DNA of 63,616 nucleotides, counting the filler. It is 6 parts of 6 records of this genome, joined end to end, with 100 filler letters (N's around TTAATTAATTAA, not from the genome) between each part and the next. Parts side by side here need not be neighbours in the genome. Positions count along the whole stretch, not along the records: positions 30,924 to 48,738 come from DRR723986_5065; 5 more parts are not named here. One strand, written 5' to 3'. This document shows, piece by piece, positions 1 to 63,616 of the stretch (positions are counted from its first letter, which is position 1; every line of letters starts with the position of its first letter). The position numbers and the translations under genes were made by a program. The notes beneath the pieces are model-generated. The model did no database searches, was not told the origin of the DNA, and was given only the letters and a program-made list of their open reading frames with translations.

Positions 1-36
1 GAAAACCTGGCGTCCTAACCGATAGACGAAGGGACC
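1..36 (-). tRNA. tRNA-Glu(TTC), 5' half; truncated by window start
   Basis: Reverse complement reads GGTCCCT-TC-GTCTATCGGTTAGGAC-G-CCAGG-TT-TTC: acceptor 5' strand, D-arm, anticodon stem and TTC anticodon. Confidence 0.85.
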
Positions 37-117
37 GCACCGGTTCGAAGAAGAGGCCGTATAGCGAGGGACGGCGGCTTGCGCAAGCCATGTTGGTGGC
101 GGTTGCTGCACATATTT

Positions 118-1914
118 TCAGGCATTGGCCGCATCCATCACGTCCAGCTGCACACGGCGCCGACCGTTCCACTCATCTGCCTTGAGACGCCCTGCAAGAT
201 GCACGCGGTTCCCGGGCATCAGCGCCTCGCCCAGCGGTGCCCCAACAGCGCGCCAGGCAATGCAATCGAGCCTGCCTGAGGCGTCCTCCGCAGTGAATTT
301 CCAATGATTGGCGCCGACCTGCCGGGCATAGGAAACCTGCACCGACTGGATGGCAAATACCGGCTCCGGCGCACCGGCACCGAAGGGTCCGATTTCCGCG
401 ACCCGGTCGACGAGTTCAGGCGATGCAGCTCCGGGCGCCAGGATGGCATCGATGGCCAGTTCCAATGCCGCGGCACGCTCTGCCGTGAACTGAGCCATGT
501 GGGCTACCATCCAGTCGTCGAAAGCGTCCAGTTGCTCCGGCTCCAGGCTCAGCCCGCCCGCCATGGCATGCCCGCCGCCTGAAAGGATCACGCCTTCGCG
601 GGCGGCGGCAGCAATTGCATCGCCGATGTTCACCCCGGTCACAGACCGGCCGGAGCCTTTTGCAACCGGTCCCAGGCCCCTGCCCCAGCCGATCACAATG
701 CTGGGGAGGTGAAACCGGTCTTTCAACCGGCCGGCAACAATTCCGATCACGCCTGGGTGCCAGCCTTCGCCGGCCGCGATCAGAACACCGCGGTCCGGAT
801 TCTTTTCGAGCGCCTTCTCGGCCTGAAGAATCGCCTGATCGAGGATGGCTGCCTCAACAGCCTTGCGCTCCTCATTGAGGGCGTGGAGTTGTTCTGCCAG
901 TGCAATTGCCTCTGCCCGGTCGTCCGTTGCCAGCAGCTTCGCCGCGATCCACGGATCCCCAACGCGTCCGCCGGCGTTCAGCCGCGGACCCAGCATGAAT
1001 GTGGCATGGTAGACCGTCTCGATCTTCTGGATGCCCGAGACCTCGGCCAGAGCGCGCAGCCCCTCATTCTGCCCCCGAGAGAGAATATTGAGCCCCTGAC
1101 GCACGAAGGCACGGTTTACGCCGTGCAGTGGAGCCATGTCGCACAGGGTGCCGAGCGCGGCGAGATCAAGATGCGCCATGATGTCTGGTAGGCCGTCCGG
1201 CGGCGCGATGCCCCGCTCTCGCGCCAGACGGTTCAGGGCAGCGACGAAAACGAAGACGACCCCCGCTGCAGCCAGGTGCCCCTGTCCGGAAGCGTCGTCC
1301 GGACGATTCGGGTTCACCAACGCCAGAGCGGGTGGATTGTGCCCGGACATCAGGTGATGATCGATCACAACGACTTGAAGGCCGATCCGTTGCGCCTCCT
1401 CCAGAGCACTGACTGCGGCAGCGCCGCAATCGACCGTGATGACAATATCAGACCCGGTCTGTTTCAGGTGCCGGAAAGCCTCTGGCGACGGACCGTAGCC
1501 TTCTTCCAGACGGTCCGGCACGTAAAGGCCAAGCTCCTGTCCCCAGGCCCGGAAATAACGCGCCAGGATCGCAGAGCTTGTTCCGCCATCGACATCATAG
1601 TCTGCGAAGACCGTAACGCGCTTTTTCTCGAGAATGGCGTCCAGCACGATCTCGGCCGCCTTGTCCATGTCGGCAAAGCTGGATGGGTTCGGGAAAGTCT
1701 CTCGCAATGTCGGAGCAAGATAGGCGCCAGCCTCTTCCGGATCGACGCCGCGCTCAGCGAGAAGACGCGCCAGCAGGTCCGAGCCGCCAACGGCAGGCGC
1801 GAGCCGGCGGACCAGAGCCTCATCGGCATCGGCCAACGTCCAGAACCGGCCCGTCGCGGAGCGGTCCACCGCGAACAAGCGATTATTGTCGGGTTTTCTG
1901 GCGGCTGCTGTCAT
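118..1914 (-). CDS. recJ: single-stranded DNA exonuclease RecJ
   Basis: DHH-family motifs DYDVDG, TVDCG, IDHH, PRLNAGGR, GGHAMAGG; 598 aa. Confidence 0.97.
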   Translation of the reverse strand: MTAAARKPDNNRLFAVDRSATGRFWTLADADEALVRRLAPAVGGSDLLARLLAERGVDPEEAGAYLAPTLRETFPNPSSFADMDKAAEIVLDAILEKKRVTVFADYDVDGGTSSAILARYFRAWGQELGLYVPDRLEEGYGPSPEAFRHLKQTGSDIVITVDCGAAAVSALEEAQRIGLQVVVIDHHLMSGHNPPALALVNPNRPDDASGQGHLAAAGVVFVFVAALNRLARERGIAPPDGLPDIMAHLDLAALGTLCDMAPLHGVNRAFVRQGLNILSRGQNEGLRALAEVSGIQKIETVYHATFMLGPRLNAGGRVGDPWIAAKLLATDDRAEAIALAEQLHALNEERKAVEAAILDQAILQAEKALEKNPDRGVLIAAGEGWHPGVIGIVAGRLKDRFHLPSIVIGWGRGLGPVAKGSGRSVTGVNIGDAIAAAAREGVILSGGGHAMAGGLSLEPEQLDAFDDWMVAHMAQFTAERAAALELAIDAILAPGAASPELVDRVAEIGPFGAGAPEPVFAIQSVQVSYARQVGANHWKFTAEDASGRLDCIAWRAVGAPLGEALMPGNRVHLAGRLKADEWNGRRRVQLDVMDAANA

Positions 1915-1977
1915 GAGGCTTCCGGGAATCAGGATTTCCGGAAGCCTATCACAGGGTTGGAGCGAATGCCCCCGGGC

Positions 1978-2931
1978 TTATGCCTTCCGGTTCGACCGGA
2001 TGTAGCGGACCATGCCGTCGGTCGACGTCATAACCAGAGTGTGGGTGTGTACGCTGCCGTCGCGGTGCTGCACGCCGCTGAGCATGGAGCCCTGCGTCAC
2101 ACCCGTGGCGCAGAAGACCGTGTCGGATGAGGCGAGTTCGTTCAGGGCGTATGTGCGGCCGAGATCTGTGATACCAACGCGTGCAGCGCGTTTCTTCTCG
2201 TCATCATTGCGGAAAACGAGACGGCCGAACATCTGGCCGCCGACGCATTTCAGGGCTGCAGCAGCAAGAACGCCTTCCGGTGCACCGCCGGAGCCCATGT
2301 AGAGGTCAATGCCGGTGTGAGGATTGGTCGTGGCGATCACGCCGGCGACGTCGCCATCGGTGATCAGGGCGACGCGGGCGCCGACAGAGCGCAGGCTTTC
2401 GATGATGTCTTCGTGGCGCGGACGATCCAGAACGCAGGCCGTCATGTCTGTGACGTCAACGCCCTTGTGCTTGGCGAGCGCGGTGATGTTCTCCGCCGGG
2501 CTGGCGTCGAGGCTGATGATCCCTTCCGGATAGCCTGGGCCAATAGCGATCTTGTCCATATAAGTGTCCGGCGCGTACAGCAGGCCACCCTTCGGAGCGA
2601 TAGCCAGCACAGCGAGGGCATTCGCCATGGCTTTCGCGGTCAGCGTCGTGCCTTCCAGCGGATCCAGCGCGATGTCGATCTCAGGGCCATTTCCGGTACC
2701 GACTTCCTCGCCGATATAGAGCATCGGGGCTTCATCGCGCTCACCTTCGCCAATGACGACGCGGCCTTTGAAATCAACGCGGTTAAACGCGGTGCGCATG
2801 GCATCGACGGCGGCCGCATCGGCCTTTTTCTCATCGCCACGACCGACCAGTTTTGACGCAGCGATGGCTGCTTCTTCGGTCACGCGCACCATGGCATCCG
2901 CCAGGCTGGGCGTCAGAACGCTGTTTTCCAT
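1978..2931 (-). CDS. glpX: class II fructose-1,6-bisphosphatase
   Basis: VVIGEGERDEAPMLYIGE, DPLEGT, GGAPEGVLAAAA motifs. Confidence 0.97.
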   Translation of the reverse strand: MENSVLTPSLADAMVRVTEEAAIAASKLVGRGDEKKADAAAVDAMRTAFNRVDFKGRVVIGEGERDEAPMLYIGEEVGTGNGPEIDIALDPLEGTTLTAKAMANALAVLAIAPKGGLLYAPDTYMDKIAIGPGYPEGIISLDASPAENITALAKHKGVDVTDMTACVLDRPRHEDIIESLRSVGARVALITDGDVAGVIATTNPHTGIDLYMGSGGAPEGVLAAAALKCVGGQMFGRLVFRNDDEKKRAARVGITDLGRTYALNELASSDTVFCATGVTQGSMLSGVQHRDGSVHTHTLVMTSTDGMVRYIRSNRKA

Positions 2932-2987
2932 AATTTTTTTATCTCCGAACGCGGGATTCTTGTCTCTTACGCCTAGACGGTAAGCAA

Positions 2988-4271
2988 TTAGCTTGCCGCC
3001 TCGATACGAATTAGCCGTGGCGCGTCAATCGGCTTTGCAATTTTTTCCAATCGCTCCAGCGCAGCCTGCATATTTGAACGCGGGCAGCGATGGGTCACGA
3101 TAACCACCGGTGCGGCACCGGATTCCTCACCCGATTCCTGCAACAGCTTGTCTACTGAAACGCCCTCTTTGGCGAGCGCCTCTGTGAGAGCCGCAAGGGC
3201 ACCGGGCTGGTCTGGCAGGTAAACACGCAGGAAGAATGGCGCGACTTCCGTCGGTGCGCCCTGAACGAAAGGCCGGCCAGTATGGTGCGCGGCGCGGCCA
3301 AAGGCTGGCCGAATAGCTGGGCGGAACATCTTCGCGACATCGCCCATCACGGCGCTCGCGGTCGGTCCGGCCCCGGCGCCGGGGCCCGTCAACGTGATCG
3401 CCCCGACCGGGTCACCCTCGATCCGGACGGTGTTCAGGCTGCCATTGACGCGCGCCAGGGGATGCGTGGCCGGAAGGACCAGCGGCTCAACCCGGCACAC
3501 AACACCTTCATCGGTCAGGAGACCTTCAGCGATCAGCTTGATGCGGTAGCCAAGGCGGTCCGCCAGACGCAGGTCCAGCAGGCTGACCTTGTCGATGCCT
3601 GAAACGCTGACCTTTGAGAAATCAAGGTCTGCCGAGAAAGCGATGGCGGACAGGATTGCCGCCTTGTGCGCGGCGTCCATGCCCGACACGTCCAGCGTCG
3701 GATCGGCCTCCGCATACCCAAGACGCTGCGCTTCTGCGAGCACGTCATCATACTCGCGGCCTTGCTCGAGCATCACCGTGGTGAGGTAGTTGCAGGTGCC
3801 GTTCAGGATACCTGTGATGCGTTTGACTTCAGTGCCGGCGAGGCTGTCTCGCAGCACACGCACGACTGGAATACCGCCAGCGACGGCGGCTTCGAACAAC
3901 AGATCGACCTGTTTTTCTTCCGCCAGACGGGCCAGCGCCATGCCGTGCTTGGCAATCAGCGCCTTGTTGGCAGTGACAACGTGTTTTCCAGCCTTCAGTG
4001 CCGTTTCCACGGCGAACTTGGCCGGGCCATCGGATCCGCCCATCAGTTCCACAAAGACGTCCACGTCCGGGTCTTCTGCCAGTGTCGCAGCATCGTCGAA
4101 CCAACGATACGGGCTGATATCGACCGGACGGTTGCGCGACTGGCTACGAGCGCTGACGCCAGTGATCTGCACTTCGCCTGGCAGGCGAAGGTTATGCTGG
4201 CGCTCGACCAGTTCAATCAGGCCGCAGCCGACATGGCCAAGCCCGGCGATCCCTATCTTCAAAGGTGCCAA
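2988..4271 (-). CDS. hom: homoserine dehydrogenase with C-terminal ACT domain
   Basis: GLGHVG Rossmann motif, VVTANKA, FEAAVAGGIP, LNGTCNY, GYAEADPTLDV, GPGAG. Confidence 0.97.
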   Translation of the reverse strand: MAPLKIGIAGLGHVGCGLIELVERQHNLRLPGEVQITGVSARSQSRNRPVDISPYRWFDDAATLAEDPDVDVFVELMGGSDGPAKFAVETALKAGKHVVTANKALIAKHGMALARLAEEKQVDLLFEAAVAGGIPVVRVLRDSLAGTEVKRITGILNGTCNYLTTVMLEQGREYDDVLAEAQRLGYAEADPTLDVSGMDAAHKAAILSAIAFSADLDFSKVSVSGIDKVSLLDLRLADRLGYRIKLIAEGLLTDEGVVCRVEPLVLPATHPLARVNGSLNTVRIEGDPVGAITLTGPGAGAGPTASAVMGDVAKMFRPAIRPAFGRAAHHTGRPFVQGAPTEVAPFFLRVYLPDQPGALAALTEALAKEGVSVDKLLQESGEESGAAPVVIVTHRCPRSNMQAALERLEKIAKPIDAPRLIRIEAAS

Positions 4272-4425
4272 AAGGGCCCCCTGTTGTTGCTGAATATCCC
4301 GGCAGGTGCCTAGCTGGTTTGGCGCGCCGGGGAAAGGGGGCGACCGCCCAAACCAGTGGCATTGCAGCGGATTGAAACCCGGTGCTTAATGCGCGGACAA
4401 AGAAACGAAGCGGGAGGGCCATACT

Positions 4426-5301
4426 ATGCCAATCAATCAGGATGCCGTTGGATCGAAAGGAACGCCGCGAACATGGGCGTGGGATTCTCGAGATGCCTTG
4501 CTCTATGCACTGGGTGTCGGCGCCGGGGTGGCAGACCCTGTTGGGGCTGAGCTGGAATTCACCACCGAGAACACGATGGGCGTGGACCAGAAAGTGCTCC
4601 CCACTTTCGGCGTGCTTGCAGGTTTCAATGCCAGAGGCGGGAAAAGCGCCATGGCAGATGCCGGAACCTACGATCCCCGCATGCTGGTTCACGGAGAACA
4701 GGGCATCCGCCTGCACCGCCCCATTCCGGTCGAAGGTGAAATCACGCTCGTCGATGAAATCACCGGCATTTACGACAAAGGCAAGGGCGCCGTCGTCGCG
4801 ACGAAAGCCGAGGCGACGCTGACAGCCGATGGCAAGCCGCTCTTCGAACTGACCTCATCCGTCTTCATTGTAGGTGAAGGTGGTTTCGGCGGCGAAAAGG
4901 GCCCATCCGGCCAGATGAACGTTGCGCCAGAGCGTGCCCCGGATCACGAAGTGACCTACCAGACCCGTCCGGACCAGGCTCTGCTCTACCGCCTCAGCGG
5001 CGACCGCAATCCCTTGCATTCAGACAAGAAATTCTCTGACGTCGGCGGCTTCCCGAAGCCGATCCTGCATGGCCTCTGCACCTATGGTTTCACCGGCCGG
5101 GCCTTGCTGGCCTCGCTGTGCGGGAATGAACCGGGCAGGTTCAAGGCCATGGATGGGCGCTTCTCTTCGCCCGTGCTGCCTGGCGAGACACTGACCATTA
5201 AAATCTGGACTGGCGAAGGCGATAACGGCACGGCCATCTTCCAGACCGTCGGTGGAGACGGCCGTGTCGTCATCAACAATGGAGGCTTTACCTACGCCTG
5301 A
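4426..5301 (+). CDS. double hot-dog MaoC-family (R)-specific enoyl-CoA hydratase/dehydratase
   Basis: LYALGVG, LVHGEQ and hydratase-2 motif YRLSGDRNPLH...PILHGLCTYG. Confidence 0.88.
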   Translation: MPINQDAVGSKGTPRTWAWDSRDALLYALGVGAGVADPVGAELEFTTENTMGVDQKVLPTFGVLAGFNARGGKSAMADAGTYDPRMLVHGEQGIRLHRPIPVEGEITLVDEITGIYDKGKGAVVATKAEATLTADGKPLFELTSSVFIVGEGGFGGEKGPSGQMNVAPERAPDHEVTYQTRPDQALLYRLSGDRNPLHSDKKFSDVGGFPKPILHGLCTYGFTGRALLASLCGNEPGRFKAMDGRFSSPVLPGETLTIKIWTGEGDNGTAIFQTVGGDGRVVINNGGFTYA

Positions 5302-5310
5302 TGGCGACGG

Positions 5311-6525
5311 CTATTCCGCCGCCGCAGCCGCAGGCTTGATCTCTTTTACGCCGCGTTTCTCCAGGAATTTCCGGATGTTGCGGGCGGCTTGGCGGATGCG
5401 CTGTTCGTTCTCGACGAGAGCGATGCGGACATGGCCGTCGCCATGCTCGCCGAAACCGGCACCGGGCGCGACAGCGACATGGGCCTCATTGATCAGCTGC
5501 AAGGCAAACTCAAGACTGCCAAGGTGCTTCAGCTGCTCCGGAATCGGCGCCCAAGCGAACATGGAGGCGGTCGGGCTCGGAACCGGCCAACCGGCGCGGG
5601 TGAAGCTTTCCACCAGCACATCGCGGCGTGATTTGTAGATGGCGCGCGTCTCGTCGACGCAGTCCTGCGGGCCGTCGAGCGCGGCCACAGCGGCCACCTG
5701 GATCGGCGTGTAGGCGCCGTAATCGAGATAAGATTTCACGCGGGCCAGCGCAGAAATCAGCGCCTCGTTCCCGGCGACGAAGCCCATGCGCCAGCCGGCC
5801 ATGGAATAGGTCTTCGACATGGTCGTGAATTCGACCGCAATATCCTTTGCGCCATCGACCTGGAGGATCGAGGGTGTCGGTTCGTCAAAATAAATTTCAT
5901 TGTAAGCCAGGTCCGACAGGACCCACAGCTCGTGCTTCTTCGCGAACTTGATGGCGTCCTTATAGAAATCGAGATCGCACACAGCGGCCGTCGGGTTGGA
6001 CGGATAGCAAAGAACCATGGCTGTCGGCGGCGGCACGGAATAGTGCACAGCTTTACCAAGGTTCGACAGGTACTGCTCCGGCGTCTGGGCGGGCACACCG
6101 CGGATCGACGCGCCGGCAATGATGAAGCCGAAATGGTGCAGCGGGTAAGACGGATCCGGTGCAAGGATCACATCGCCCGGCGCCGAAATGGCCTGTGCGA
6201 GGTTCGCAAAGCCTTCCTTGGAGCCGAGAGTGACGATCACTTCCCGGTCTTTGTCCAGTTTTACGTCGAAGCGGCGCTTGTAATAGTCCGTCAGCGCGCG
6301 TCGCAGGCCCGGAATGCCGCGCGACGCGGAATAGCCGTTAACGTCCGGCCGGCGCGCCGTTTCGCACAGCTTGTCAACGATGTGTTTCGGGGTCGGCAGG
6401 TCCGGGTTGCCCATACCGAGGTCAATGATATCCGCGCCGTCCGCACGCAGGGCCGCCTTGGTGCGGTTCACCTGTTCGAAAACGTAAGGGGGAAGTCGGC
6501 GGATTTTGTGAAAATCGGTATTCAT
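5311..6525 (-). CDS. PLP-dependent class I aminotransferase (AlaC/AatC-like; often annotated LL-diaminopimelate aminotransferase)
   Basis: RLPPYVF, DLGMGNPD, GSKEG, YPSNPT, SKTYSMAGWRMG (PLP lysine). Confidence 0.9.
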   Translation of the reverse strand: MNTDFHKIRRLPPYVFEQVNRTKAALRADGADIIDLGMGNPDLPTPKHIVDKLCETARRPDVNGYSASRGIPGLRRALTDYYKRRFDVKLDKDREVIVTLGSKEGFANLAQAISAPGDVILAPDPSYPLHHFGFIIAGASIRGVPAQTPEQYLSNLGKAVHYSVPPPTAMVLCYPSNPTAAVCDLDFYKDAIKFAKKHELWVLSDLAYNEIYFDEPTPSILQVDGAKDIAVEFTTMSKTYSMAGWRMGFVAGNEALISALARVKSYLDYGAYTPIQVAAVAALDGPQDCVDETRAIYKSRRDVLVESFTRAGWPVPSPTASMFAWAPIPEQLKHLGSLEFALQLINEAHVAVAPGAGFGEHGDGHVRIALVENEQRIRQAARNIRKFLEKRGVKEIKPAAAAAE

Positions 6526-6959
6526 TTGCGTCTGACCTTGAGGCCTTCAGTAACTCTTGGAACGTTGAACGCAGCCTGAATCTGAGCGATGTCATCCTGC
6601 GTCAGGAAATCGGGATTAGCGGGCAGACCCGCAAATTCCGCTTCGACCCGCTTCAGCAGCACGGCCATCTGGCCTGCTACATCCACGGGTGGCTCCGCTC
6701 GTTCATTAGAGTCAAAATAGGCCTGCAATATGTCCACGCGGACAGCTGCGTCAGGCAAAGTCTTTCCGGGAAGCTGGTCCGCCGGGATTTCCTGCACTTC
6801 GGCCAGCTTCGGATATCCCTCCCCCCGGATTTCCTGACGGCGGGCATCATACCAGTCTGGCGCCTGATTAATTGCCTCGCGAACACGGCCGAAAGAGTTC
6901 GAACAGCCCGCAATGAGCAGAATCGATACGCTTAAAAGGGGAATCGCCGTGTTTTTCAT
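6522..6959 (-). CDS. hypothetical lipoprotein
   Basis: MKNTAIPLLSVSILLIAGC lipobox; stop overlaps aminotransferase start (ATGA). Confidence 0.75.
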   Translation of the reverse strand: MKNTAIPLLSVSILLIAGCSNSFGRVREAINQAPDWYDARRQEIRGEGYPKLAEVQEIPADQLPGKTLPDAAVRVDILQAYFDSNERAEPPVDVAGQMAVLLKRVEAEFAGLPANPDFLTQDDIAQIQAAFNVPRVTEGLKVRRK

Positions 6960-7031
6960 GATCGCACTCACTAAATCACAAATATTCAGGCGCATAGTAA
7001 AGGACAGCTAAAACAGGCATAATTTGTACGA

Positions 7032-8858
7032 ATGAGTGGTAGCGAGCGAATCAAAGACACCCCAACGCCCCTGACTGAGCTCATGATGAGCCAGGATCCG
7101 GCGCGTATGCAGGTTCTGATGACGACGCTTGCGCTGGCCAACGTAGAGTCCCAAGGCCTGTTGGCGGATGTCATGATGGGCTCCGGCCCTCTGGGGACAG
7201 TATCTCAAGGCGATCCAATGCGCGTTGGCGAGGCGTTCCGTGCCCTCGGCTGGAGTTTCGCCTCCAATCCTGCCGCCATGTTCAACGCGAACTTGGAACT
7301 GATGACCGGCTGGATGAAGCTGTGGCAGGAATTGTCCCTGGAAGCGATTTCAGGCAAACCGGAGAAAGACAAGGACAAGCGCTTCTCCGATCCTGAATGG
7401 GCCAGCAATCCTGGCTTCCGCTTCATCCGCAAAGCCTATGAAGTGAATGCCAACTGGATGAACAGCCTGGCAGACCAGGCGCCGGGCCTGCCGGAAAATC
7501 TGCAGCTGCGCGCCAAGTTCTTCACGCAGCTCCTCACCGACACCCTGTCACCAACCAACTATCTCGGCTCCAACCCGACGGCCCTGCGTGCCTTCTTCGA
7601 AACTGGAGGCCAGAGCGTTCTGGAGGGGCTCCGTCTTGCCCGAGCTGACGTAAAGAAGGGCGGAGGCAAGCTTTACATCAGCCAGACAGACGAGACTCCA
7701 TTCAAGCTGGGCGAGAACATCGCCACCGCGCCCGGCGAGGTCGTCTTCCGGAATGACCTGATTGAGCTGATCCATTACGCACCGACGCAGGAAAAGACCT
7801 ATTCCCGTCCGCTCCTGATCTTCCCGCCCTGGATCAACAAGTTCTACATCCTGGACCTGCAGGAAAAGAATTCAATGATCCGCTGGCTCGTCGACAAGGG
7901 CGTACCGGTCTTCGTGGTCTCCTGGCGCTCGGCTGACGAGGTCACGCAGGACTATGAGTGGGACGATTATGTCCAGAAGGGCGCTTATGCCGCCGTCGAG
8001 GCCACGATGCAGGCCTCTGGGGCAACCGGCGTCAACACAGTCGGCTACTGTATCGGCGGAACGATGCTGTCCTCCGCCCTCGGCCACATGGCGAAGACCG
8101 GATATGACAAGATCAAGTCGGCAACCTTCTTCGCCTCGCAGTCAGATTTCGAACTCGCCGGCGACCTGAAAGTTTTCACTGACGGGCCGGGACGCGGCTA
8201 CATCAATGGCATCATCGAAGAAAATGGCGGCGTGATGCCAGGCTCAATGATGTACGAGACCTTCAACTGGCTGCGCCCGATCGACCTCGTCTGGCGCTAT
8301 GTCATCGATGAATACATGCTGGGCAAGGCGCCTCGTCCGTTCGACCTGCTCTACTGGAATGCTGACCAGACAAACATTCCGGGCAAGGTTCACCAGCGCT
8401 ACCTCAAGGATTGCTACGCCGAGAACCGCCTGTCGACCGGCAGCTTCGAAGTGCTGGGCGAGACTGTGAATCTGAAAGACGTGAAGATCCCTGTCATGGT
8501 GCAGGCCAGCAAGGACGATCATATCTGCCCGTTCGAAAGCGTGTACCGCACGGCGCTCGTCTTCGGCGGCGATACGCAGTTCGTTCTGTCCGGGTCCGGA
8601 CATATCGCTGGCGTGGTGAACCACCCGGACGCAAAGAAATACCAGCACTGGCTGAACCCGGACCTGACCGCAACGGGCGGCGAGTGGCTTGAAAACGCCG
8701 AGGAAATCCCCGGTTCCTGGTGGCCGACCTGGTGGGACTGGCTGCGCCCGAAATCCGGCCGCAAGGTCGAGGCGAAACAGCCGAAGGACATGGGTCTTGG
8801 CGCTGCGCCGGGCAACTATGCCAAGGTACGCCTCGCGGACATCAAGCTGCCGGTCTAG
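7032..8858 (+). CDS. phaC: class I poly(R)-hydroxyalkanoate synthase
   Basis: DKRFSDPEW, PPWINKFYILDL, lipase box GYCIGG, DHI, SGHIAG, GSWWPTW. Confidence 0.95.
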   Translation: MSGSERIKDTPTPLTELMMSQDPARMQVLMTTLALANVESQGLLADVMMGSGPLGTVSQGDPMRVGEAFRALGWSFASNPAAMFNANLELMTGWMKLWQELSLEAISGKPEKDKDKRFSDPEWASNPGFRFIRKAYEVNANWMNSLADQAPGLPENLQLRAKFFTQLLTDTLSPTNYLGSNPTALRAFFETGGQSVLEGLRLARADVKKGGGKLYISQTDETPFKLGENIATAPGEVVFRNDLIELIHYAPTQEKTYSRPLLIFPPWINKFYILDLQEKNSMIRWLVDKGVPVFVVSWRSADEVTQDYEWDDYVQKGAYAAVEATMQASGATGVNTVGYCIGGTMLSSALGHMAKTGYDKIKSATFFASQSDFELAGDLKVFTDGPGRGYINGIIEENGGVMPGSMMYETFNWLRPIDLVWRYVIDEYMLGKAPRPFDLLYWNADQTNIPGKVHQRYLKDCYAENRLSTGSFEVLGETVNLKDVKIPVMVQASKDDHICPFESVYRTALVFGGDTQFVLSGSGHIAGVVNHPDAKKYQHWLNPDLTATGGEWLENAEEIPGSWWPTWWDWLRPKSGRKVEAKQPKDMGLGAAPGNYAKVRLADIKLPV

Positions 8859-9790
8859 GCTTCCAACCCTGCCTCTTCATCAAGCCCCAGCGCAATATTG
8901 AGGTTCTGCACGGCAGCACCCGACGCACCCTTGCCGAGATTGTCAAGGCGCGCGACGAGACGGGCTTCGTCGTCCGAACCGAACACGAACAGCTCCAGCC
9001 GGTTCGTGCCGTTGCAGGCCTCCGGTTCCAATCCAGCCAGCGCATCACATTCGGTCAGCGATGGCACTTTTACAAACGCCTCGCCCTCATAGGCCTTGAC
9101 CAGCGCGGCGTGCAGGTCAGCCCGCTTCGGTTTGCCCGGCAGCGCCCACAGCGGCAACGGGATCTGGGTCAGCATGCCCTGCGCAAACCGTCCGACAGAC
9201 GGCAGGAACATCGGCGCGTGGTCCAGCCGGGCGAACCGCTTCATCTCCGGCAGGTGCTTGTGCTTCTGAGTCAGCGCATAAATACGGTGATTATCCTCAG
9301 TACCGCCCTCTTCAAACTCAGCAATCATGGCCTTGCCGCCACCGGAATAACCGGACACGGCGCTGACCGTTACCGGCAGGGAGGCCGGCACGAAGCCTCC
9401 CCCCGTGAGCGGACGCATCAGGGCGATCATGCCGGTCGGGTAGCAGCCGGGATTGGCAATCCGCCGGGAAGCCCGGAGAGCTGAACGCTGGGCCTTGTCC
9501 ATTTCCGGAAAGCCGTATGTCCAGCCTGGCGCAGTCCGGTGGGCAGAAGACGCATCAATGATGACGGTGTTCTGGCTCGTCACGAGCGACACACCCAGAC
9601 GGGCAGCCTCATCCGGCAGGCACATGATCACGGCATCTGCCATGTTCATCAGACGCGCGCGTTCATCATGATCCTTGCGCTTGTCCGGATCAATCGAGAT
9701 CAGTTCAAGGTCCGTCCGGCTCCGCAGCCGATCCGCGATCTGAAGCCCGGTCGTGCCGGCTTCACCATCAATGAAAACTTTGGGCAGCAT
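8855..9790 (-). CDS. argC: N-acetyl-gamma-glutamyl-phosphate reductase (type 2)
   Basis: KVFIDGEAGTTG, IANPGCY, SGYSGGG, DNLGKGASGAAVQN. Confidence 0.96.
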   Translation of the reverse strand: MLPKVFIDGEAGTTGLQIADRLRSRTDLELISIDPDKRKDHDERARLMNMADAVIMCLPDEAARLGVSLVTSQNTVIIDASSAHRTAPGWTYGFPEMDKAQRSALRASRRIANPGCYPTGMIALMRPLTGGGFVPASLPVTVSAVSGYSGGGKAMIAEFEEGGTEDNHRIYALTQKHKHLPEMKRFARLDHAPMFLPSVGRFAQGMLTQIPLPLWALPGKPKRADLHAALVKAYEGEAFVKVPSLTECDALAGLEPEACNGTNRLELFVFGSDDEARLVARLDNLGKGASGAAVQNLNIALGLDEEAGLEA

Positions 9791-9820
9791 TGCGTTCCCA
9801 TCCCTTTGCAAACGCAAGAC

Positions 9821-9855
9821 AAAAGAAAAGAGGGCGCTCCGTCACCGAAGCGCCC
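9821..9855 (-). terminator. intrinsic terminator after rpsI
   Basis: Minus strand GGGCGCTTCG-GTGA-CGGAGCGCCC hairpin followed by TCTTTTCTTTT. Confidence 0.7.
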
Positions 9856-9882
9856 GCCCGAAAAGAATAAACCGGATGCGGC

Positions 9883-9910
9883 TTAGCGCTTCGAGAACTG
9901 GAAGCTGCGG
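9883..9910 (-). CDS. rpsI: 30S ribosomal protein S9, extreme C-terminus (contig edge)
   Basis: Translates RSFQFSKR*, the conserved S9 tail; rpsI-argC order is common in alphaproteobacteria. Confidence 0.85.
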
Positions 9911-10010
9911 NNNNNNNNNNNNNNNNNNNNNNNNNNNNNNNNNNNNNNNNNNNNTTAATTAATTAANNNNNNNNNNNNNNNNNNNNNNNNNNNNNNNNNN
10001 NNNNNNNNNN
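9911..10010. other. artificial contig spacer 1 (N-run with TTAATTAATTAA linker)
   Basis: 100 nt; linker at 9955-9966 gives stops in all six frames. Confidence 0.99.
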
Positions 10011-10154
10011 AAAGGGCCGTTAACCCTGGAGTTCCATGTACCTGCCGGCGACAGGAGCCGCGCCTCCCGACTGGAATGGCAGGTCAAGCGCTGGCCCAAG
10101 GTTCGAAAGGAAGCTTTGATCCGGGGTGTCGTCAGGCTTGAAGATGATGCCTGA
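10011..10154 (+). CDS. GIY-YIG nuclease family protein (UPF0213/YhbQ-like), 3' fragment
   Basis: Not in ORF track; reads KGPLTLEFHVPAGDRSRASRLEWQVKRWPKVRKEAL...*, resembling the YhbQ C-terminal half. Confidence 0.7.
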   Translation, partial: KGPLTLEFHVPAGDRSRASRLEWQVKRWPKVRKEALIRGVVRLEDDA

Positions 10155-11025
10155 TGTGACGCCCGGCAACGGCCAGAGCGTCTCTGGCCCGGTCAAGCTG
10201 CGCGGCGTGCACCTGGAATACATGCCAGAGATTGTTGTAGATCTCCAGCGTGGTTTCCACGTGTTCCTGTTTGGCCGCCTCCGCCAATCGACGGGCGTCG
10301 TTGAGCAGAACTTCCTGGCTTCCGACCTGAATCAGCAGGGGAGGCAGGCCACTCAGGTCACCGTAGACCGGCGACACCAGCGGGTGCGTCAAAGGTACGC
10401 CGTTGGCATACATTTTCGCGGCTTTGAAGGTCCAGGCAGCGTGCAGGACCGGTTCACATTCCGGAGTGTAAAGATCCTTTTCTGACAGATCTGTCCAGGG
10501 CGAGAAGCAGGTGACGGATGAGGGCAGTGGATGACCGTGGTCGCGCAATCGCATGGCCAGTACCACCGACAGACCGCCGCCGGCGGAATCTCCGGCCAGG
10601 GCAATGGAGCCGGGGCTTACCCCCTGGTTGATCAAGGCCAGATAGACGGCTTCGGCATCGTCCGGCGCGGCTGGAAACGGATGCTCCGGCGCCAGCCGGT
10701 AGTCCGGGATCAGTACGTCGCAGCCAGAGAATTTGGCCAGATGGCCGGCAATGCCCCGGTGGGTATCGGCAGAGCCCATAACATAGCCTCCGCCGTGAAA
10801 ATACAGCACGGTGCCGCCAGAACGGTCTTCCGGGGAGGCGCGCAGCACCGGTACATCGCCCAGGTCTTCCCACGCGAAACTGACGTCTTTAGGCGGGTAG
10901 GATGTTCGATAAGCTTCCCGGGTGTATCGGCGCTGCACCGATAACGGAAACGCCCGGGACAGGACGGGCTTCACAAAACGGTGCATGGTCCCTCTCAACC
11001 CGGCCTCAAGAAGCGGCTGGAACAT
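10132..11025 (-). CDS. HSL-family alpha/beta hydrolase (esterase)
   Basis: HGGGY, DYRLAPEHPFPA, GDSAGG, WHVF motifs; start placed at MFQPLL. Confidence 0.92.
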   Translation of the reverse strand: MFQPLLEAGLRGTMHRFVKPVLSRAFPLSVQRRYTREAYRTSYPPKDVSFAWEDLGDVPVLRASPEDRSGGTVLYFHGGGYVMGSADTHRGIAGHLAKFSGCDVLIPDYRLAPEHPFPAAPDDAEAVYLALINQGVSPGSIALAGDSAGGGLSVVLAMRLRDHGHPLPSSVTCFSPWTDLSEKDLYTPECEPVLHAAWTFKAAKMYANGVPLTHPLVSPVYGDLSGLPPLLIQVGSQEVLLNDARRLAEAAKQEHVETTLEIYNNLWHVFQVHAAQLDRARDALAVAGRHIRHHLQA

Positions 11026-11095
11026 CTGTGTTCTCCCTTGTGAATGCGTTAGGATGACTGGCATTTATGGATTCATGACAGGCGTTTAACTCTAC

Positions 11096-12085
11096 GTGTA
11101 CTGGAAAACAGATACCATAGAAATACCGAATTGGGACAGACATTCCCTGCTGGACCGTCTGGAACCGTTTGATCCGTCCGCCAGCCGGGAACTGAGTTCC
11201 GAGATGGAGGCGTATTGCCGGTTCTATGGCCTTGATCTTTGGGTTGAGCATCCGGATGTGGTCTACCATCAGGGGTACATCTGTGCCGAGCGGCATGAAG
11301 TGATGGTGCATTACTTCCGGCTGCCGGAGAGCGCCAGCCCGAAAGGCACGGTGTTCATTCTGCATGGTTATTTTGATCATGTGGGTCTGTATACCCAATT
11401 GATTGACCGCTGTCTTGGTGCAGGCTTCGATGTTCTGGCCTACGATCAGCCCGGGCACGGATTGTCGAGTGGCACGCCGGCCGCCATTGGCAGTTTCCTG
11501 GAGTACCAGGCCGTACTGTCGGAAGTAATGGCGAAGGTCAGGGACAAGATTCGGGGGCCCTGGTACGCAGTGGGGCAGAGTACGGGTGGCGCAATATTGA
11601 TTGACTACCTGCTGTCGAACCACCACAACCGGGAGTCCTCGGCGTTCCGCAAAGTGGTGTTGCTGGCGCCACTGGTAAGGCCTATGGGCTGGCTGGGGGC
11701 AAAGATTCTCCACAGTCTGGTCAAACCGTTCCTGACTCGCTGGAAACGGGTATTCGGCCCGAACAGTGGCGATACCCGCTTTCTTCGGTTCCTGCGGGAA
11801 CACGACCCGTTGCAGGCAAGAGCGGTTCATGTCGATTGGGTGACTGCATTGCGACAATGGGTGCCGCACATTGAGTCGGCGAGGCCGGTGGATTTTCCGG
11901 TCACCGTGGTGCAGGGTGAGAAGGATCTGACGGTAGACTGGCAGCACAATCTGAGGATTATCCGGAATAAATTTTCCTCAGTGAAGGAACGAAGAATACC
12001 GGACGGTCGTCATCATCTTGTGAACGAAGCGCAGGATTTGCAGGCGACGGTATTCAATACCATTATCGATGCATTCTCGGAGTAA
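11096..12085 (+). CDS. alpha/beta hydrolase, lysophospholipase/monoglyceride lipase-like
   Basis: LHGYFDH, DQPGHGLS, GQSTGG nucleophile elbow, HHLVNE. Confidence 0.88.
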   Translation: MYWKTDTIEIPNWDRHSLLDRLEPFDPSASRELSSEMEAYCRFYGLDLWVEHPDVVYHQGYICAERHEVMVHYFRLPESASPKGTVFILHGYFDHVGLYTQLIDRCLGAGFDVLAYDQPGHGLSSGTPAAIGSFLEYQAVLSEVMAKVRDKIRGPWYAVGQSTGGAILIDYLLSNHHNRESSAFRKVVLLAPLVRPMGWLGAKILHSLVKPFLTRWKRVFGPNSGDTRFLRFLREHDPLQARAVHVDWVTALRQWVPHIESARPVDFPVTVVQGEKDLTVDWQHNLRIIRNKFSSVKERRIPDGRHHLVNEAQDLQATVFNTIIDAFSE

Positions 12086-12142
12086 GCAGTGGCTGTAGTG
12101 CCAAAAGCTCCGGACCAACGATTACAGAAGCGGGAGAAGACA

Positions 12143-12799
12143 GTGAAAAAGACAATTCTTGCCTTTGCGGTAGCAACTGTTGGCCTGAGTGGCTGTATGA
12201 CCTATGACCCGTATACCGGGGAAGAGAAAACTTCGAATGCCACCAAGGGCAGTATTATTGGCGCGATCGGTGGTGCTGCTATTGGCGCAGCAACCTCCAG
12301 CAGCAGTGATCGTGGCAAAGGCGCACTGATTGGTGCCGCTGGCGGTGCGGCCGTGGGTGGCGGTATCGGCTACTACATGGATCGCCAGGAAGCCCAGCTG
12401 CGCCAGAAGCTGGAAGGTACCGGTGTTCGCGTCGTCCGTAATGGTGACCAGATCGACCTGATCATGCCGGGTAACATCACCTTTGATACGGATCAGTCCA
12501 CCATCCGTTCCGGTTTTACCGGCACTCTTGAGTCTGTGGCTCTGGTTCTGAAAGAGTTCGACAAAACCATCATCCAGATTGAAGGCCATACTGACAGCAC
12601 CGGTTCAGACAGCTACAACCAGCTGTTGAGCGAGCGTCGCGCGTCTTCTGTCCGTGACTTCCTGTTGAATCAGGGCATTGAGCCCCGTCGTACCCGGGCC
12701 ACCGGTTATGGCGAGCGCTACCCGATTGCTTCCAACGATACGGCGGCTGGTCGTGAGCAGAACCGTCGCGTTGAGCTGACGCTGGTGCCGATGCAGTAA
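12143..12799 (+). CDS. OmpA-family lipoprotein with glycine zipper (YiaD-like)
   Basis: GTG start, LSGC lipobox, glycine zipper, EGHTDSTGS...NQLLSERRA...NRRVE. Confidence 0.93.
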   Translation: MKKTILAFAVATVGLSGCMTYDPYTGEEKTSNATKGSIIGAIGGAAIGAATSSSSDRGKGALIGAAGGAAVGGGIGYYMDRQEAQLRQKLEGTGVRVVRNGDQIDLIMPGNITFDTDQSTIRSGFTGTLESVALVLKEFDKTIIQIEGHTDSTGSDSYNQLLSERRASSVRDFLLNQGIEPRRTRATGYGERYPIASNDTAAGREQNRRVELTLVPMQ

Positions 12800-12819
12800 T
12801 ATCCTGCTCAGCATTCAAC

Positions 12820-12850
12820 AAAAAAGCCCCGGTTTATGCCGGGGCTTTTT
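12820..12850. terminator. bidirectional intrinsic terminator
   Basis: AAAAAAGCCCCGG-TTTATG-CCGGGGCTTTTT between convergent genes. Confidence 0.88.
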
Positions 12851-12868
12851 GCTTTCTGGCTGTCGCAA

Positions 12869-13153
12869 TCAGTTGGTGTTGCTCGGCAGCCATTCGTCGA
12901 TTCGCTTCTTCAGATCCTCCAGCTGATCTTCGCCGGAGTCCTTGAGTTCGCCCAGTTTGCTTCGGGCAGTCTCGATGTGGTCTTCAACGGCCTGAATGCG
13001 CTCGGAAAACTCTCTTTGAATTTCGGCTTCCGCTTGGTCATCCTTTGCCTTGGCCATCTTTTCGTCGGCTTCGGCACGCAGGCTGTCGATCTGTTTGCTC
13101 CAGTACTCGGTCTGGGTTTCCAGTTTCTTCTGCAGAGATTCCTTCAAGGACAT
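12869..13153 (-). CDS. small coiled-coil hypothetical protein
   Basis: GGAGGT RBS before MSLKESLQKKLE; charged helical sequence. Confidence 0.75.
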   Translation of the reverse strand: MSLKESLQKKLETQTEYWSKQIDSLRAEADEKMAKAKDDQAEAEIQREFSERIQAVEDHIETARSKLGELKDSGEDQLEDLKKRIDEWLPSNTN

Positions 13154-13288
13154 AATTACCTCCATGCTGGGCCTGTTCCGGCCCGGTTTGAATGACTGGT
13201 ACTTTTCAGCATGGCTACGTATGGCCGAATCTCAAGGGCGGCAGCATGAAGTTTTGTTGAAATGCGGCGTTGTGGCCCGAAATGGCAT

Positions 13289-13323
13289 AAAAAAACCGGA
13301 GCTCCCAGGGGGATGCTCCGGTT
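13289..13323 (-). terminator. intrinsic terminator downstream of serA
   Basis: CCGGAGC...GCTCCGG stem followed by a U-tract on the minus strand. Confidence 0.75.
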
Positions 13324-13341
13324 CTTGAAGGCAGCTGTCTG

Positions 13342-14571
13342 TCAGAACAGTACGCGGCAGCGAATAGTGCCTTTTACCTGGCGGAGCTTTTCCAGCGCCA
13401 GCTCACCGTAGGCCTTGTCCACATCGACCACCACATAACCAATATCTTCCTTGGTTTGCAGGTACTGGCCACAGACGTTGATGCCGTTTTCGGAGAACAC
13501 CTGGTTGATTTCCGACATTACGCCCGGCACGTTCTCGTGAATGTGCAGCAGGCGGTGCTGGTTCGGGTGCGACGGCAGCGCCACTTCCGGGAAGTTCACC
13601 GAAGAAACGGAGGTGCCGTTGTCGCTGTACATGGCCAGCTTCTCGGCCACTTCGCGCCCGATGTTTTCCTGGGCTTCAATGGTTGAGCCACCCACGTGCG
13701 GAGTCAGGATGCAGTTGTCGAACTCGCGCAGTGGCGAGACAAACTCTTCGTCGTTGGACTTGGGCTCCACCGGGAATACGTCGATGGCCGCGCCCAGCAG
13801 TTTACCGGAGCTCAGCGCATCGGCCAGGGCGTCGATATCCACCACGGTACCGCGGGAAGCGTTCATCAGAATGCTGCCCGGCTTCATCTGGGCAAACTGC
13901 TCGGCCTTGAACATGTATTTGGTTGCCGGAGTCTCCGGTACGTGCAGGGAAACCACATCGGAAATGTTCAGCAGTTCCTGTAGCGTGCCCACTTGCGTGG
14001 CGTTACCAATCGGCAGTTTGGAAACCACGTCGTAGAAATAGACGTCCATTCCCAGGCTTTCGGCCAGCACGCTGAACTGGGTGCCGATGTTGCCGTAACC
14101 GATGATGCCAAGCTTCTTGCCACGAATCTCATAGCTGTTCTTGGCGGATTTCAGCCACTCGCCACGGTGGGCTTTGGCGTTTTTTTCCGGCACGCCGCGC
14201 AGCAGCAGGATGGCCTGGGCCAGAACCAGTTCTGCCACGGAACGGGTGTTGGAGAAAGGCGCGTTGAACACGGCCACGCCACGGCGGGTCGCGGCCTGCA
14301 GGTCAACCTGGTTGGTGCCGATACAGAAGCAGCCCACAGCCACCAGCTTCCTGGCGGCTTCAAATACTTTCTCGGTCAACTGGGTGCGAGAGCGGATACC
14401 AACGAAGTGCGCATCGGCAATCTTCTCGATCAGCTCTTCCTCACCCAATGAATGGGTCAGATACTCGATATTGGTGTAACCCGCGGCATTCAGGGTATCA
14501 ATGGCAGATTGATGCACGCCTTCCAGCAGCAGGATCCGGATTTTGCTCTTTTCGAGAGACGTATTTGACAT
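13342..14571 (-). CDS. serA: D-3-phosphoglycerate dehydrogenase
   Basis: GIRSRT, FCIGTNQVDL, NAPFSNTRSVAE, GYGNIG, TPHVGGST, C-terminal ACT domain. Confidence 0.97.
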   Translation of the reverse strand: MSNTSLEKSKIRILLLEGVHQSAIDTLNAAGYTNIEYLTHSLGEEELIEKIADAHFVGIRSRTQLTEKVFEAARKLVAVGCFCIGTNQVDLQAATRRGVAVFNAPFSNTRSVAELVLAQAILLLRGVPEKNAKAHRGEWLKSAKNSYEIRGKKLGIIGYGNIGTQFSVLAESLGMDVYFYDVVSKLPIGNATQVGTLQELLNISDVVSLHVPETPATKYMFKAEQFAQMKPGSILMNASRGTVVDIDALADALSSGKLLGAAIDVFPVEPKSNDEEFVSPLREFDNCILTPHVGGSTIEAQENIGREVAEKLAMYSDNGTSVSSVNFPEVALPSHPNQHRLLHIHENVPGVMSEINQVFSENGINVCGQYLQTKEDIGYVVVDVDKAYGELALEKLRQVKGTIRCRVLF

Positions 14572-14760
14572 GGGCTTGCTTCCGAACCTTTCGTCACGTG
14601 AAATGACCTGCAGCCAGGGATCGTCGGCCTGGCTCACAGAACAGGGGCGGTATGATACCATAAACGCAGATTTTCACAGCGCGCCGGTTTGCCTGAATCA
14701 ATTCTTTGTGAGTGATCTCTGAACAGGCCCTGGCCCAACTTCGAAGAGACTGACACATCC

Positions 14761-16164
14761 ATGAGTTCCGAACAGATCATCGCTTCCCTTAAAGAGCTGG
14801 TTGCCACCTCCGAAAACCCGGGCAAGGTTCTCACCGATCCTGCGGATCTGGACAATTACGGCAAGGACTGGACCAAAATCTACCCGCCCAAGCCGCTGGC
14901 CATTGTCCTGCCGAAAACCACGGAGCAGGTGCAGGCGCTGGTGAAGTTTGCCAATGACAATCAGGTGGCTCTGGTACCTTCGGGCGGACGTACCGGCCTG
15001 AGTGCAGGCGCCGTGGCCGCCAATGGCGAAGTGGTGGTAGCGTTCGACAACATGAACCAGATTCTGGATTTCAACGCCAGTGATCGCACCGTACGTTGCC
15101 AGGCCGGGGTGGTGACCGAGCAACTGCAGACCTTTGCCGAAGAAAACGGCCTGTACTATCCGGTGGATTTTGCCTCCGCCGGGTCGAGCCAGCTCGGTGG
15201 CAACCTGTCCACCAATGCCGGCGGCATCAAGGTCATTCGCTGGGGCATGAGCCGGGACTGGGTTGCCGGACTGAAAGTGGTGACCGGTAAAGGTGATGTG
15301 CTGGATCTGAACAAGGATCTGGCCAAGAACAACACCGGCTACGATCTGCGACATCTGTTCATCGGTGCCGAGGGCACCCTGGGTTTCATTACCGAAGCCA
15401 CCATGAAGCTTACCCGCAAGCCGGACGACCTGACCGTGCTGGTGCTGGGCCTGAATGACCTCACCAACACCATGGATGTCTTGCAGGCTTTCCAGAAAAA
15501 ACTGGATCTGACCGCCTACGAGTTTTTCTCTCACCAGGCCATGGGGCATGTACTGGCCCACGGCCAGGTTCAGGCACCGTTCGAGACCGAGGCTCCATAT
15601 TATGCGTTGCTGGAGTTCGAGGCTGTTTCTGATCAGGTGATGGACGATGCCATGGCACTGTTTGAGCAGTGTGTGGAAGAAGGCTGGGTGCTGGATGGCG
15701 TCATCAGCCAGAGTGAAACCCAGGCACAGAACCTTTGGCAACTGCGTGAGCGGATTTCCGAATCCATCGCGCCGCGAATTCCCTACAAGAACGATATCTC
15801 GGTGGTGGTTTCCAAGGTGCCGGGCTTCCTCCAGGAAATCGACAACGTGGTTACCGAACACTACCCGGACTTCGAGATCATCTGGTTCGGCCACATTGGT
15901 GACGGCAACCTGCACCTGAACATCCTCAAACCGGAGGACATGGCGAAGGAAGATTTCTTCGAAAAATGCCAGCAGGTGAACAAGTGGGTATTTGAAATTG
16001 TCGAGCGTTATCAGGGCAGTGTCTCTGCTGAGCACGGTGTGGGCATGACCAAGAAACCCTACCTGCAGTACACCCGCAGCGAGGCGGAAATTGCCTACCT
16101 GCGCGGTATCAAGCAGGTGTTCGATCCCAATAACATCATGAACCCGGGCAAGATCTTCGACTGA
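14761..16164 (+). CDS. FAD-binding oxidoreductase, D-2-hydroxyglutarate dehydrogenase-like
   Basis: SGGRTGLS, STNAGG, KNNTGYDL, IGAEGTLG, FGHIGDGNLH, SAEHGVG, MNPGK; divergent from serA. Confidence 0.88.
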   Translation: MSSEQIIASLKELVATSENPGKVLTDPADLDNYGKDWTKIYPPKPLAIVLPKTTEQVQALVKFANDNQVALVPSGGRTGLSAGAVAANGEVVVAFDNMNQILDFNASDRTVRCQAGVVTEQLQTFAEENGLYYPVDFASAGSSQLGGNLSTNAGGIKVIRWGMSRDWVAGLKVVTGKGDVLDLNKDLAKNNTGYDLRHLFIGAEGTLGFITEATMKLTRKPDDLTVLVLGLNDLTNTMDVLQAFQKKLDLTAYEFFSHQAMGHVLAHGQVQAPFETEAPYYALLEFEAVSDQVMDDAMALFEQCVEEGWVLDGVISQSETQAQNLWQLRERISESIAPRIPYKNDISVVVSKVPGFLQEIDNVVTEHYPDFEIIWFGHIGDGNLHLNILKPEDMAKEDFFEKCQQVNKWVFEIVERYQGSVSAEHGVGMTKKPYLQYTRSEAEIAYLRGIKQVFDPNNIMNPGKIFD

Positions 16165-16841
16165 TGCAAGAGCACATTGTTGTACTCACCGGCGCTGGAA
16201 TCAGCGCCGAAAGCGGCCTCTCCACCTTCCGGGACAACGGTGGGCTGTGGGAGCAGCACAGTGTGTACGACGTGGCCACGCCGGAGGCGTTCGAGCGCAA
16301 CCGGGATCTGGTGCTGAGGTTCTATAACGAGCGCAGGCGGCAACTTCAAACCGTCCAGCCCAATCCTGCGCACCGCTTGCTGGCGGAGCTGGAAAGCCGT
16401 TTTCAGGTGACCGTGGTCACCCAGAATGTGGACGACCTGCATGAGCGCGGCGGTTCGAGCAATGTGCTGCACCTGCACGGTGAACTCACCAAGGCCCGCA
16501 GTTCCGCCTATCCGGACCTCATTTACGACATCGGCTACAACGACATCAATCCCGGGGATACCTGTGATCGCGGTGCCCAGCTTCGGCCCCATATCGTCTG
16601 GTTCGGCGAAGAAGTCCCGATGCTGGATGCGGCGGCAGAGGTGGTGCGCACCGCAGATCAGTTGCTGATTGTGGGTACGTCGCTGCAGGTATATCCGGCG
16701 GCAGGGCTGGTCTACGAGGTGGACATTGATGTGCCCATCACGGTGATTGATCCCGGCGAACCTGCGTCCGTCTCCCGGGCACGGGTGATTCGCAAAGGGG
16801 CCTCGGAAGGGGTGCGGGAGTGGGTTTCGCGTTATTTGTGA
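16164..16841 (+). CDS. cobB: Sir2-family NAD-dependent protein deacylase
   Basis: TGAGISAESG, TQNVDDLHE, HLHGE, RPHIVWFGE, GTSLQVYPAA. Confidence 0.93.
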   Translation: MQEHIVVLTGAGISAESGLSTFRDNGGLWEQHSVYDVATPEAFERNRDLVLRFYNERRRQLQTVQPNPAHRLLAELESRFQVTVVTQNVDDLHERGGSSNVLHLHGELTKARSSAYPDLIYDIGYNDINPGDTCDRGAQLRPHIVWFGEEVPMLDAAAEVVRTADQLLIVGTSLQVYPAAGLVYEVDIDVPITVIDPGEPASVSRARVIRKGASEGVREWVSRYL

Positions 16842-16849
16842 ACTTGGCG

Positions 16850-18154
16850 TTAGCCTCGGAGGTATTTCTCCAGTTCACTTCTGAATGCGGCCTGAACACC
16901 TAAGCGTTTTAGCATCCAGTAATGCCCCGCAATCATCCGGTCTATGAAAATACTCTCGACCGGTGGTTTGAAGTAATCCAGATATTTGAACACCGTGCTG
17001 GTTTTTGCGGCCACGTGTTTATGGATATCGGCCTCGGCGAAGTCGTAGGGCTCATCGTTCAGGAACGGGATGATCAGGATATCCCTCCACATGGCGTAAT
17101 AGGCTTCATCGACCGCCGGTTGGCTGTCCACGCGAGCGCCCAGGTCGATCAGGTACTGGTCCAGGGCCTGGTAGTCCTCATCCAGCGCTGCGATCAAGGC
17201 TTTGCGGTAGGCTTCGACAATCTCCGGTTTGAGTTTCTTCACGCAGCCGAAGTCATACATGATAATGGTGCCATCCGGCCGGTAGGCGAAATTGCCCGCG
17301 TGAGGGTCGCCGTGAATGCACTGGAACCGGAACAGCTGATCGGCCATGATCGTGAAAATCCGGTGGCCAATCAGGTTGAGGGTTTCCTGGGAGTAGTGTT
17401 CCGGTGTGACCTTGCTGACGTGGTCGCCCTCCACCAGCCCCAGGGTCAGGACCCGACGGGTTGAATGGCTGTCGACCACCTCCGGGATGATCACCCACGG
17501 CTGATCATTGTGGAATTCGTGGAACAGCTTGAGGTTTCGCGCCTCGTTCTCGTAATCCAGCTCTTCCTTCAGTCGCACCCGGATTTCGCCGAACAGCTGG
17601 TCAACCGTCTCCTTGGGCATTTTCAACAGGCCGCCGAGCTTCAGGGCCAGTCGTAGCTGTTTGAGGTCGGAGTCGCAGGATTCATCCACGCCGGGGTATT
17701 GCACTTTCACGATCACATCCGTGCCATCGTGCAGGCGGGCGCGGTGTACCTGGCCGATGGAGGCAGAGGCGTAGGGTGTTTCCTGCAGGTATTCAAACAG
17801 CTCGCCAACCGGCTTGCCCAGCTCACTTTCCACCTGTTCCAGAATCACCTCGAATGGCATCGGTGGTGCTTCTTTCTGGAGTTTTTCCAGCGCGTCCGAG
17901 AATTCTTTGGGCAGGAAGTCCTGGGTCTGGGAGGCTATCTGCCCCACCTTCATCACCGCCCCCTTGAGCTCGCCCAGGGTATCGGCAATTTGCCCGGCCA
18001 TCCGGGTGTAGCTTTCGCTCTGGGCGCCTTCGTCATTTTCGGTGCGGAACATGCGCCGCGCTCTCTGGCCGGCGTACTGGCCCGCCACCGTGGCGGTCAT
18101 GCCTGCGAGTTTGAAGAAGCGTCCTGTGCGTGAAGTAACGGGTTTCCTGGCCAT
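16850..18154 (-). CDS. ABC1/UbiB/COQ8-family atypical kinase
   Basis: LKGAVMKVGQ, ASASIGQVHRA, VKVQYPG, ELDY, HGDPHAGN, DFG. Confidence 0.92.
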   Translation of the reverse strand: MARKPVTSRTGRFFKLAGMTATVAGQYAGQRARRMFRTENDEGAQSESYTRMAGQIADTLGELKGAVMKVGQIASQTQDFLPKEFSDALEKLQKEAPPMPFEVILEQVESELGKPVGELFEYLQETPYASASIGQVHRARLHDGTDVIVKVQYPGVDESCDSDLKQLRLALKLGGLLKMPKETVDQLFGEIRVRLKEELDYENEARNLKLFHEFHNDQPWVIIPEVVDSHSTRRVLTLGLVEGDHVSKVTPEHYSQETLNLIGHRIFTIMADQLFRFQCIHGDPHAGNFAYRPDGTIIMYDFGCVKKLKPEIVEAYRKALIAALDEDYQALDQYLIDLGARVDSQPAVDEAYYAMWRDILIIPFLNDEPYDFAEADIHKHVAAKTSTVFKYLDYFKPPVESIFIDRMIAGHYWMLKRLGVQAAFRSELEKYLRG

Positions 18155-18214
18155 GGTAGTGCCTGTTCTACGGGAAGTTTGCAGCTCGTCTGAATATCCG
18201 TATCCGTGTTGCGT

Positions 18215-18877
18215 TCAGACCACTGTGGTCTCCACAAATAACACATCTTCCAGCTCCAGGGACAGAGTCTGGCCGCTGACAAGCGGGCCAACGCCTTTGG
18301 GCGTGCCAGTCAGCACCACATCGCCGGGTAACAGGGTGAACTGGGTGCTCATATGAGCAATCAGGGGCACGATCGGGTTCAGCATGTCGCCGGTATTCCC
18401 GGTCTGCTGGCGCTGGCCGTCGATATCCAGTGTGAAGTTCAGGTTGCCCTTGGCAAGTTGGTCGGCGGCAACGAACGGTGAAAGCGGGCAGGCGCCGTCG
18501 AAGGCCTTTGCGCGCTCCCAGGGGTGTCCCTTTTCTTTCAGGCTGCTTTGCACGTCCCGCAAGGTGAGGTCCAGGGCCAGGCCATAACCGAGAATGGCAC
18601 TTTCCACTTCGCTGGCGGAGGCATTGGTCAGGGGGCGGCCGATAAGTACGGCCAGTTCGGTTTCAAAGTGCACCGCACCCTGGCCTCTGGGGTAGACCAG
18701 CGGGCGGGTGATATGAACCGCTGCGGTGGAGGGTTTGATAAACAGCAGCGGTTCTTCCGGTACCGGGTTGTTCAGCTCCCGGGCGTGTTCGGCGTAGTTG
18801 CGCCCCACACAAACGATTTTGCCAAGGGGAAGATGAACCGGTGTTCCATCTTTCCAGTGATGCTGATAATCGCCCAT
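18215..18877 (-). CDS. fumarylacetoacetate hydrolase family protein
   Basis: KIVCVGRNYAEH, DLTLRD, AKAFD, LLPGDVVLTGTPKGVG. Confidence 0.93.
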   Translation of the reverse strand: MGDYQHHWKDGTPVHLPLGKIVCVGRNYAEHARELNNPVPEEPLLFIKPSTAAVHITRPLVYPRGQGAVHFETELAVLIGRPLTNASASEVESAILGYGLALDLTLRDVQSSLKEKGHPWERAKAFDGACPLSPFVAADQLAKGNLNFTLDIDGQRQQTGNTGDMLNPIVPLIAHMSTQFTLLPGDVVLTGTPKGVGPLVSGQTLSLELEDVLFVETTVV

Positions 18878-18891
18878 GGTGGCGCCTCCGC

Positions 18892-19434
18892 TCAGTCTCC
18901 TTCGAATGAGCAGACAGTATAAACCTGCAGACCTTCTTCCTGCAGCTTGCGTGAGCCACCCAGATCCGGCAGATCAATCATGGCTGCGACCTCTACGATT
19001 TCAGCACCGATACGGCGGATCAGACGGGTTGCGGCCAGCATGGTGCCGCCAGTGGCAATCAGGTCGTCCACCAGGATGACCTTGTCGCCGGGTTTGAAAG
19101 CGTCTTCGTGCAGCTCGACGGAAGCCGTGCCGTATTCCAGTTCGTAGTCTTCCACCAGGGTGTCGAAGGGCAGTTTGCCCTTCTTGCGCACGAGTACCAG
19201 AGACGCATTCAGCTCGTAGGCCAGCGCCGAGCCAATAATGAAGCCTCGGGCATCGACGGCGGCAACCGCATCAATGTGCTGGCCATGGTAGCGATGGACA
19301 AAGGCATCGATCAGTTTACGAAATGCCGTTTTGTCCTGAAGGACCGTGGTGATGTCCCGGAAGGAGACGCCGGGTTTGGGCCAGTCCGGCACAGTGCGGA
19401 TGGCTTTCTTGATGCTCTCGGAAAAATAGTCCAT
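18892..19434 (-). CDS. apt: adenine phosphoribosyltransferase
   Basis: [38 protein letters not shown]. Confidence 0.97.
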
Positions 19435-19465
19435 GGGCGGATCCGGTGATTACTCTGGGCGCCGC

Positions 19466-20764
19466 TCAGGCGGCGTCCAGGAACATGAATTTCAGAACAA
19501 ATACAACGGCAATGGTAACGACACTGGCGTTAAGATCGGACCAGCGGCCAGACAACGCCTTGATCACGGCGTAGGTGATGAAACCCAGGGCAATGCCGTT
19601 TGCAATAGAGAAGGTCAGCGGCATGGTCAGTGCAGTGACGATCGCTGGTGCGGCGTCGGTGATGTCATCCCAATCGATCAGTTTGAGGCCGCTTGCCATC
19701 AGCACGGCGACGTAGAACAGGGCCGGTGCGGTCGCATAGGCAGGGATGATGCTCGCGATCGGTGACAGCAGCAAACAGGCGAGGAAAAGCAGGGCGACGA
19801 CAACCGCCGTCAGTCCTGTGCGACCACCGGCGGAAATGCCAGCGGTTGATTCGATATAGCTGGTGGTGGTTGAGGTACCCAGGGCTGCGCCTGACATGGT
19901 TGCGACGGAATCCGACATCAGAGCTCGTCCGAGACGGGGCAGCTTGCCATCTTTATCCAGCAATCCACCACGCTGGGCTGCTCCGATCAGGGTGCCGGAG
20001 GTATCGAAAAGATCCACGAACAGAAAGGCAAAGATAATGCTGATCATGCCAACATTCAGTGCGCCGGCCAGATCAAGTTGCATAAAGGTGGGGGCAAGGC
20101 TGGGTGGGGCAGACACAAAACCTTTGTATTCCACCATGCCAAGCATCATGGCGGCCACGGTAACAGCAAGGATGCCGATCATTACGGCGCCGGTGATTCT
20201 GCGGAATGAAAGTGCACAGATCAGTACGAATCCTGCGAAGAACAGCAGGCTCTCAGCCACTTTAATGTCGCCCAGACCCACAAGGGTCGCAGGGTTATCT
20301 ACCACGATGCCGGCGTTTTTCAGTGCGATCAGAGCAAGAAAGAATCCGATGCCGGCGGAAATGCCAAAGCGTAAGGACATCGGAATGCTGTTGATGATCC
20401 ATTCCCGGATCTTGACCACACTCAGAATGAAGAAAATAAACCCGGAGAGAAAGACAGCGCCCAGCGCCACTTCCCAGCTGTATCCCATACTGCCGACGAC
20501 CGTGAACGAGAAAAAGGCGTTCAGGCCCATGCCGGGGGCCAGGGCAATTGGATAGTTTGCCCAGAGGCCCATAATCAGCGTACCGATGGTTGCGGCCAGA
20601 CAGGTGGCCACGAAAACGGCTCCGAAATCCATGCCGGTGGACGACAGGATGCTGGGGTTGACCACGATTATGTAGGCCATGGTCAGGAAGGTGGTAATGC
20701 CAGCTACCACTTCTTTACGGACAGTGGTGCCGTGGGCCTGGAGTTGGAACAGTCGTTCAAGCAT
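19466..20764 (-). CDS. NCS2/AzgA-family purine permease
   Basis: AGITTFLTMAYI, APGMGLNAFF, TTSYIES, GGRTGL; multiple TM segments; upstream of apt. Confidence 0.93.
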   Translation of the reverse strand: MLERLFQLQAHGTTVRKEVVAGITTFLTMAYIIVVNPSILSSTGMDFGAVFVATCLAATIGTLIMGLWANYPIALAPGMGLNAFFSFTVVGSMGYSWEVALGAVFLSGFIFFILSVVKIREWIINSIPMSLRFGISAGIGFFLALIALKNAGIVVDNPATLVGLGDIKVAESLLFFAGFVLICALSFRRITGAVMIGILAVTVAAMMLGMVEYKGFVSAPPSLAPTFMQLDLAGALNVGMISIIFAFLFVDLFDTSGTLIGAAQRGGLLDKDGKLPRLGRALMSDSVATMSGAALGTSTTTSYIESTAGISAGGRTGLTAVVVALLFLACLLLSPIASIIPAYATAPALFYVAVLMASGLKLIDWDDITDAAPAIVTALTMPLTFSIANGIALGFITYAVIKALSGRWSDLNASVVTIAVVFVLKFMFLDAA

Positions 20765-20896
20765 GACTTGGGTCTGCCTCTAGAATGCCTGGATTAGGGA
20801 GTTTGAAAGTCAGTTTGCGTGCGGAAAACGTGAATTGGGTGAAAAAACGGCAATGTTACCGGCTCAGGCGCCTCACGCCAAGGGATGATTCAGAGT

Positions 20897-21514
20897 TCAG
20901 TTCAGCATCTGGTCTCGTTGCAGGCGGATATCAAAGCGCACCGCGAGCATGCGAACAATCACGATAAACAGCAGGCCAATAGTCAGCGCCATGGATTCGC
21001 TCTCCAGCAACCACTGGCACACAAAGTACAGCCAGCAACCGGCGAAGGCGATAGAGGCGTAGATCTGGTCCTTGCGGAAAATAAAGGGAACTTCGTTGCA
21101 CAGGGTGTCACGCAGGGCGCCGCCGAAGCAGCCTGTCATTACACCCAGCATGGAAGCGATAAACCAGGAGTGGCCCAGATCGAGAGCCAGTTGCGCACCG
21201 AGAATGGAAAAAATGCCAAGGCCGATGGCGTCCGGGAAGACGATTCTCGATTCTTTCAGGGAATGGGCCCGGCTCCAGTAGCTGAACACGATTGCCATGG
21301 CCAGGATCATGATCGGCTGCTCCTGGTGCTTGATCCAGTACAGCGGGTGATTGTCCATGATCAGATCCCGCAATGTGCCGCCACCCAGAGCGGTAATAAA
21401 ACCGATGGCAAAAACACCCACCGGATCCATGTTTTTGGACCGGGCGACGATCATGCCGGAAATGGCAAACGCCACAACGCCAATCATTTCAAGAGTATAG
21501 ATGATGTCAAACAT
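20897..21514 (-). CDS. trimeric intracellular cation channel family (UPF0126) membrane protein
   Basis: Duplicated motif TALGGGTLRD / TGCFGGALRD. Confidence 0.9.
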   Translation of the reverse strand: MFDIIYTLEMIGVVAFAISGMIVARSKNMDPVGVFAIGFITALGGGTLRDLIMDNHPLYWIKHQEQPIMILAMAIVFSYWSRAHSLKESRIVFPDAIGLGIFSILGAQLALDLGHSWFIASMLGVMTGCFGGALRDTLCNEVPFIFRKDQIYASIAFAGCWLYFVCQWLLESESMALTIGLLFIVIVRMLAVRFDIRLQRDQMLN

Positions 21515-21697
21515 GGGGCAGCTCTGATTTGACGAAATTCGGTCCGGGGCGTGGGTGAAAGGCTGGAAGAATAGCGGAATTCGTCCCGGGATTCATCTTC
21601 AGGCGTTGATGGCCGATTCGGCCAATGTGATCTGTTGCGCGACAGTTACGCGTATCACTGCCTTGTTTCCCGTTTGATTGATCCGGAGTACTGCAAT

Positions 21698-22267
21698 ATG
21701 GCCCTGATGCGACTCGCCTACGCCAGCGAAGCAACGTTTGAAGCCCAGCCCCTGGAAAAGGGTGTCGAACCCCACGTGGCCAGAATTCTCATGGTGTCCC
21801 GAAGAAATAACGGTCGGGCAGGCCTGGTCGGTGGCTTGTATTATGGCGACAACCGGTTTTTCCAGTACCTTGAGGGCGAGGAAGAATTTGTCCGGGAAAC
21901 CTTCGAACGAATCCGTCAGGACTCTCGCCACCGCAATATCCGCATGCTGATTGAAGAGCCGCTGGACGTCCCGACCTTCTCCAACTGGTCGATGAAGTAT
22001 GTACCCCTGTCATCCGACGTGCAGGCCTTTCTGGACAAGCACCAGTTACCGGACTTCAACCCGGCGGCGTTCTCCAGCCACCAGTGTGAGGAAATGATTG
22101 ACCTGATTCGGCGCTCCAGCGAAGACCAGAAACTGGTCAATCACGACGAAGACAGCCCAGCCCGGGTTCAACACTCACAAACCCTGTCTCCCGGCGTCAG
22201 GTATGGGCTTCTGGCCGCCGGTGTGATGATCATCGTCGCCGTGGTAGCGGGCGCTGTAATGTTCTGA
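21698..22267 (+). CDS. BLUF-domain blue-light sensor with C-terminal TM helix
   Basis: RLAYAS, ILMVSRRNN, FFQYLEG, RIRQDSRH, WSM; hydrophobic tail YGLLAAGVMIIVAVVAGAVMF. Confidence 0.9.
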   Translation: MALMRLAYASEATFEAQPLEKGVEPHVARILMVSRRNNGRAGLVGGLYYGDNRFFQYLEGEEEFVRETFERIRQDSRHRNIRMLIEEPLDVPTFSNWSMKYVPLSSDVQAFLDKHQLPDFNPAAFSSHQCEEMIDLIRRSSEDQKLVNHDEDSPARVQHSQTLSPGVRYGLLAAGVMIIVAVVAGAVMF

Positions 22268-22422
22268 ATCCGCCGGCTTATCAGCCGGGCTTATTGCCAT
22301 GAATAAGTAGCCTTGATTTGCTTCACGGGCTCTGTGCGTTTAGCTTGATCCTGGTCAATTACAACATCAAATCAGATCCGCCCTGACGCCATCAGGGTAA
22401 GACAGACAGCCCAGGAGCAACC

Positions 22423-23403
22423 ATGAAAGCCATTCTGTGCAAAGACTATGGCCCGGCAGAGAATCTGGTCATCGAAGACATTGCCAGCCCGGACGTAAAA
22501 GGCAGCGGCGTAAAAATCCGGGTCAAGGCTGCAGGCCTGAACTTCCCGGACACCCTGATCATTCAGGGCAAATACCAGTTCCAGCCGCCCATGCCGTTTT
22601 CCCCCGGCGGTGAACTGTCCGGTGAAGTGCTCGAGGTGGGCGAAAAAGTCACCCGTTTCCAACCCGGAGACCGGGTAGCCGCCCTGACCGGCTGGGGTGC
22701 GTTCGCCGAAGAAGTGGTTGCTCCCGAATCCAACCTGTTGCCAATCCCGGACTCTATGTCCGATGAGAAAGCCGCGGCTTTCATGATGGTTTATGGCACC
22801 TCCTATTACGCGCTCAAGCAGCGTGGCAACCTGCAGTCTGGCGAAACCTTGCTGGTACTCGGCGCCAGCGGCGGTGTTGGCCTGGCGGCCGTGGAGCTGG
22901 GCAAGGCCATGGGAGCGAAAGTGATTGCGGCGGCCAGCTCCGCTGAAAAACTCGCGGTGGCCAAGGAAGCCGGCGCCGATGAACTGGTGAACTACACCGA
23001 GGAATCGCTGAAAGATGCGGTGAAGAAACTGACCAAGGGTAAAGGTGTGGATGTGATCTACGACCCGGTCGGCGGAGATTTCACCGAACAGGCCCTGCGC
23101 ACCATGGGCTGGAACGGCCGCCACCTGGTGATCGGCTTTGCCGCAGGGGATATCCCCAAGATTCCTGCGAACCTGACGCTGCTCAAGGGCTGTTCTGTGG
23201 TAGGTGTATTCTGGGGTAGCTTCACCCAGCGCGAGCCGCAGACCAGTGCCCAGAACATGATGGAGCTGTTGCAGATGTATGCCGACGGCAAGATCGATCC
23301 CAAGGTCAGCGAAGTGTTCCCGTTCGAGGAATATGCCGCGGCGCTTGGGGCACTCACGGGGCGTCGGGCCACTGGCAAGATCGTTTTGCGGGTTGAAGAA
23401 TAG
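22423..23403 (+). CDS. NADPH:quinone oxidoreductase family (zeta-crystallin-like MDR)
   Basis: GLNFPD..IQGKYQ, GASGGVG, DPVGG, GFAAG. Confidence 0.92.
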   Translation: MKAILCKDYGPAENLVIEDIASPDVKGSGVKIRVKAAGLNFPDTLIIQGKYQFQPPMPFSPGGELSGEVLEVGEKVTRFQPGDRVAALTGWGAFAEEVVAPESNLLPIPDSMSDEKAAAFMMVYGTSYYALKQRGNLQSGETLLVLGASGGVGLAAVELGKAMGAKVIAAASSAEKLAVAKEAGADELVNYTEESLKDAVKKLTKGKGVDVIYDPVGGDFTEQALRTMGWNGRHLVIGFAAGDIPKIPANLTLLKGCSVVGVFWGSFTQREPQTSAQNMMELLQMYADGKIDPKVSEVFPFEEYAAALGALTGRRATGKIVLRVEE

Positions 23404-23507
23404 TTCTTGGAGCCTGAGGGGTAGCCTCCCTCCTAGCCTTTAGGTTTCGGTGTGGGCCGCGCTGGGGAACGCTTCCAAAAAACCGCTACAAGCACATCCA
23501 TGTGCGC

Positions 23508-23607
23508 NNNNNNNNNNNNNNNNNNNNNNNNNNNNNNNNNNNNNNNNNNNNTTAATTAATTAANNNNNNNNNNNNNNNNNNNNNNNNNNNNNNNNNNNNN
23601 NNNNNNN
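23508..23607. other. artificial contig spacer 2
   Basis: 100-nt N-run with TTAATTAATTAA at 23552-23563. Confidence 0.99.
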
Positions 23608-23871
23608 GTTGGGCAGGCCCGCACGGGTGCGCGGATAGTCGGTCTGTTGGGTTTCCCAGGTGACGATCCCGGATTTTACGTAGATCTTCCACGAACACGA
23701 CCCGGTGCAGTTCACCCCGTGCGTCGAGCGGACGATCTTGTCGTGCCGCCAGCGGTTCCGGTAGGTGTCTTCCCAGCTGCGATCCTCGCGGGTGGTCTGA
23801 CCCCAACCGTCGGAGAATTGCTCCAGTTCCTTGCTCTGGAAGAAGTTCAGTTTGTCGAGCAGATGGCTCAT
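23608..23871 (-). CDS. narG: respiratory nitrate reductase alpha subunit, 5' fragment
   Basis: MSHLLDKL...[34 protein letters not shown] (FS0 ligands); truncated by gap. Confidence 0.96.
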
Positions 23872-23935
23872 TTGGCTGTCCTTTCGGGTGTCTGAGTCCG
23901 GGCGGCGAGCTCCGCCGCCCGGGAAATCAACTGAA

Positions 23936-26659
23936 TCATTCAGCGGGCTGGGCTGCGGTGCCCTGCGGCGTGCGGCCATGTTCGATGTCGTGGAGAAGGC
24001 CGCCGGGGCGCGTGTAGACGACCCAGGTGATGGCCACGCAGATCACGTAGAAGATCAGGAAGCCCCAGAGCGCGCCCACGGCCGATCCGGTCATCGCGAT
24101 CGAGGTGCCGTAGGCCTTCGGGATGAAGAAGGCGCCGTAGGCCGCGATGGCCGAGGTGAAGGCCACGATCGCGCCGGACTCCATCGCGATCTGCCGCTTG
24201 CGCTCTTCAGCACCCAAGTGCGGCATCAGGCGCGGAATTTCGCGACCCATGATGACCGGGATCATCTGGAAGGTGGAGGCGTTGCCGACACCGGTCAGGA
24301 AAAACAGGGCCATGAAGCAGGCGAAGAAGCCGACGAAGGAACCCAGCCCGAGGAAGGAGATCACGCCGAAGGTGGCCGCGATCATCAGGGCGAAGGTCCA
24401 GAATGTCACACGACCGCCGCCGAACTTGTCCGAGATCCAGCCGGTTCCGGCGCGGCTGAGCGCGCCCACCAGCGGCCCGAGGAACACGTAGTTGAGTGCG
24501 TTCACTTCCGGGAAGGCCAGCCGCGTCAGCAGAGGGAAACCCGCGGAGTAGCCGATGAAACTGCCGAAGGTGCCGGTGTAGAGGATGCACATCAACCAGT
24601 TCTGCTTGCGGCTGAAGATCACCGCCTGGTCTGCAAAGCTGGCGCGTGCATCTGCGATGTCGTTCATGCCCAGCCAGGCCGCGATGGTCGCTGCGAGGAT
24701 GAAAGGCACCCAGACGAAGCCTGCGTTTTGCATCCACAGCTGTCCGCCGTCGGACATGGTCTGCGGTTGCCCGCCAAGTGCCCCGAAGACACCCGCCGTG
24801 ATGACGATGGGCACAAGGAACTGCATAACCGACACGCCGAGGTTCCCCAGCCCCGCGTTCAGCGCCAGTGCGTTGCCCTTTTCGGCCTTCGGGAAGAAAT
24901 AGCCGATATTGGCCATCGACGAGGCGAAGTTGCCGCCGCCAAAGCCGCACAGAAGGGCCAAGACGAGGAAAATCAGGTAAGGCGTGTCGGGGTTCTGCAC
25001 CGCATATCCGATGCCCATGGCGGGCAGCAGCAGCGAAGCGGTCGACAGCGTCGTCCACAGCCGCCCACCGAAGATCGGCACCATGAAGCTGTAGAAGATG
25101 CGGAGCGTTGCGCCCGACAGGCCCGGCAAGGCCGCCAGCCAGAACAGCTGGCCCGGGGTGAAGTCGAACCCGATGGCGGGCAAGCGAGCCACGACCACCG
25201 ACCACACCATCCAGACCGAGAAGGCCAGCAGAAGCGCCGGGATCGAGATCCACAGGTTCCGGCGTGCAACGGCACGGCCATTTTCGGCCCAGAATTGTTG
25301 GTCCTCCGGCCGCCAGTCCTCCAGCACGCGCGGCATGGCGGTGCGTTCGGGGTGGTGAATGTCCTGCATCTCGGGCAGTTGCGGCAACTGGTCGAGCACT
25401 TCACCATGCGCAGCGCGCTCCATCGCGCGGATCGACAGGTGCATCCAGGTCAGAGCGATAGCGACCAGCCCGAAGAGCAGCGCAAAGCATGACGTATAGA
25501 TGCCCGTGAGATCGAGGAGTGCGCCGAAGGCGATCGGCAGGACGAACCCGCCAAGGCCCCCGATCATGCCGACAAGCCCGCCGACAGCGCCCACGTGTTT
25601 GGGGTAGTAGACCGGAATGTGCTTGAAGACGGCCGCCTTGCCGAGGCTCATGAAGAAGCCCAGGGCGAAGAGCGTCACGATGAAGGGCCACAGACCCATT
25701 TGTGTCGAGAACGCGATGGCGCCGTCCTTGCCCTGGATGACGTAGTCCGTGGGCGGGTAGCTCAGCATGAACAGGAACAGCAGGGAAAAGCCGAAGGTCC
25801 AGTACATGACCCTGCGCGCGCCGAACTTGTCCGACAGCACGCCACCATAGGCCCGGAACAGAGAAGCTGAGAGGCTGAACGAGGCCGCTGCCATGCCCGC
25901 GAAGCGCACGTCGATGCCGTAGACGTCGATCAGGTAGTGCGGCATCCAGAGCGCGAGTGCCACGAAGGCACCGAAGACGAAGAAGTAGTAGAGCGAGAAG
26001 CGCCAGACCTGGAGGTTCTTCAGCGGCGCGAACTGCTGTGCCAGCGTCGGCGCCTTGGTGCCGGTCTTGCGGCGCTCCACAAGCTCGGGGTCATCCTTGG
26101 CGAGCAGGAAGAACAATACGCCGATAATGGCGAGCCCCGCAGCCCAGACATAGGCCACGCCATGCCAGCCGTAGGCGACCATGACGAAGGGAGCTACGAA
26201 CTTGGTGACCGCCGCGCCGACGTTGCCCGCGCCGAAGATGCCAAGCGCGGTCCCCTGGTGGCCTGCGTCATACCAGCGGCTGACATAGGCTACACCGATG
26301 ATGAACGACCCGCCCGCGAGGCCGATGCCGAGGGCCGCGATCAGATACATGATGTAGCTGTCGGCCAGCGTCAGCGCCCATGTGGCCAGCGCCGTCAGGA
26401 TCATCTGGCTCGAGAACACCAGCCGCCCGCCGTACTTCTCGGTCCAGACGCCCAGGAACAGGCGGGTGACCGATCCGGTCAGGATCGGGGTGGCGACCAG
26501 CAGGCCGAACTGGGTGTCATTCAGGCCAAGCTCGGCCTTGATGGCGACACCGATGATGGAAAAGATCGTCCAGACCGCGAAACAGGCGGTGAAGGCGATC
26601 GTGCTCAGGCTCAAGGCGCGCGTCTGATCGGCGCGCGAGGCTTTTGCAACGGTCTGCAT
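23936..26659 (-). CDS. narK: fused NarK1-NarK2 nitrate/nitrite transporter
   Basis: 907 aa with two MFS modules; GLAGGSF/GAGNVG in module 1, GFGGGNF/GLGNLG in module 2; directly upstream of narG. Confidence 0.95.
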
Positions 26660-26738
26660 GGCGGGTCTCCGGCAAATAAGTCTTTCACCCCTGCGTGGGG
26701 ATCAGTGCCAGACCTGACGCCACAGCGACGCTCATGAC

Positions 26739-26752
26739 TTGATCTAGATCAC
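26739..26752. promoter_or_regulatory. FNR/NarR-type box upstream of narK
   Basis: TTGATCTAGATCAC, one mismatch to TTGAT-N4-ATCAA. Confidence 0.75.
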
Positions 26753-26852
26753 AAAAACGAGAAAACACTAACGAAATAAATGGCTTACAGAAGTATGTCA
26801 TCCGATGGGCGGGCGCAGATCAAGACTGCGGTCGCGAAGATCAACCGACGGA

Positions 26853-26866
26853 TTGACATATGTCAA
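26853..26866. promoter_or_regulatory. FNR-type box upstream of the Crp/Fnr regulator
   Basis: Perfect palindrome TTGACATATGTCAA. Confidence 0.75.
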
Positions 26867-26914
26867 TTGATTTGATCACAATTGTTGAGCACGTAAAGTC
26901 GAAGGGGGACTGAC

Positions 26915-27613
26915 ATGCCCGATTCCGAATACCGGGATATTCGAAAACTCGATCTCTTTGCGCAGATGGCGGATGATAATTTCACGTCCCTGATGCGGGG
27001 CGCCTATGTGCAGAATTTCCCTGCACAGATCGAATTGATCACTGAAGGAGAACCGAGCGATTTTCTTCATATCGTCGTTTCGGGCTCGGTCGATCTGTTT
27101 TCGACCTGGAATGGCCGAGAGACCAGCATGGCGACCGTCCGCCCGATCTCGACCTTCATTCTAGCGGCGACCATTAAGGATGCGCCCTACCTGATGTCGG
27201 CCCGCACGTTGGAGAAAAGCCGGATCGCGCTGATCCCCAGCCAGGACGTTCGCGCGATCTTCGACGCCGACGGCAACTTTGCCCGTGCGATCGTCACGGA
27301 ACTAGCGCAGTGCTATCGCTCGGTCATCAAGGCGCAGAAGGATCTGAAACTCAGAACGTCGCTCGAGCGGCTCGCGAACTACCTGCTCCGGCAACAAAGG
27401 TATGCTGGCGGCGGGGCTGCCTTTGAGCTGGACTTCGAGAAGCGGCGTCTGGCCTCCGTGCTGGGCATGACACCTGAAAACCTCAGCCGTGCCTTCAAGG
27501 GCCTGCAGCCCTATGGCGTTTCCGTGACCGGCACCCGCATCTCCATCGACAATCAGGCGGATCTTGAGCGCTTTGCGAAACCAAATCCACTGATTGATGA
27601 CTTTTCAACCTGA
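26915..27613 (+). CDS. narR: Crp/Fnr-family regulator, NarR-like
   Basis: cNMP-binding fold; HTH LASVLGMTPENLSR; no N-terminal Cys cluster; divergent from narK. Confidence 0.82.
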   Translation: MPDSEYRDIRKLDLFAQMADDNFTSLMRGAYVQNFPAQIELITEGEPSDFLHIVVSGSVDLFSTWNGRETSMATVRPISTFILAATIKDAPYLMSARTLEKSRIALIPSQDVRAIFDADGNFARAIVTELAQCYRSVIKAQKDLKLRTSLERLANYLLRQQRYAGGGAAFELDFEKRRLASVLGMTPENLSRAFKGLQPYGVSVTGTRISIDNQADLERFAKPNPLIDDFST

Positions 27614-27624
27614 GGGACTGACAG

Positions 27625-27936
27625 ATGACAAAATCCATGCCCGGTGCCGCCGGAGATCTCGCCGAGGAACACCCTGATGTCTGGAAGGCCTATGCTGCCT
27701 TGGGCAAGGCAACGGCCGATTGCGGCCCCCTGACAGACCGCGAGAAGCGCCTCGTCAAGCTCGCCCTCGCGATTGGCGCAGGCTCCGAAGGCGCGGTCCA
27801 TTCCCACACCCGGCGCGCCAGATCGGAGGGGATTGAGGCTGAGGCGATCATACAGGTTGCGATGCTGGCCATCGGCCCGCTTGGCCTGCCTCGTGCCGTC
27901 GCCGCAAAGACGTGGATTGAAGACATCAAGGATTGA
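27625..27936 (+). CDS. carboxymuconolactone decarboxylase (CMD)-family protein
   Basis: LTDREKRLVKLALAIG..SEGAVHSH.RRA motif. Confidence 0.85.
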   Translation: MTKSMPGAAGDLAEEHPDVWKAYAALGKATADCGPLTDREKRLVKLALAIGAGSEGAVHSHTRRARSEGIEAEAIIQVAMLAIGPLGLPRAVAAKTWIEDIKD

Positions 27937-27939
27937 CGT

Positions 27940-28605
27940 TCAGGGAAGCGGGCTGACCCCAAGAAGCAATGGATGCGCCCAGAGCAGCGCCCCGTAAAGC
28001 GCAATGCCTGCCGCAAGCCGCACGAGAGTGCCCCCCGACGGTGCCGCCGAGAGGAGCGGCGCGTCCGCCACGCGATCACGCATCCGTTGCCACTCTGGCC
28101 CCAGCTCGCGGCGTTTGCGCCGGTCGATCAATTGGCCTCCCAGCAGCGCGAAGGCGGCGAAAGTGCCGAACAGGATCACATGCGCCAGATCTCCGTTGGG
28201 CATGACATGGGCCGCCGCCCAAAGCGCCAACGCCAGAAGCAGCGGATGACGCGACAAGCGAATGATGCCGGGCCGTGCCGGGTCGAACTGGTCGTTGCGT
28301 GCACCCCCGAACGAAAAAGGGTTGGGCCGGCCGATGGACAGCGCAAGGATCAGGCAGACCGGCCCCATGACTGTCAGAGGAACATGGACCTGCCATGGCG
28401 CCCAGTCCCAAAGGGCCACATGCGGTGCGCGGCCTGCCGCCGCGATCAGCCATGCCAGCACTGCGAGCGACAGGGCGGAGTAGGCCAGCGTGAAGCCAGA
28501 AGCGCCAAGTCGCGCCTGCAGCCAGGGCCGCAGCGGCGGCCGCACAGGCAAGGAATGCGACAGGAAGAACACGACATAGGCGAGGGCGAACTCGAACCAT
28601 CCCAT
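27940..28605 (-). CDS. nnrU: NnrU family membrane protein
   Basis: FFLSHS, YSALSL, RPNPFSFGG, GIIRLSRHPLL, AAAHVMPNGD; real start MGWFEF, upstream ORF extension overlaps nnrS. Confidence 0.88.
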   Translation of the reverse strand: MGWFEFALAYVVFFLSHSLPVRPPLRPWLQARLGASGFTLAYSALSLAVLAWLIAAAGRAPHVALWDWAPWQVHVPLTVMGPVCLILALSIGRPNPFSFGGARNDQFDPARPGIIRLSRHPLLLALALWAAAHVMPNGDLAHVILFGTFAAFALLGGQLIDRRKRRELGPEWQRMRDRVADAPLLSAAPSGGTLVRLAAGIALYGALLWAHPLLLGVSPLP

Positions 28606-28616
28606 GGATGCGCGCC

Positions 28617-29822
28617 TCAGATCCGCTTGGCGGCGGGCAGACGTAGCAATAGCCCGCCGTAGATGACCGCAAAGCTGCCGAAGGCAAGTGCCCAGAATAG
28701 CCCTGCCACAGTGTTCAAGGGGCTGGAAAATTCGGGCCATACGCCCCCCGCGACCCGCGCGAATACTGACAGTATCAGGGCCAGATAGATCACGACGGTC
28801 CCTGCTCCCGCCCTCAGGTCCTGCCCGGTATGACCAAGCGTGGCGCGTGTCATCACCGCCAGTGTCATCAGGCCGATTGCCCCCGCCATCCAGAAATGCT
28901 GCGCGCCCGCCATTCCGAAGGACCCGGGAGCCAAGATTTCTGCGGCCAATGCGAGAGCCCCCAACGGCACGAAGGCATAGCCTGCGTGCAACACAGTCAC
29001 CAGCGGTTCGGCAAAGGTACGGTGCCCGGCCCAACGGGCCAATTGCATAGCGTGCAACACGCCTGCAAGCGCAAGGACAACCCCGGTCAAGGTGCCGAGC
29101 GGCAGAGCGACCCAGAGGATCAGGGCGAGCAAAAGCACCACCAGCGCCCCCTTATCGAAGGACTGCATCGGCGCCACAGGCAGGACGGCGCTGCGCCGTT
29201 TCACCAGCCAGTTGCGGGTAAAGGAGGGCACGATCCGCCCGCCGATCACTGCGATCATCATCACGCCCGCGCCCAGGCCCAGCCGCAGGCCGTAACCTTG
29301 CGCGGCATACTCGCCTCGCGCGGCCTCCCAATGGAACAGCGCGTTACCGAGGGCAAAGACCGCGAGCATCCCCAGCACGATCAGATTGCGCCAGTTCCGG
29401 CCCGCCACGATCTCGCGTCCGATGACCGTGGCCAGCACGACCGGGAAGGCAAGGTCGACCACCGCCACCAGCAGCGCCGGCAACCCCGCCGAGAAGATCA
29501 CAGCCACGCGCCCGGCAAGCCACAGAGCCGCCAGTCCGCCCAACGGCCAGCCGACGATTGGCAGGCGCCCCGTCCAGTTTGGCACCGCAGTCAGAAGAAA
29601 GCCCGCGACGACGGCACCGAGATAACCGTAGAGGAACTCGTGCGCGTGCCATGACACGGGGTCGAAGGCTGTGGGCAACATCAGGTGCCCTGACAGCATC
29701 GCTACCCAAAGCGCCATCGCCAGCACGGCCCAGACCGCCGCGCCGAAAAAGAACGGGCGGAACCCGTAGGTCAGGATCGCGGGTCCGGTCCAGGCGCGCA
29801 TCTGTTCGGCAGTCGAGGTCAT
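28617..29822 (-). CDS. nnrS: NnrS family heme/copper membrane protein
   Basis: GFRPFF, WHAHEFLYG, GFLLTAVPNWTG, GGRIVPSFT, MTRATLGHTG. Confidence 0.95.
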   Translation of the reverse strand: MTSTAEQMRAWTGPAILTYGFRPFFFGAAVWAVLAMALWVAMLSGHLMLPTAFDPVSWHAHEFLYGYLGAVVAGFLLTAVPNWTGRLPIVGWPLGGLAALWLAGRVAVIFSAGLPALLVAVVDLAFPVVLATVIGREIVAGRNWRNLIVLGMLAVFALGNALFHWEAARGEYAAQGYGLRLGLGAGVMMIAVIGGRIVPSFTRNWLVKRRSAVLPVAPMQSFDKGALVVLLLALILWVALPLGTLTGVVLALAGVLHAMQLARWAGHRTFAEPLVTVLHAGYAFVPLGALALAAEILAPGSFGMAGAQHFWMAGAIGLMTLAVMTRATLGHTGQDLRAGAGTVVIYLALILSVFARVAGGVWPEFSSPLNTVAGLFWALAFGSFAVIYGGLLLRLPAAKRI

Positions 29823-29842
29823 TTGTGGCGTCCCTTGCGCGC

Positions 29843-30754
29843 TCAGGCCGGCGCGGCGGCGGCAATGCGGCGGTAGCCTGCCGTGCCATGATAGAAACCG
29901 TTGCTCAGGCCCGCATCCCCGCTCAGCATCGCAAGGCGAGCATCGGCCTCGCCTGTCGCCACGCGCCCATCGAGCACATCACGAAACACCTGCGCCACCG
30001 CGACCATGTCCACCGCCTGTGGCATCAGCCGCAGGTGCGTGACGCCATCAGCCACCAGACGGTCCGCTTCGGGGAGCAGGTCGACATAGCTTTCGGACTG
30101 GGTCTGGATGCCGTTCACCCGCAGGATCGGCCGGTCGTCGCGAGTGCGGAGCGGCATGCCGTCGGGATCTTCTTCACAGACGAACTGGCAGTTGTCCTTG
30201 GTGCGGCCGTGCGCGCGGGCGTGATAGCACCGCGCCGACACCGCCAGAGAGGCGCGGCCGTAGACCTGCACCTCGACACCCAGGCCCAACGCACCCGCGG
30301 CCCGCGCCGCGGCGGCGATGGCCGGGGCCGACATCTCGGCCGGTAGGCATACATGGGTCGCGCCCTTCCCGGCCATCCAGGCAATGGTCGCCTCATTATA
30401 GGCATTCATGAAGGGACCGATCCGATGCGGGCGCGTGCCGCGCGCAAAGAGGCCGGCGGCATTGTTGATCTCGATCTCGGGCGAGTCCATCTCGGCGATG
30501 TCCTCGGTTGCCTTGCGCTCGCGTTTCAACATTACCTCGGCCAGCGTCGACAGGATCACGGTCTTGCCTGCGCGTTCCAGCCGCTCGATCGTGGCGGGCA
30601 GGTCTGCCTCGTGGAAGGGCGCGCGCTTGGAGCAGATAACCTCGCCCAGATAAACCTCGTCCACGGGCGCCTCATCCGCAATGCGGGCATAGAAATCACG
30701 CCGCGCCTCGGCGGGCCAGTGGTAGGCGATCGGGCCGAGTGTCAGTTGGGTCAT
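29843..30754 (-). CDS. ubiV: U32-family O2-independent ubiquinone biosynthesis protein UbiV
   Basis: LTLGPIAYHW, YLGEVICSKR, SARCYHARAH, KDNCQFVC, NGIQTQS. Confidence 0.9.
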   Translation of the reverse strand: MTQLTLGPIAYHWPAEARRDFYARIADEAPVDEVYLGEVICSKRAPFHEADLPATIERLERAGKTVILSTLAEVMLKRERKATEDIAEMDSPEIEINNAAGLFARGTRPHRIGPFMNAYNEATIAWMAGKGATHVCLPAEMSAPAIAAAARAAGALGLGVEVQVYGRASLAVSARCYHARAHGRTKDNCQFVCEEDPDGMPLRTRDDRPILRVNGIQTQSESYVDLLPEADRLVADGVTHLRLMPQAVDMVAVAQVFRDVLDGRVATGEADARLAMLSGDAGLSNGFYHGTAGYRRIAAAAPA

Positions 30755-30759
30755 GGTCT

Positions 30760-30823
30760 TCACCGCCATTTCTTTGTCTCGAAGGCGCCCTGGGTCTGTT
30801 TCTGCCCCTCGGTCAGGGCGATC
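30760..30823 (-). CDS. ubiU: UbiU, C-terminal fragment
   Basis: Reads IALTEGQKQTQGAFETKKWR* directly before ubiV. Confidence 0.7.
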
Positions 30824-30923
30824 NNNNNNNNNNNNNNNNNNNNNNNNNNNNNNNNNNNNNNNNNNNNTTAATTAATTAANNNNNNNNNNNNNNNNNNNNN
30901 NNNNNNNNNNNNNNNNNNNNNNN
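30824..30923. other. artificial contig spacer 3
   Basis: 100-nt N-run with TTAATTAATTAA at 30868-30879. Confidence 0.99.
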
Positions 30924-30927
30924 TTGA

Positions 30928-31015
30928 AACGCAGAGGCGCGGAGAACGCGGAGAACGCGGAGAACGCGGAGGAGACACGCGATCAAGAACTCTGCGTCCT
31001 CAGCGTCTTTGCGTT
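30928..31015. repeat. imperfect palindromic element built from 9-bp units
   Basis: AACGCAGAGGCGC-(GGAGAACGC)x3-GGAG ... CTCTGCGTCCTCAGCGTCTTTGCGTT; the arms are mutually complementary. Confidence 0.75.
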
Positions 31016-31112
31016 CTTAATTCTCGACAGGCTTCGTTCGCTGGCGTTGGTGATAAAAAGACAGGAGGCTTTCATCTCTTCGGATTGCACAATTGGACCG
31101 GTGCAAACTGCG

Positions 31113-31153
31113 CATCAAAATGGGCGTGAATTTGAATTCACGCCCATCTGATG
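31113..31153 (-). terminator. long hairpin, probable terminator of the SufT-like gene
   Basis: ATGGGCGTGAAT-TTGA-ATTCACGCCCAT perfect 12-bp stem extended by CATCA/TGATG. Confidence 0.65.
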
Positions 31154-31173
31154 ATTTGTTGAAAAAATGCGCC

Positions 31174-31605
31174 TTAGAATATCCCGAGCTGGTCGCGGGC
31201 ATCTTCGCTCATCATATCCTGCGTCCACGGCGGATCCATGACGACTTTAATGTCTACTTCAGCGACTCCGTCCATCGCCTCGACAACTTGACGTGAATTG
31301 GAGACCAGTTGCGGGCCGGCCGGGCACATGGGACTGGTCATTGTCATTTCGACGTGGACGTCCTTCTTTTTGCTATCCGCTTCGTTTTCCTTCAGGTCAA
31401 CGACGTAAATCAGACCTAGGTCCACGATGTTCACGTAAAGTTCCGGGTCGATAACCTGCTTGAGCTGCTCCCGCACCGAATCCTCACAGAGCGTCTTCAG
31501 CGGTGGCTGAGCGTCACCGGCAGACGCCGCCGAAGCATCGCTGGTTGCTTCGGCTGGCTGGTTAGGCGTTTCAGCGTTTTCTGGATTTGGCGTAGATTCC
31601 GACAT
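31174..31605 (-). CDS. metal-sulfur cluster assembly factor (SufT/PaaD, DUF59)
   Basis: LKQVIDPELYVNIVDLGLIY, MTMTSPMCPAG, PPWT..MMSEDAR..LG. Confidence 0.92.
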   Translation of the reverse strand: MSESTPNPENAETPNQPAEATSDASAASAGDAQPPLKTLCEDSVREQLKQVIDPELYVNIVDLGLIYVVDLKENEADSKKKDVHVEMTMTSPMCPAGPQLVSNSRQVVEAMDGVAEVDIKVVMDPPWTQDMMSEDARDQLGIF

Positions 31606-31793
31606 CGTTTACAGCTCCTCGGAGTAATGCCCGTTGGGGCGTAATGGATCAAATGGCAGGAATGCGGTAACCCGAAAGCTTGCATTAATTGCCGTAGGGA
31701 ACACCACACTGCTTAAAGTATATTGCCGAATGCAACTGGCGAGTAGGCATTTTGCCACTAGCAGTAAAACTGTCGTGAGTGAAAGGGATTTCC

Positions 31794-33119
31794 ATGTCAC
31801 GGATCTGTCTGTTAATCGGGCTGGTTTTCGGAATAGCAGCCGCTGGTACGCTTCACGGCCAGGAAGCATCTGATTCACAAGATTCATTGGTGGTTTCTGC
31901 AGAAGCGTTTGAGTCGGTTCCTGGCGTTGAGGGCTCGCCCGAGCCAATGGGATTGGCCAAATTTGACGTTGCCAAGACAGTCGAACGTGTGAAGCGGGAG
32001 ACTGGTTGGGGGCAAGCTGAGATTAACAGTTGGCTGACGACGAACGTAAACAGCCTGTTGCACACTGGCGGCGAGCACGAGTTGCTTCAAGCTGAGAAGG
32101 TGCAGATGCCCGACGGGAACGAAGAGCTGATGGTGGTTTCAGAAAATGGCTGCGGTTCACTGCTAGCTGAAAACACTCTGCTTGTTCGTGCAACCGAATC
32201 GAAAGTCGCCGATGTTCAAGGGTTCTTGCGAAGGATCCAGGAGACGGGCGTTCGACAAGTCATGGTGAGAGTCAATGTATTTAGCGGGCCCGCGGAGGAT
32301 GTAAAACGACTGCCGGTCGCGTGGTCGCACGTGGCTACTCAATCCCAAATCGGTGCAGCTTCTGTTGAAGTGAAAAGTGCGAGCGGTAGCTTGAGCTCTG
32401 ACCAGTTACCTGCATCGGCACAAGAAAATCGTATCGCGGCCATGTACGCTCGCAGCAATGGAGTCTTCCGTGCATCATTTGAGCGACATCAAGAACAGGT
32501 GAACGCATCGAAGTTGCTGCCGCCCCCTGGTACAGAAAACTCAACTTGGGTGAACGCAACGAGCGTCATTGAGCGAGCTACACCAGTGCTGTACACATTG
32601 CTCTCGCCGCAGGAGCTTGAAAAGCTGCTTGAACTTGCCGACGGCTCTGAAGGCGTCGTCAAAGAGCGTAGTCCCAGTGTTGGTGTGTACGATGGAAACA
32701 CAGCAACCATCAACAATATCGTCGAACGCCCACTGGTAGTTGGTATCGATGCGAAAGCGGCCGGTGAAGCTGACAATCGTAAGGTAATGTTTTTGCCAAG
32801 AACGCGTGTCTATCCACACGGTGACTCGTTGACGTTGCGGCCCCAGATTATCGGCGGGCACCAAGTGCGTCTTGCATGCAACGCGGAGGACTTTTCGATT
32901 CGCAAGATCGACACGCTCGATTTTCCGACCGCAGATGGTGCGCGAACGTTGCGGGTCCAGTTGCCTGAAGTTGGACATACCCGGTTCCAAACGCAGATTG
33001 ATATTCCACTAGGGTTTGCGTTGGCAATCTATACGGCAGACACAATTGACGGGGAAGCGGTTGGGAAACTGCGAATCTTGACTTGTGCGGTTAAAGACGT
33101 CGAGCAAAATGAGCGTTAG
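31794..33119 (+). CDS. exported protein with degenerate secretin-like C-terminal domain
   Basis: Signal peptide; LLVRATESKVADV..FL (N3-like), QVMVRVNV, SPSVGVYDGNTATI...RPLVVG resemble planctomycete GspD-like proteins from recall. Confidence 0.5.
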   Translation: MSRICLLIGLVFGIAAAGTLHGQEASDSQDSLVVSAEAFESVPGVEGSPEPMGLAKFDVAKTVERVKRETGWGQAEINSWLTTNVNSLLHTGGEHELLQAEKVQMPDGNEELMVVSENGCGSLLAENTLLVRATESKVADVQGFLRRIQETGVRQVMVRVNVFSGPAEDVKRLPVAWSHVATQSQIGAASVEVKSASGSLSSDQLPASAQENRIAAMYARSNGVFRASFERHQEQVNASKLLPPPGTENSTWVNATSVIERATPVLYTLLSPQELEKLLELADGSEGVVKERSPSVGVYDGNTATINNIVERPLVVGIDAKAAGEADNRKVMFLPRTRVYPHGDSLTLRPQIIGGHQVRLACNAEDFSIRKIDTLDFPTADGARTLRVQLPEVGHTRFQTQIDIPLGFALAIYTADTIDGEAVGKLRILTCAVKDVEQNER

Positions 33120-33167
33120 GCCAAGCTGTGTCCCGCCGTTTCGACCCTCGACAACTGATAGCTGAAA

Positions 33168-33689
33168 ATGGAAGAGCCCGAAGTACTGTTCACGGCGGAA
33201 CGTTTTCGCGTTGAACGCGTCCGCAAGCAGATGCCTGACGGTGAAGAGTTTTCCCGGGCAATTGTTCGACATCCAGGAGCGGTGGTGATCCTGCCTATCC
33301 TAAGCGACGGCCGAATCTGCCTAATCAAGAATGACCGTATCGCAGTTGGCAAGACGCTCATCGAATTGCCCGCAGGAACACGCGAACCGGAAGAGCAACC
33401 CATTGTTACGGCCAAGCGCGAGCTTGCCGAAGAGACTGGGTATCAGTGCAGCGAGATTGCACCACTTTGCCAGTTCTATATGTCGCCTGGAATCTTGGAT
33501 GAGCACATGCATGTGTTCGTCGCAAAGGGCCTCAAGCTGGGGGATCCTTCCAGGGAATTCGGTGAGCAAATCGAGAATTATCCAGCTACGCTCGATGAGA
33601 TCGATACACTGATCAAGAACGGGGATTTAGTTGACGCGAAATCGATCACGGCGATCCTATACTATCTTCGATTCGTCCATGGAAAATAA
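33168..33689 (+). CDS. Nudix hydrolase (ADP-ribose pyrophosphatase-like)
   Basis: VRHPGAV, ELPAGTREPEEQPIVTAKRELAEETG Nudix box, SPGILDE, DAKSI. Confidence 0.92.
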   Translation: MEEPEVLFTAERFRVERVRKQMPDGEEFSRAIVRHPGAVVILPILSDGRICLIKNDRIAVGKTLIELPAGTREPEEQPIVTAKRELAEETGYQCSEIAPLCQFYMSPGILDEHMHVFVAKGLKLGDPSREFGEQIENYPATLDEIDTLIKNGDLVDAKSITAILYYLRFVHGK

Positions 33690-34531
33690 TGGCCATGGAT
33701 GATGAAATCAGTCAAGGAACCGAGTGTTCTGGCCGCGCTGTGTTGGATTCAGCTACGCAGAGGCTTGCATCTGAGCGAACGCAGTTGTTAGTCAGCGTGA
33801 GGAGTCAGCAGGAGGCGGAGTTGGCCGCCACGGCGGGCGTCGATTGGATTGACGTCAAGGAGCCGGCTGCCGGAAGTTTGGGAGCTCCTAATTTGGAAGT
33901 TGCTCGCCAAGTCGCGGGTGGTCTCGTCCGTCAGAGCAGTAGCGTTGCATTGGGTGAGTTCAGCGAACTCATGGCTGCCGACGGTCAGCGGCGGATGGAA
34001 ATGCTCGACCGCGTGCAATCGCTGGTCGGCTTGTATCCCTACGCCAAGTTTGGATTGTCAAATCTTGCACCGGGATGGGAACGCGAATTCAGTAAGTTGG
34101 CAGGTAGCCTGGTAGAAGCTGCCAGCGGCGTTTCGCAACTTGGCACAGAGCAAGCGGCTTGTGTGCAAAGAATTGTTCCGGTTCTCTACGCGGACTTCAC
34201 AACCTGCATGGGAGCTACTCCCGAACAGGTATTAGAACAAGCGGACCGCATTGCTGCACGTTTTGTCCTGGTCGACACGTTCGTAAAGGATGGTCGGTCC
34301 TTGTTGGACTTTCAGCCAACAGAATTTCTCGCTGACTTTATGTCCGAGGCGCGTCGGCGTGGCTTGCGAATCGTGCTGGCGGGGAGCCTCAAGCCCCATC
34401 ATTTTGCCGCTTTGCTGCCGCTGGAGCCATTTGCGATTGGCGTCCGGGGAGCCGCCTGCCGGGCTGATCGCGATGGTGAACTGAGTCCCGAGAAGCTAAA
34501 GCAGCTTGTCGGTATGGCCCAATCGTGGTGA
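33689..34531 (+). CDS. mfnB: (5-formylfuran-3-yl)methyl phosphate synthase-like (MfnB/DUF556)
   Basis: LLVSVRS..EA..A..AGVDWIDVKEP..GSLGA, DTFVKDG..LLD, LAGSL, GVRGAAC. Confidence 0.8.
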   Translation: MAMDDEISQGTECSGRAVLDSATQRLASERTQLLVSVRSQQEAELAATAGVDWIDVKEPAAGSLGAPNLEVARQVAGGLVRQSSSVALGEFSELMAADGQRRMEMLDRVQSLVGLYPYAKFGLSNLAPGWEREFSKLAGSLVEAASGVSQLGTEQAACVQRIVPVLYADFTTCMGATPEQVLEQADRIAARFVLVDTFVKDGRSLLDFQPTEFLADFMSEARRRGLRIVLAGSLKPHHFAALLPLEPFAIGVRGAACRADRDGELSPEKLKQLVGMAQSW

Positions 34532-34831
34532 TTTAGCACGATCATTGCTGTTTAGGCGATGTTGAATGCAGAATTTGTCACCTTTTCTTGGGCATCGGCG
34601 GTACTCGAATCATACTGCTACGTTTACCTTTAAAGTTCCTACCTCAACAAACTAGTTGAACGAAGTCCGCACCGCCGGAATCCTTCCAATGGGGCTATGA
34701 GATTCGCACGCTGCCCTGGCGAAGGTCAGCGACTAGTCTGCCAGCCATAATGCCAGGGTCGTGCCGAGCGGTTGCGTTTCTCACGACCAATTCCCGCCTG
34801 TAATTCCTCATGCCAAAAGCGAGTCACTGTG

Positions 34832-36085
34832 GTGAATCGTCTGCTGATTGTATGCACTCTGTTCTGCGGTCTGTCGATCACTTCAGCCGTGGCGATCGGG
34901 CAGAGTTCTTTGTCGTTAGTTGAGACTGCGGTTGTCATTGAAAAGGACGTGCAAGCGTCGCGGCGAGTCGTCGGAAGTGTGCAGCCGTCGCGGGTGGCTA
35001 CGATCGGATCAGCGGCTGATGGGCGAATCGAAACGTTCTCTGCCAAAGTTGGGGCGGCCGTCTCGGCTGGAAAGCCCTTGGCCAAATTGCGAACTCAAAC
35101 GCTCGACATCGAGCGTGCTGCCGCTGCAGCCCAGTTGACGCTCTATGAACAACAGATGATCGAGCTGGAAAACGGTTCCAGGCCCGAGGAAATTGCCGAA
35201 GCGAAGGCCCAGGCAATGGCGTCCAAGGCGGCTATGGACAATGCGGCTCGACAACTGGAACGCGTCAAAGGCCTGGCCGCGGCCAATGCAGCGACCGACG
35301 CTGATGTCGAAGATGCACGTGAACGATCCGAAGCAACGCGATTCTCCTACGCTGCTGCAGCGGCAATGCTAGACCGCATCGAACAGGGGCCACGGGTTGA
35401 ACAGATTGCGCAAGCGGCAGCTCGAGTAGAACTGCAGACGCAGCAGGTTGCTTTGATTGACGACCGAAAACGCAAGCACACAATTGTTGCTCCCTTTGAC
35501 GGTTTTATCGCAGAGGAATTCACGCAAGTCGGTGCCTGGGTTAGCTCAGGGGATCCGATCGCAACCATCATCGAGCTGAAGCAGGTCGAAGTGCGTGCAC
35601 CAGCTTCATCCGGGGTGGCCTTGGGTCTGAAGATTGGTCAAGAAGTACGGATCGAGTTTCCTGAGATGCCGCAGCGGTTGATGACCGGCGTTGTGCAGAG
35701 AATCGTGCCGCGGGCAGAGGGAACTGCACGAGTGTTTCCGGTTGTTATATCACTAGAGAATGAAATCCGTGACGGCACTCCATTGTTGCTTTCCGGGATG
35801 CTTGCCAGAGTTCACTTGCCCGATGGTCCGAGTCGAAAAAGAGTTGTTGTACCGAAAGACGCCCTTGTCCTGAGTGCTCGTTCAAAGAGTGTTTTTGTAG
35901 TCGCCGTTGATGAAAAGGGCGTCGGACGAGCACGAAAGGTGACCGTCCAGCTTGGGCTGGCCATAGATGGGAATATTGCAGTGGAAGGCGACTTGCAGCC
36001 TGGCGATCTTGTCGTGGTCGAAGGAAATGAGCGCTTGGTCGATGGCCAAGAGGTCGAAGTGGCCAATCTGAATGCCGGAAGTTAG
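34832..36085 (+). CDS. RND efflux periplasmic adaptor subunit
   Basis: Signal peptide, biotinyl-lipoyl halves, long hairpin with LENGSRPEEI/EQGPRVEQI, IVAPFDG, VVPKDAL, VVEGNERL; start uncertain. Confidence 0.9.
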   Translation: MNRLLIVCTLFCGLSITSAVAIGQSSLSLVETAVVIEKDVQASRRVVGSVQPSRVATIGSAADGRIETFSAKVGAAVSAGKPLAKLRTQTLDIERAAAAAQLTLYEQQMIELENGSRPEEIAEAKAQAMASKAAMDNAARQLERVKGLAAANAATDADVEDARERSEATRFSYAAAAAMLDRIEQGPRVEQIAQAAARVELQTQQVALIDDRKRKHTIVAPFDGFIAEEFTQVGAWVSSGDPIATIIELKQVEVRAPASSGVALGLKIGQEVRIEFPEMPQRLMTGVVQRIVPRAEGTARVFPVVISLENEIRDGTPLLLSGMLARVHLPDGPSRKRVVVPKDALVLSARSKSVFVVAVDEKGVGRARKVTVQLGLAIDGNIAVEGDLQPGDLVVVEGNERLVDGQEVEVANLNAGS

Positions 36086-36173
36086 GCCCATCAAGAGACA
36101 CTTCTTGTTGTCAATCTTACTAGTTTCAATTCCGGCGTTTCAACGTCGACTGTACACCTGCGGGTAAGTCCAA

Positions 36174-39100
36174 ATGTTTGACTGGTTTATCAAGAATCCT
36201 GTCAAAGTCTCCGTCGGTGTTCTTATCGTCGGGCTCTTTGGTGCCATTGCTCTGGTCACGATGCCGAAGCAGTTGATTCCAGCCGTCGAGAATCCCGTCA
36301 TTTCCGTACGAACGACTTGGCCCGGCGCAAGTCCACAGGAAATTGAAAGGGAAATTGTTCAAGAGCAGGAAGAACAACTGGCTGCGGTCGAGGGTATGTT
36401 GAAGATGACTTCGACATGCAGCAACGGTTCGGCGTCGATTGTGTTGGAGTTTGCCGTTGGTACGCAGATTTCTGACGCCATGATGCGGGTAAACACTCGA
36501 TTGCAGCAAGTCCGCGAGTATCCAGCCAGCGCGCAAGAACCTGTCATTGAGGCGTCTGACGTCGCGGATAGCCCGATCGCTCGGTTCGCATTGACTGCTC
36601 GGCCGCCAAGTGTTGAAGATATTGAAGCGTACCAGGCGAAACATCCGGATCAACGTGAGATCCTTGAGCCCGCTCGTAAAGCCGCCAATTCTGCTCTGCG
36701 AGTATTCCGTCTACAGGAATTGGTCGATCTGAATTCCGATAAATTTCCAGAGATGAAGGAGCTTTTGCCTCCTGACGTTGACCTACAGGAAGTTCGCAAG
36801 CTTTCGGAGGACTTGATTGAGCCCCAGCTTGAACGCGTGCCCGGCGTTGCCGAGGCGGATACTTATGGCGGCCAAGAGGAAGAGCTGCAGGTTATCGTCG
36901 ATCCGGAATTGCTGGCTGCCAGGCAATTGACGATCGCAGATGTACGAACCGCACTCGCCGGGCAGAACAAGAATACTTCCGGAGGGGATCTTTGGGAGAG
37001 TAAGCGTCGCTACGTTATTCGCACGATTGGGCAATTCAGTTCGCCCGAGCAAGTCGAAGCGCAATTGCTTTACAGCGATGGAGAGTCGTCGGTCTACGTA
37101 GGTGACGTCGCAACCGTCCGGCAGTCGTACAAGAAAGTTGACAGTCTATCGCGGCGTTACGGACTGACCAGCAACGGGCTCAGCGTTCGTCGCGCGTCCA
37201 ACGCGAATGTACTAGAAGTGATGGACGGAGTGAAGGCAAAGGTCGAAGCGCTGAACAACGGAATGCTCCGTAGGCTTGGGTTGGAGCTGTATCAATACTA
37301 CGACGAAACCGAGTACATTCGCGCATCCATTTCGTTGGTCCAGCAGAATATCTTCGTCGGTGGGGCACTGACGATTATCGTGTTGCTGCTGTTCTTGCAC
37401 TTCGGTCGCAAGACCTTGTTGGCCATTCCGCTGATTGCTGGAAGCGCGGTTGCGTCCGTCTTTGTGTCGCCCTGGTTCTTCCTGGTGACAATCTGTCTGA
37501 CCTTGGTCGCCGGAATGTGGTTTGGTCGTGGTGCACTGGTCGTCGGATTTGCAATTCCGGTTAGCATCGTCGGCACATTTTTACTCATGGCGTTAATGGG
37601 GCGCAGTCTCAACGTCATCAGTCTCGCCGGCCTTGCATTCGCAGTTGGAATGCTTGTTGATAATGCGGTTGTGGTTCTGGAGAACATCTTCCGGCATCGG
37701 GAGGCTGGCGAATCTTCGCAGTACGCTGCCTCGCACGGAACGGCCGAAGTTGCCGGAGCTGTGCTTGCGAGCACGTTGACAACGATTGCAGTTTTCTTGC
37801 CAGTGTTGTTCGTGCAAGAGACTTCGGGGCAATTGTTGCGTGACATTGCCATTGCTGTGAGCTGCGCCGTTGGTCTTTCGTTGATCGTCTCCTTCACGAT
37901 GATTCCTGCCGCCGCCGCAAGATTGTTTAGGCATCAATCCCATTCCGGGAGTCCTTCCACTAGTGGTTCAAGCCGGTTGGATGGCGGAGAGCACGAAGGG
38001 AAGGCGAAGGGCGTTGCCGGAGCTTTTGCGGATCGAGTCGGCAGAGCCAATACTTGGTTGTTTGCTAGGAGAAGTCGCAGCTTAGTGTTCGTTGCTCTGA
38101 TGTTGGCGTTTACTTTCGGTGTGAGTTATTGGTTTTGGCCGAAAGTCGAATACTTGCCCAGCGGCAACCGAAACTTTGTGTTTTGCAGCCTGTCACCTCC
38201 TCCAGGTTATAACATCGAGAAGCTTATGGAGATGGGAGAGCTGTTGGAACGCGACACACGACCTTACTGGGACGTTGATGAGGACCCGTTAGCCACTGCC
38301 GACCTAGACTATCCGCCGATCGACTACTATTTCTACGCAGTGCGAGGATCTAGCGTCTTTATGGGGTTTCGCGCCGCCGATGAATCGCGTGTGCGGGAAC
38401 TGATTCCCATGGTCAAGGATGTAGCAAAGCAACTTAAGGGGACGCGGGCAATCGTCAAACAATCCAGTTTGTTTGAACGCGGTCTGACCGGCGGCAGGAC
38501 CATCGATATTGAGATTACCGGAGGTGACCTGAACAAGCTAATCGATATCGGACGTCGTGTGATGAATGATGTCGCGCGGATCATTCCGGACGCTCAGGCC
38601 TCGCCGCGTCCAAGCCTAGATTTGTCATCGCCGGAAATTCACATTATCCCGAAGCCCTACGAAGCGATGGAGATGGGTGTTTCGGCTCAGGATCTTGGCT
38701 ATGTGGTCGATGCGCTTGTCGACGGCGCGTACGCGGGCGACTACTTCGTCGATGGTGACAAAATTGATTTAACGATCATTGGCGAAGAGGGGTTCGCGCG
38801 GCGGACTCAAGACATCGAAGAGTTGCCAATTTCAACGGCGAGCGGGCAATTGGTGCCACTTTCGGCTGTCGCAAACGTGACACCATCCAGTGGCCCCGAG
38901 TCAATCATGCGTCGTGAGCGTTCGCGGGCGATTACGATTTCGGTGACCCCACCGCTGGAATTGCCCCTTGAAGAGGCGATGCTGCGGATCGACGAAGAGA
39001 TCATTGGCAAGCTTCAGAGTGAGGGAGTTCTGGACGGCGAGACAATGATTAGTCTTTCCGGTACCGCCGACAAGCTCCGCCAGGCCTGGGATGCTCTGCG

Positions 39101-39674
39101 ATGGAACTTAGTGCTTGCTCTTGCGATTACCTATCTATTGATGGCTGCTCTGTTCGAGTCATGGTTGTACCCTTTGGTGATCATCTTTACCGTACCGCTG
39201 GGAGCCGTGGGGGGGATTCTAGGTCTCTGGCTGCTCAATCAGTTTGTGCTCCAGTCGCTCGACGTGATTACCATGTTGGGTTTCGTGATCTTGATTGGCA
39301 CAGTCGTGAACAATGCGATTTTGATCGTCCACCAGTCGTTGAACTATATCCGAGCTGGGATGCCCAGCCGTGAGGCAGTTCCGCAGAGTGTGAAGACCCG
39401 CATTCGACCCATCTTCATAACGACGACAACGACCGTATTGGGCCTACTGCCACTGGTTCTGTTTCCAGGAGCTGGGAGCGAGCTTTACCGCGGCCTTGGA
39501 GCGGTAGTGCTCGGTGGGCTAGTGCTTTCGACCGCCTTTACTCTGTTCCTGGTTCCCGCCGTCTTTATTTTGACTATGGACGCCAGCGAGGCAATCATGA
39601 AGCTCTTTCGCCTGCGAGACCGGGATGATTCGGAGCAAGTCGTTGCTGCGCCCGAAGCCACTGCGGCTCCATAG
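36174..39674 (+). CDS. AcrB/AcrD/AcrF-family RND permease
   Basis: WPGASPQEIE, GMLVDNAVVVLEN, ASTLTT.AVFLP, GTVVNNAIL, R.RPI, GSELYR. Confidence 0.95.
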   Translation: MFDWFIKNPVKVSVGVLIVGLFGAIALVTMPKQLIPAVENPVISVRTTWPGASPQEIEREIVQEQEEQLAAVEGMLKMTSTCSNGSASIVLEFAVGTQISDAMMRVNTRLQQVREYPASAQEPVIEASDVADSPIARFALTARPPSVEDIEAYQAKHPDQREILEPARKAANSALRVFRLQELVDLNSDKFPEMKELLPPDVDLQEVRKLSEDLIEPQLERVPGVAEADTYGGQEEELQVIVDPELLAARQLTIADVRTALAGQNKNTSGGDLWESKRRYVIRTIGQFSSPEQVEAQLLYSDGESSVYVGDVATVRQSYKKVDSLSRRYGLTSNGLSVRRASNANVLEVMDGVKAKVEALNNGMLRRLGLELYQYYDETEYIRASISLVQQNIFVGGALTIIVLLLFLHFGRKTLLAIPLIAGSAVASVFVSPWFFLVTICLTLVAGMWFGRGALVVGFAIPVSIVGTFLLMALMGRSLNVISLAGLAFAVGMLVDNAVVVLENIFRHREAGESSQYAASHGTAEVAGAVLASTLTTIAVFLPVLFVQETSGQLLRDIAIAVSCAVGLSLIVSFTMIPAAAARLFRHQSHSGSPSTSGSSRLDGGEHEGKAKGVAGAFADRVGRANTWLFARRSRSLVFVALMLAFTFGVSYWFWPKVEYLPSGNRNFVFCSLSPPPGYNIEKLMEMGELLERDTRPYWDVDEDPLATADLDYPPIDYYFYAVRGSSVFMGFRAADESRVRELIPMVKDVAKQLKGTRAIVKQSSLFERGLTGGRTIDIEITGGDLNKLIDIGRRVMNDVARIIPDAQASPRPSLDLSSPEIHIIPKPYEAMEMGVSAQDLGYVVDALVDGAYAGDYFVDGDKIDLTIIGEEGFARRTQDIEELPISTASGQLVPLSAVANVTPSSGPESIMRRERSRAITISVTPPLELPLEEAMLRIDEEIIGKLQSEGVLDGETMISLSGTADKLRQAWDALRWNLVLALAITYLLMAALFESWLYPLVIIFTVPLGAVGGILGLWLLNQFVLQSLDVITMLGFVILIGTVVNNAILIVHQSLNYIRAGMPSREAVPQSVKTRIRPIFITTTTTVLGLLPLVLFPGAGSELYRGLGAVVLGGLVLSTAFTLFLVPAVFILTMDASEAIMKLFRLRDRDDSEQVVAAPEATAAP

Positions 39675-39675
39675 G

Positions 39676-40740
39676 CTATTGGGGGATTTGGGCGATTTCG
39701 CCACCGCCTCGAGTCGAAAGTGCTCGCCAAGTTGCCAGATCAAGGTTCTCCGAGACTGAGTGAACAGAGCCATCAGAGAGCGTAACGTTGACCACGCCAG
39801 TATGGTAGCTGCGTGAAGTGATCATGGCGTACGTTGGTGAGCCTTGGGCTCCATTTTTCCCCTCTTGCCACGAGTTGTAATCCATGAATCGGTGCAGCGT
39901 GTCGCCAACGGTGTAATGGACTTCGGCATTTGGAGGCATTGCAGTGGTGATGCCTGTGTGATGGACGCGACCGTCTGGCCATTCTGTGTGACCGGTAATC
40001 TTGAACTGGCCTCCGCTGGCCACGATGGCTTCTGCTTCGGCCCGATTGCTAGGGATGTTCGTTGACGATGGTCCACCGTTTCGTTCATAAGGCGTCCAGG
40101 CCCGAACTTCGCCAGCGAGCAGCGTGTGACTAAGGCCATCGGTAATGGCTCCCAGACGCATAAAGGAGTTTGGGTAGAAGACGCCTTCGCCGCCGCGCCG
40201 CGTCTGTGGGTCGTAGACGAAGTAACGCCCCATGTTGAATCCGTAGCAAGTAGGATGCAGAAGTGGTCGGTTGTTGCCGGGATCTCGAACTTCGGTTGCC
40301 CTGGGATCGCTTGGGCAGGAGTAAGTCGGAATCTTCAGGTCTGAGATAACCATCTGCCCATCCCATCCAATATTCAGATTGACTTGGTTGTACAGATTCC
40401 CTTGTTCCAAGAATGGCAGGATCCGCCCGTGGACTCCCCAAGAGCCGTTGTTGGCAGTGTTCCCAAGTCGAAAATCTATCACCGTTGATGGTGGGAGCCG
40501 CTTGTGTGTGCTCTCGTAGTTCAGGCACGCTAGTGAAAGTTGCTTCATGTTGTTCTGGCAACTCATCCTTCTCGCAGCCTCTCGAGCTGCTTGCACTGCC
40601 GGGAGCAGTAGGCCAACCAGAATGCCAATAATTGCAATCACGACCAACAACTCAACAAGCGTAAATCCCCGCGTTTTGAACGTTGTCGAATTGGTTTTAA
40701 AGTTGCGTGTTTCACCAGAATCGGAGAGTGCCGCAGGCAT
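39676..40740 (-). CDS. DUF1559 prepilin-like protein (planctomycete signature family)
   Basis: GFTLVELLVVIAIIGILVGLLLPAVQAAREAARR..C.NN.KQ, YSCPSD, ITDGLSHT, H-X9-DG motif (HTGVVNVTLSDG). Confidence 0.95.
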   Translation of the reverse strand: MPAALSDSGETRNFKTNSTTFKTRGFTLVELLVVIAIIGILVGLLLPAVQAAREAARRMSCQNNMKQLSLACLNYESTHKRLPPSTVIDFRLGNTANNGSWGVHGRILPFLEQGNLYNQVNLNIGWDGQMVISDLKIPTYSCPSDPRATEVRDPGNNRPLLHPTCYGFNMGRYFVYDPQTRRGGEGVFYPNSFMRLGAITDGLSHTLLAGEVRAWTPYERNGGPSSTNIPSNRAEAEAIVASGGQFKITGHTEWPDGRVHHTGITTAMPPNAEVHYTVGDTLHRFMDYNSWQEGKNGAQGSPTYAMITSRSYHTGVVNVTLSDGSVHSVSENLDLATWRALSTRGGGEIAQIPQ

Positions 40741-40824
40741 GGAGTGCTCTTCTTGTGTGAACGGGTCGTATGGTTCGAGGCGGCATTCGTAAGGAAAGCC
40801 GTGCATCAGATTCAACCTGCTGCC

Positions 40825-40840
40825 GCAAACCGTATGCCGA
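40825..40840 (-). promoter_or_regulatory. sigma54 -24/-12 promoter for the DUF1559 gene
   Basis: Minus strand TCGGCATACGGTTTGC = GG-N10-GC, about 85 nt upstream of the ATG. Confidence 0.7.
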
Positions 40841-41000
40841 AACAGGTTAGCAATAGCGGCTGCATCAACAAGCCTCAGAATCCAGTTCGGATTCCTTGTG
40901 CTGGCTCGGATAACTATGAGCGTTGGGTTCTAAATCCTTAGCGAGAAATTTCGTGCCCCACCACCAGACGGGAGAACGATCGGTACCAAGATTGCATCCA

Positions 41001-41039
41001 GTGGTGGATGGTCCACCGATGGTGGTGAAAAAGCCACCG
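41001..41039. promoter_or_regulatory. tandem candidate enhancer (UAS) sites
   Basis: GTGGTG-N6-CCACCG twice (41001-41018, 41022-41039), 21-bp period, each containing palindromic GGTG-N7-CACC. Confidence 0.6.
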
Positions 41040-41138
41040 TCGGTTCGAAGTAGCCTTGATCGAACGAAACTCAGCAATTCTATTCGCGCTAAATCTAAAG
41101 TGTCGAACCGTCTGCCAAATAAGTGTGATTCGCCTGAG

Positions 41139-42593
41139 ATGTCGTTGCAATACTCGCGTTTCGCTTCGCTAAGATGGAAGCTCCTTCTGCCAATCCTTGC
41201 GTCGGCCATCGTCATTGCGACGCTGGTTGCAGTGTTTTCGTTTCTTGTCGGCCGACATCGTGCGCTGTCAGAACTTGATCAGCGGCGGGCTGCGGTTGAA
41301 CGGACAATATTGTCAGCAAGTTTTCCGCTGACCGCTCCAGTTGCGAAAGCCATTGCAACACTGGCAGATGTCGAACTGGTTGTTCTGAACGCCGATTATG
41401 AACTGGATTCGTCGACGCTTCCGGTGGATCCGACTTCAACCCGGCTTTTCGGGGCGGTCAAGAATGCTGACGGCACCACTAGCGCTTCCGGTATCCAGGC
41501 CGCCGGTGAAACGGTCATCGACGGAGAAGAGTATCTGGTCTGGCTGTTGGATCGGAAGTCCCTGCCCTCAGATCAAAACAGCGGGCAGCATGTTGTACTG
41601 CTTTTCGAAAAGTCCGCTGTAACCGATGCAAGTCTGCGTGCTGCGACTTGGCCGCTCATCACAGGGCTAACGATTACGGCCTTGTTGAGCACGGTGGTCC
41701 TGTTGAGTACATCGCGTTTGGCGAGACGGATTCGTGACCTGCAGCAATGCGTACGAAAGGTTGCGCTTGGCAATTTCGATGAAGGTGTGAAGGATCTCTC
41801 GCCCGACGAATTGGGCCGCCTTGGACAAGATGTCAATGCAATGGGCGGCCAGTTGCAGAGTCTCTGGGCAACGGTCCAGCGCGAGGAGAGTACTCGTTTG
41901 CTTCACCAATTGTCAGCCGGCATGGCTCATCAGCTTCGCAATACGCTCACTGGTGCAAGACTTGCTCTTGAGCTCTATGTAAGCGAATTGACTGGTGGTC
42001 AAAAAACGGGTGCGGCGACATCGATGCAGCCCGAAGAGCTGGTTGTCGTTGACCGAGAGCTGACTCGTGCGGAAGAATTTGTGCGGCGTTTGCTGATGGT
42101 CGGTGCTGGGGAGCAGAGGATCGAAGATCGCCCGGCGTGCATTGCTGATTGTTTGAGTGACCTCAAGTCCAGCCACGACATCGTGGCGGACCACTTGTCG
42201 GTTGAAATGACGTGGAGCTTGCCGGCGAATTCCGCGTTCTATCAAGTGGCCGATGGAGGAACACTGGTGGCTGCCATTTCGAATCTGATCCTCAACGCAA
42301 TCGATGCTGGGACGAACGTTCGGGTTCAAGGCAGTCTGCAGGATGCAACGCTCACGATCGACGTCTCCGATGACGGGCCTGGGATATTGGATGAAGTCAA
42401 AGAGAATCTCTTTCAACCGCTTGTCACATCTAAGCCAGAAGGACTGGGGCTGGGGCTGGCCCTCGTGCAGCGCGCTGCAGAAAAACTCCATGGCGGAGTA
42501 TCATGGAATCGCAGGGAAGGAATAACCACGTTTTCCATTAATTTCCCCGTTCAACCTCTCAAAAGTGACAGTGATGGCGCGAGCAACATCTAA
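41139..42593 (+). CDS. HAMP-containing sensor histidine kinase
   Basis: Two TMs, HAMP (DELGRLG..VNAM), H-box AHQLRNTL, NLILNA, DDGPG, GLGLGL. Confidence 0.93.
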   Translation: MSLQYSRFASLRWKLLLPILASAIVIATLVAVFSFLVGRHRALSELDQRRAAVERTILSASFPLTAPVAKAIATLADVELVVLNADYELDSSTLPVDPTSTRLFGAVKNADGTTSASGIQAAGETVIDGEEYLVWLLDRKSLPSDQNSGQHVVLLFEKSAVTDASLRAATWPLITGLTITALLSTVVLLSTSRLARRIRDLQQCVRKVALGNFDEGVKDLSPDELGRLGQDVNAMGGQLQSLWATVQREESTRLLHQLSAGMAHQLRNTLTGARLALELYVSELTGGQKTGAATSMQPEELVVVDRELTRAEEFVRRLLMVGAGEQRIEDRPACIADCLSDLKSSHDIVADHLSVEMTWSLPANSAFYQVADGGTLVAAISNLILNAIDAGTNVRVQGSLQDATLTIDVSDDGPGILDEVKENLFQPLVTSKPEGLGLGLALVQRAAEKLHGGVSWNRREGITTFSINFPVQPLKSDSDGASNI

Positions 42594-42645
42594 GAGCTAT
42601 AACGTGTCGAAGAATCGAGATGTGCATGTCAGCCAAGGAAGCGTG

Positions 42646-44073
42646 ATGGCAAGTGTGTTAGTTGTTGATGACGAACCGGCAATTTGTTGGGCCATCCGGC
42701 GGGCGCTCGAGAAAATGGGCTACTCCGTTGCCACCGCATCGTCCGCAGAGGAGGGGCTGGAAATTGCGCGAACCGATGTGCCAGCACTGGTGTTTCTTGA
42801 TGTCCGCTTGCCAAAGGAAGACGGCCTAACCTCCCTTCCGAAGTTCTTGGATACCACACAGGGTGCGCCGGTCGTAATCATGACCGCCTTTGGTGATCTC
42901 GCCACTGCAGTTCTTGCCGTTGAACGCGGGGCAGCAGATTACGTTACGAAGCCGTTTAAGTTGGAGGACATTGAGGCGGCCTGTAAAGCTCACCTTAGCC
43001 GCCGCGCTGATCCAGAACCCACCGATCAGCAGCGCCAGCGATCGGCTAAAAATGAAGACGATGGGCCTGACGCTGTTAGCAGGAAGCAGGAGCTTGTTGG
43101 GTGTTCCGCGGCAATGCAAAGCGTCTTCCGGCAGATCGCATTTTTTGCCAAGAGTGAATTGTCAGTACTGATCACTGGCGAGACAGGCACCGGGAAGGAG
43201 CTCGTCGCCGCTGCCATCCATCGCCATAGCAGTCGTTGTGATCAGCCGTATCTAGCGGTTGCTCCGGTAGCGATGAACCCAGACTTGATCGAGAGTGAGC
43301 TTTTCGGGCATGTACGCGGCGCTTTTACAGGAGCTGAGTCGGATCGCGTGGGATTGTTCGAAGCTGCCGAGGGAGGAACGATTCTGCTAGATGAGATCGG
43401 CGACTTGCCACCTGCTTTGCAAGCAAAGCTATTGCGCGTACTTGAAGCTGGAGAGTATTGCCGAGTTGGTGAGGTCGCACCGCGGAATTGTGATGTCCGA
43501 GTACTCGCTGCAACCAGTTGCGATCTGCAGGGGGCGATCGCTGACGGGCGGTTCAGAGAAGATCTGTTTTATCGAATCAACGGAATGCACATCCACTTGC
43601 CGCCGTTGCGACATCGCCCCGATGATTTCCGACCTCTATGCGAGTATTTCTTAGGCGAAGTGGATGCCAATCAAGGTGGCAAGATCGATGAGCAATTGCT
43701 AGCGGAACTGGCGAAGCGACACTGGCCGGGGAACATCCGAGAACTTCGAAACGCTGTTCGCCATGCCGCCGTGCTGGCGAGGGGGCGTGCCATGCAGGTG
43801 CAAGATTTTCCCGTCGCAGCAACCCTTGGAGACCATCAAGACGCAGGAGAGGATGCTGCGGTCGAGCAGTTTGTGTGGCAGTGGGCAAAGCGGTATGCAG
43901 ATGAGAGCCAGGATGGCGGTGATCTGCTCGGCGCGTTTATGGCGGCGACCGAACCGGCTCTGATGAAATTTGCAATTGAATCTTGTGGTGGCAATCGTGC
44001 TCGTGCCGCCGAGTTGCTTGGAATCCACCGCGGTACACTGCGCGATCGATTGCGCAGCTATGGCATTGAATGA
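42646..44073 (+). CDS. sigma54-dependent (NtrC-family) response regulator
   Basis: Receiver VVDDE/LDVRLP, GETGTGKE, GAFTGA, DEIGD, FREDLFYR, WPGNIREL, C-terminal Fis HTH. Confidence 0.95.
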   Translation: MASVLVVDDEPAICWAIRRALEKMGYSVATASSAEEGLEIARTDVPALVFLDVRLPKEDGLTSLPKFLDTTQGAPVVIMTAFGDLATAVLAVERGAADYVTKPFKLEDIEAACKAHLSRRADPEPTDQQRQRSAKNEDDGPDAVSRKQELVGCSAAMQSVFRQIAFFAKSELSVLITGETGTGKELVAAAIHRHSSRCDQPYLAVAPVAMNPDLIESELFGHVRGAFTGAESDRVGLFEAAEGGTILLDEIGDLPPALQAKLLRVLEAGEYCRVGEVAPRNCDVRVLAATSCDLQGAIADGRFREDLFYRINGMHIHLPPLRHRPDDFRPLCEYFLGEVDANQGGKIDEQLLAELAKRHWPGNIRELRNAVRHAAVLARGRAMQVQDFPVAATLGDHQDAGEDAAVEQFVWQWAKRYADESQDGGDLLGAFMAATEPALMKFAIESCGGNRARAAELLGIHRGTLRDRLRSYGIE

Positions 44074-44383
44074 CGTCGCGAGTTACTTAAGGGCACAAAA
44101 AGAGCATAAGTGTAGTACACTGTCGCAGAGTGCTCGGTGAGATCATTTTCCGAGCTTCGCAATCGAAGGCGGTCCTGCGGAGCGTGTTGCGGAAGCGGGC
44201 GCTTCTCGCCGTTCACACCACCGGGGCGAAGCTCTTAGGCCCGAGAATCGGTGTTGGTGAAAAATATTTTGCAAGAATTTTGACGCCGTTTCATCGCCTG
44301 AAAAATAGCGCTATGGCGGCTCGAAATACTACGTTGCAATGACTTGAAAAATCCAAGTTGCGGTTCAGCGAAAAGTAGCAACT

Positions 44384-44417
44384 TGTTACAATCGTGAACC
44401 GCATTGCAAGCTTTACA
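44384..44417 (+). promoter_or_regulatory. candidate extended -10 promoter and conserved downstream box, module copy 1
   Basis: TGTTACAAT...CGCATTGCAAGCTTTACAC, matched by 46547-46580. Confidence 0.45.
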
Positions 44418-44571
44418 CTGCAGTCCATCTACGCCCATGGGTTGCTGATTGAACGGGTTGAATACCGCTTGGGCGAACCGCATCGTTGGGTGGTGGCCAG
44501 CCCCACCTCCGGCTGATTGCGTGCTTCTGTGCAACACGGTGTAGGTTGAGGGTGCTCTCCATTACCTCGGT

Positions 44572-44613
44572 GCGCACCCAGCGCACGCTGAGCGCACGCC
44601 GTCTCCAGCGCAT
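44572..44613 (+). repeat. short direct repeats GCGCA(C/T) upstream of ORF A1
   Basis: GCGCAC at 44572, 44581, 44592 and GCGCAT at 44608. Confidence 0.55.
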
Positions 44614-44675
44614 CGCCCGGAGCGGAATTGACGTTTCAAAATGCAGTCCAGGAATTTCACCAGGAACGGCAAACG

Positions 44676-45338
44676 ATGTCTGACAAAAGTATCCGAATCG
44701 ACAACCCCGCGCACGCTCGGTCCAGCGATGTTGCTTACCCTGCTACTCCTGATGCTCGCAATTATGCCCGTTTGTCGTACAAGAACAAACGCTATCATCT
44801 AGGCAAGTACGACTCTCCGGAGAGCTATGCGACCTATGCCATCTGGAGGGCAACGATTGACCGTACGGGGGAGGCGCCAGAGCTAGCAACGATACGTAGC
44901 CATGTGCAAGCATTTCTCGCTAACGAGCCAGCTAAACAACCCGTTTACACTCGAAAGTGGTTTGCCGGATCGCTCATCGTTTCCGCCTTTCTAGTTGCTT
45001 TTAGTATCGTTTCGGCGTCTCAAATAATCTCAAGTCGAAGTCACGCCAAAGTCGATGGCATCGCAATGTCTGAAAATGAGATTCTGCAGGTCCGCAACAC
45101 GCGTGCTTACTTTGACAAGCAAGCCGCGAGACGCGCATCGCCAGAATCAGTAGCTACAAGAGCTTTGTTGCTCAAGAAGTTGGAGCTTGAAGGCAGTGCG
45201 AGTTTACCAATACCCGAGATTCCCGAAGACATCCGTCACTTTGCTAAGCCGGCATTTCCTGATCTTCCCAGCCGGGATGTTAGTCGGAATGCTTCTGGTG
45301 GCTACGCAGGGGAAGGCGGAAGCGACGCGATCAATTGA
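44676..45338 (+). CDS. ORF A1: hypothetical membrane protein with integrase-arm-like N-terminus
   Basis: 220 aa from ATG 44676; YARLSYKNKRYHLGKYDSPESY; TM after KWFAG; about 49% identical to 46826-47476 by manual alignment. Confidence 0.85.
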   Translation: MSDKSIRIDNPAHARSSDVAYPATPDARNYARLSYKNKRYHLGKYDSPESYATYAIWRATIDRTGEAPELATIRSHVQAFLANEPAKQPVYTRKWFAGSLIVSAFLVAFSIVSASQIISSRSHAKVDGIAMSENEILQVRNTRAYFDKQAARRASPESVATRALLLKKLELEGSASLPIPEIPEDIRHFAKPAFPDLPSRDVSRNASGGYAGEGGSDAIN

Positions 45339-45618
45339 ACCTTCTCCGGCATCAATTGAGCATGCTGTGTCACTGATTGCACCGGAGTTAATCGCGCCGG
45401 ATATGCTAGCACCGACAGACGATCCATGTGCAGCCGAGAGACTGGCTTATGCAAATGCCTACGCTGATTATCTCGACGCACTTCAAGCGGCCCATGCGGC
45501 GTTGTTGGCACTTGAAGTATGCGAATTTGTTGCCAATCCAGAAGAGCCTGAAGACGAAGAAGCCGCTTCTGCGCGGCTAGAGCAATTGGCTTCGATGAAG
45601 TCCGTGCTTGTAAGATAG
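45241..45618 (+). CDS. ORF B1: small exported helical protein with C-x30-C
   Basis: Paralog of 47364-47720; hydrophobic signal-like segment ending AEA; start uncertain (TTG 45241 is conserved in both copies). Confidence 0.75.
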   Translation: MLSRHFLIFPAGMLVGMLLVATQGKAEATRSIEPSPASIEHAVSLIAPELIAPDMLAPTDDPCAAERLAYANAYADYLDALQAAHAALLALEVCEFVANPEEPEDEEAASARLEQLASMKSVLVR

Positions 45619-45633
45619 TACTTTGGTGCAACA

Positions 45634-45695
45634 GCGTGGGCAGCCGTAAACAGCTATGGGGCTAATCATGGTGTGCGGCTGCCCACGCCTTCTTT
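45634..45695 (+). terminator. conserved long hairpin after ORF B1
   Basis: GCGTGGGCAGCCG (45634-45646) pairs with CGGCTGCCCACGC (45676-45688); inner stem; followed by CTTCTTT. Confidence 0.6.
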
Positions 45696-46546
45696 GTTGC
45701 CTGAATTGTGCTCAGTCCTGGGACTCCCTCTCATTCGGCGACGCACACCCGCCTACTTTACTAATCTTTCATCGTGCCGGTCCGACTTCATGCGACATGC
45801 ATGGGTGCTGATGCCGTTACTCTTGCTGGCATCAGGTGCGGCGACCGGCATCAGTGCGTGCTTCTCGGACACGTAACAGCGCCCCGTGGTTATCCATCGA
45901 TCGAGGATTCCTGCACGCATACGCTAGTGAGCGAACTCGCTGGGGTGCGGTAGCATTGGAGCATCAGGATCCCACTGTTAGGCCCGAAGCAGTCATTCGA
46001 GTACTTGGCGTCGAGTGAGCTCTGCCTGATGCCCCCTGCACTGAGGAGTAAACCTCGTTGTGGTTGAGCCTGCGTTGGTTCGTTTGGATTGACAGACTCG
46101 TCGCCCTCACGTCGAGACCCGGGCATGAAGCTGGAGGCCCAGGGAGTGGAGCTGTCGAGCGACCCGCACGGGGCATCTGTGCCGCATCGAGAGTGGATTC
46201 GGCCTTGGTGAGTCATCCAGGATCCGGTTTCGTCGTCAGCGCAGCCGCTAGATGCCAGACCGCCCAGAGGAGATGCCTGAAATCTGAGTCGGTTTAGCCA
46301 GGCGATTTGACTCTGCAGTCACACATCGCCGTTGGCAATTACGGCACGTGGAACCTCATCTATGGGGTGCTCCTACCCCCTCAGTTCGGAGAGAAGCACG
46401 CCAGGCAATGGACTGACGCTCAAAAAAAATCTGATCAATTTTGGCTGACTAAGAGCAGCTGGTTGGCACCGCTGAGGTGCCCAAAATCTGAGTCGCCATC
46501 TAGACCGATCAAATTGCGCACGGTCCTCCAAAGGCTAATTGCTAGC

Positions 46547-46580
46547 TGCTACAATGATCGTCGCTTTGCAAGCATAACAC
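46547..46580 (+). promoter_or_regulatory. candidate extended -10 promoter and conserved downstream box, module copy 2
   Basis: TGCTACAAT...CGCTTTGCAAGCATAACAC; similar distance to ATG as in copy 1. Confidence 0.45.
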
Positions 46581-46709
46581 CGAAGTTCACCACGGCACGT
46601 TCGCAAGTCGCGGGCATCAGCGGTTTGTCGTCGCTGCCACGCAGGTTGCTGGGGCAGTTCGTGAGTTTCATCGCTTGAAAATGCGCGAACCTGCACAGCG
46701 CCCGCGTAT

Positions 46710-46746
46710 TCGCCAGCTTTCGCCACCCATTCGCCAGGTGTCGCCA
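46710..46746 (+). repeat. four helically phased TCGCCA direct repeats upstream of ORF A2
   Basis: TCGCCA at 46710, 46720, 46731, 46741 (spacing 10, 11, 10). Confidence 0.7.
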
Positions 46747-46825
46747 GCAGGCTCGCGGACCAAACAAAACTAAGGCGCAGGACGTTGTTCCGGCTGGGCA
46801 ATGAACCACTGAGGCTTCACCACTG

Positions 46826-47476
46826 ATGGATAATGCTAACATTCGCGTTGACTCCCCCTCTGCACGCCTGTCCTATCCGAGTGAGCGAGACAAGAAGGGG
46901 TATGCTCGTCTCTCCTTGAAAAGCAAACGCTATCATTTCGGACGATACGGTACACCGGAGAGCTATGCGACCTTCGCCCTATGGAGTGCCGAACTGGCTA
47001 GGACGGGGGAGGCACCGGAGATTGCTAGTATTAAGCCACACGTCCGGGATTTCTTGTCTGGGCAGCCTTCCGGACAGCCGGCTTATACTAAGAAATGGTT
47101 CGCTGGAGGGCTCGTCTCGGCGGCTCTTGTTCTCGGATTGTGCGCAATTTTCGCAGGCTACTTAGCCTCAAGAATCAAGCCGCCCCAAGTCGATGGCATC
47201 GCAATGTCCCAAACTGAGATTTTGCGAATTCGCAATACACGCTTGGTCGACGCACAGAGAGATGCACGCCGTGCTTCCTTTGATGCAATCGCGACGAAAG
47301 CAGTGTTGCTCGAAAAATTGGAGCGCGAAGGCAGTGCCAGTTTACCGTTACCAAAGTTGCCAGATGACGTCCGTCGCCTTGCTAAGCCGCCGCTTCCTGA
47401 TGTTTCCAGCCGGAGTGGTCCTGGGGGCCTTCCTAGCGTTGACGATCCAGCAGGCGGCAGCTCGCAGCGTGAGTGA
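46826..47476 (+). CDS. ORF A2: paralog of ORF A1
   Basis: YARLSLKSKRYHFGRYGTPESY, RTGEAPE, KWFAG-TM, VDGIAMS..EIL..RNTR, ARRAS, EGSASLP shared with A1. Confidence 0.87.
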   Translation: MDNANIRVDSPSARLSYPSERDKKGYARLSLKSKRYHFGRYGTPESYATFALWSAELARTGEAPEIASIKPHVRDFLSGQPSGQPAYTKKWFAGGLVSAALVLGLCAIFAGYLASRIKPPQVDGIAMSQTEILRIRNTRLVDAQRDARRASFDAIATKAVLLEKLEREGSASLPLPKLPDDVRRLAKPPLPDVSSRSGPGGLPSVDDPAGGSSQRE

Positions 47477-47720
47477 GCCCGCGGTGGAGCTCGTTTCGCC
47501 CGAGTTGCTGACTCCGACGGAAGATCCCTGCGAAAGCGAACGGGAAGCTTACGCGAATGCATACAGTGACTATCTACTTGCCGTCCAAGCGGCTCAGGCT
47601 GCATTGGCAGTGCTTGAGAGCTGCGAGTTAGTCCACGATCCAGAAGAGCCCGAGGAGCCATTAGCCGCTAGGGCAAGAATCGACGATCTCGCTTCGATGC
47701 ACTCTGTGCTTCAGAGATAG
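47364..47720 (+). CDS. ORF B2: paralog of ORF B1
   Basis: MTSVALLSRRFLMFPAGVVLGAFLAL...AAA signal-like N-terminus; DPC..ER.AYANAY.DYL.A.QAA.AAL..LE.CE; LASM.SVL.R end. Confidence 0.8.
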   Translation: MTSVALLSRRFLMFPAGVVLGAFLALTIQQAAARSVSEPAVELVSPELLTPTEDPCESEREAYANAYSDYLLAVQAAQAALAVLESCELVHDPEEPEEPLAARARIDDLASMHSVLQR

Positions 47721-47735
47721 CATTACGATGCAACA

Positions 47736-47797
47736 GCGTGGGCAGCCGAGCATAGCTATGGGGCAATTCATGGTGTGCGACTGCCCACGCCTTTTCT
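47736..47797 (+). terminator. conserved long hairpin after ORF B2
   Basis: GCGTGGGCAG...CTGCCCACGC outer stem, GCATA/TGTGC, CTATGGG-GCAA-TTCATGG, followed by CTTTTCT. Confidence 0.6.
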
Positions 47798-48639
47798 ACT
47801 CGACGTAAAGAAGCTCGGGTTCGGCTGTAACATCCACCAAACACGCCCGAGTCGATGGACGCTACCATCGATGCCGAACCCGAGCCACCCTTTCTTTCGG
47901 CACAACAAGTGAAGGCACTTGATCGAACTTCCCTGTCGCTACGTTAGGTGCAGCCAAGTGTGTGGCTTGATCGCTTGGTTGCGTTTGGTAAAGCCCTTGT
48001 CCCACGTTGCTTATGCTTGCCTAACGTCATCTGGCGTCTGCCTGAACATCTGGGCAATCCCAATGCAGAATTTTCTGGCAGCACACAACGGCTTGCATGC
48101 GTTTATGGTTAGCGTGGGGGTGTCAAGACTTGGTCACGAGGGGACACTGGTGGCCGCTTCTCGAGAAACTTAATTCTTTCATGGCGAGGGTGTTTGGATT
48201 TCAGCCGGTCGGTTGGAGTTGTGAGCAGCTCATTTCTGGACGCGAGTTCGAATTGCGGGCGTTAGTACACGGGGGCTACGGGTAAAACTATGTGATCTTT
48301 GCGAGGCAGGATCCTTGCAACCTCAGAACCTGAAACCCAGCATCTTTGCTGCGTTCAGATGTCGTGCCAACGATACGGCTCTGAGGAGTCGATTCACTCG
48401 CTTAACCGTCACGGCTCGCGGCGCAAGCGGTTTGTGGGCTGAAGCTTGCTTTACCGCCTAGTAACCATTTTCCGGGGTTCTCTGGATGGCAATGAGGTTT
48501 ACTTGTGCGGTCGTTGCACTTCCTCAACCAGCCCCCCGATTTAGCTGGGGCTCTTTGTTGCTGTTTATCCGTTGGGAGAGTATACTTCGCCAAACCCCTC
48601 AAGTGTCTGCCTTTCGCCCCCCTTCTTAGGCTGTCTCTG

Positions 48640-48738
48640 ATGCTTTTTCGCCTTGTACTAGGTTGCTTCCTGTCTTTAACGTCAGTCTCGCAATGCTCTG
48701 CTGACTTGATATTAACGCTAACGGATGCCGGAGCTGGC
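48640..48738 (+). CDS. 5' fragment of an exported protein (PEP-CTERM-like N-terminus)
   Basis: MLFRLVLGCFLSLTSVSQCSA-DLILTLTDAGAG, signal peptide; truncated by gap. Confidence 0.5.
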
Positions 48739-48838
48739 NNNNNNNNNNNNNNNNNNNNNNNNNNNNNNNNNNNNNNNNNNNNTTAATTAATTAANNNNNN
48801 NNNNNNNNNNNNNNNNNNNNNNNNNNNNNNNNNNNNNN
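48739..48838. other. artificial contig spacer 4
   Basis: 100-nt N-run with TTAATTAATTAA at 48783-48794. Confidence 0.99.
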
Positions 48839-48920
48839 GCGCGTTACGCCTAAGCTTAACCGGATGTACTGCACCCAATATATTCGCCGTAAGCGGTGTA
48901 TCAGCCGCAAATAGCCTCAT
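48839..48920 (-). CDS. 5' fragment, probably YgjP/SprT-like (M48-type) metalloprotease
   Basis: MRLFAADTPLTANILGAVHPVKLRRNA; ATGA-coupled to ycgN stop; truncated. Confidence 0.45.
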
Positions 48921-49348
48921 GCGGGCCAGTCCACCAAATGATCCTCAAAATCACCCGCTTCACGCTCGTCCACAACCCGGCCCTTGACCGATGCGCCTGC
49001 TGCGTGAATTGCATCGTGGTTGCCCGCCATAAGCGGATGCCAATCAAATAGCTCTTTGCCTTCATACAACAGTCTGTAAGCACACGTGCTAGGCATCCAG
49101 GGCAATTTGTCCAACAACTCTGGCGTCATAACAACGCAATTTCCAACATAGCGTTGGCGCGTCATGTATTTACCGCACTGAATGGTTTCCGGGTCGAGAA
49201 AACGACATGCAACATTTGTATAATGAATTTCGCCGGTTTCATCATCTTCCAACTTATGCAGGCAGCATTTACCACAGCCATCGCACAGCGATTCCCACTC
49301 TTCACGGTTCATCGCATTAAGGGGTTTTTCACGCCAAAAGCTCATCAA
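48917..49348 (-). CDS. ycgN: YcgN-family cysteine cluster protein (UPF0260)
   Basis: EEWESLCDGCGKCCLHKLED, WMPSTCAYR, WHPL. Confidence 0.92.
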   Translation of the reverse strand: MMSFWREKPLNAMNREEWESLCDGCGKCCLHKLEDDETGEIHYTNVACRFLDPETIQCGKYMTRQRYVGNCVVMTPELLDKLPWMPSTCAYRLLYEGKELFDWHPLMAGNHDAIHAAGASVKGRVVDEREAGDFEDHLVDWPA

Positions 49349-49372
49349 GTATGTGCTCGCATCTGCAAAGGT

Positions 49373-49984
49373 CTAATCCGCTTTAGTTAACACTGATGCC
49401 AAACTTTTCGCAATATCATCAGGTTTATCACGAGACGAAAACAGCCGCACAAAATTACCCTCTGGGTCCATTACAAAAATGAGCGCCTGATGGTCCATCA
49501 AATAATCAGTGGTGCCAGGCTGTTTGCGTTTAGCAAAATACACTTTATAGTTTTTTGCTACTGCCGTTATATCCTCAAGCGTACCAGTGAGACCCAGTAA
49601 GCGAGGGTGAAAATCGGGCAAAAAACCAGCCAGCTCAGCCACTGTATCGCGCTCAGGATCAATGCTGATGAAAAGTGGCTGGATAGGCGTTGTGTCATAG
49701 CCTTGCTCTTCCAGCGTGCGAAGGGCCACAGTCATTTTTTGTAAATCAAGTGGGCATACATCAGGGCAAAAACTATAACCAAAATACACCAACATGTACC
49801 GGCCTAAAAAGTCCGTGTTTGAAACTGTCTCGCCGGTATGGGCGGTCAGCACAAACGGGCCACCGGGGGCCGATGCTGTCAATTCAAGCTGGCCTTCATT
49901 ATTCGCACTATAAAACCGGCCAACCAGTAATAGGGCCGCAACAAAAACCAGAATCCAAAGCCCTAAGCGCACCATTTTCATCAC
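49373..49984 (-). CDS. SCO1/SenC copper chaperone
   Basis: N-terminal TM, YFGYSFCPDVCP, ISIDPERD, YLMDH. Confidence 0.93.
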   Translation of the reverse strand: MMKMVRLGLWILVFVAALLLVGRFYSANNEGQLELTASAPGGPFVLTAHTGETVSNTDFLGRYMLVYFGYSFCPDVCPLDLQKMTVALRTLEEQGYDTTPIQPLFISIDPERDTVAELAGFLPDFHPRLLGLTGTLEDITAVAKNYKVYFAKRKQPGTTDYLMDHQALIFVMDPEGNFVRLFSSRDKPDDIAKSLASVLTKAD

Positions 49985-50083
49985 AGCTCTCCGAAATGTG
50001 ACCCCTTCCGTGCATTTACGGGGGGATTCTTCTTGTGATCTTTAGCTGGTTATAGAAATATAGGATGCCTTTGTCACGGTCCC

Positions 50084-50098
50084 TGCGGCATTTGGCGC
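50084..50098. promoter_or_regulatory. candidate RegA/PrrA binding site
   Basis: TGCGGCATTTGGCGC fits YGCGRCRnWWGNCGC; lies between divergent SCO and ankyrin genes near regBA. Confidence 0.6.
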
Positions 50099-50157
50099 AA
50101 TAGGCGTATGTTTTATTCTGCCCCTGTGGGGTATTTTGGTAATTAAGTGAGTTTTTA

Positions 50158-50724
50158 ATGGTGTCTTCTGTTCGTTCTGTCGGTTTGTTTACAATCATAC
50201 TTTTGCTGCTTGGCGCTGCACTACCAGCCTCTGCGCAAAACCCACAATATGATCTCTTGAAAGCTGTCGACGACGCTGATCTGAACAAGGTCAATGAATT
50301 ACTGCGCAAGAATGTTTCTCCGGACACACGTCGCCGCAGCGACCGCACCCCTGCGATTTTAATCGCTGCTCAATCTGCCAATACTGCAGTGGTGAAATTG
50401 TTGCTAGACAATGATGCAAACCCGAATCTGTCGGATAATAGAGGACAAACCGCGTTAATGGTTCGCTCTGTTGTGGGTGATACCAATATGATTAAGCTTT
50501 TGCTGTCATACGGCGCTGACCCTAACCGGGCAGACACAGGCCAGGAAACCGCATTGATGAAAGCTGTAAGAGGCAGAAAGTTTAAAGCGGCTCAGGCTTT
50601 AATTGAAGCAGGCGCAGACCCAAATGTACAAGACCTGACCGGAAAAACTGCGTTGGAATATGCTAAAATAAGCCGGTCGCGCCGCTTTGTGCGCTTGTTG
50701 CAAGACGCTGGTGCAACATATTAA
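50158..50724 (+). CDS. exported ankyrin-repeat protein
   Basis: Signal peptide (ASA-Q); repeats GQTALM, ETALMKA, GKTAL with GADPN turns. Confidence 0.9.
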   Translation: MVSSVRSVGLFTIILLLLGAALPASAQNPQYDLLKAVDDADLNKVNELLRKNVSPDTRRRSDRTPAILIAAQSANTAVVKLLLDNDANPNLSDNRGQTALMVRSVVGDTNMIKLLLSYGADPNRADTGQETALMKAVRGRKFKAAQALIEAGADPNVQDLTGKTALEYAKISRSRRFVRLLQDAGATY

Positions 50725-51029
50725 ACCCGACAGCCCAACAGCATCAAATTGAAAGCTGATCATAGCGAGCAAGTCCTAAACACTTGCCATTCGTAAAAGC
50801 ATACAAGTGGCCATAAACTAGTCTGGTGAAACAGTTTGGCGGATACACATGGCCCGTGTGCTAGGGTATGTTTCCAAGAATCAACGCATGATCTTGGGTC
50901 ATGAAAGTGGGCTAATTGTCGCGCATGTCGCCTTGAGCTTGGCAAATGCTGCATTGATCCCGATATAGTTGATAGCTTTGCTTTGTGTGGTCAGTTTGTT
51001 TTTGCTGGCTGCAGCCAGTGGATAAGGCC

Positions 51030-52409
51030 ATGAAACCAAATACGCACTCGACACACAATACGCGCCCAAGCGGCGACGATGGCGATTCGATATTCACTGG
51101 TATTTACCCAGAATTCGATAGCGACGGCGGTGTTCGGCTGGGCACATTAGTTGCCATTCGCTGGATAGGTGTCAGCGGCCAGCTGTTCGCTTTGGCCTTA
51201 GTGGCGTGGGTTTTAAAGTTTGATGTTAAAGCAGAGATCACCGTGCCTTTGGTACTGGTATCTGCTCTGCTAAATTTATGGTTTTCACTTCGATCCGACA
51301 AAAATAAACGTCTACCAGACAGCCAAGCCAGCGCCCACCTTGCTTTTGATTTGGTTCATGTAGCAGCGTTACTTTTTGCCACCGGCGGCCTGGCGAACCC
51401 CTTTTGTATGCTGATGCTGGTGCCAACAACGGTGTCTGCCACCATGTTAACACGGCAAAGCACATACGGCCTGATCGCTTTATCCCTTATACTGGCTACA
51501 ATACTAGCTTTCACGCCCTATCCTTTGCCGTGGAATGGTGCCCCGCCCGTCGTTGAACCTTTGTTTTTAACGGCTATCTGGATCAGCCTGTGTTTTACGC
51601 TTGTGTTTCTTGCTGTGTATATGGCGCGGGTTGGCAGGGAAAGCCGCATACGGGCAAGAGCTCTGGTAGCAACGCAGTTAGCGTTAGAGCAAGAGCAAAA
51701 ACTGGCCGCACTTGGAGCTCTGGCCGCAGCGGCGGCGCATGAACTTGGCACCCCAATGGGTACCATTATGCTGGTCGCCAAAGACCTGCTGAACGGATGG
51801 CAGGGTGACGGAGAAACCCACGCTGATTTGGAATTGATTTTGTCCGAAATAACGCGTTGCCGTAATATTTTATCAGAGCTTCGAGAACAAAAGAAAGCAG
51901 GTTTGGACGAACATTTCGCCCTAATGCCGGTGGCTGCCATTTTGCGCGAAGCGGCAGCACCGCACGAGCAGCGCGGCATTAAACTCAAATTCAATATAGG
52001 CGCGGATGCAAATTTCGAAATGGCCCGTACACCGGAAATTATTCATTCCATACGCAGCATCGTGGAAAACGCCGTAGGTTTTGCCCGCAATCAAGTTATT
52101 GTGGCTGCTGACATGAGCGATGATGTGCTGATGATAACCATTGATGATGATGGCCCCGGTTTTGACCCGCAAATTGTACGCAATTTGGGCGAGCCTTATG
52201 TAACCACTCGTCGGCCCCGACCCGGCAGAGACGGTGGCTTGGGGCTTGGGTTATTTATCGCCAAGTCACTGCTTGAACGCATGGGCGCGTCACTGTCTTT
52301 TGGTGCAACACCCAGGGGCGGCGCACGCACGAGTATATTGTTTTCGCCCCGCCAAGCTGTTCAAGGCCAAAACAATCAAAGTCCGTCTTTTAATTCATCC
52401 ACCCCGTGA
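51030..52409 (+). CDS. regB: redox sensor histidine kinase RegB/PrrB/ActS
   Basis: Quinone-binding GGLANPF, AAAAHELGTP H-box, redox Cys in RCR, DDDGPGF, GLGLGLFIAK. Confidence 0.93.
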   Translation: MKPNTHSTHNTRPSGDDGDSIFTGIYPEFDSDGGVRLGTLVAIRWIGVSGQLFALALVAWVLKFDVKAEITVPLVLVSALLNLWFSLRSDKNKRLPDSQASAHLAFDLVHVAALLFATGGLANPFCMLMLVPTTVSATMLTRQSTYGLIALSLILATILAFTPYPLPWNGAPPVVEPLFLTAIWISLCFTLVFLAVYMARVGRESRIRARALVATQLALEQEQKLAALGALAAAAAHELGTPMGTIMLVAKDLLNGWQGDGETHADLELILSEITRCRNILSELREQKKAGLDEHFALMPVAAILREAAAPHEQRGIKLKFNIGADANFEMARTPEIIHSIRSIVENAVGFARNQVIVAADMSDDVLMITIDDDGPGFDPQIVRNLGEPYVTTRRPRPGRDGGLGLGLFIAKSLLERMGASLSFGATPRGGARTSILFSPRQAVQGQNNQSPSFNSSTP

Positions 52410-52416
52410 GGCCCTT

Positions 52417-52965
52417 ATGTCTGAGAAAAAACAAATAAATCCGGAAGATATTTTGCTTATTGTAGAAGATGACCGCGCCTTTAGGCAGCGTCTGTCGCTT
52501 AGCATGGAACGGCAGGGTTTCACTGTCGTTGCTGCTGAAAGCATAGAAGAAGCCGGATTAATGGCAGCCGACCATAAACCGCGTTACGCCATTTTGGATA
52601 TGAAGCTCAATGACGGCAACGGCCTGGACCTTGTGCCTACGCTGCGCCATTTGCGCAGTGATGTGCGCATTATTATCCTGACAGGATACGGAAATTTGGC
52701 CAGTGCAGTTGCAGCTGTGAAAGCCGGCGCTGTTGACTATTTGGCCAAACCCGCCGACCCGGACGAGATTGTAAAAGCCTTGCTTGCAAGCGGCGGCGAA
52801 AAACCGACACCACCCGAGAACCCTATGTCTGCAGACCGCGTGAAATGGGAACATATTCAGCGTGTTTACGAGCTATGCGACCGCAATGTATCGGAAACTG
52901 CACGACGCCTGAATATGCACCGTCGTACCCTACAGCGCATTTTAGCAAAAAGGTCACCGCTATAA
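52417..52965 (+). CDS. regA: response regulator RegA/PrrA/ActR
   Basis: PPENPMSADRVKWEHIQRVYELCDRNVSETARRLNMHRRTLQRILAKRSP signature. Confidence 0.97.
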   Translation: MSEKKQINPEDILLIVEDDRAFRQRLSLSMERQGFTVVAAESIEEAGLMAADHKPRYAILDMKLNDGNGLDLVPTLRHLRSDVRIIILTGYGNLASAVAAVKAGAVDYLAKPADPDEIVKALLASGGEKPTPPENPMSADRVKWEHIQRVYELCDRNVSETARRLNMHRRTLQRILAKRSPL

Positions 52966-53044
52966 CGCTTGGGTAGCTGTCGCACATAAAATATTAGACA
53001 CGGCCTCAGGTGGTTCTGGCGTGCAAAACCGCGCGCAATTTCCA

Positions 53045-53815
53045 TTAGTGGCCAAAACGCCGAACCTGATGCAACCACCACCCCGCTTCGTTGATCGAAT
53101 AGACCGGGCGGTAATGTAAAATTTCATTGTGGGCCAAAACGCTGTCTACCTGATTGTCCAGAATGTAAAAGGTGCCTTCAAACTCAACAGCAAGCACTGC
53201 ATGGGCAGCACGCAGATTTTCGTCTTGCACAACTGCGATACGCATTTTGGCAGGGTCCACACCCAATCGCTTCAGGGTAATGAATTTACTAATTGCATAA
53301 TCTTCACAATCGCCGCTTCTGAGGAAAAATTCATCCGGGGTGGACCAATAATCTGGCACGCCCCAATTAACCGGGTCCACAATATATTTTGTACGGTTGA
53401 TATATAGATTAACGTTGCTTAATAGCTCAGGCGACAAAGCGGGGTTATCATCTCTCTCGGTATTCTGCTGGCCAGTACGTTGGCTATTGATAAAACTGTC
53501 CCACGCCTCTCGGTTACACTTAATCAGCCGCTTCACACCCCGACACTTATTTTCAGGGCTAGTCGTATCAGCTTCACGTGAAGTTTCCTCTGTTTTGGAC
53601 AAATTTTGACGGCGCCAAACCCCACTCCATTTATCAAAAGACGCCATATTGGTTGAATGGATCTCACGACTACCAAAAAGACCATCAGACTGCGCCGTAG
53701 CAGCGGGCGTCAAAATACATGCCGTCACAAAAGCAACCGCAAGCCGTAATTTCGCAGTGCATCTGAGGGAAATAGCCAAAGCGACGTCCTCTTCCAGTCT
53801 ATCCTTATGCGCCAT
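53045..53815 (-). CDS. transglutaminase-like cysteine protease (BTLCP/LapG-like)
   Basis: NWGVPDYWSTP.EF...GDCEDYAISK, AHAVL, ILDNQ (Cys-His-Asp); start uncertain. Confidence 0.9.
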   Translation of the reverse strand: MAHKDRLEEDVALAISLRCTAKLRLAVAFVTACILTPAATAQSDGLFGSREIHSTNMASFDKWSGVWRRQNLSKTEETSREADTTSPENKCRGVKRLIKCNREAWDSFINSQRTGQQNTERDDNPALSPELLSNVNLYINRTKYIVDPVNWGVPDYWSTPDEFFLRSGDCEDYAISKFITLKRLGVDPAKMRIAVVQDENLRAAHAVLAVEFEGTFYILDNQVDSVLAHNEILHYRPVYSINEAGWWLHQVRRFGH

Positions 53816-53958
53816 TTAAAAAGGGGTATTTGTCCCTTCGCGTTCCAACTTCTTTCACTATGCCTGCAAAATCTAAAGACACCCCTAACAGTCCGTTAAG
53901 TAATTGCCTATATTTTAACGAAGTGTCTTTAATCGCACAGCCAAAACAAGGAACCATC

Positions 53959-55179
53959 ATGTTAAAACCAAGCTACCCAGCGCGCAAACTGTTACCGCCC
54001 GCCTTGGGTTTGCTGGTTGTTTTACTTGTGGCTTTTTTCACCATCTTTAAATTCGCAGAAGCAGAAGCAGAAAAAGGTCTGGAGAGCTGGCAAAGCAAGA
54101 TGCGTTTAGTGGCGGACAGCCGGGCGGCAGAAGTTTCTAAGTGGCTCAATAGACATATAGGTGACATTGAACGCGTGGCTGCAGATGCATCAGTTCAACT
54201 GTATGCCTCCACGATAATAGAAGCCAATTCAGAGAATACGATAAACGAAAACAACGCCGAAGCACAGCGAGGCTATATATATTCGCTGCTATCGGTTGAA
54301 GCTGAATCCAGCGGGTTTCACGAACAACGCGCTATCGATTCGGTCGCGGCTAACGTCAAGCGCCCAAATCGTGCAGGGCTTGCCCTTGTAGATGCCTCGG
54401 GTAAAATATTGGTTGCCTCAGCAGGTATGCCCATGCTGCGCCCAGAAGAACTATCGCAAAGTGGAGACCTAGCTAATAACAAAAATGGTGATCGGCCCTT
54501 CATTAAAATAGGGCCAAGGCTTGACGATAAAACACCGCTGGTACTTATCGGCGCACCCATTTCAGTCAGCACAGACGGCCTACTCGTCACAGCCTGGATT
54601 ATTGGTGCCAGACCACTGGACCGTGATTTCCTGCGCACGCTCGACCAGCCCGGAGACGACAGCGTGACAGCTGAAACCTATTTAGTACTCCAATCAGAAA
54701 CTAACGCTGTTACACCCATAACACCGCTAAAACGCGGCGGTAGAATGGGTGAAGCCCGTATTGACCCTGCTGCATATTTTGCCGCCAACCAACCTGGTGG
54801 ATTTGGCCAATATGCAAATTATGACGGGCAGCAGGTTTTAGTAACCGGGCGGGAATTAAGCGCTCCTGTTTCCTGGATACTTGTTCGCACCGTTGAGGCC
54901 CGCGAAGCCCTCGCAACTATTCGCGAGCGACGCAATAGCCTATTCATAACATTGTCACTTGCCGCTCTTTGTGTTTTCGTGGCACTGGTTCTTGTATGGC
55001 GTTTGGGCGTTTCAAGAAAACTGGAACAAAGCTACCAACAACAATCCGCGCTATCGCAAGAAAATGAAGCCCTTAATATATTCCTGCGTTCCATTAGTGA
55101 CAGCCAGCCCTCTGCCATCGCAGCTCTTGATACCAATATGACCGCGCATCTTGTGAACAAGCAAATGGGGGTAATGGCC
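53959..55179 (+). CDS. membrane sensor protein (two TMs around a Cache-like periplasmic domain, start of a PAS-like region); 3' truncated
   Basis: TM LLPPALGLLVVLLVAFFTIF, second TM LFITLSLAALCVFVALVLVW, then LRSISDSQPSAI. Confidence 0.65.
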
Positions 55180-55279
55180 NNNNNNNNNNNNNNNNNNNNN
55201 NNNNNNNNNNNNNNNNNNNNNNNTTAATTAATTAANNNNNNNNNNNNNNNNNNNNNNNNNNNNNNNNNNNNNNNNNNNN
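55180..55279. other. artificial contig spacer 5
   Basis: 100-nt N-run with TTAATTAATTAA at 55224-55235. Confidence 0.99.
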
Positions 55280-55501
55280 CATGACGATGAACATCGCCGC
55301 GATGGTCCATGGTGCGGGGTTCGACAGGACCGACAGCGCCGCGTCATAGGGCAGGAAGCCAGCGGCCAGCAGTGCCGCAGCCCCGGTGATCGCCACGACC
55401 TCCGCCGGAAAGCTTTCGCGCACGAACAGAACGAACATCACGGCCACGACGCCAAGGGTCAGAACCCCTTGCATTGTTGGCGATAAGAACTCAGCAAGCA
55501 T
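55280..55501 (-). CDS. SLC13/DASS-family permease, 5' fragment
   Basis: MFVLFVRESFPAEVVA...LSNPAPWTIAAMF; truncated. Confidence 0.8.
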
Positions 55502-55522
55502 CGGCGATCCCGTCCCGATTGG

Positions 55523-56452
55523 TCAGCGGCCATCATTCCCGAGCGGCACGGGATGGGCAAGGGAATCCTTCACGCGAGGTTGCACCAGCGCCACCCCCAT
55601 CAACATCAGTGCGAAGGCACCCCAGACCCATGGCGAATAGGTTTCGCCAAGCAGGAACCATGACCAGCCAACACTGAACCCGGTCACCAGATAGGAAATC
55701 TGCACCGCGAAAACCGGCCCGCCGCGCCCGACCAGCCAGACATATCCCGCATAGCTGAGCGCATGGGCGACCGACGCGATGACCACCGCCAGATCAGGCA
55801 AACCATAGGGCGGCAACGGGGAAATCCATTCCCCGGACACAAGCGCGAGGGGCAGAGAGATCACGATACCCACCAGCGATGCGCCAAGCAGCACCTGAAC
55901 GGCATCCAATCCTTCTGGCTGGTGGCGGGCAACATAGTTGCCTTCGAACGCATAAAAGGCAGGCGCGATCAGCCCCACGGGCACCCATGCCAGCATTGCG
56001 GGGTCGGGCAGGCTGGTCTCTGGCAGCATGATCATGGCAATGGCGGCCAGACCGAGGGTGAGCCCAAAGAGCCGAGGCATAGAAAACCGGTCATTGCCCC
56101 AGGCCAGAGCGATCGGGAACGCCAGCATCGGCACCGTCGCAATGCACAGCGCAAGGATGCCGCCGGGCAGGTGAATGGCCGCCGTATAGCTGGCCGTGTT
56201 GGGCAGCAGCGTCCCAATAAGGGCGATGATCAGGTAAAACCGCAAGGCACGCGGATCGGTCGGAAGACCCCGCCCCATGACCAGGTTGACCACGCCCAGA
56301 ACCACCGCTCCAAGCACGAACTGCCAGAAAATGATGCCGATGTGACGGTAATCCTCGCTGACCGCGATCTTGCCCATGGGGATGGAAATACCCCACCCCA
56401 TGGCGCAGGCCAGCAGCACCGCCACCAGCCACAGCTTGTCAGAGCGCGCCAT
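55523..56452 (-). CDS. DMT/EamA-family transporter
   Basis: About 10 TMs; start MARSDKLW overlaps the upstream stop; GPVFAVQISY, LLGE motifs. Confidence 0.88.
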   Translation of the reverse strand: MARSDKLWLVAVLLACAMGWGISIPMGKIAVSEDYRHIGIIFWQFVLGAVVLGVVNLVMGRGLPTDPRALRFYLIIALIGTLLPNTASYTAAIHLPGGILALCIATVPMLAFPIALAWGNDRFSMPRLFGLTLGLAAIAMIMLPETSLPDPAMLAWVPVGLIAPAFYAFEGNYVARHQPEGLDAVQVLLGASLVGIVISLPLALVSGEWISPLPPYGLPDLAVVIASVAHALSYAGYVWLVGRGGPVFAVQISYLVTGFSVGWSWFLLGETYSPWVWGAFALMLMGVALVQPRVKDSLAHPVPLGNDGR

Positions 56453-57263
56453 CCGGCCCCGCCTGTTGCAACCGCCCGCCAATGCGGATCGGGGCCACGC
56501 GCAGCGCCTTGCCGGTCTTGTCATCAGTTTCCACAAACACGCCTGACAACGTCGCCTCGCCCGCCGCTGGTGTGAAGCGGTCTTTTGGCATGCCGGTGAT
56601 GAAGCGGCGCAGGGGTTCACCCTTTTCCATGCCGATGACGCTGTTGTAGTCGCCGCACATACCTGCATCCGTCAGGTAGGCCGTGCCTCCGGGCAGAACC
56701 TGCGCGTCGCCCGTCGGCACATGGGTATGGGTGCCCACAACAAGGCTGGCGCGCCCGTCGCAGAAATGGCCTACGGCCATCTTCTCGGACGTCGCTTCGC
56801 AATGAATGTCGATGATGATGGCACTGGCCAATCCGCCAAGCGGATGCGACCGCAACACGCCCTCAACCGCTGAAAACGGGTCCGAGAAGGGGCGCTTCAT
56901 GAAGACCTGTCCAAGCGCCTGCATCACCAGCACCTTGCGCCCGCCCTTGGCCTCGAACAGCTGAAAGCCACGCCCCGGCGCGACCTTGGCATAATTCATC
57001 GGCCGCACGATGCGCGGCTCCTTTTCGATGAATTGCAGCATGTCGCGCTGATCGAAGGCATGATCGCCAAGCGTCAGGCAATCGACCCCGGCAGCCAGCA
57101 GGGTTTCCGCGTGGCTTTGCGACAGGCCATGGCCCGAGGTCGCGTTCTCGCCGTTGACCACGACGAAATCGAGCCGCCAATCGGTTTTCAACCGGGGAAG
57201 GGTTTCGGAAACGGCAGCACGCCCCGCGCGCCCCATTACATCGCCAAGAAAAAGCAGTCTCAT
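56439..57263 (-). CDS. YmdB/TIGR00282-family metallophosphoesterase
   Basis: LFLGDVMG, VNGEN, GDHAFD, DIHCEATSEK, GTHTHVPT, TDAGMCG. Confidence 0.93.
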   Translation of the reverse strand: MRLLFLGDVMGRAGRAAVSETLPRLKTDWRLDFVVVNGENATSGHGLSQSHAETLLAAGVDCLTLGDHAFDQRDMLQFIEKEPRIVRPMNYAKVAPGRGFQLFEAKGGRKVLVMQALGQVFMKRPFSDPFSAVEGVLRSHPLGGLASAIIIDIHCEATSEKMAVGHFCDGRASLVVGTHTHVPTGDAQVLPGGTAYLTDAGMCGDYNSVIGMEKGEPLRRFITGMPKDRFTPAAGEATLSGVFVETDDKTGKALRVAPIRIGGRLQQAGPDGAL

Positions 57264-57319
57264 GGCCAAGGCTTAGGCGGTTCGGGACGGGGCGGCAAGG
57301 GTCCGGGTGCGATTGGCCT

Positions 57320-57796
57320 CTAGGGTGAGGGCCGCACCGTATAGCTCGCCTCATAGGAGACCGGGAAATTGACGGATCGGGCGATGTAGCAAACCTCGTG
57401 TATGCGCGCGTGAACGCGGTCCGCCGCAGCCATATCAGACCCCGCTGCAAGGGTGATCCGGGGGCGCAGCGTTGCCGACAGGAACCGGCCCGCGCCGGAG
57501 GGCAGGCTTTCCCCCACGGCCAGCGGATCGTCTTCGTAGCCTTCGACCACGATCCCCGCGTCGCTGGCCAGATGCAGGAACCACAGCATGTGGCAGGCCG
57601 ACAGCGCAGCGATCAGCATATCCTCGGGGTTGTGCAATCCGGGGTCACCGCCAAGTAGCGGGTCATTGGAGCAGTTGATAACCGGCTTGCCCGGCGTTTC
57701 CACATTCCAGGTCCGGTCATAACCCCGATAGCTGATGGTCCCCTGCCCGCGGTTCCCGGTCCAGACGATCCGCGCCGTGTAGCTGTGATTGGCCAT
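57320..57796 (-). CDS. OsmC/Ohr-family protein
   Basis: WTGNRG.GT..Y..Y.R, NPEDMLIAALSACHMLWFL, CYIARSV. Confidence 0.9.
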   Translation of the reverse strand: MANHSYTARIVWTGNRGQGTISYRGYDRTWNVETPGKPVINCSNDPLLGGDPGLHNPEDMLIAALSACHMLWFLHLASDAGIVVEGYEDDPLAVGESLPSGAGRFLSATLRPRITLAAGSDMAAADRVHARIHEVCYIARSVNFPVSYEASYTVRPSP

Positions 57797-57823
57797 ATTT
57801 GCATCCCTTGCGATTCCATGTAT

Positions 57824-57837
57824 AAATGTATACATTT
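57824..57837. promoter_or_regulatory. palindromic GntR-type operator
   Basis: AAATGTATACATTT perfect palindrome in the short divergent intergenic region. Confidence 0.7.
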
Positions 57838-57861
57838 TAACAGCGTTGAAAAGAGGGGCCC

Positions 57862-58482
57862 ATGGGACCGGAGGCGATCGCAGAAAAAGTACGGCAGGAT
57901 CTGCTGTCAGGCCGGATGCGGCCCGGCGACACGCTGCTGCAAGGCGCGCTGGCCGAGCGCTTTGGGGTCAGCCGCATCCCCGTGCGTGACGCGCTGGCGC
58001 TGTTGGCACGGGATGGGTTGATCGACGTGACCATGAACCGGCGCGCGACGGTCATCTCACTGGCCCCGGCGCAGATCGAGGAGCTTTACGACCTGCGCCT
58101 GCTGCTGGAAACCGACCTGCTGGCCCGCGCCGTGCCGTGCATGGATGCTGACGCGTTGCGCGCTGTGGATTACGCGCTGGAACGGTCGAACCTGGAGGCG
58201 CGGAACCAGAACTGGTTCGAGGGCGACGCGCTGTTTCACGACACGCTCTATGCCCCGGCTGCCCGGCCCAGACAAAGAGCATTGGTGGCCGACCTGCGCC
58301 AGAAGGCACGGGTGCAGATCGCAGGGCACAGGTTTCTGCCCGAGGACACGGATCGCTGGCTCGCCGATCACGCCGCCATTGTCGCCGCCTGCCACGCCCA
58401 AAACGCGCCGCAAGCTGTTTCCCGCCTGCGTCAGCATCTGTTGGGCGCGAAGACGGCAGTTCTGAAGCGGATGGACCGTTAG
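57862..58482 (+). CDS. GntR-family (FCD) transcriptional regulator
   Basis: LAERFGVSRIPVRDAL wHTH; ELYDLRLLLE, FHDTLY, DHAAIV. Confidence 0.92.
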   Translation: MGPEAIAEKVRQDLLSGRMRPGDTLLQGALAERFGVSRIPVRDALALLARDGLIDVTMNRRATVISLAPAQIEELYDLRLLLETDLLARAVPCMDADALRAVDYALERSNLEARNQNWFEGDALFHDTLYAPAARPRQRALVADLRQKARVQIAGHRFLPEDTDRWLADHAAIVAACHAQNAPQAVSRLRQHLLGAKTAVLKRMDR

Positions 58483-59036
58483 GGCCGGAACACACCCGCC
58501 TCGGTCACCACCGCGTCGAGCAACTGGTCCGTGGGTTCCACCACCAGCCCCTCCAGTTCCTGCGCCGCATAAGCGAATCCGATAGCACGCGTGGGGCGCT
58601 TGGCGCGCAGCCCTTCCAGCGTTCGGTCATAGAACCCGCCGCCATAGCCCAAACGGTTGCACCCCCGGTCAAACGCGACCAGCGGTGCGATGACGATCTC
58701 TGGCTCCAGCCAGTCGCCGTTTTCAGGCACCCGCGCGCCAAAGGGTCCGTCCACCATCCGGCATCCGGGCCGCCACTCGCGGAACTTCAGCGGCTGGCCA
58801 TTGGCCTCGATCACCGGCACGCAGATGCGGTTTGCGTCTGCCAGCGCGGTCATCGCCCGGGTCGGATCAAGTTCGGTCCGCATGGCCATATAGGCGGCGA
58901 TAACCTTGCCCGTCACTGGGCCGATCTCCTCCAACAAAGCGGCATTTGCCTCCGCGACGGACGCGCGTTCAAAGGCACCTGCCCGGGCGGCAAAGGCTTG
59001 CTTGCGGAGGGCATTTTTGCGGGCGGTCAGGTCCAT
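58479..59036 (-). CDS. 5-formyltetrahydrofolate cyclo-ligase
   Basis: PLVAFDR...RLGYGGGFYDRTL, AYAAQE, EPTDQLLD.VVTE. Confidence 0.93.
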   Translation of the reverse strand: MDLTARKNALRKQAFAARAGAFERASVAEANAALLEEIGPVTGKVIAAYMAMRTELDPTRAMTALADANRICVPVIEANGQPLKFREWRPGCRMVDGPFGARVPENGDWLEPEIVIAPLVAFDRGCNRLGYGGGFYDRTLEGLRAKRPTRAIGFAYAAQELEGLVVEPTDQLLDAVVTEAGVFRP

Positions 59037-59111
59037 CTTGGCCTTTCTCTTGCACTTCGGTGGCAAGCGGGGTTTCCTGCGCCGAAAGATACTCCTGCGA
59101 TGGGAAAACTC

Positions 59112-59726
59112 ATGCTGACATTCGACCATCTGGCCATTTCCTGCGACAGCCTTGCCGACGGCGTCGCCCATGTCGAGGACGCATTGGGCGTGACGCTCGC
59201 CCCCGGTGGGGAACATGCCGCCATGGGCACCCATAACCGGCTGCTGTCGCTAGGGACCGAGGAGTACCTGGAGGTCATCGCGATCAACCCCGCAGCCCCC
59301 GGCCCAGATCAGCCGCGTTGGTTCGACATCGACAATTTCGCGGGCGCCCCCCGCATGACCAACTGGATCTGCCGCTGTGACGATCTGATGGCCGCACTTG
59401 CTGCTGCCCCGGACGGTGCAGGCGTGCCCTGGGATCTGGAACGCGGCGATTTACGCTGGCGCATGGCGGTTCCGACCGATGGCAAGCTGCCGTTCCAGAA
59501 TTGCTTTCCGGCCATGATCCAGTGGCACGGCAGTGCCCATCCGGCCCCGCGCCTGCCAGACCACGGCTTTCGGCTGTCAGGGATCACCCTGACCCACCCC
59601 GAGGCTGAAGCCCTGACCGCCGCGCTTGCCCCGATGATCACCGACCCGCGCCTGTCCATCGTGGCCGGCCCCGCACCGGCCCTTTCGGTGGATCTGACCG
59701 GCCCAAAGGGAACCATCCGCCTGTGA
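59112..59726 (+). CDS. VOC/glyoxalase-like (Glyoxalase_3) protein
   Basis: FDHLAI, PGGEH..MGTHNRLL.LG..YLEVIA, RGDLRW. Confidence 0.88.
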   Translation: MLTFDHLAISCDSLADGVAHVEDALGVTLAPGGEHAAMGTHNRLLSLGTEEYLEVIAINPAAPGPDQPRWFDIDNFAGAPRMTNWICRCDDLMAALAAAPDGAGVPWDLERGDLRWRMAVPTDGKLPFQNCFPAMIQWHGSAHPAPRLPDHGFRLSGITLTHPEAEALTAALAPMITDPRLSIVAGPAPALSVDLTGPKGTIRL

Positions 59727-60193
59727 TCCGCACCGCCCGACCCGCTGACGCGCCGGCCATTGCGGCGATCTGGAACCATATCATCCGCGACACGGTGGCG
59801 ACGTTTACAACCGAGGAAAAGCAGCCCTCGGCCATTGCCAGCGCCATGGCGTCACAGCCCTATTGGGTTGCCGAAGACGCAGGCAGGGTGGTGGGCTTTG
59901 CAACCTATTTCCAATTCCGGGGCGGGCCGGGTTACGCGCATACGATGGAGCATTCCGTACATATCGCGCCTTCGGCCCAGGGCCGGGGGCTGGGACGCGC
60001 CCTGATGGCCACTACGGAAGATCACGCGCGCAAAGCCGGAGTGCATTCGCTTTTTGCAGGCATTTCCGGGGAGAACGCGGCCGGAATCGCCTTTCACAGC
60101 GCGCTTGGCTATGCCCATACTGCGCGGCGGCCGCAGGTGGGGCGAAAGTTCGGGCGGTGGCACGATCTTGTGCTGATGCAGAAATTCCTCTGA
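59723..60193 (+). CDS. GNAT N-acetyltransferase (phosphinothricin/YncA-like)
   Basis: IRTARPADA.AI..IWN, EHSV, QGRGLG..LM, VGRKFGRWHD..LMQK. Confidence 0.9.
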   Translation: MIRTARPADAPAIAAIWNHIIRDTVATFTTEEKQPSAIASAMASQPYWVAEDAGRVVGFATYFQFRGGPGYAHTMEHSVHIAPSAQGRGLGRALMATTEDHARKAGVHSLFAGISGENAAGIAFHSALGYAHTARRPQVGRKFGRWHDLVLMQKFL

Positions 60194-60225
60194 CATTCCC
60201 GGTCCATCCGGGGTAAAAGCCCCCC

Positions 60226-60909
60226 ATGTCTTTGTGGTCCCGTATCAGTGACGCGCTTGCGGCCCTCACCTCTGGTGAAGGGCTTGGCGCGATGTTCGAC
60301 AAGCTGCGCAAACCGCCGGAATTGACGGTGGGTTTTGCCATCGCCGTGATTGCCCTTGGCGCGAAGATGGCCAAGGCCGACGGTCTGGTCACCCGCAACG
60401 AAGTGACCGCCTTCCGAGAGGTCTTTGCGATCCCGCAGGCCGATGAGAAATCGGCGGCCCGCGTCTTCAACCTCGCGCGCGAAGATGTCGCCGGGTTCGA
60501 AGACTACGCCCGCAAGATCGCCACCATGTTCGAGGCCGACAGCGCGGTGCTGATGGACCTGATGGACGGGCTCTTTCACATCGCCGTTGCCGATGGCGAA
60601 TACCACCCGGCAGAGGATGCGTTCCTTGAACGGGTGGCCGAAATTTTTGGCATGTCCAAACGCGAATTCGCCGCCCTGCGCGCCCGCATCGTGCCCGATG
60701 CCGATCCAGACCCCTACACCGTTCTGGGCGTCGATCCGGCGATGTCCCTTGAGGATATCCGCAAGGCGTGGCGGCGACTGGTGGTGGAAACCCATCCCGA
60801 CCGGATGATGGCGCGTGGCGTCCCGGAAGAGGCCGTGCAACTGGCGCAAACCCGACTGATCGCGATCAACAAGGCATGGGAAGAGATTGAATCCCATCAT
60901 GGGACCTGA
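60226..60909 (+). CDS. djlA: DjlA-like co-chaperone (TerB-like + J domain)
   Basis: IALGAKMAKADG, IAVADG, DPYTVLG, HPD. Confidence 0.85.
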   Translation: MSLWSRISDALAALTSGEGLGAMFDKLRKPPELTVGFAIAVIALGAKMAKADGLVTRNEVTAFREVFAIPQADEKSAARVFNLAREDVAGFEDYARKIATMFEADSAVLMDLMDGLFHIAVADGEYHPAEDAFLERVAEIFGMSKREFAALRARIVPDADPDPYTVLGVDPAMSLEDIRKAWRRLVVETHPDRMMARGVPEEAVQLAQTRLIAINKAWEEIESHHGT

Positions 60910-60913
60910 CCCG

Positions 60914-61966
60914 ATGCGCATCGCCACCTATAACGTGGAATGGTTCGCCAACCTCTTCGATGACGATGGCGCCTTGCTGGATGACGGGCAGTGGTCGGGC
61001 CGTCAGGATGTGACGCGAGGCGAACAGCTGGCCGCCTTGGCATTCGTGTTCCAGCATCTCGATGCCGACGCCATTCTGGTCGTCGAAGCCCCCGACAGTT
61101 CCCGCCAGCGCAAAGGCATTCTTGCCCTTGAGAACTTCGCGGCCCGTGCGGGCATTCGGGCACGCAAGGCCCTGATCGGCTTCGCAAACCACACGCAGCA
61201 GGAACTGATGCTGCTCTATGATCCCGATGTGATGGAAGCGGTCCACGATCCGATTGGCGAGGAAACCGGCAAGAAAGGCGCGCGCGTTGCACCTCGGTTC
61301 GATGGAACCTACCGGATAGATCTGGATATCGACGCGACCGAGGATCTGGTCAAGTTCTCCAAACCGCCGCTGGAGGCCATGATCGACTGCGCCGAGGGCA
61401 CGTTTCGCCTGATCGGGGTTCACGCGAAGTCCAAGGCCCCCCACGGCGCCCGCAACCGCGATGAGATGATGCGGCTGGCCATCGCCAACCGGCGCAAACA
61501 ACTGGCACAATGCATCTGGCTGCGCGAACGGGTGGATCATCATCTGGATATGGGCGACCCGCTGATCGTCGCGGGTGATTTCAACGATGGTCCGGGGCTG
61601 GATGAATTTGAGCGGCTCTTTGGCCGGTCCGGGCTGGAGATTGTTCTGGGCACCGATCTGGAGGCCGAGGATCAGCTTTATGATCCCCACGCGGAACAGG
61701 CCCTGCAATCGCGGCTTGGCGCGCAACCCACCACGGCGCGCTTTTATATCCGCGACGAGGACCGTTTCCTGTCGGCGCTGCTGGATTACATCATGGTCAG
61801 CCCGGTCCTGCGCCCGTTCTGCTCGGGATGGCGCATCTGGCACCCGTTTGAAGACCCGGCCTGCTGGCGCGACGAAACCCTGCAACGCGCACTGCTGGTC
61901 GCGTCCGATCATTTCCCGGTGACGATGGAACTGAACGGCCCGTTTCCGTCACTTGTCAGCGGCTGA
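60914..61966 (+). CDS. endonuclease/exonuclease/phosphatase-family protein
   Basis: MRIATYNVEW, HAKSK, GDFND, LDYI, SDHFPV. Confidence 0.9.
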   Translation: MRIATYNVEWFANLFDDDGALLDDGQWSGRQDVTRGEQLAALAFVFQHLDADAILVVEAPDSSRQRKGILALENFAARAGIRARKALIGFANHTQQELMLLYDPDVMEAVHDPIGEETGKKGARVAPRFDGTYRIDLDIDATEDLVKFSKPPLEAMIDCAEGTFRLIGVHAKSKAPHGARNRDEMMRLAIANRRKQLAQCIWLRERVDHHLDMGDPLIVAGDFNDGPGLDEFERLFGRSGLEIVLGTDLEAEDQLYDPHAEQALQSRLGAQPTTARFYIRDEDRFLSALLDYIMVSPVLRPFCSGWRIWHPFEDPACWRDETLQRALLVASDHFPVTMELNGPFPSLVSG

Positions 61967-62006
61967 CCCCTTCAAACCGGCGGCTTTTGCGCTTATCTTA
62001 TGGGGT

Positions 62007-62339
62007 ATGAAACGCGCCATCCCCCTTGCCCTGATCCTCGCCCTCAGCACCCCTGCCGCCGCGCAGGACAGCGGGGAAGACAGCAATCTGCGCGAAGGCT
62101 GGGGCCTGTTGTCAGAGGGCTCTCGTCTGATCCTGGAAGGGCTGGCCGAGGAAATGCGGCCGTTCGTGGACGAACATCTGCTGCCGATGATCGCGGAACT
62201 TGGCGCGCTGATCGACGACGTCGCGCTGTACGAGCTGCCCGAGCGGCTGCCCAATGGCGACATCATCATCCGCCGCCGCGTGACGGAACCCGATTCCGAG
62301 GCCGAAAACGACCCGGTCGAGAACCCGGTCGACCTGTAA
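62007..62339 (+). CDS. small exported hypothetical protein
   Basis: MKRAIPLALILALSTPAAA-Q signal; YELPERLPNGDIIIRR motif. Confidence 0.8.
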   Translation: MKRAIPLALILALSTPAAAQDSGEDSNLREGWGLLSEGSRLILEGLAEEMRPFVDEHLLPMIAELGALIDDVALYELPERLPNGDIIIRRRVTEPDSEAENDPVENPVDL

Positions 62340-62431
62340 CCGGCAAATTCCCCGAACGATGCGCAGCCTCCATTGCACTTTGCCCATGGGACTGCCTATC
62401 TGTAGCCCGTGCAATGCAAGAGAGGTTTCCA

Positions 62432-63616
62432 ATGCAGTTCCCCACCTTCCCGATGCCCCTGCCCGTCCGCGACGCCAATGCCGCCGGAGGGACCGACAAT
62501 CTGGGCGATCTGCCGGAATGGGACCTGAGCGATCTCTACCCCGCCACCGACGCCCCCGAGATTGCGCGGGACAAGGACTGGCTGGCCGGGGAATGCGCCG
62601 CCTTTGCCAGTGATTACGAAGGCAAGTTGGCCGATCTGTCGGCAGATCAGATGCTGAACGCCGTGCAGCGCTATGAAAAGATCGACCTGATTGCCGGGCG
62701 GCTCATGTCCTTCGCCGGCCTGCGCTATTACCAGCACACAACCGACCCGGAACGCGCGCAGTTCATGTCGAACATGCAAGAAGCGATTACCGTGTCCACC
62801 ACGCCGCTGGTCTTCTGGGGTCTGGAATTCAACCGGTTGGACGATGCGCATTTCGAGGCTCTGATGGCCGCGAATGCGGATCTCGCCCGTTACCGGCCCA
62901 TCTTTGACCGGATGCGCGCCATGAAGCCCTATCAGCTGTCGGACGAACTGGAGAAGTTCCTGCACGACCAGTCCATGGTCGGCTCGGCTGCGTGGAACAA
63001 GCTGTTTGACGAAACCATCGCCGGGCTGACCTTCGATGTGGATGGCGAAGAGCTCGGCATTGAGGCCACGTTGAACCTGCTGACCGACCAGAACCGCGAC
63101 CGGCGCGAAGCGGGCGCACGGGCGCTGGCGGTGACCTTTGGCGAACGGATCGGGCTGTTTGCCCGTGTCCACAACACATTGGCCAAGGAAAAGGAGATTG
63201 AGGATCGCTGGCGCAAGCTGCCCACCCCGCAGACGGGCCGTCACCTTGCCAACCATGTCGAACCCGAAGTCGTGGAAGCGCTGCGCAACGCCGTCGTCGC
63301 CGCCTACCCGCGCCTGTCGCATCGCTATTACGCGCTGAAGGCCAAGTGGCTGGGTCTTGATACGCTGGAGGTCTGGGACCGCAACGCGCCCCTGCCGATG
63401 GAAGACGACCGGCTGGTCGGCTGGGACGAGGCCCGTAAGGTGGTGTCCGAGGCCTATGCCGATTTCGACCCGCGCATGGCAGAGCTGGCCGAACCCTTCT
63501 TCACCGATGGCTGGATCGACGCCGCCGTGAAAGAGGGTAAGGCGCCCGGTGCATTCGCCCATCCGACCGTTGCCGATGCCCATCCTTACGTGATGCTGAA
63601 CTACCTCGGCAAACCG
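62432..63616 (+). CDS. M3-family oligoendopeptidase F, 3' truncated by window end
   Basis: Not in ORF track (no stop); LPEWDLSDLY, SHRYY.LKA.WLG, WDRNAPLP, WIDA...GK.PGAFAHP...HPYVMLNY. Confidence 0.92.
   Translation, partial: MQFPTFPMPLPVRDANAAGGTDNLGDLPEWDLSDLYPATDAPEIARDKDWLAGECAAFASDYEGKLADLSADQMLNAVQRYEKIDLIAGRLMSFAGLRYYQHTTDPERAQFMSNMQEAITVSTTPLVFWGLEFNRLDDAHFEALMAANADLARYRPIFDRMRAMKPYQLSDELEKFLHDQSMVGSAAWNKLFDETIAGLTFDVDGEELGIEATLNLLTDQNRDRREAGARALAVTFGERIGLFARVHNTLAKEKEIEDRWRKLPTPQTGRHLANHVEPEVVEALRNAVVAAYPRLSHRYYALKAKWLGLDTLEVWDRNAPLPMEDDRLVGWDEARKVVSEAYADFDPRMAELAEPFFTDGWIDAAVKEGKAPGAFAHPTVADAHPYVMLNYLGKP

Follow-up and report, generated by a model that had tools for sequence, protein, structure and literature searches.

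A duplicated two-gene operon of Pirellulaceae probably encodes an undescribed kind of membrane-bound gene switch

The window, a stretch of 63,616 nucleotides, contains two anciently duplicated copies of one two-gene operon, A-B, which probably encodes a hitherto undescribed kind of membrane-bound gene switch. The reading we favour, with a confidence that stops somewhat short of even, is that A-B is a co-component transmembrane regulator resembling ToxR/ToxS, whose DNA reader is an integrase arm-binding domain put to a new use, with the phased repeats of its leader as operators. The window joins six contigs through linkers of the form N44-TTAATTAATTAA-N44 and is not one molecule; both copies of the operon lie wholly inside the contig at positions 30,924 to 48,738 (17.8 kb). 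Public contigs from two studies (X1 and X2) match both copies at 95–99% identity, and none among them bridges copies 1 and 2 in a single record.

The features of the two copies are collected in Table 1. Both have the order set out in a preliminary description of this DNA: a TGnTACAAT box, a leader, ORF A, ORF B and a hairpin. The distance from box to start codon, earlier put at about 270–285 nt, is 283 nt in copy 1 and 270 nt in copy 2. The two A proteins have the lengths first described and are 51% identical over 200 residues (E 4e-77), close to the initial estimate of about 49%. In both copies B overlaps the end of A in the +1 frame, by approximately 98 nt for A1/B1 and 113 nt for A2/B2, so A and B are probably translationally coupled, and the conserved hairpin follows the B stop codon after about 15 nt. 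Nucleotide identity between the copies is highest in the hairpin (88.9%), followed by the A/B overlap (65.4%), B (55.8%) and A (55.5%); it is 46.5% in the upstream flank, 38% in the rest of the leader and 24.5% in the downstream flank.

Table 1. Features of the two A-B copies, in positions of the window.
Feature	Position	Strand	Remarks
TGTTACAAT, extended -10-like box, copy 1	44384..44392	+	sequence reading; alignment with copy 2 and L001
Leader 1 repeats, GCGCAC x3 and GCGCAT	44572..44613	+	candidate operator array; GCGCAC at 44572, 44581, 44592, GCGCAT at 44608; spacing 9, 11, 16
A1, 220 aa	44676..45338	+	N-domain at residues ~20-85, TM helix 93-119, outer region
B1, ~125 aa	45241..45618	+	TTG start at 45241 inferred; frame open from 45187
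Hairpin, copy 1, probably terminator	45634..45688	+	arms 45634-45651/45671-45688; 13-bp conserved outer stem and inner stem
TGCTACAAT, extended -10-like box, copy 2	46547..46555	+	sequence reading; alignment
Leader 2 repeats, TTCGCCA x3 and GTCGCCA	46709..46746	+	candidate operator array; TTCGCCA at 46709, 46719, 46730, GTCGCCA at 46740; spacing 10, 11, 10
A2, 216 aa, A1 paralog	46826..47476	+	protein comparison with A1
B2, 118 aa	47364..47720	+	ATG at 47364; frame open from 47193
Hairpin, copy 2	47736..47790	+	folding; copy comparison

Protein A is predicted to span the membrane once. Its AF2 model (mean pLDDT 84.7) has strands at residues 30–35 and 38–44, helices at 48–64 and 70–81, and outer helices at 133–154 and 156–172. 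Between them lies the 27-residue transmembrane helix, which is modelled with a pLDDT of 94–98 and is free of charged residues from W95 to I118, in agreement with the membrane anchoring first proposed. On this model A would be a bitopic inner-membrane protein, probably oriented with its N-domain in the cytoplasm and its C-domain outside. The N-domain is about 65 residues long and consists of a basic beta-hairpin and helices, and it is the residues of the basic hairpin that are conserved in the family alignment. The outer helical domain opens with a conserved V-D-G-x-x-L-S/T-x-x-E...R-G-x-R motif, represented in A1 by V-D-G-I-A-M-S, and continues in two helices.

B1 and B2 share 54% sequence identity (E 8e-39). 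The start of B1 was placed by alignment with B2 and with the B gene of the only close relative's locus (L001), both of which have an ATG just upstream of an S-R-R-F motif; in B2 the signal region reads S-R-R-F-L-M-F. A signal peptide is common to the B-like ORFs of the family, and this signal-peptide-like N-terminus points to export of B, as had been suggested. In an alignment of 15 B sequences two cysteines are invariant throughout and a C-terminal S-V/I-L tail is present in 14; B1 has both cysteines and the tail S-V-L-V-R. B appears to be a small exported protein comprising a helical hairpin with a cysteine pair and the conserved tail.

A-B is a well-defined, selected and uncharacterised two-gene family with clear motifs. 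The impression that no known family signature is visible was confirmed by searches of A and B against Pfam, NCBIfam, PADLOC, PHROGs and PDB sequences, which gave no match to any characterised family; A1 and A2 had no match at E<=1 in either Pfam or NCBIfam, and A-B matched no PHROG at E<0.1. A profile search of 1.84 billion proteins with A returned 93 cluster representatives at E<=1e-3, 56 of them at E<=1e-10 and one at E<=1e-30. These representatives are 87–269 residues long, bar one outlier of 924 residues, and most matches span the N-domain and the transmembrane helix and run into the outer domain. Matches to the A profile occur in 14 of 401 sampled Pirellulaceae genomes (E<=1e-8), or approximately 3%, with one or two copies per genome. 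In an order-level sample the profile matched 8 of 401 genomes at E<=1e-5, full-length in two only. As far as sampled, the operon seems to be confined to the Pirellulaceae (Planctomycetota), and its patchy spread and low copy number suggest an accessory gene rather than a core regulator, a point against the reading we favour.

The check on obligate co-occurrence of the two genes found the linkage to be near-obligate: a B-like ORF in the +1 frame follows A in 14 of 15 evaluable loci, or 13 of 14 if the near-identical loci L140 and L141 are merged. The B-like ORF is absent from L151; the one A homologue without B is G685b, and L146 ends at a contig edge. Selection on the cassette had been argued from the intactness of two diverged copies, and the comparison of the copies supports it for both genes. 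With synonymous sites at saturation and pN between 0.25 and 0.33, A and B are under purifying selection (A1/A2: pN 0.326, pS 0.743; B1/B2: pN 0.251, pS 0.699).

The overlapping two-gene operon, patchy spread, variable neighbourhood and divergent paralogs would also suit a small conflict system (toxin-antitoxin, abortive infection or other defence) in which the membrane protein and the exported peptide would work together. We consider this very improbable, since PADLOC models gave no match at E<=1 for A, B or two distant pairs, the only defence neighbour is a single Uma2 family gene (1 of 14 loci), and both proteins lack enzymatic or pore-like features.

A profile built from A only aligns with the N-termini of four integrase-like ORFs of Pirellulales over 53 columns (hhalign probability 97.5%, E 6.5e-12), and the per-genome E-values of the A profile on these N-terminal modules are 4.5e-7 to 2.6e-6. 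Three of the four ORFs match Pfam Phage_integrase (PF00589) at E 7e-12 to 9e-14; the fourth (L137) is 189 residues long and has no Pfam match. By sequence comparison the A N-domain is homologous to the module in the arm-binding position of Pirellulales tyrosine integrases, and the integrase-arm-type domain ascribed to A at the outset is upheld. N-terminal arm-binding domains of integrases are described as reading accessory repeats (PMC8138268). The A N-domain matches the module at the accessory-site-reading position, with arm-site binding by the Pirellulales module assumed from that position. Unlike an integrase, A lacks the core-binding and catalytic domains, is predicted to be anchored in the membrane and is paired with a putative exported protein. 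We rejected the possibility that A is itself a tyrosine recombinase, an enzyme defined by a catalytic domain with the R-K-H-R-H pentad and a tyrosine nucleophile: A has no PF00589 match at E<=1 and ends about 100 residues past the transmembrane helix.

A fainter resemblance points to AP2/ERF domains, including those of phage HNH-AP2 proteins, with which A shares a beta-hairpin followed by a helix and a K/R-x-x-Y-L-G-x-Y/H-x-S-x-E motif. The A profile matches both AP2 repeats of WRI1 (PDB 7wq5_A) through K..YLG.Y.S.E, a motif of 16–20 residues, at a marginal whole-sequence E of 0.0083. In a Foldseek search of BFVD the top match to A was a phage integrase (E 0.063, prob 0.99, TMq 0.47), and 15 more of the top 50 were HNH/homing endonucleases or AP2/ERF-domain proteins, all at E>0.06. 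A Foldseek search of the PDB had no match at E<=0.001, and its AP2 entries lay at E ~1.6–2.5. These matches are marginal or below significance (Foldseek E>=0.06), and the model of A has two clear strands, versus the three-stranded antiparallel sheet, packed on a helix, of AP2 or lambda Int N-domains; the third strand is not clearly modelled.

The homology to integrase N-termini raises the possibility that A-B came in with integrative elements, as an accessory or as a remnant that some of them left behind. A would then be a membrane-anchored arm-site binder that modulates an integrase by controlling directionality, conferring immunity or excluding superinfection. The patchy distribution in one or two copies per genome fits such a role, as do the N-domains of two A-like proteins (G588 and G472) that lie nearer to those of integrases, the start of A 243 nt downstream of tRNA-Ser(CGA) in G699 and G648, and, 50 nt past the L001 hairpin, a convergent tyrosine-recombinase-like C-terminal fragment, recognised by reading the sequence, that has no Pfam support at E<=0.01. 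However, no integrase, transposase, phage or ECF-sigma family was found within ~5.2 kb at 14 relatives' loci (130 ORFs scanned), close-family patterns found no relative in IMG/VR viral contigs, and the PHROG and PADLOC searches gave no match. A putative integrase relic between copies 1 and 2 (tblastn E 0.45, with an in-frame stop) is unsupported. Saturated synonymous divergence under strong purifying selection also speaks of a long-held cellular function. We regard this alternative, already raised in the preliminary description and favoured weakly at best by the surroundings of A, as distinctly unlikely.

The leader upstream of A contains the candidate control elements. The TGnTACAAT box is a candidate promoter; the box of copy 2 recurs as TGCTACAAT in L001, and a conserved TTGCAAGC..ACAC block lies 3' of the copy 1 box. 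A two-hexamer consensus promoter scan, which requires a -35 element, found no promoter. On its + strand the 17.8-kb contig has 15 TCGCCA, of which 4 fall in the leader 2 array, and 5 GCGCAC, of which 3 fall in the leader 1 array; these statistics are post hoc. L001 has GCGCGA, GCGCAC and GCGCAC at offsets -104, -95 and -84 from its start codon, and the copy 1 array occupies identical offsets. A1 and its L001 orthologue have an identical beta-hairpin sequence; the hairpin of A2 differs, and its leader has TTCGCCA repeats. Of the suggestion that each paralog recognises its own repeats, one part stands, as the three close copies have repeats that go with their type of paralog; the recognition itself we infer. 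Across the wider family, TTCAC[CT] occurs within 250 nt upstream of A at 9 of 15 loci and at none of the other 6, with TTCACT enriched 13-fold and TTCACC 7-fold in these 250 nt; G705 has seven TTCACT, in part at 11-nt spacing. Arrays of at least three copies of a 6–7-mer with sequence-specific repeats are present at only 4 of 14 non-redundant loci (win1, win2, G705 and G663).

The anatomy of A-B would be identical if the two proteins formed an envelope or membrane complex rather than a transcription factor, with the N-domain binding protein or tethering the nucleoid non-specifically and B serving as a structural periplasmic subunit. Examples would be DNA-membrane anchoring, envelope biogenesis or stress sensing via another effector. 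The marginal DNA-fold assignments of A, the many loci that have no repeat array and the diverse envelope and housekeeping genes beside A-B agree with such a complex. It is harder to reconcile with an N-domain homologous to the module at the position of the arm-site DNA reader, with conservation centred on a basic beta-hairpin, or with strand-specific phased repeats upstream of A whose position is kept between orthologues, and we judge it rather unlikely.

In the co-component regulator that we favour, A would control transcription from the membrane in the manner of ToxR/ToxS or VtrA/VtrC. B would bind or stabilise the outer domain of A and relay an envelope or periplasmic signal, and the N-domain would read the short direct repeats of the leader upstream of A, making A autoregulatory, and presumably others elsewhere. 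The spacing of these repeats, roughly one turn of the helix, could turn all sites towards the membrane. The two paralogs would have diverged in hairpin residues and repeat sequence alike, and the 3' hairpin would end the operon transcript. A more specific form of this proposal, which we put forward as doubtful, is a new class of one-component membrane-tethered transcription factor that combines an arm-binding (AP2-like) reader, taken over from integrases, with an obligate exported co-sensor and has paralog-specific repeat arrays. Membrane-bound oligomers would attach to a single face of the DNA at hexamers or heptamers spaced by one helical turn, and the hairpin would mark further transcripts of the regulon.

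ToxS and VtrC are lipocalin-like barrels. The partner in A-B is instead helical, about 90 residues long, with a cysteine pair and the S-V/I-L tail, and the outer domain of A is likewise helical in the model. ToxR/ToxS, TcpP/TcpH and VtrA/VtrC have been described as co-component transmembrane transcription regulators (PMC9214523, PMC7496328 and PMC10269533). With these A shares a predicted bitopic plan (a DNA-binding-type N-domain, one transmembrane helix and an outer domain), and B, like their partners, is small, exported or anchored and encoded directly downstream in the same operon. Fast evolution of the cassette is a further likeness, and by analogy A would be expected to bind direct repeats. 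Unlike ToxR, A does not have an OmpR/PhoB winged helix for its N-domain (no Pfam or NCBIfam match at E<=1, nor any in 60 members scanned), and A-B belongs to another phylum, Planctomycetota. Bitopic anti-sigma factors with periplasmic partners are also single-pass proteins with the N-terminus in and an outer sensing region, as predicted for A, but none of the 14 A-B loci has an ECF sigma gene beside it and no Pfam anti-sigma family was found at E<=1 in A or in the 60 family members scanned.

Surveys of transmembrane regulators are described as detecting them via Pfam DNA-binding domains (PMC10269533); A-B has no Pfam domain and is therefore invisible to such surveys. If A binds DNA, it would add a new DNA-binding fold to the membrane-bound regulators and illustrate plainly how a domain from a mobile element was taken over for cell signalling. 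In Planctomycetota, a phylum whose gene regulation is little understood, it would also offer a compact sensor-operator pair, in two diverged paralogs that differ in repeat type and sit on a single contig.

The 3' hairpin is probably the intrinsic terminator of the operon, as predicted from folding (MFE -47.1 kcal/mol, z -5.5 for copy 1; -33.1 kcal/mol, z -3.2 for copy 2). A terminator scan lists 45670-45689 and 47772-47791, each with at least five T in its 8-base tail window. A terminator is the simplest reading, as this place is taken by unrelated hairpins in other members of the family, and several of those have canonical T-runs. An integron attC site is an imperfect palindrome between R''/R' core sites (RYYYAAC ... 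GTTRRRY), and its cassettes are promoterless, with IntI nearby. We rejected this assignment, since the right-side GTTGC of copy 1 is missing from copy 2 and from L001, a separate promoter-like box precedes each copy and the contig has no integrase. The conservation of the hairpin (89%) is far above what a plain terminator needs. A further copy of it, as a conserved 60-nt element, is present in a relative's genome away from A-B, where it adjoins a cluster of TTCGCC repeats.

The anatomy of the tandem two-gene module is real and conserved. Each copy begins with a TGnTACAAT box, runs through a leader (283 nt in copy 1 and 270 nt in copy 2) into gene A and the overlapping gene B, and is closed by a strong hairpin whose onset is about 15 nt beyond the stop codon of B. 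The A pair, the B pair, the boxes, the leaders and the hairpins were all found in both copies, in agreement with the preliminary description of a duplicated module. The proteins are 51% identical between A1 and A2 and 54% identical between B1 and B2. The same layout is present, element for element, at L001, a 1661-bp contig from an uncultured Pirellulaceae metagenome-assembled genome; no other close relative has a named record. Coordinates and nucleotide identities are given in the table below.

A Nei-Gojobori comparison of the two copies gave pS of 0.66–0.92, which is saturated, pN of 0.20–0.35, and omega of roughly 0.12–0.29 where computable. Because synonymous sites are saturated and pN is low, the duplication is an old one, and purifying selection acts on A and on B in each copy, as the proposal of selection on the whole cassette had anticipated. 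The raised identity of the A/B overlap fits a dual-coding constraint.

Features of the window and of the predicted A structure
Feature	Position or value	Remark
Linkers with paired 44-N runs around TTAATTAATTAA	9911-10010, 23508-23607, 30824-30923, 48739-48838, 55180-55279	
Histidine kinase (HAMP/HisKA)	40923-42593	directly upstream of copy 1
Sigma-54-dependent response regulator	42565-44073	overlaps histidine kinase by 29 nt
TGnTACAAT box	44384 (copy 1); 46547 (copy 2)	begins each copy
A1	44676-45338	
A2	46826-47476	
B1 frame	ends 45618	+1 frame of A, overlaps A 3′ end
B2 frame	ends 47720	+1 frame of A, overlaps A 3′ end
Copy 1 leader repeats	GCGCAC x3 + GCGCAT	
Copy 2 leader repeats	TTCGCCA x3 + GTCGCCA	spacings 10, 11, 10 nt
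Copy 1 vs copy 2, 3′ hairpin	88.9%	nucleotide identity
Copy 1 vs copy 2, A/B overlap	65.4%	nucleotide identity
Copy 1 vs copy 2, B	55.8%	nucleotide identity
Copy 1 vs copy 2, A	55.5%	nucleotide identity
Copy 1 vs copy 2, rest of leader	38%	nucleotide identity
Copy 1 vs copy 2, flanks	24.5% downstream, 46.5% upstream	nucleotide identity
A model, strands	residues 30-35, 38-44	AF2
A model, helices after strands	residues 48-64, 70-81	AF2
A model, transmembrane segment	residues 93-119	AF2; 27-residue helix
A model, short strand pair	between transmembrane segment and outer helices	AF2
A model, outer helices	residues 133-154, 156-172	AF2

Both copies lie on a single contig of about 54% GC, at 30924-48738 in the window. 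The window comprises six separate contigs strung together by N44-TTAATTAATTAA-N44 linkers, with GC jumps at every joint (47–67%), and features are therefore not to be read across the joints. Other genes on the module's contig encode a NUDIX protein, 4-HFC-P synthase, an HlyD/AcrB efflux pair, and a DUF1559 plus N-methylation-motif protein. The NtrC-type regulator upstream of the module suggested a sigma-54 promoter before A, but this was rejected, as in the three close copies no correctly spaced, conserved GG precedes the conserved TTGCA. Rfam gave no match at E<=1 over 44000-48700, and no tRNA was found in the window. The 4-HFC-P synthase gene (33689-34531) lies about 10 kb from A, and its counterparts in the related genomes G509 and G415 (L154 9922-10779 and L156 9646-10485), each adjoined by an RNase D-like gene, lie about 1.3–1.7 kb from A; this proximity may reflect common ancestry of the loci. 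No RNA run was listed among the public sequencing runs that contain the module, and the DNA contigs of four runs (X1–X4) are too short for any one of them to span both copies. In contigs from X4 and X1, copy 1 runs into copy 2 at corresponding positions (window 44888/47186 and 46556/44404), which could reflect either assembler confusion between paralogs or a single hybrid copy in a relative. Some loose ends of X4 are of the L001 sequence type.

On sequence evidence, A and B are members of a family rather than orphans. A word-based search returned the window's own A1 and only two clusters at 63% identity. An exhaustive profile search with A found 93 cluster representatives at E<=1e-3, 56 of them at E<=1e-10; these are 87–269 aa long, bar one outlier of 924 aa, and most matches span the N-domain and transmembrane helix and extend into the outer domain. 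An alignment of 60 sequences shares the N-terminal motif Y-P-x-x-P-D-x-R-G-x-A-R...R-R-x-Y-Y-F-G-x-H-x-S-P-x-S-Y-x-x-F-G-x-W-K...T-G-E-x-P, followed by the hydrophobic helix and then V-D-G-x-x-L-S/T-x-x-E-x-x-x-x-R-G-x-R. Pfam gave no meaningful match in these 60 members, the family profile found no relative among PDB sequences, PADLOC, PHROGs and NCBIfam returned nothing for A or B, and the ESM Atlas gave no usable match for A1 or B1. The A profile matches 8 of 401 sampled order-level genomes at E<=1e-5 (two matches full-length) and 14 of 401 sampled family-level genomes at E<=1e-8. Near-full-length A occurs as 14 copies in 11 genomes, three of which carry two copies at separate loci. Scans of metagenomes with the A alignment and of viral contigs with the close alignment gave 179 and 96 pattern matches, respectively, and no relatives. 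Full-text literature searches turned up no paper on the family, although supplementary tables of PMC10269533 might list related proteins.

The AF2 model of A, built with the family alignment, has a mean pLDDT of 84.7. The N-terminal part of the family profile also matches ORFs of 423–437 aa in other Pirellulales genomes, and in three of these, 415–434 aa long when called from the first start codon, the C-terminal half matches Pfam Phage_integrase. Aligning a profile of A-only N-domains with one built from the N-termini of four such integrase-like ORFs, the fourth being a 189-aa fragment without a Pfam match, gave a probability of 97.5% and an E-value of 6.5e-12 over 53 columns. G588 and G472 carry A-like proteins of intermediate sequence. 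According to PMC8138268, the N-terminal module position in integrases is that of the arm-binding domain. Through this match the integrase-arm-type domain proposed earlier for A is supported as homology to the module at that position. The assignment of an AP2/arm-type fold is marginal. The N-domain profile matches WRI1 (7wq5_A) in each of its two AP2 repeats through a single short motif (E 0.0083), the top match in the BFVD structure collection is a phage integrase (E 0.063, probability 0.99), and HNH/homing endonucleases or AP2/ERF proteins make up 15 further matches in the BFVD top 50; counting against this fold, Foldseek found nothing in the PDB at E<=0.001 with either the full A model or the N-domain. 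A is not a recombinase.

Linkage of A and B was assessed at 16 relatives' loci, one of which is cut by a contig end. A +1-frame ORF overlaps the A stop in 14 of the 15 evaluable loci (13 of 14 when the near-identical L140 and L141 are counted once), which bears out the suggestion that the two genes co-occur; the sole exception is the second copy in G685. In all 14 B-like ORFs the N-terminus is hydrophobic and signal-like and a helical stretch, C-x-x-E-x-A-A-Y-A...C, is conserved; all but that of G705 end in an S-V/I-L-x-R/K tail. A 15-row alignment shows both cysteines in every row and S-V/I-L in 14, the G705 protein ending differently. A B profile adds 11 unnamed proteins of 95–143 aa. Directly before the hydrophobic core, B2 and the L001 B have S-R-R-F-L, followed by A-x-A-type cleavage motifs; the B1 counterpart is S-R-H-F-L. 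We take S-R-R-F-L to resemble the Tat consensus. A complex of A residues 118–205 with B residues 27–123, predicted with alignments not used, scored 0.06 against a mark of 0.34, a value that speaks neither for nor against A-B contact.

A and B could together form a co-component transmembrane regulator resembling ToxR/ToxS, in which an integrase N-domain has been exapted, a reading whose likelihood we place just short of even. A itself is outside the ToxR family, because the winged-helix domain that defines that family was looked for and is absent.

The preliminary description had also offered an accessory role in an integrative element. No integrase, transposase, phage or ECF-sigma family was found within about 5.2 kb of A at 14 relatives' loci (130 ORFs), where the neighbours vary and include tRNA synthetases, sulfatases, ABC and RND transport components and redoxins. 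At L001, a convergent ORF fragment (1351-1659, minus strand), cut by the contig end, resembles the C-terminus of a tyrosine recombinase (H-x-x-R, G-H, Y) and ends 50 nt beyond the hairpin; Pfam gave no match to it at E<=0.01. In G699 and G648, a tRNA-Ser(CGA) gene (L140 921-1004 and L141 1173-1256) precedes A by 243 nt, with two 19-nt direct repeats between it and A and no integrase nearby. A tRNA gene with direct repeats is a classic integration-site setting. The L001 fragment, the upstream tRNA gene and the patchy family distribution are hints of a mobile-element past. A stretch separating the two copies in the window was considered as an integrase relic and dropped, its tblastn match having an E-value of 0.45 and containing an in-frame stop.

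Repeats upstream of A differ between the copies. L001, whose A is the A1 orthologue, has GCGCGA/GCGCAC/GCGCAC at -104, -95 and -84 from the start codon, at the same offsets as in copy 1; its beta-hairpin residues are identical to those of A1, and A2 differs. Across the 250 nt upstream of A at 15 loci, TTCACT is enriched 13-fold and TTCACC 7-fold, with TTCAC[CT] present at nine loci and absent from six. Seven TTCACT occur in G705, some of them 11 nt apart, and three TTCACTA in G663. Such arrays would be the expected operators of a membrane-tethered reader approaching DNA from one side. A search of four genomes for TTCACT clusters that might mark a regulon gave, besides the A locus, three further matches in G705 and one in G663; the one inspected, in G705, falls within a coding tandem repeat. 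An invariant TTCACCA, adjoining an SD-like AGGA/GAGG, lies 10–20 nt before the A start in the three close copies (44655-44661, 46815-46821 and L001 315-321), and the upstream repeats of several distant family members are built on its core.

The hairpin is 87–89% conserved where synonymous sites are saturated. Strong hairpins also follow B in other family members, with unrelated sequences and several with canonical T-runs, and a consensus scan grades both window hairpins terminator-like; given these two results, a terminator is the simplest reading, although it does not account for the sequence conservation or for the further copy in G001. A metagenome scan with a hairpin 17-mer returned 120 loci, all chance matches of 17–20 nt, and only L001 has the full element. 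That further copy lies at a separate locus of the relative's genome G001, L171 (G001:C39, 750-1560), with no A or B coding sequence before it. This 60-nt hairpin is 87% identical, with one compensatory pair (U-A to C-G), and lies downstream of TTGCAAGC/TTGCTAGC boxes and of a 512-nt stretch with eight strand-specific TTCGCC, of which three are spaced by 11 nt. The L171 element may represent either a decayed cassette or one more target transcript.

Follow-up and report, generated by a model that had tools for sequence, protein, structure and literature searches.

The window analysed here is the whole stretch of DNA, 63,616 nt including filler, in which positions 30,924–48,738 come from record DRR723986_5065. 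This part of the window carries on the plus strand two related genes, A1 (P0001; 44676–45338) and A2 (P0002; 46826–47476), which encode predicted single-pass membrane proteins of 220 and 216 amino acids according to their translations and, for A2, an AlphaFold model. In the initial annotation, 44676–47476 was taken as a single ORF A; the interval instead opens with A1 and closes with A2, two paralogous genes whose products are 51% identical (BLASTP E 4e-77). The motifs listed at that time are all found in the translations of both genes: the N-terminal YP-x3-D-x3-YARLS-x-K-x-KRYH-x-G-x-Y-x-[ST]PESYAT-x-A-x-W, the short motifs RTGEAPE and KWFAG, a hydrophobic stretch of about 20 residues, and finally VDGIAMS..EIL..RNTR, ARRAS and KLE.EGSASLP. 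The ATG of A1 at 44676 corresponds in position to the start codons of A2 and the L001 orthologue, and in an unrooted tree of the N-domains A1 clusters with this orthologue, not with A2.

Directly downstream of each A gene lies a second plus-strand gene, B. B1 (P0003; 45187–45618), the start codon of which is uncertain, overlaps the 3′ end of A1 by up to 152 nt, and B2 (47364–47720) overlaps that of A2 by 113 nt when read from its homology-supported ATG at 47364; the longest frame of B2 (P0004) starts at 47193. The two B products share 54% identity. Neither gene B nor the tandem duplication of A had been recorded in the initial annotation.

At the DNA level, 44763–45691 and 46901–47793 align within the window with 65% identity. 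The dN/dS ratio is 0.12 for A1 versus A2 outside the overlap with B and 0.15–0.20 for B1 versus B2. For A, the synonymous difference is 0.74 outside the A/B overlap and 0.48 within it. Both genes, A and B, are real and under purifying selection. Chance as an explanation of the A ORFs is excluded by the DNA identity, the dN/dS of A and the 93 profile matches described below. In this region a conserved module of two genes, A-B, is present in two tandem copies of old date; the module occurs in planctomycetes and is without a name in any library searched.

Family and genomic setting

A profile built from A1, A2 and one relative was run against 1.84 billion representative proteins and gave 93 matches at E<=1e-3, mostly of 118–269 aa. 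One of them, the repeat protein P0078 (924 aa), has seven matched stretches but resembles the family in the 'Y..L...GEAPE' helix alone, and was set aside as a false positive. In the matches that were read or aligned, a basic N-domain is followed by a single hydrophobic helix and then by a conserved block next to the membrane. Y17, P18 and S46 are invariant in the 74 aligned members, and G25, G39, W53, G61, D123, E131, R136 and R139 nearly so. Ten clusters of the family that were looked up are all singletons with no name beyond 'hypothetical protein'. A1, A2, B1 and B2 gave no match in Pfam, NCBIfam or PADLOC and a single chance-level row in PHROGs; for A1 and A2, neither Pfam nor NCBIfam returned any family even at E<=10. 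A sequence-profile search of the PDB with the whole A family yielded only chance matches to membrane helices, and longer fused forms of 413–2000 aa were absent at E<=0.01 (word-index search with the 74-member profile; weak evidence). In a phylum-wide sample, none of 400 other genomes contained an A match at E<=1e-10, a count which means 'not found in those searched', since eight candidates were scored per genome. A metagenome contig scan with a 12-member sub-alignment located two loci. Among the sequencing runs, no RNA run was listed, and none of seven DNA runs contained as much as half of the sampled words.

Both cassettes end in terminator-like plus-strand hairpins with T-rich tails. The one after B1 (45634–45699; inverted repeat 45634–45651/45671–45688) includes a terminator-like site at 45670–45689 plus tail and lies where the duplicated DNA stops, and the one after B2 (47772–47801) has the same stem (repeat I3). 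Upstream, a 17-nt palindromic element, GTTTCATCGCCTGAAAA, lies at 44288–44304 on the plus strand, 388 nt before A1 (repeat D11), and a second copy, GTTTCATCGCTTGAAAA, at 46665–46681 on the same strand, 161 nt before A2. This element forms an island of identity within otherwise unalignable DNA and might, speculatively, serve as an operator; its core, TTTCA-N5-TGAAA, was not found in the 37 loci examined. A search for sigma-54 promoters gave 47 pattern matches against 40.8 expected by chance, none of them convincing near A-B; the nearest, at 46635, was rejected because it lacks the GG. No sigma-70-type promoter and no Rfam match were found in 44000–48738, nor any tRNA in the window.

Around the cassettes there are approximately 600–1100 bp of apparently non-coding DNA. 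A possible integrase remnant in the 1.1-kb spacer (tblastn, 45768–45974, minus strand, E 0.44) was discarded, as its translation shows nothing recognisable. The neighbours in the window include genes for a histidine kinase and a sigma-54 activator, both upstream, as well as RND efflux genes and DUF1559. A 4HFCP_synth gene is located upstream of A-B in the window and also at L034 and L036, which indicates that A-B is chromosomal rather than cargo.

The N-terminal head and its integrase relatives

The N-domain spans residues 18–85 of A1 (44727–44930) and the aligned residues 14–81 of A2 (46865–47068), both on the plus strand. A relationship of this region to the N-termini of tyrosine integrases had been suggested from the sequence and is borne out by several searches. 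Residues 52–79 of an integrase (L021) match A1 DNA at 44754–44837 with 54% identity (tblastn, E 2.8e-5). Across Pirellulaceae, the A profile gave 78 matches in 57 of 201 genomes; six span most of A, two match other parts and 70 match the N-domain only, confined to profile positions ~13–95, with 37 of these 70 lying in open frames of 394–491 aa. Ten of the 12 long frames with an A-like N-domain that were tested scored above the curated cut-off of PF00589. Profile–profile comparison by hhalign of the A family with the integrase N-termini gave a probability of 98.3% (E 1.6e-14, 44 columns), a partly circular test given that the integrase alignment had been collected with the same A profile. An HMM restricted to the N-domain rows of the A family itself detected one of the 30 PF00589 frames in two complete carrier genomes (E 2.6e-7). 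Moreover, the integrase motif GQA.V.L.G.D.YLG..GS..S, cited in the initial annotation, occurs literally in these long Pirellulaceae frames. These searches show homology between the A head and the N-termini of one clade of tyrosine recombinases in Pirellulaceae; an integrase domain may have been the evolutionary source of the head ('exaptation').

As had also been noticed, a recombinase core, with its catalytic R-K-H-R-H/W-Y residues, is absent: the proteins stop at 216–220 aa, and PF00589 has no match in A1 or A2 at E<=10. A tblastn search of the window with 11 full integrase frames and one C-terminal fragment, 12 queries in all, found no remnant of a catalytic domain at E<0.01 and matched only the N-domain.

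According to Smyshlyaev et al. (10.1101/542381), arm-binding and AP2 domains belong to one Pfam clan, CL0081, and the hallmarks of arm-binding domains are an aromatic residue in the middle strand, a basic last strand, a glycine between that strand and the helix, and a conserved small residue or Ala within the helix. Counted by column in the 74-member alignment, an aromatic residue at position 31, the end of the first long strand, occurs in 61 members; the last strand is basic at position 34 in 65, and R28 is present in 70; G39, between this strand and the helix, is kept in 73; and position 51 in the helix is Gly or Ala in 61, mostly Gly and not Ala. The net charge of the head is positive in 68 of the 74. 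The domain profile matches both AP2 repeats of WRI1 (7wq5) with E 0.013. Pfam AP2 is the only family matched by more than two of 30 domain sequences (three, best E 0.044, below the curated threshold), and it also matches one of the 74 full-length members (E 0.12, again under the threshold). None of the curated clan models (AP2, Arm-DNA-bind_1-5, Integrase_AP2) reaches its cut-off in the A family.

The AlphaFold model of A2 (mean pLDDT 83.6) comprises strands 26–31 and 34–40, helices 44–60 and 66–78, a long helix 86–115, and helices 129–150 and 152–168. Residues 11–80 form a hairpin plus helix with mean pLDDT of 86–98 per ten-residue block in the full model, while a model of the domain by itself reached a mean of only 67.5. 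Both models contain the two strands and helix 44–60, and the first strand is reduced to a one-residue bridge at position 21 (DSSP). Hence, of the beta-beta-beta-alpha head proposed initially, the beta-hairpin and helix are recovered and a clean three-stranded sheet is not. Foldseek comparison of the head with solved arm-binding and AP2 domains was weak (E 2.4–4.6); arm domains were absent from the top 50 matches of a wide structural search, and the best match in a second search was 3ju0.

Predicted membrane topology, partner B and proposed function

The predicted transmembrane segments lie on the plus strand at 44973–45029 in A1 (residues 100–118; Kyte–Doolittle 19-mer mean 2.24) and at 47111–47167 in A2 (residues 96–114; mean 2.28, within the predicted helix 86–115). 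The hydrophobic segment of about 20 residues described earlier is confirmed in A1 and A2 (2.2–2.3). In the family, a 19-residue mean of at least 1.6 is attained in 71 of the 74 aligned members, and none has a second such segment. In A1, the net charge is +3 over the 15 residues before the segment and 0 over the 15 after it; K and R are richer before than after the segment, over the same 15-residue spans, in 59 of the 74. The single helix and the positive-inside bias agree in suggesting that A is an N-in, C-out single-pass protein. After the membrane helix comes a conserved block, at 45045–45212 in A1 (VDG..[LM][ST]..E...[IV]RG.R and helices) and at 47183–47350 in A2 (residues 120–175, from the family alignment and the AlphaFold model), both on the plus strand. 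The tail opens with the consensus P-x-VDG-x-x-[LM]-[ST]-x-x-E-x-x-x-[IV]-R-G-x-R, in which, with A2 numbering of the family alignment, the D is found in 70, the E in 68 and the two arginines in 67 and 72 of the 74 members.

Every A gene with downstream sequence, ten in all (the two in the window and those at L001, L033–L037, L068 and L069), has a B-like ORF overlapping its 3′ end. The B products begin with a signal-like sequence, contain exactly two cysteines, spaced by 30 residues, and are acidic overall, with net charges between −7 and −12. In B2, a twin-arginine-like signal, SRRFL, is followed by a hydrophobic stretch ending in QQAAA before RS, then by C-x30-C, and the protein ends in HSVLQR; a C-terminal S-[VI]-L-x-x is conserved in B. 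The B protein has no detectable relationship to any PDB chain or Pfam family. From these features, B is predicted to carry a signal peptide for export, of a twin-arginine-like kind in some members, and is probably an acidic, Ala-rich helical hairpin clamped by a disulfide through C-x30-C.

By analogy, the reading we favour, tentatively, is that A-B could be a ToxR/ToxS-like bitopic DNA-binding regulator built on a domain of the integrase arm type. A would consist of a basic cytoplasmic head of ~65 residues, a short linker, one transmembrane helix and a helical tail of ~60–100 residues outside the membrane, an arrangement close to the cytoplasmic DNA-binding head with periplasmic tail imagined in the initial annotation. 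The head would bind specific DNA sites while at the membrane, in the fashion of ToxR, TcpP and VtrA. B, translated from the frame overlapping the 3′ end of A, would bind or stabilise the outer tail of A like ToxS, TcpH and VtrC, and this contact would set either the activity of A or its proteolytic turnover. Topology, DNA binding, A-B contact and regulatory role are all conjectural parts of this scheme. Several results weigh against it: the curated arm-binding and AP2 models stay under their cut-offs, the model of the domain by itself has low confidence, the sheet has two strands and a bridge in place of three strands, no convincing promoter was found near the genes, and the 17-nt element is not conserved at other loci. 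Arm-type domains bind DNA as monomers with modest affinity, so that oligomerisation would be needed for regulation by A. In known bitopic regulators, the DNA-binding heads are OmpR-type winged helices. A bolder form of the proposal, which we consider doubtful, is that A-B represents an undescribed class of transmembrane one-component regulators, in which a membrane-tethered arm-type/AP2-like DNA-reading head, recruited from or shared with mobile-element integrases, would be under periplasmic control, exerted by an acidic, disulfide-clamped partner of its own whose translation is coupled to that of A. In this form, the conserved C-terminal S-V-L of B may act as a signal for a protease of the PDZ type or a tail-specific one, so that regulated proteolysis could release the head.

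Alternative readings and known systems

The head might instead bind protein. A-B would then be a pair with a signalling or structural role in the envelope; the head of A would sequester a transcription or sigma factor at the membrane according to an RseA/RseB-like logic, or anchor a cytoplasmic complex. An N-in single-pass protein with a co-translated exported partner also suits RseA/RseB-type pairs, the structural matches of the head to DNA-binding domains are weak, and its most conserved residues include the aromatics Y17, F50 and W53, a possible protein interface. Nevertheless, we judge this reading unlikely: neither an anti-sigma domain nor zf-HC2 is matched at E<=10 in Pfam or NCBIfam, no ECF sigma gene lies beside either cassette of the window, and the head, mostly of positive net charge, is homologous to integrase N-termini.

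A more improbable option still is that A-B serves the biology of mobile elements, with the tethered head competing with or mimicking the arm-site binding of related integrases; this could mean control of integration or excision, exclusion of incoming elements, or tethering of element DNA to the membrane. The closest relatives of the head are indeed integrases of the same bacterial family. At L035, the cassette is ~750 nt from a PF00589 integrase (4356–5561, minus strand) and adjoins a stretch judged by eye to be tRNA-like, and at L001 a C-terminal fragment, tyrosine-recombinase-like by eye, is convergent with B. On the other hand, the contig at 30924–48738 contains neither an integrase catalytic domain nor a tRNA, and the cassettes of the window, L034 and L036 share the same chromosomal neighbourhood downstream of the 4HFCP_synth gene. 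Furthermore, of the 30 PF00589 frames taken from the two complete carrier genomes, only one has an A-like N-domain, and PADLOC and PHROGs gave no match beyond the chance-level row.

That the A and B frames are decayed integrase leftovers or functionless chance frames, as the want of any annotation or family name and the apparently non-coding surroundings might suggest, is effectively refuted by dN/dS values of 0.12–0.2 for both genes, the 93 representatives (one a false positive) with one architecture in those read or aligned, the retention of B in ten of ten cases and the confident AlphaFold model of A2.

Arm-binding domains are accessory DNA-binding modules of integrases, and their AP2 relatives are known from eukaryotic transcription factors and homing endonucleases. 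The A head resembles the arm-binding domains (lambda Int, P4-like/HPI/HAI7, Tn916) in its homology to the N-termini of Pirellulaceae PF00589 integrases and in its hairpin followed by a helix, where Gly marks the junction, the last strand is basic and the strand before it bears an aromatic residue; its likeness to AP2 lies in the weak profile match to both WRI1 repeats. What sets the A head apart from both is its first strand, reduced in the models to a bridge, and an additional second helix, residues 66–78. While in integrases the domain is followed by core-binding and catalytic domains, in A it precedes a transmembrane helix and a predicted extracytoplasmic tail.

RseA/RseB consists of an N-in single-pass anti-sigma factor with an adjacent exported partner, which parallels the predicted topology of A and the position of B. 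Unlike that pair, A has no anti-sigma domain and no adjacent sigma factor gene, and its head is related to a DNA-binding domain.

Planctomycetes are a phylum with poorly known regulation and envelope biology. Should A prove to bind DNA, a free-standing arm-type domain tethered to the membrane, with a periplasmic partner of its own, would bring another type of DNA-binding fold to the few bitopic transcription regulators, offer a bacterial case in which a host signalling protein arose from an integrase domain or gave rise to one, and give an unnamed planctomycete gene pair a testable role. The A-B family has few members and no name in the libraries searched, so that any biochemical result, however basic, would be new.

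A parallel in layout is found in the bitopic regulators of Vibrio. TcpH and VtrC are the partner proteins in the TcpP/TcpH and VtrA/VtrC pairs. ToxR/ToxS and VtrA are described as bitopic Vibrio regulators (PMC7496328, PMC5693285). Like ToxR/ToxS, TcpP/TcpH and VtrA/VtrC, A combines a predicted cytoplasmic N-terminal head of a nucleic-acid-binding type with one predicted membrane helix and a predicted periplasmic tail, and the gene of a small, predicted exported partner lies directly downstream. In contrast, the two types share no sequence similarity in any part, and B is a predicted acidic C-x30-C helical hairpin, unlike ToxS, TcpH and VtrC. The heads of ToxR, TcpP and VtrA are OmpR/PhoB winged helix-turn-helix domains, a type without a Pfam or NCBIfam match in A at E<=10, whereas the A head is arm/AP2-like, built of a hairpin and two successive helices.

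The duplicated A-B cassette

Both A-B cassettes lie within a single contig of the window (30924-48738), where the initial annotation had read 44676-47476 as one ORF. This stretch instead opens with one gene, A1 (44676-45338, 220 aa), and closes with a second, A2 (46826-47476, 216 aa), and the sequence motifs on which that annotation was built are found letter for letter in the translations of both. The two proteins share 51% identity (BLASTP E 4e-77). A further frame covers the 3' end of each gene: B1 (45187-45618) overlaps A1, and B2, which ends at 47720 and whose longest frame opens at 47193 with a homology-supported start at 47364, overlaps A2; the B1 and B2 proteins are 54% identical. The DNA of the two units can be aligned (44763-45691 versus 46901-47793, 65% identity), no alignment was obtained for the flanks of this duplicated DNA, and both units end in the same terminator-like hairpin with a T-rich tail (45670-45689 and 47772-47791).

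A and B are real genes. By the Nei-Gojobori method, B1/B2 have a dN/dS of 0.15-0.20 and A1/A2, outside the overlap, one of 0.12. Within the A/B overlap the synonymous difference of A drops to 0.48, from 0.74 outside it, the pattern that translation of both frames would produce. In a tree of the N-domain, A1 clusters with its orthologue on L001 (a contig of 1661 bp from the MAG of an uncultured Pirellulaceae member) and not with A2; the duplication therefore predates the split of those two organisms.

The window itself is a pseudo-molecule in which six pieces are connected by linkers of the form N44-TTAATTAATTAA-N44 (9911-10010, 23508-23607, 30824-30923, 48739-48838 and 55180-55279, with N runs starting at 9911, 23508, 30824, 48739 and 55180). 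The GC content of the pieces is unequal (about 48-66%), so sequences that flank a linker are not truly adjacent.

Distribution and architecture of the A and B families

None of the four proteins matched Pfam or NCBIfam at E<=10 or any PADLOC entry, and PHROGs returned a single chance-level row among them. A word-index search recovered one relative, that on L001. A full HMMER scan of 1.84 billion representative proteins with a three-sequence A profile gave 93 hits at E<=1e-3 (59 at E<=1e-10); they are mostly 118-269 aa long, and the match usually extends from the head across the hydrophobic segment to the block after it. All ten clusters looked up were singletons bearing no name beyond 'hypothetical protein'. 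One apparent relative, P0078 (924 aa), was treated as a false positive: it is a repeat protein in which seven stretches like 'YDALIARYGEAPELTLRE' match the second half of the head profile, and by eye it probably has repeats of TPR-like type and, at the C-terminus, a part resembling a metallo-hydrolase.

Matches extending well past the N-domain occur in four of 201 sampled Pirellulaceae genomes (G001, G017, G138 and G092), with two copies each in G017 and G138, both of which look complete, and none at E<=1e-10 turned up among 400 further genomes from the phylum, for each of which only eight candidates were scored. The A-type protein of G092 (L037:5697-6722, plus strand) has a far longer N-terminal extension, in a 341-aa frame. 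Its head looks the most integrase-like (PPYPEKPHKTGQARV...YLG), it retains the membrane helix and the B partner, and in an unrooted tree it branches next to the point where A proteins and integrases diverge. On one metagenome contig (L069:555-1087), the A gene is found in two overlapping frames, 555-848 and 698-1087, through either a frameshift or a sequencing error.

In the 74-member alignment of A proteins, Y17, P18 and S46 are invariant, and G25, G39, W53, G61, D123, E131, R136 and R139 are conserved to at least 90%. A carries a single hydrophobic helix, predicted to span the membrane, with Kyte-Doolittle 19-residue means of 2.24 for residues 100-118 of A1 and 2.28 for residues 96-114 of A2; 71 of the 74 members have one segment at or above 1.6, and none has a second. 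The A2 segment lies within a predicted helix at 86-115 in the AlphaFold2 model, K+R is higher before than after it in 59/74 members, and the head is net positive in 68/74, which together predict an N-in, C-out topology. Directly after the helix follows a second conserved block (V122 in 58/74, D123 in 70/74, G124 in 54/74, E131 in 68/74, R136 in 67/74 and R139 in 72/74), then two predicted helices (129-150 and 152-168). The final 20-40 residues, the part overlapped by B, are poorly conserved.

The pairing with B is constant: a B-like frame lies over the end of all ten A genes with downstream DNA (two in the window, and one each at L001, L033, L034, L035, L036, L037, L068 and L069), with overlaps of about 32-179 nt depending on the choice of start codon. 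A profile search with B itself gave five relatives only. Eight aligned B proteins have in common a signal-like hydrophobic N-terminus, which reads SRRFL in B2 and L001 and VRRFI in L035, lacks a twin arginine in the others, and terminates in small residues (AAA, AEA or ATA, for example). Invariant among the eight are two cysteines spaced by exactly 30 residues within an Ala-rich stretch, E59, A62, A66, A73 and A80, and a C-terminal S-[VI]-L-x-R; the proteins of two metagenome loci end in SVLEP and SILEQ. In every B protein, S-[VI]-L is followed by just two more residues, which are x-R in eight proteins and EP or EQ in the remaining two; this terminus is encoded at 45598-45615 and 47700-47717 in the window and is present at the same eight other loci. 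Conservation at the very C-terminus suggests that a sorting factor, or a protease of the PDZ or tail-specific type, recognises it. The core of B is acidic (net charge -7 to -12).

The N-terminal domain and its integrase relatives

An A-profile search of the 201 Pirellulaceae genomes gave 78 matches in 57 genomes, of which six span most of A, two fall in other parts and 70 are restricted to profile positions 13-95, mostly 22-65. Thirty-seven of these 70 lie within open frames of 394-491 aa, and PF00589 (Phage_integrase) scored above cut-off in ten of twelve such frames scanned, with no Pfam family covering their N-terminal motif. The integrase motif cited in the initial annotation does exist, as the frames read '...P.YR.H..SGQARV.I.GKD.YLG.Y.SPES...Y..L..E...'. 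Comparison of the A family with 22 of these N-termini by hhalign gave a probability of 98.3% (E 1.6e-14, 44 columns); these targets are hits of the same A profile, and two independent checks were added for that reason. A head HMM built solely from A-family sequences matched one of 30 fetched PF00589 frames (of 34 matches) from G017 and G138, the 422-aa L063 (E 2.6e-7). In tblastn, integrase frames matched only the A1 and A2 heads in the window, at best with E 2.8e-5 and 54% identity over 28 residues; no catalytic-domain remnant was found there, in agreement with the earlier view that A lacks a recombinase core. Homology between the A head and integrase N-domains is thus well supported, and the comparisons indicate that this domain marks one integrase clade, and not all planctomycete integrases, and is common to A. 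A 413-aa frame with no PF00589 match at E<=0.01 contains two consecutive 'P.YRLH...' head motifs (L028:1294-1533, plus strand), as would result if the arm-like domain had been duplicated in tandem.

The head is likely, though not proven, to belong to the arm/AP2 fold class. The A proteins were scored for arm-binding domain hallmarks taken from Smyshlyaev et al. (10.1101/542381): the first long strand closes with an aromatic residue in 61/74, R28 is basic in 70/74 and position 34 in 65/74, G39 is present in 73/74, and helix position 51 is G or A in 61/74. A head profile of eight A proteins and 22 integrases matches both AP2 repeats of WRI1 (7wq5) among PDB sequences (E 0.013), aligning the '...YLG.Y.S.E...Y' core. 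Of the 30 head sequences, three match Pfam AP2 (best E 0.044, below cut-off) and no other family matches more than two; a PHROG HNH-endonuclease model weakly matches one integrase at residues 51-74 (E 0.05). The AlphaFold2 model from the 74-member alignment (mean pLDDT 83.6; in the head, residues 11-80, the means of 10-residue blocks are 86-98) places strands at 26-31 and 34-40 and helices at 44-60 and 66-78; a head-only model has the same elements plus a bridge at residue 21, at a mean pLDDT of only 67.5. Foldseek of the head returned no row at E<=1e-3, and the arm-type domains 3jtz and 3rmp rank fourth and fifth as weak matches (E about 2.5).

Genomic setting and possible function

Upstream of the cassettes, the window encodes NUDIX, 4HFCP_synth, a HlyD/AcrB efflux pair, a DUF1559 protein and, directly before A1, a HAMP histidine kinase and a sigma-54-dependent response regulator in overlapping frames (40923-44073). 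No convincing -24/-12 promoter was found before A1 or A2. The cassettes are surrounded by unusually long non-coding-looking stretches of 0.6-1.1 kb (44074-44675, 45690-46825 and 47792-48738), in which the search for ORFs, RNA families, tRNAs and promoter-like sites gave nothing convincing. A near-identical 17-nt palindromic element, GTTTCATCGCYTGAAAA (two-copy form GTTTCATCGC[C/T]TGAAAA, core TTTCA-N5-TGAAA), sits in otherwise unalignable DNA 388 nt upstream of A1 (44288-44304) and 161 nt upstream of A2 (46665-46681). Its core was not found in the 37 loci searched, and it could be an operator or a duplication remnant.

As a tentative reading, with somewhat less than an even chance of being correct, A would be a membrane-tethered DNA-binding regulator and B its periplasmic co-factor, in analogy to ToxR/ToxS and VtrA; the head would bind DNA, A and B would be in contact, and the pair would act in regulation. 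That the head, net positive in most members, binds protein instead, with an anti-sigma-like logic, appears unlikely.

Rather improbable is a role of the module in interfering with or assisting the related integrases of mobile elements. At L035 (G017, 4034-5561), one A-B module is separated by about 750 nt from an integrase (PF00589, 4356-5561, minus strand) whose N-terminus is of another type, and the module adjoins a stretch whose translation resembles a read-through tRNA gene; this suggests the border of a genomic island. By eye, a recombinase-like C-terminal fragment is located near the A-B copy of L001. The window contig has no integrase core and no tRNA, with no Rfam match near the cassettes, and 4HFCP_synth also stands 5' of A-B at L034 and L036, which points to a chromosomal, vertically inherited position of this paralogue. 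The chance that the A and B ORFs are non-functional remnants is negligible, as the selection and conservation data contradict it.

Neither A nor B is named in the curated libraries searched, and full-text literature searches with a limited set of terms revealed, in titles and abstracts, no arm/AP2-type domain fused to a membrane helix and no planctomycete bitopic regulator. For B, TcpH and VtrC would be further analogous partners. The preferred reading of A-B, a membrane-tethered regulator with its co-factor, is modelled on the regulator and partner of ToxR/ToxS and VtrA, as outlined in the abstracts of PMC7496328 and PMC5693285. A-B would then be a bitopic one-component regulator that works with a partner and uses another DNA-binding fold than its known counterparts.
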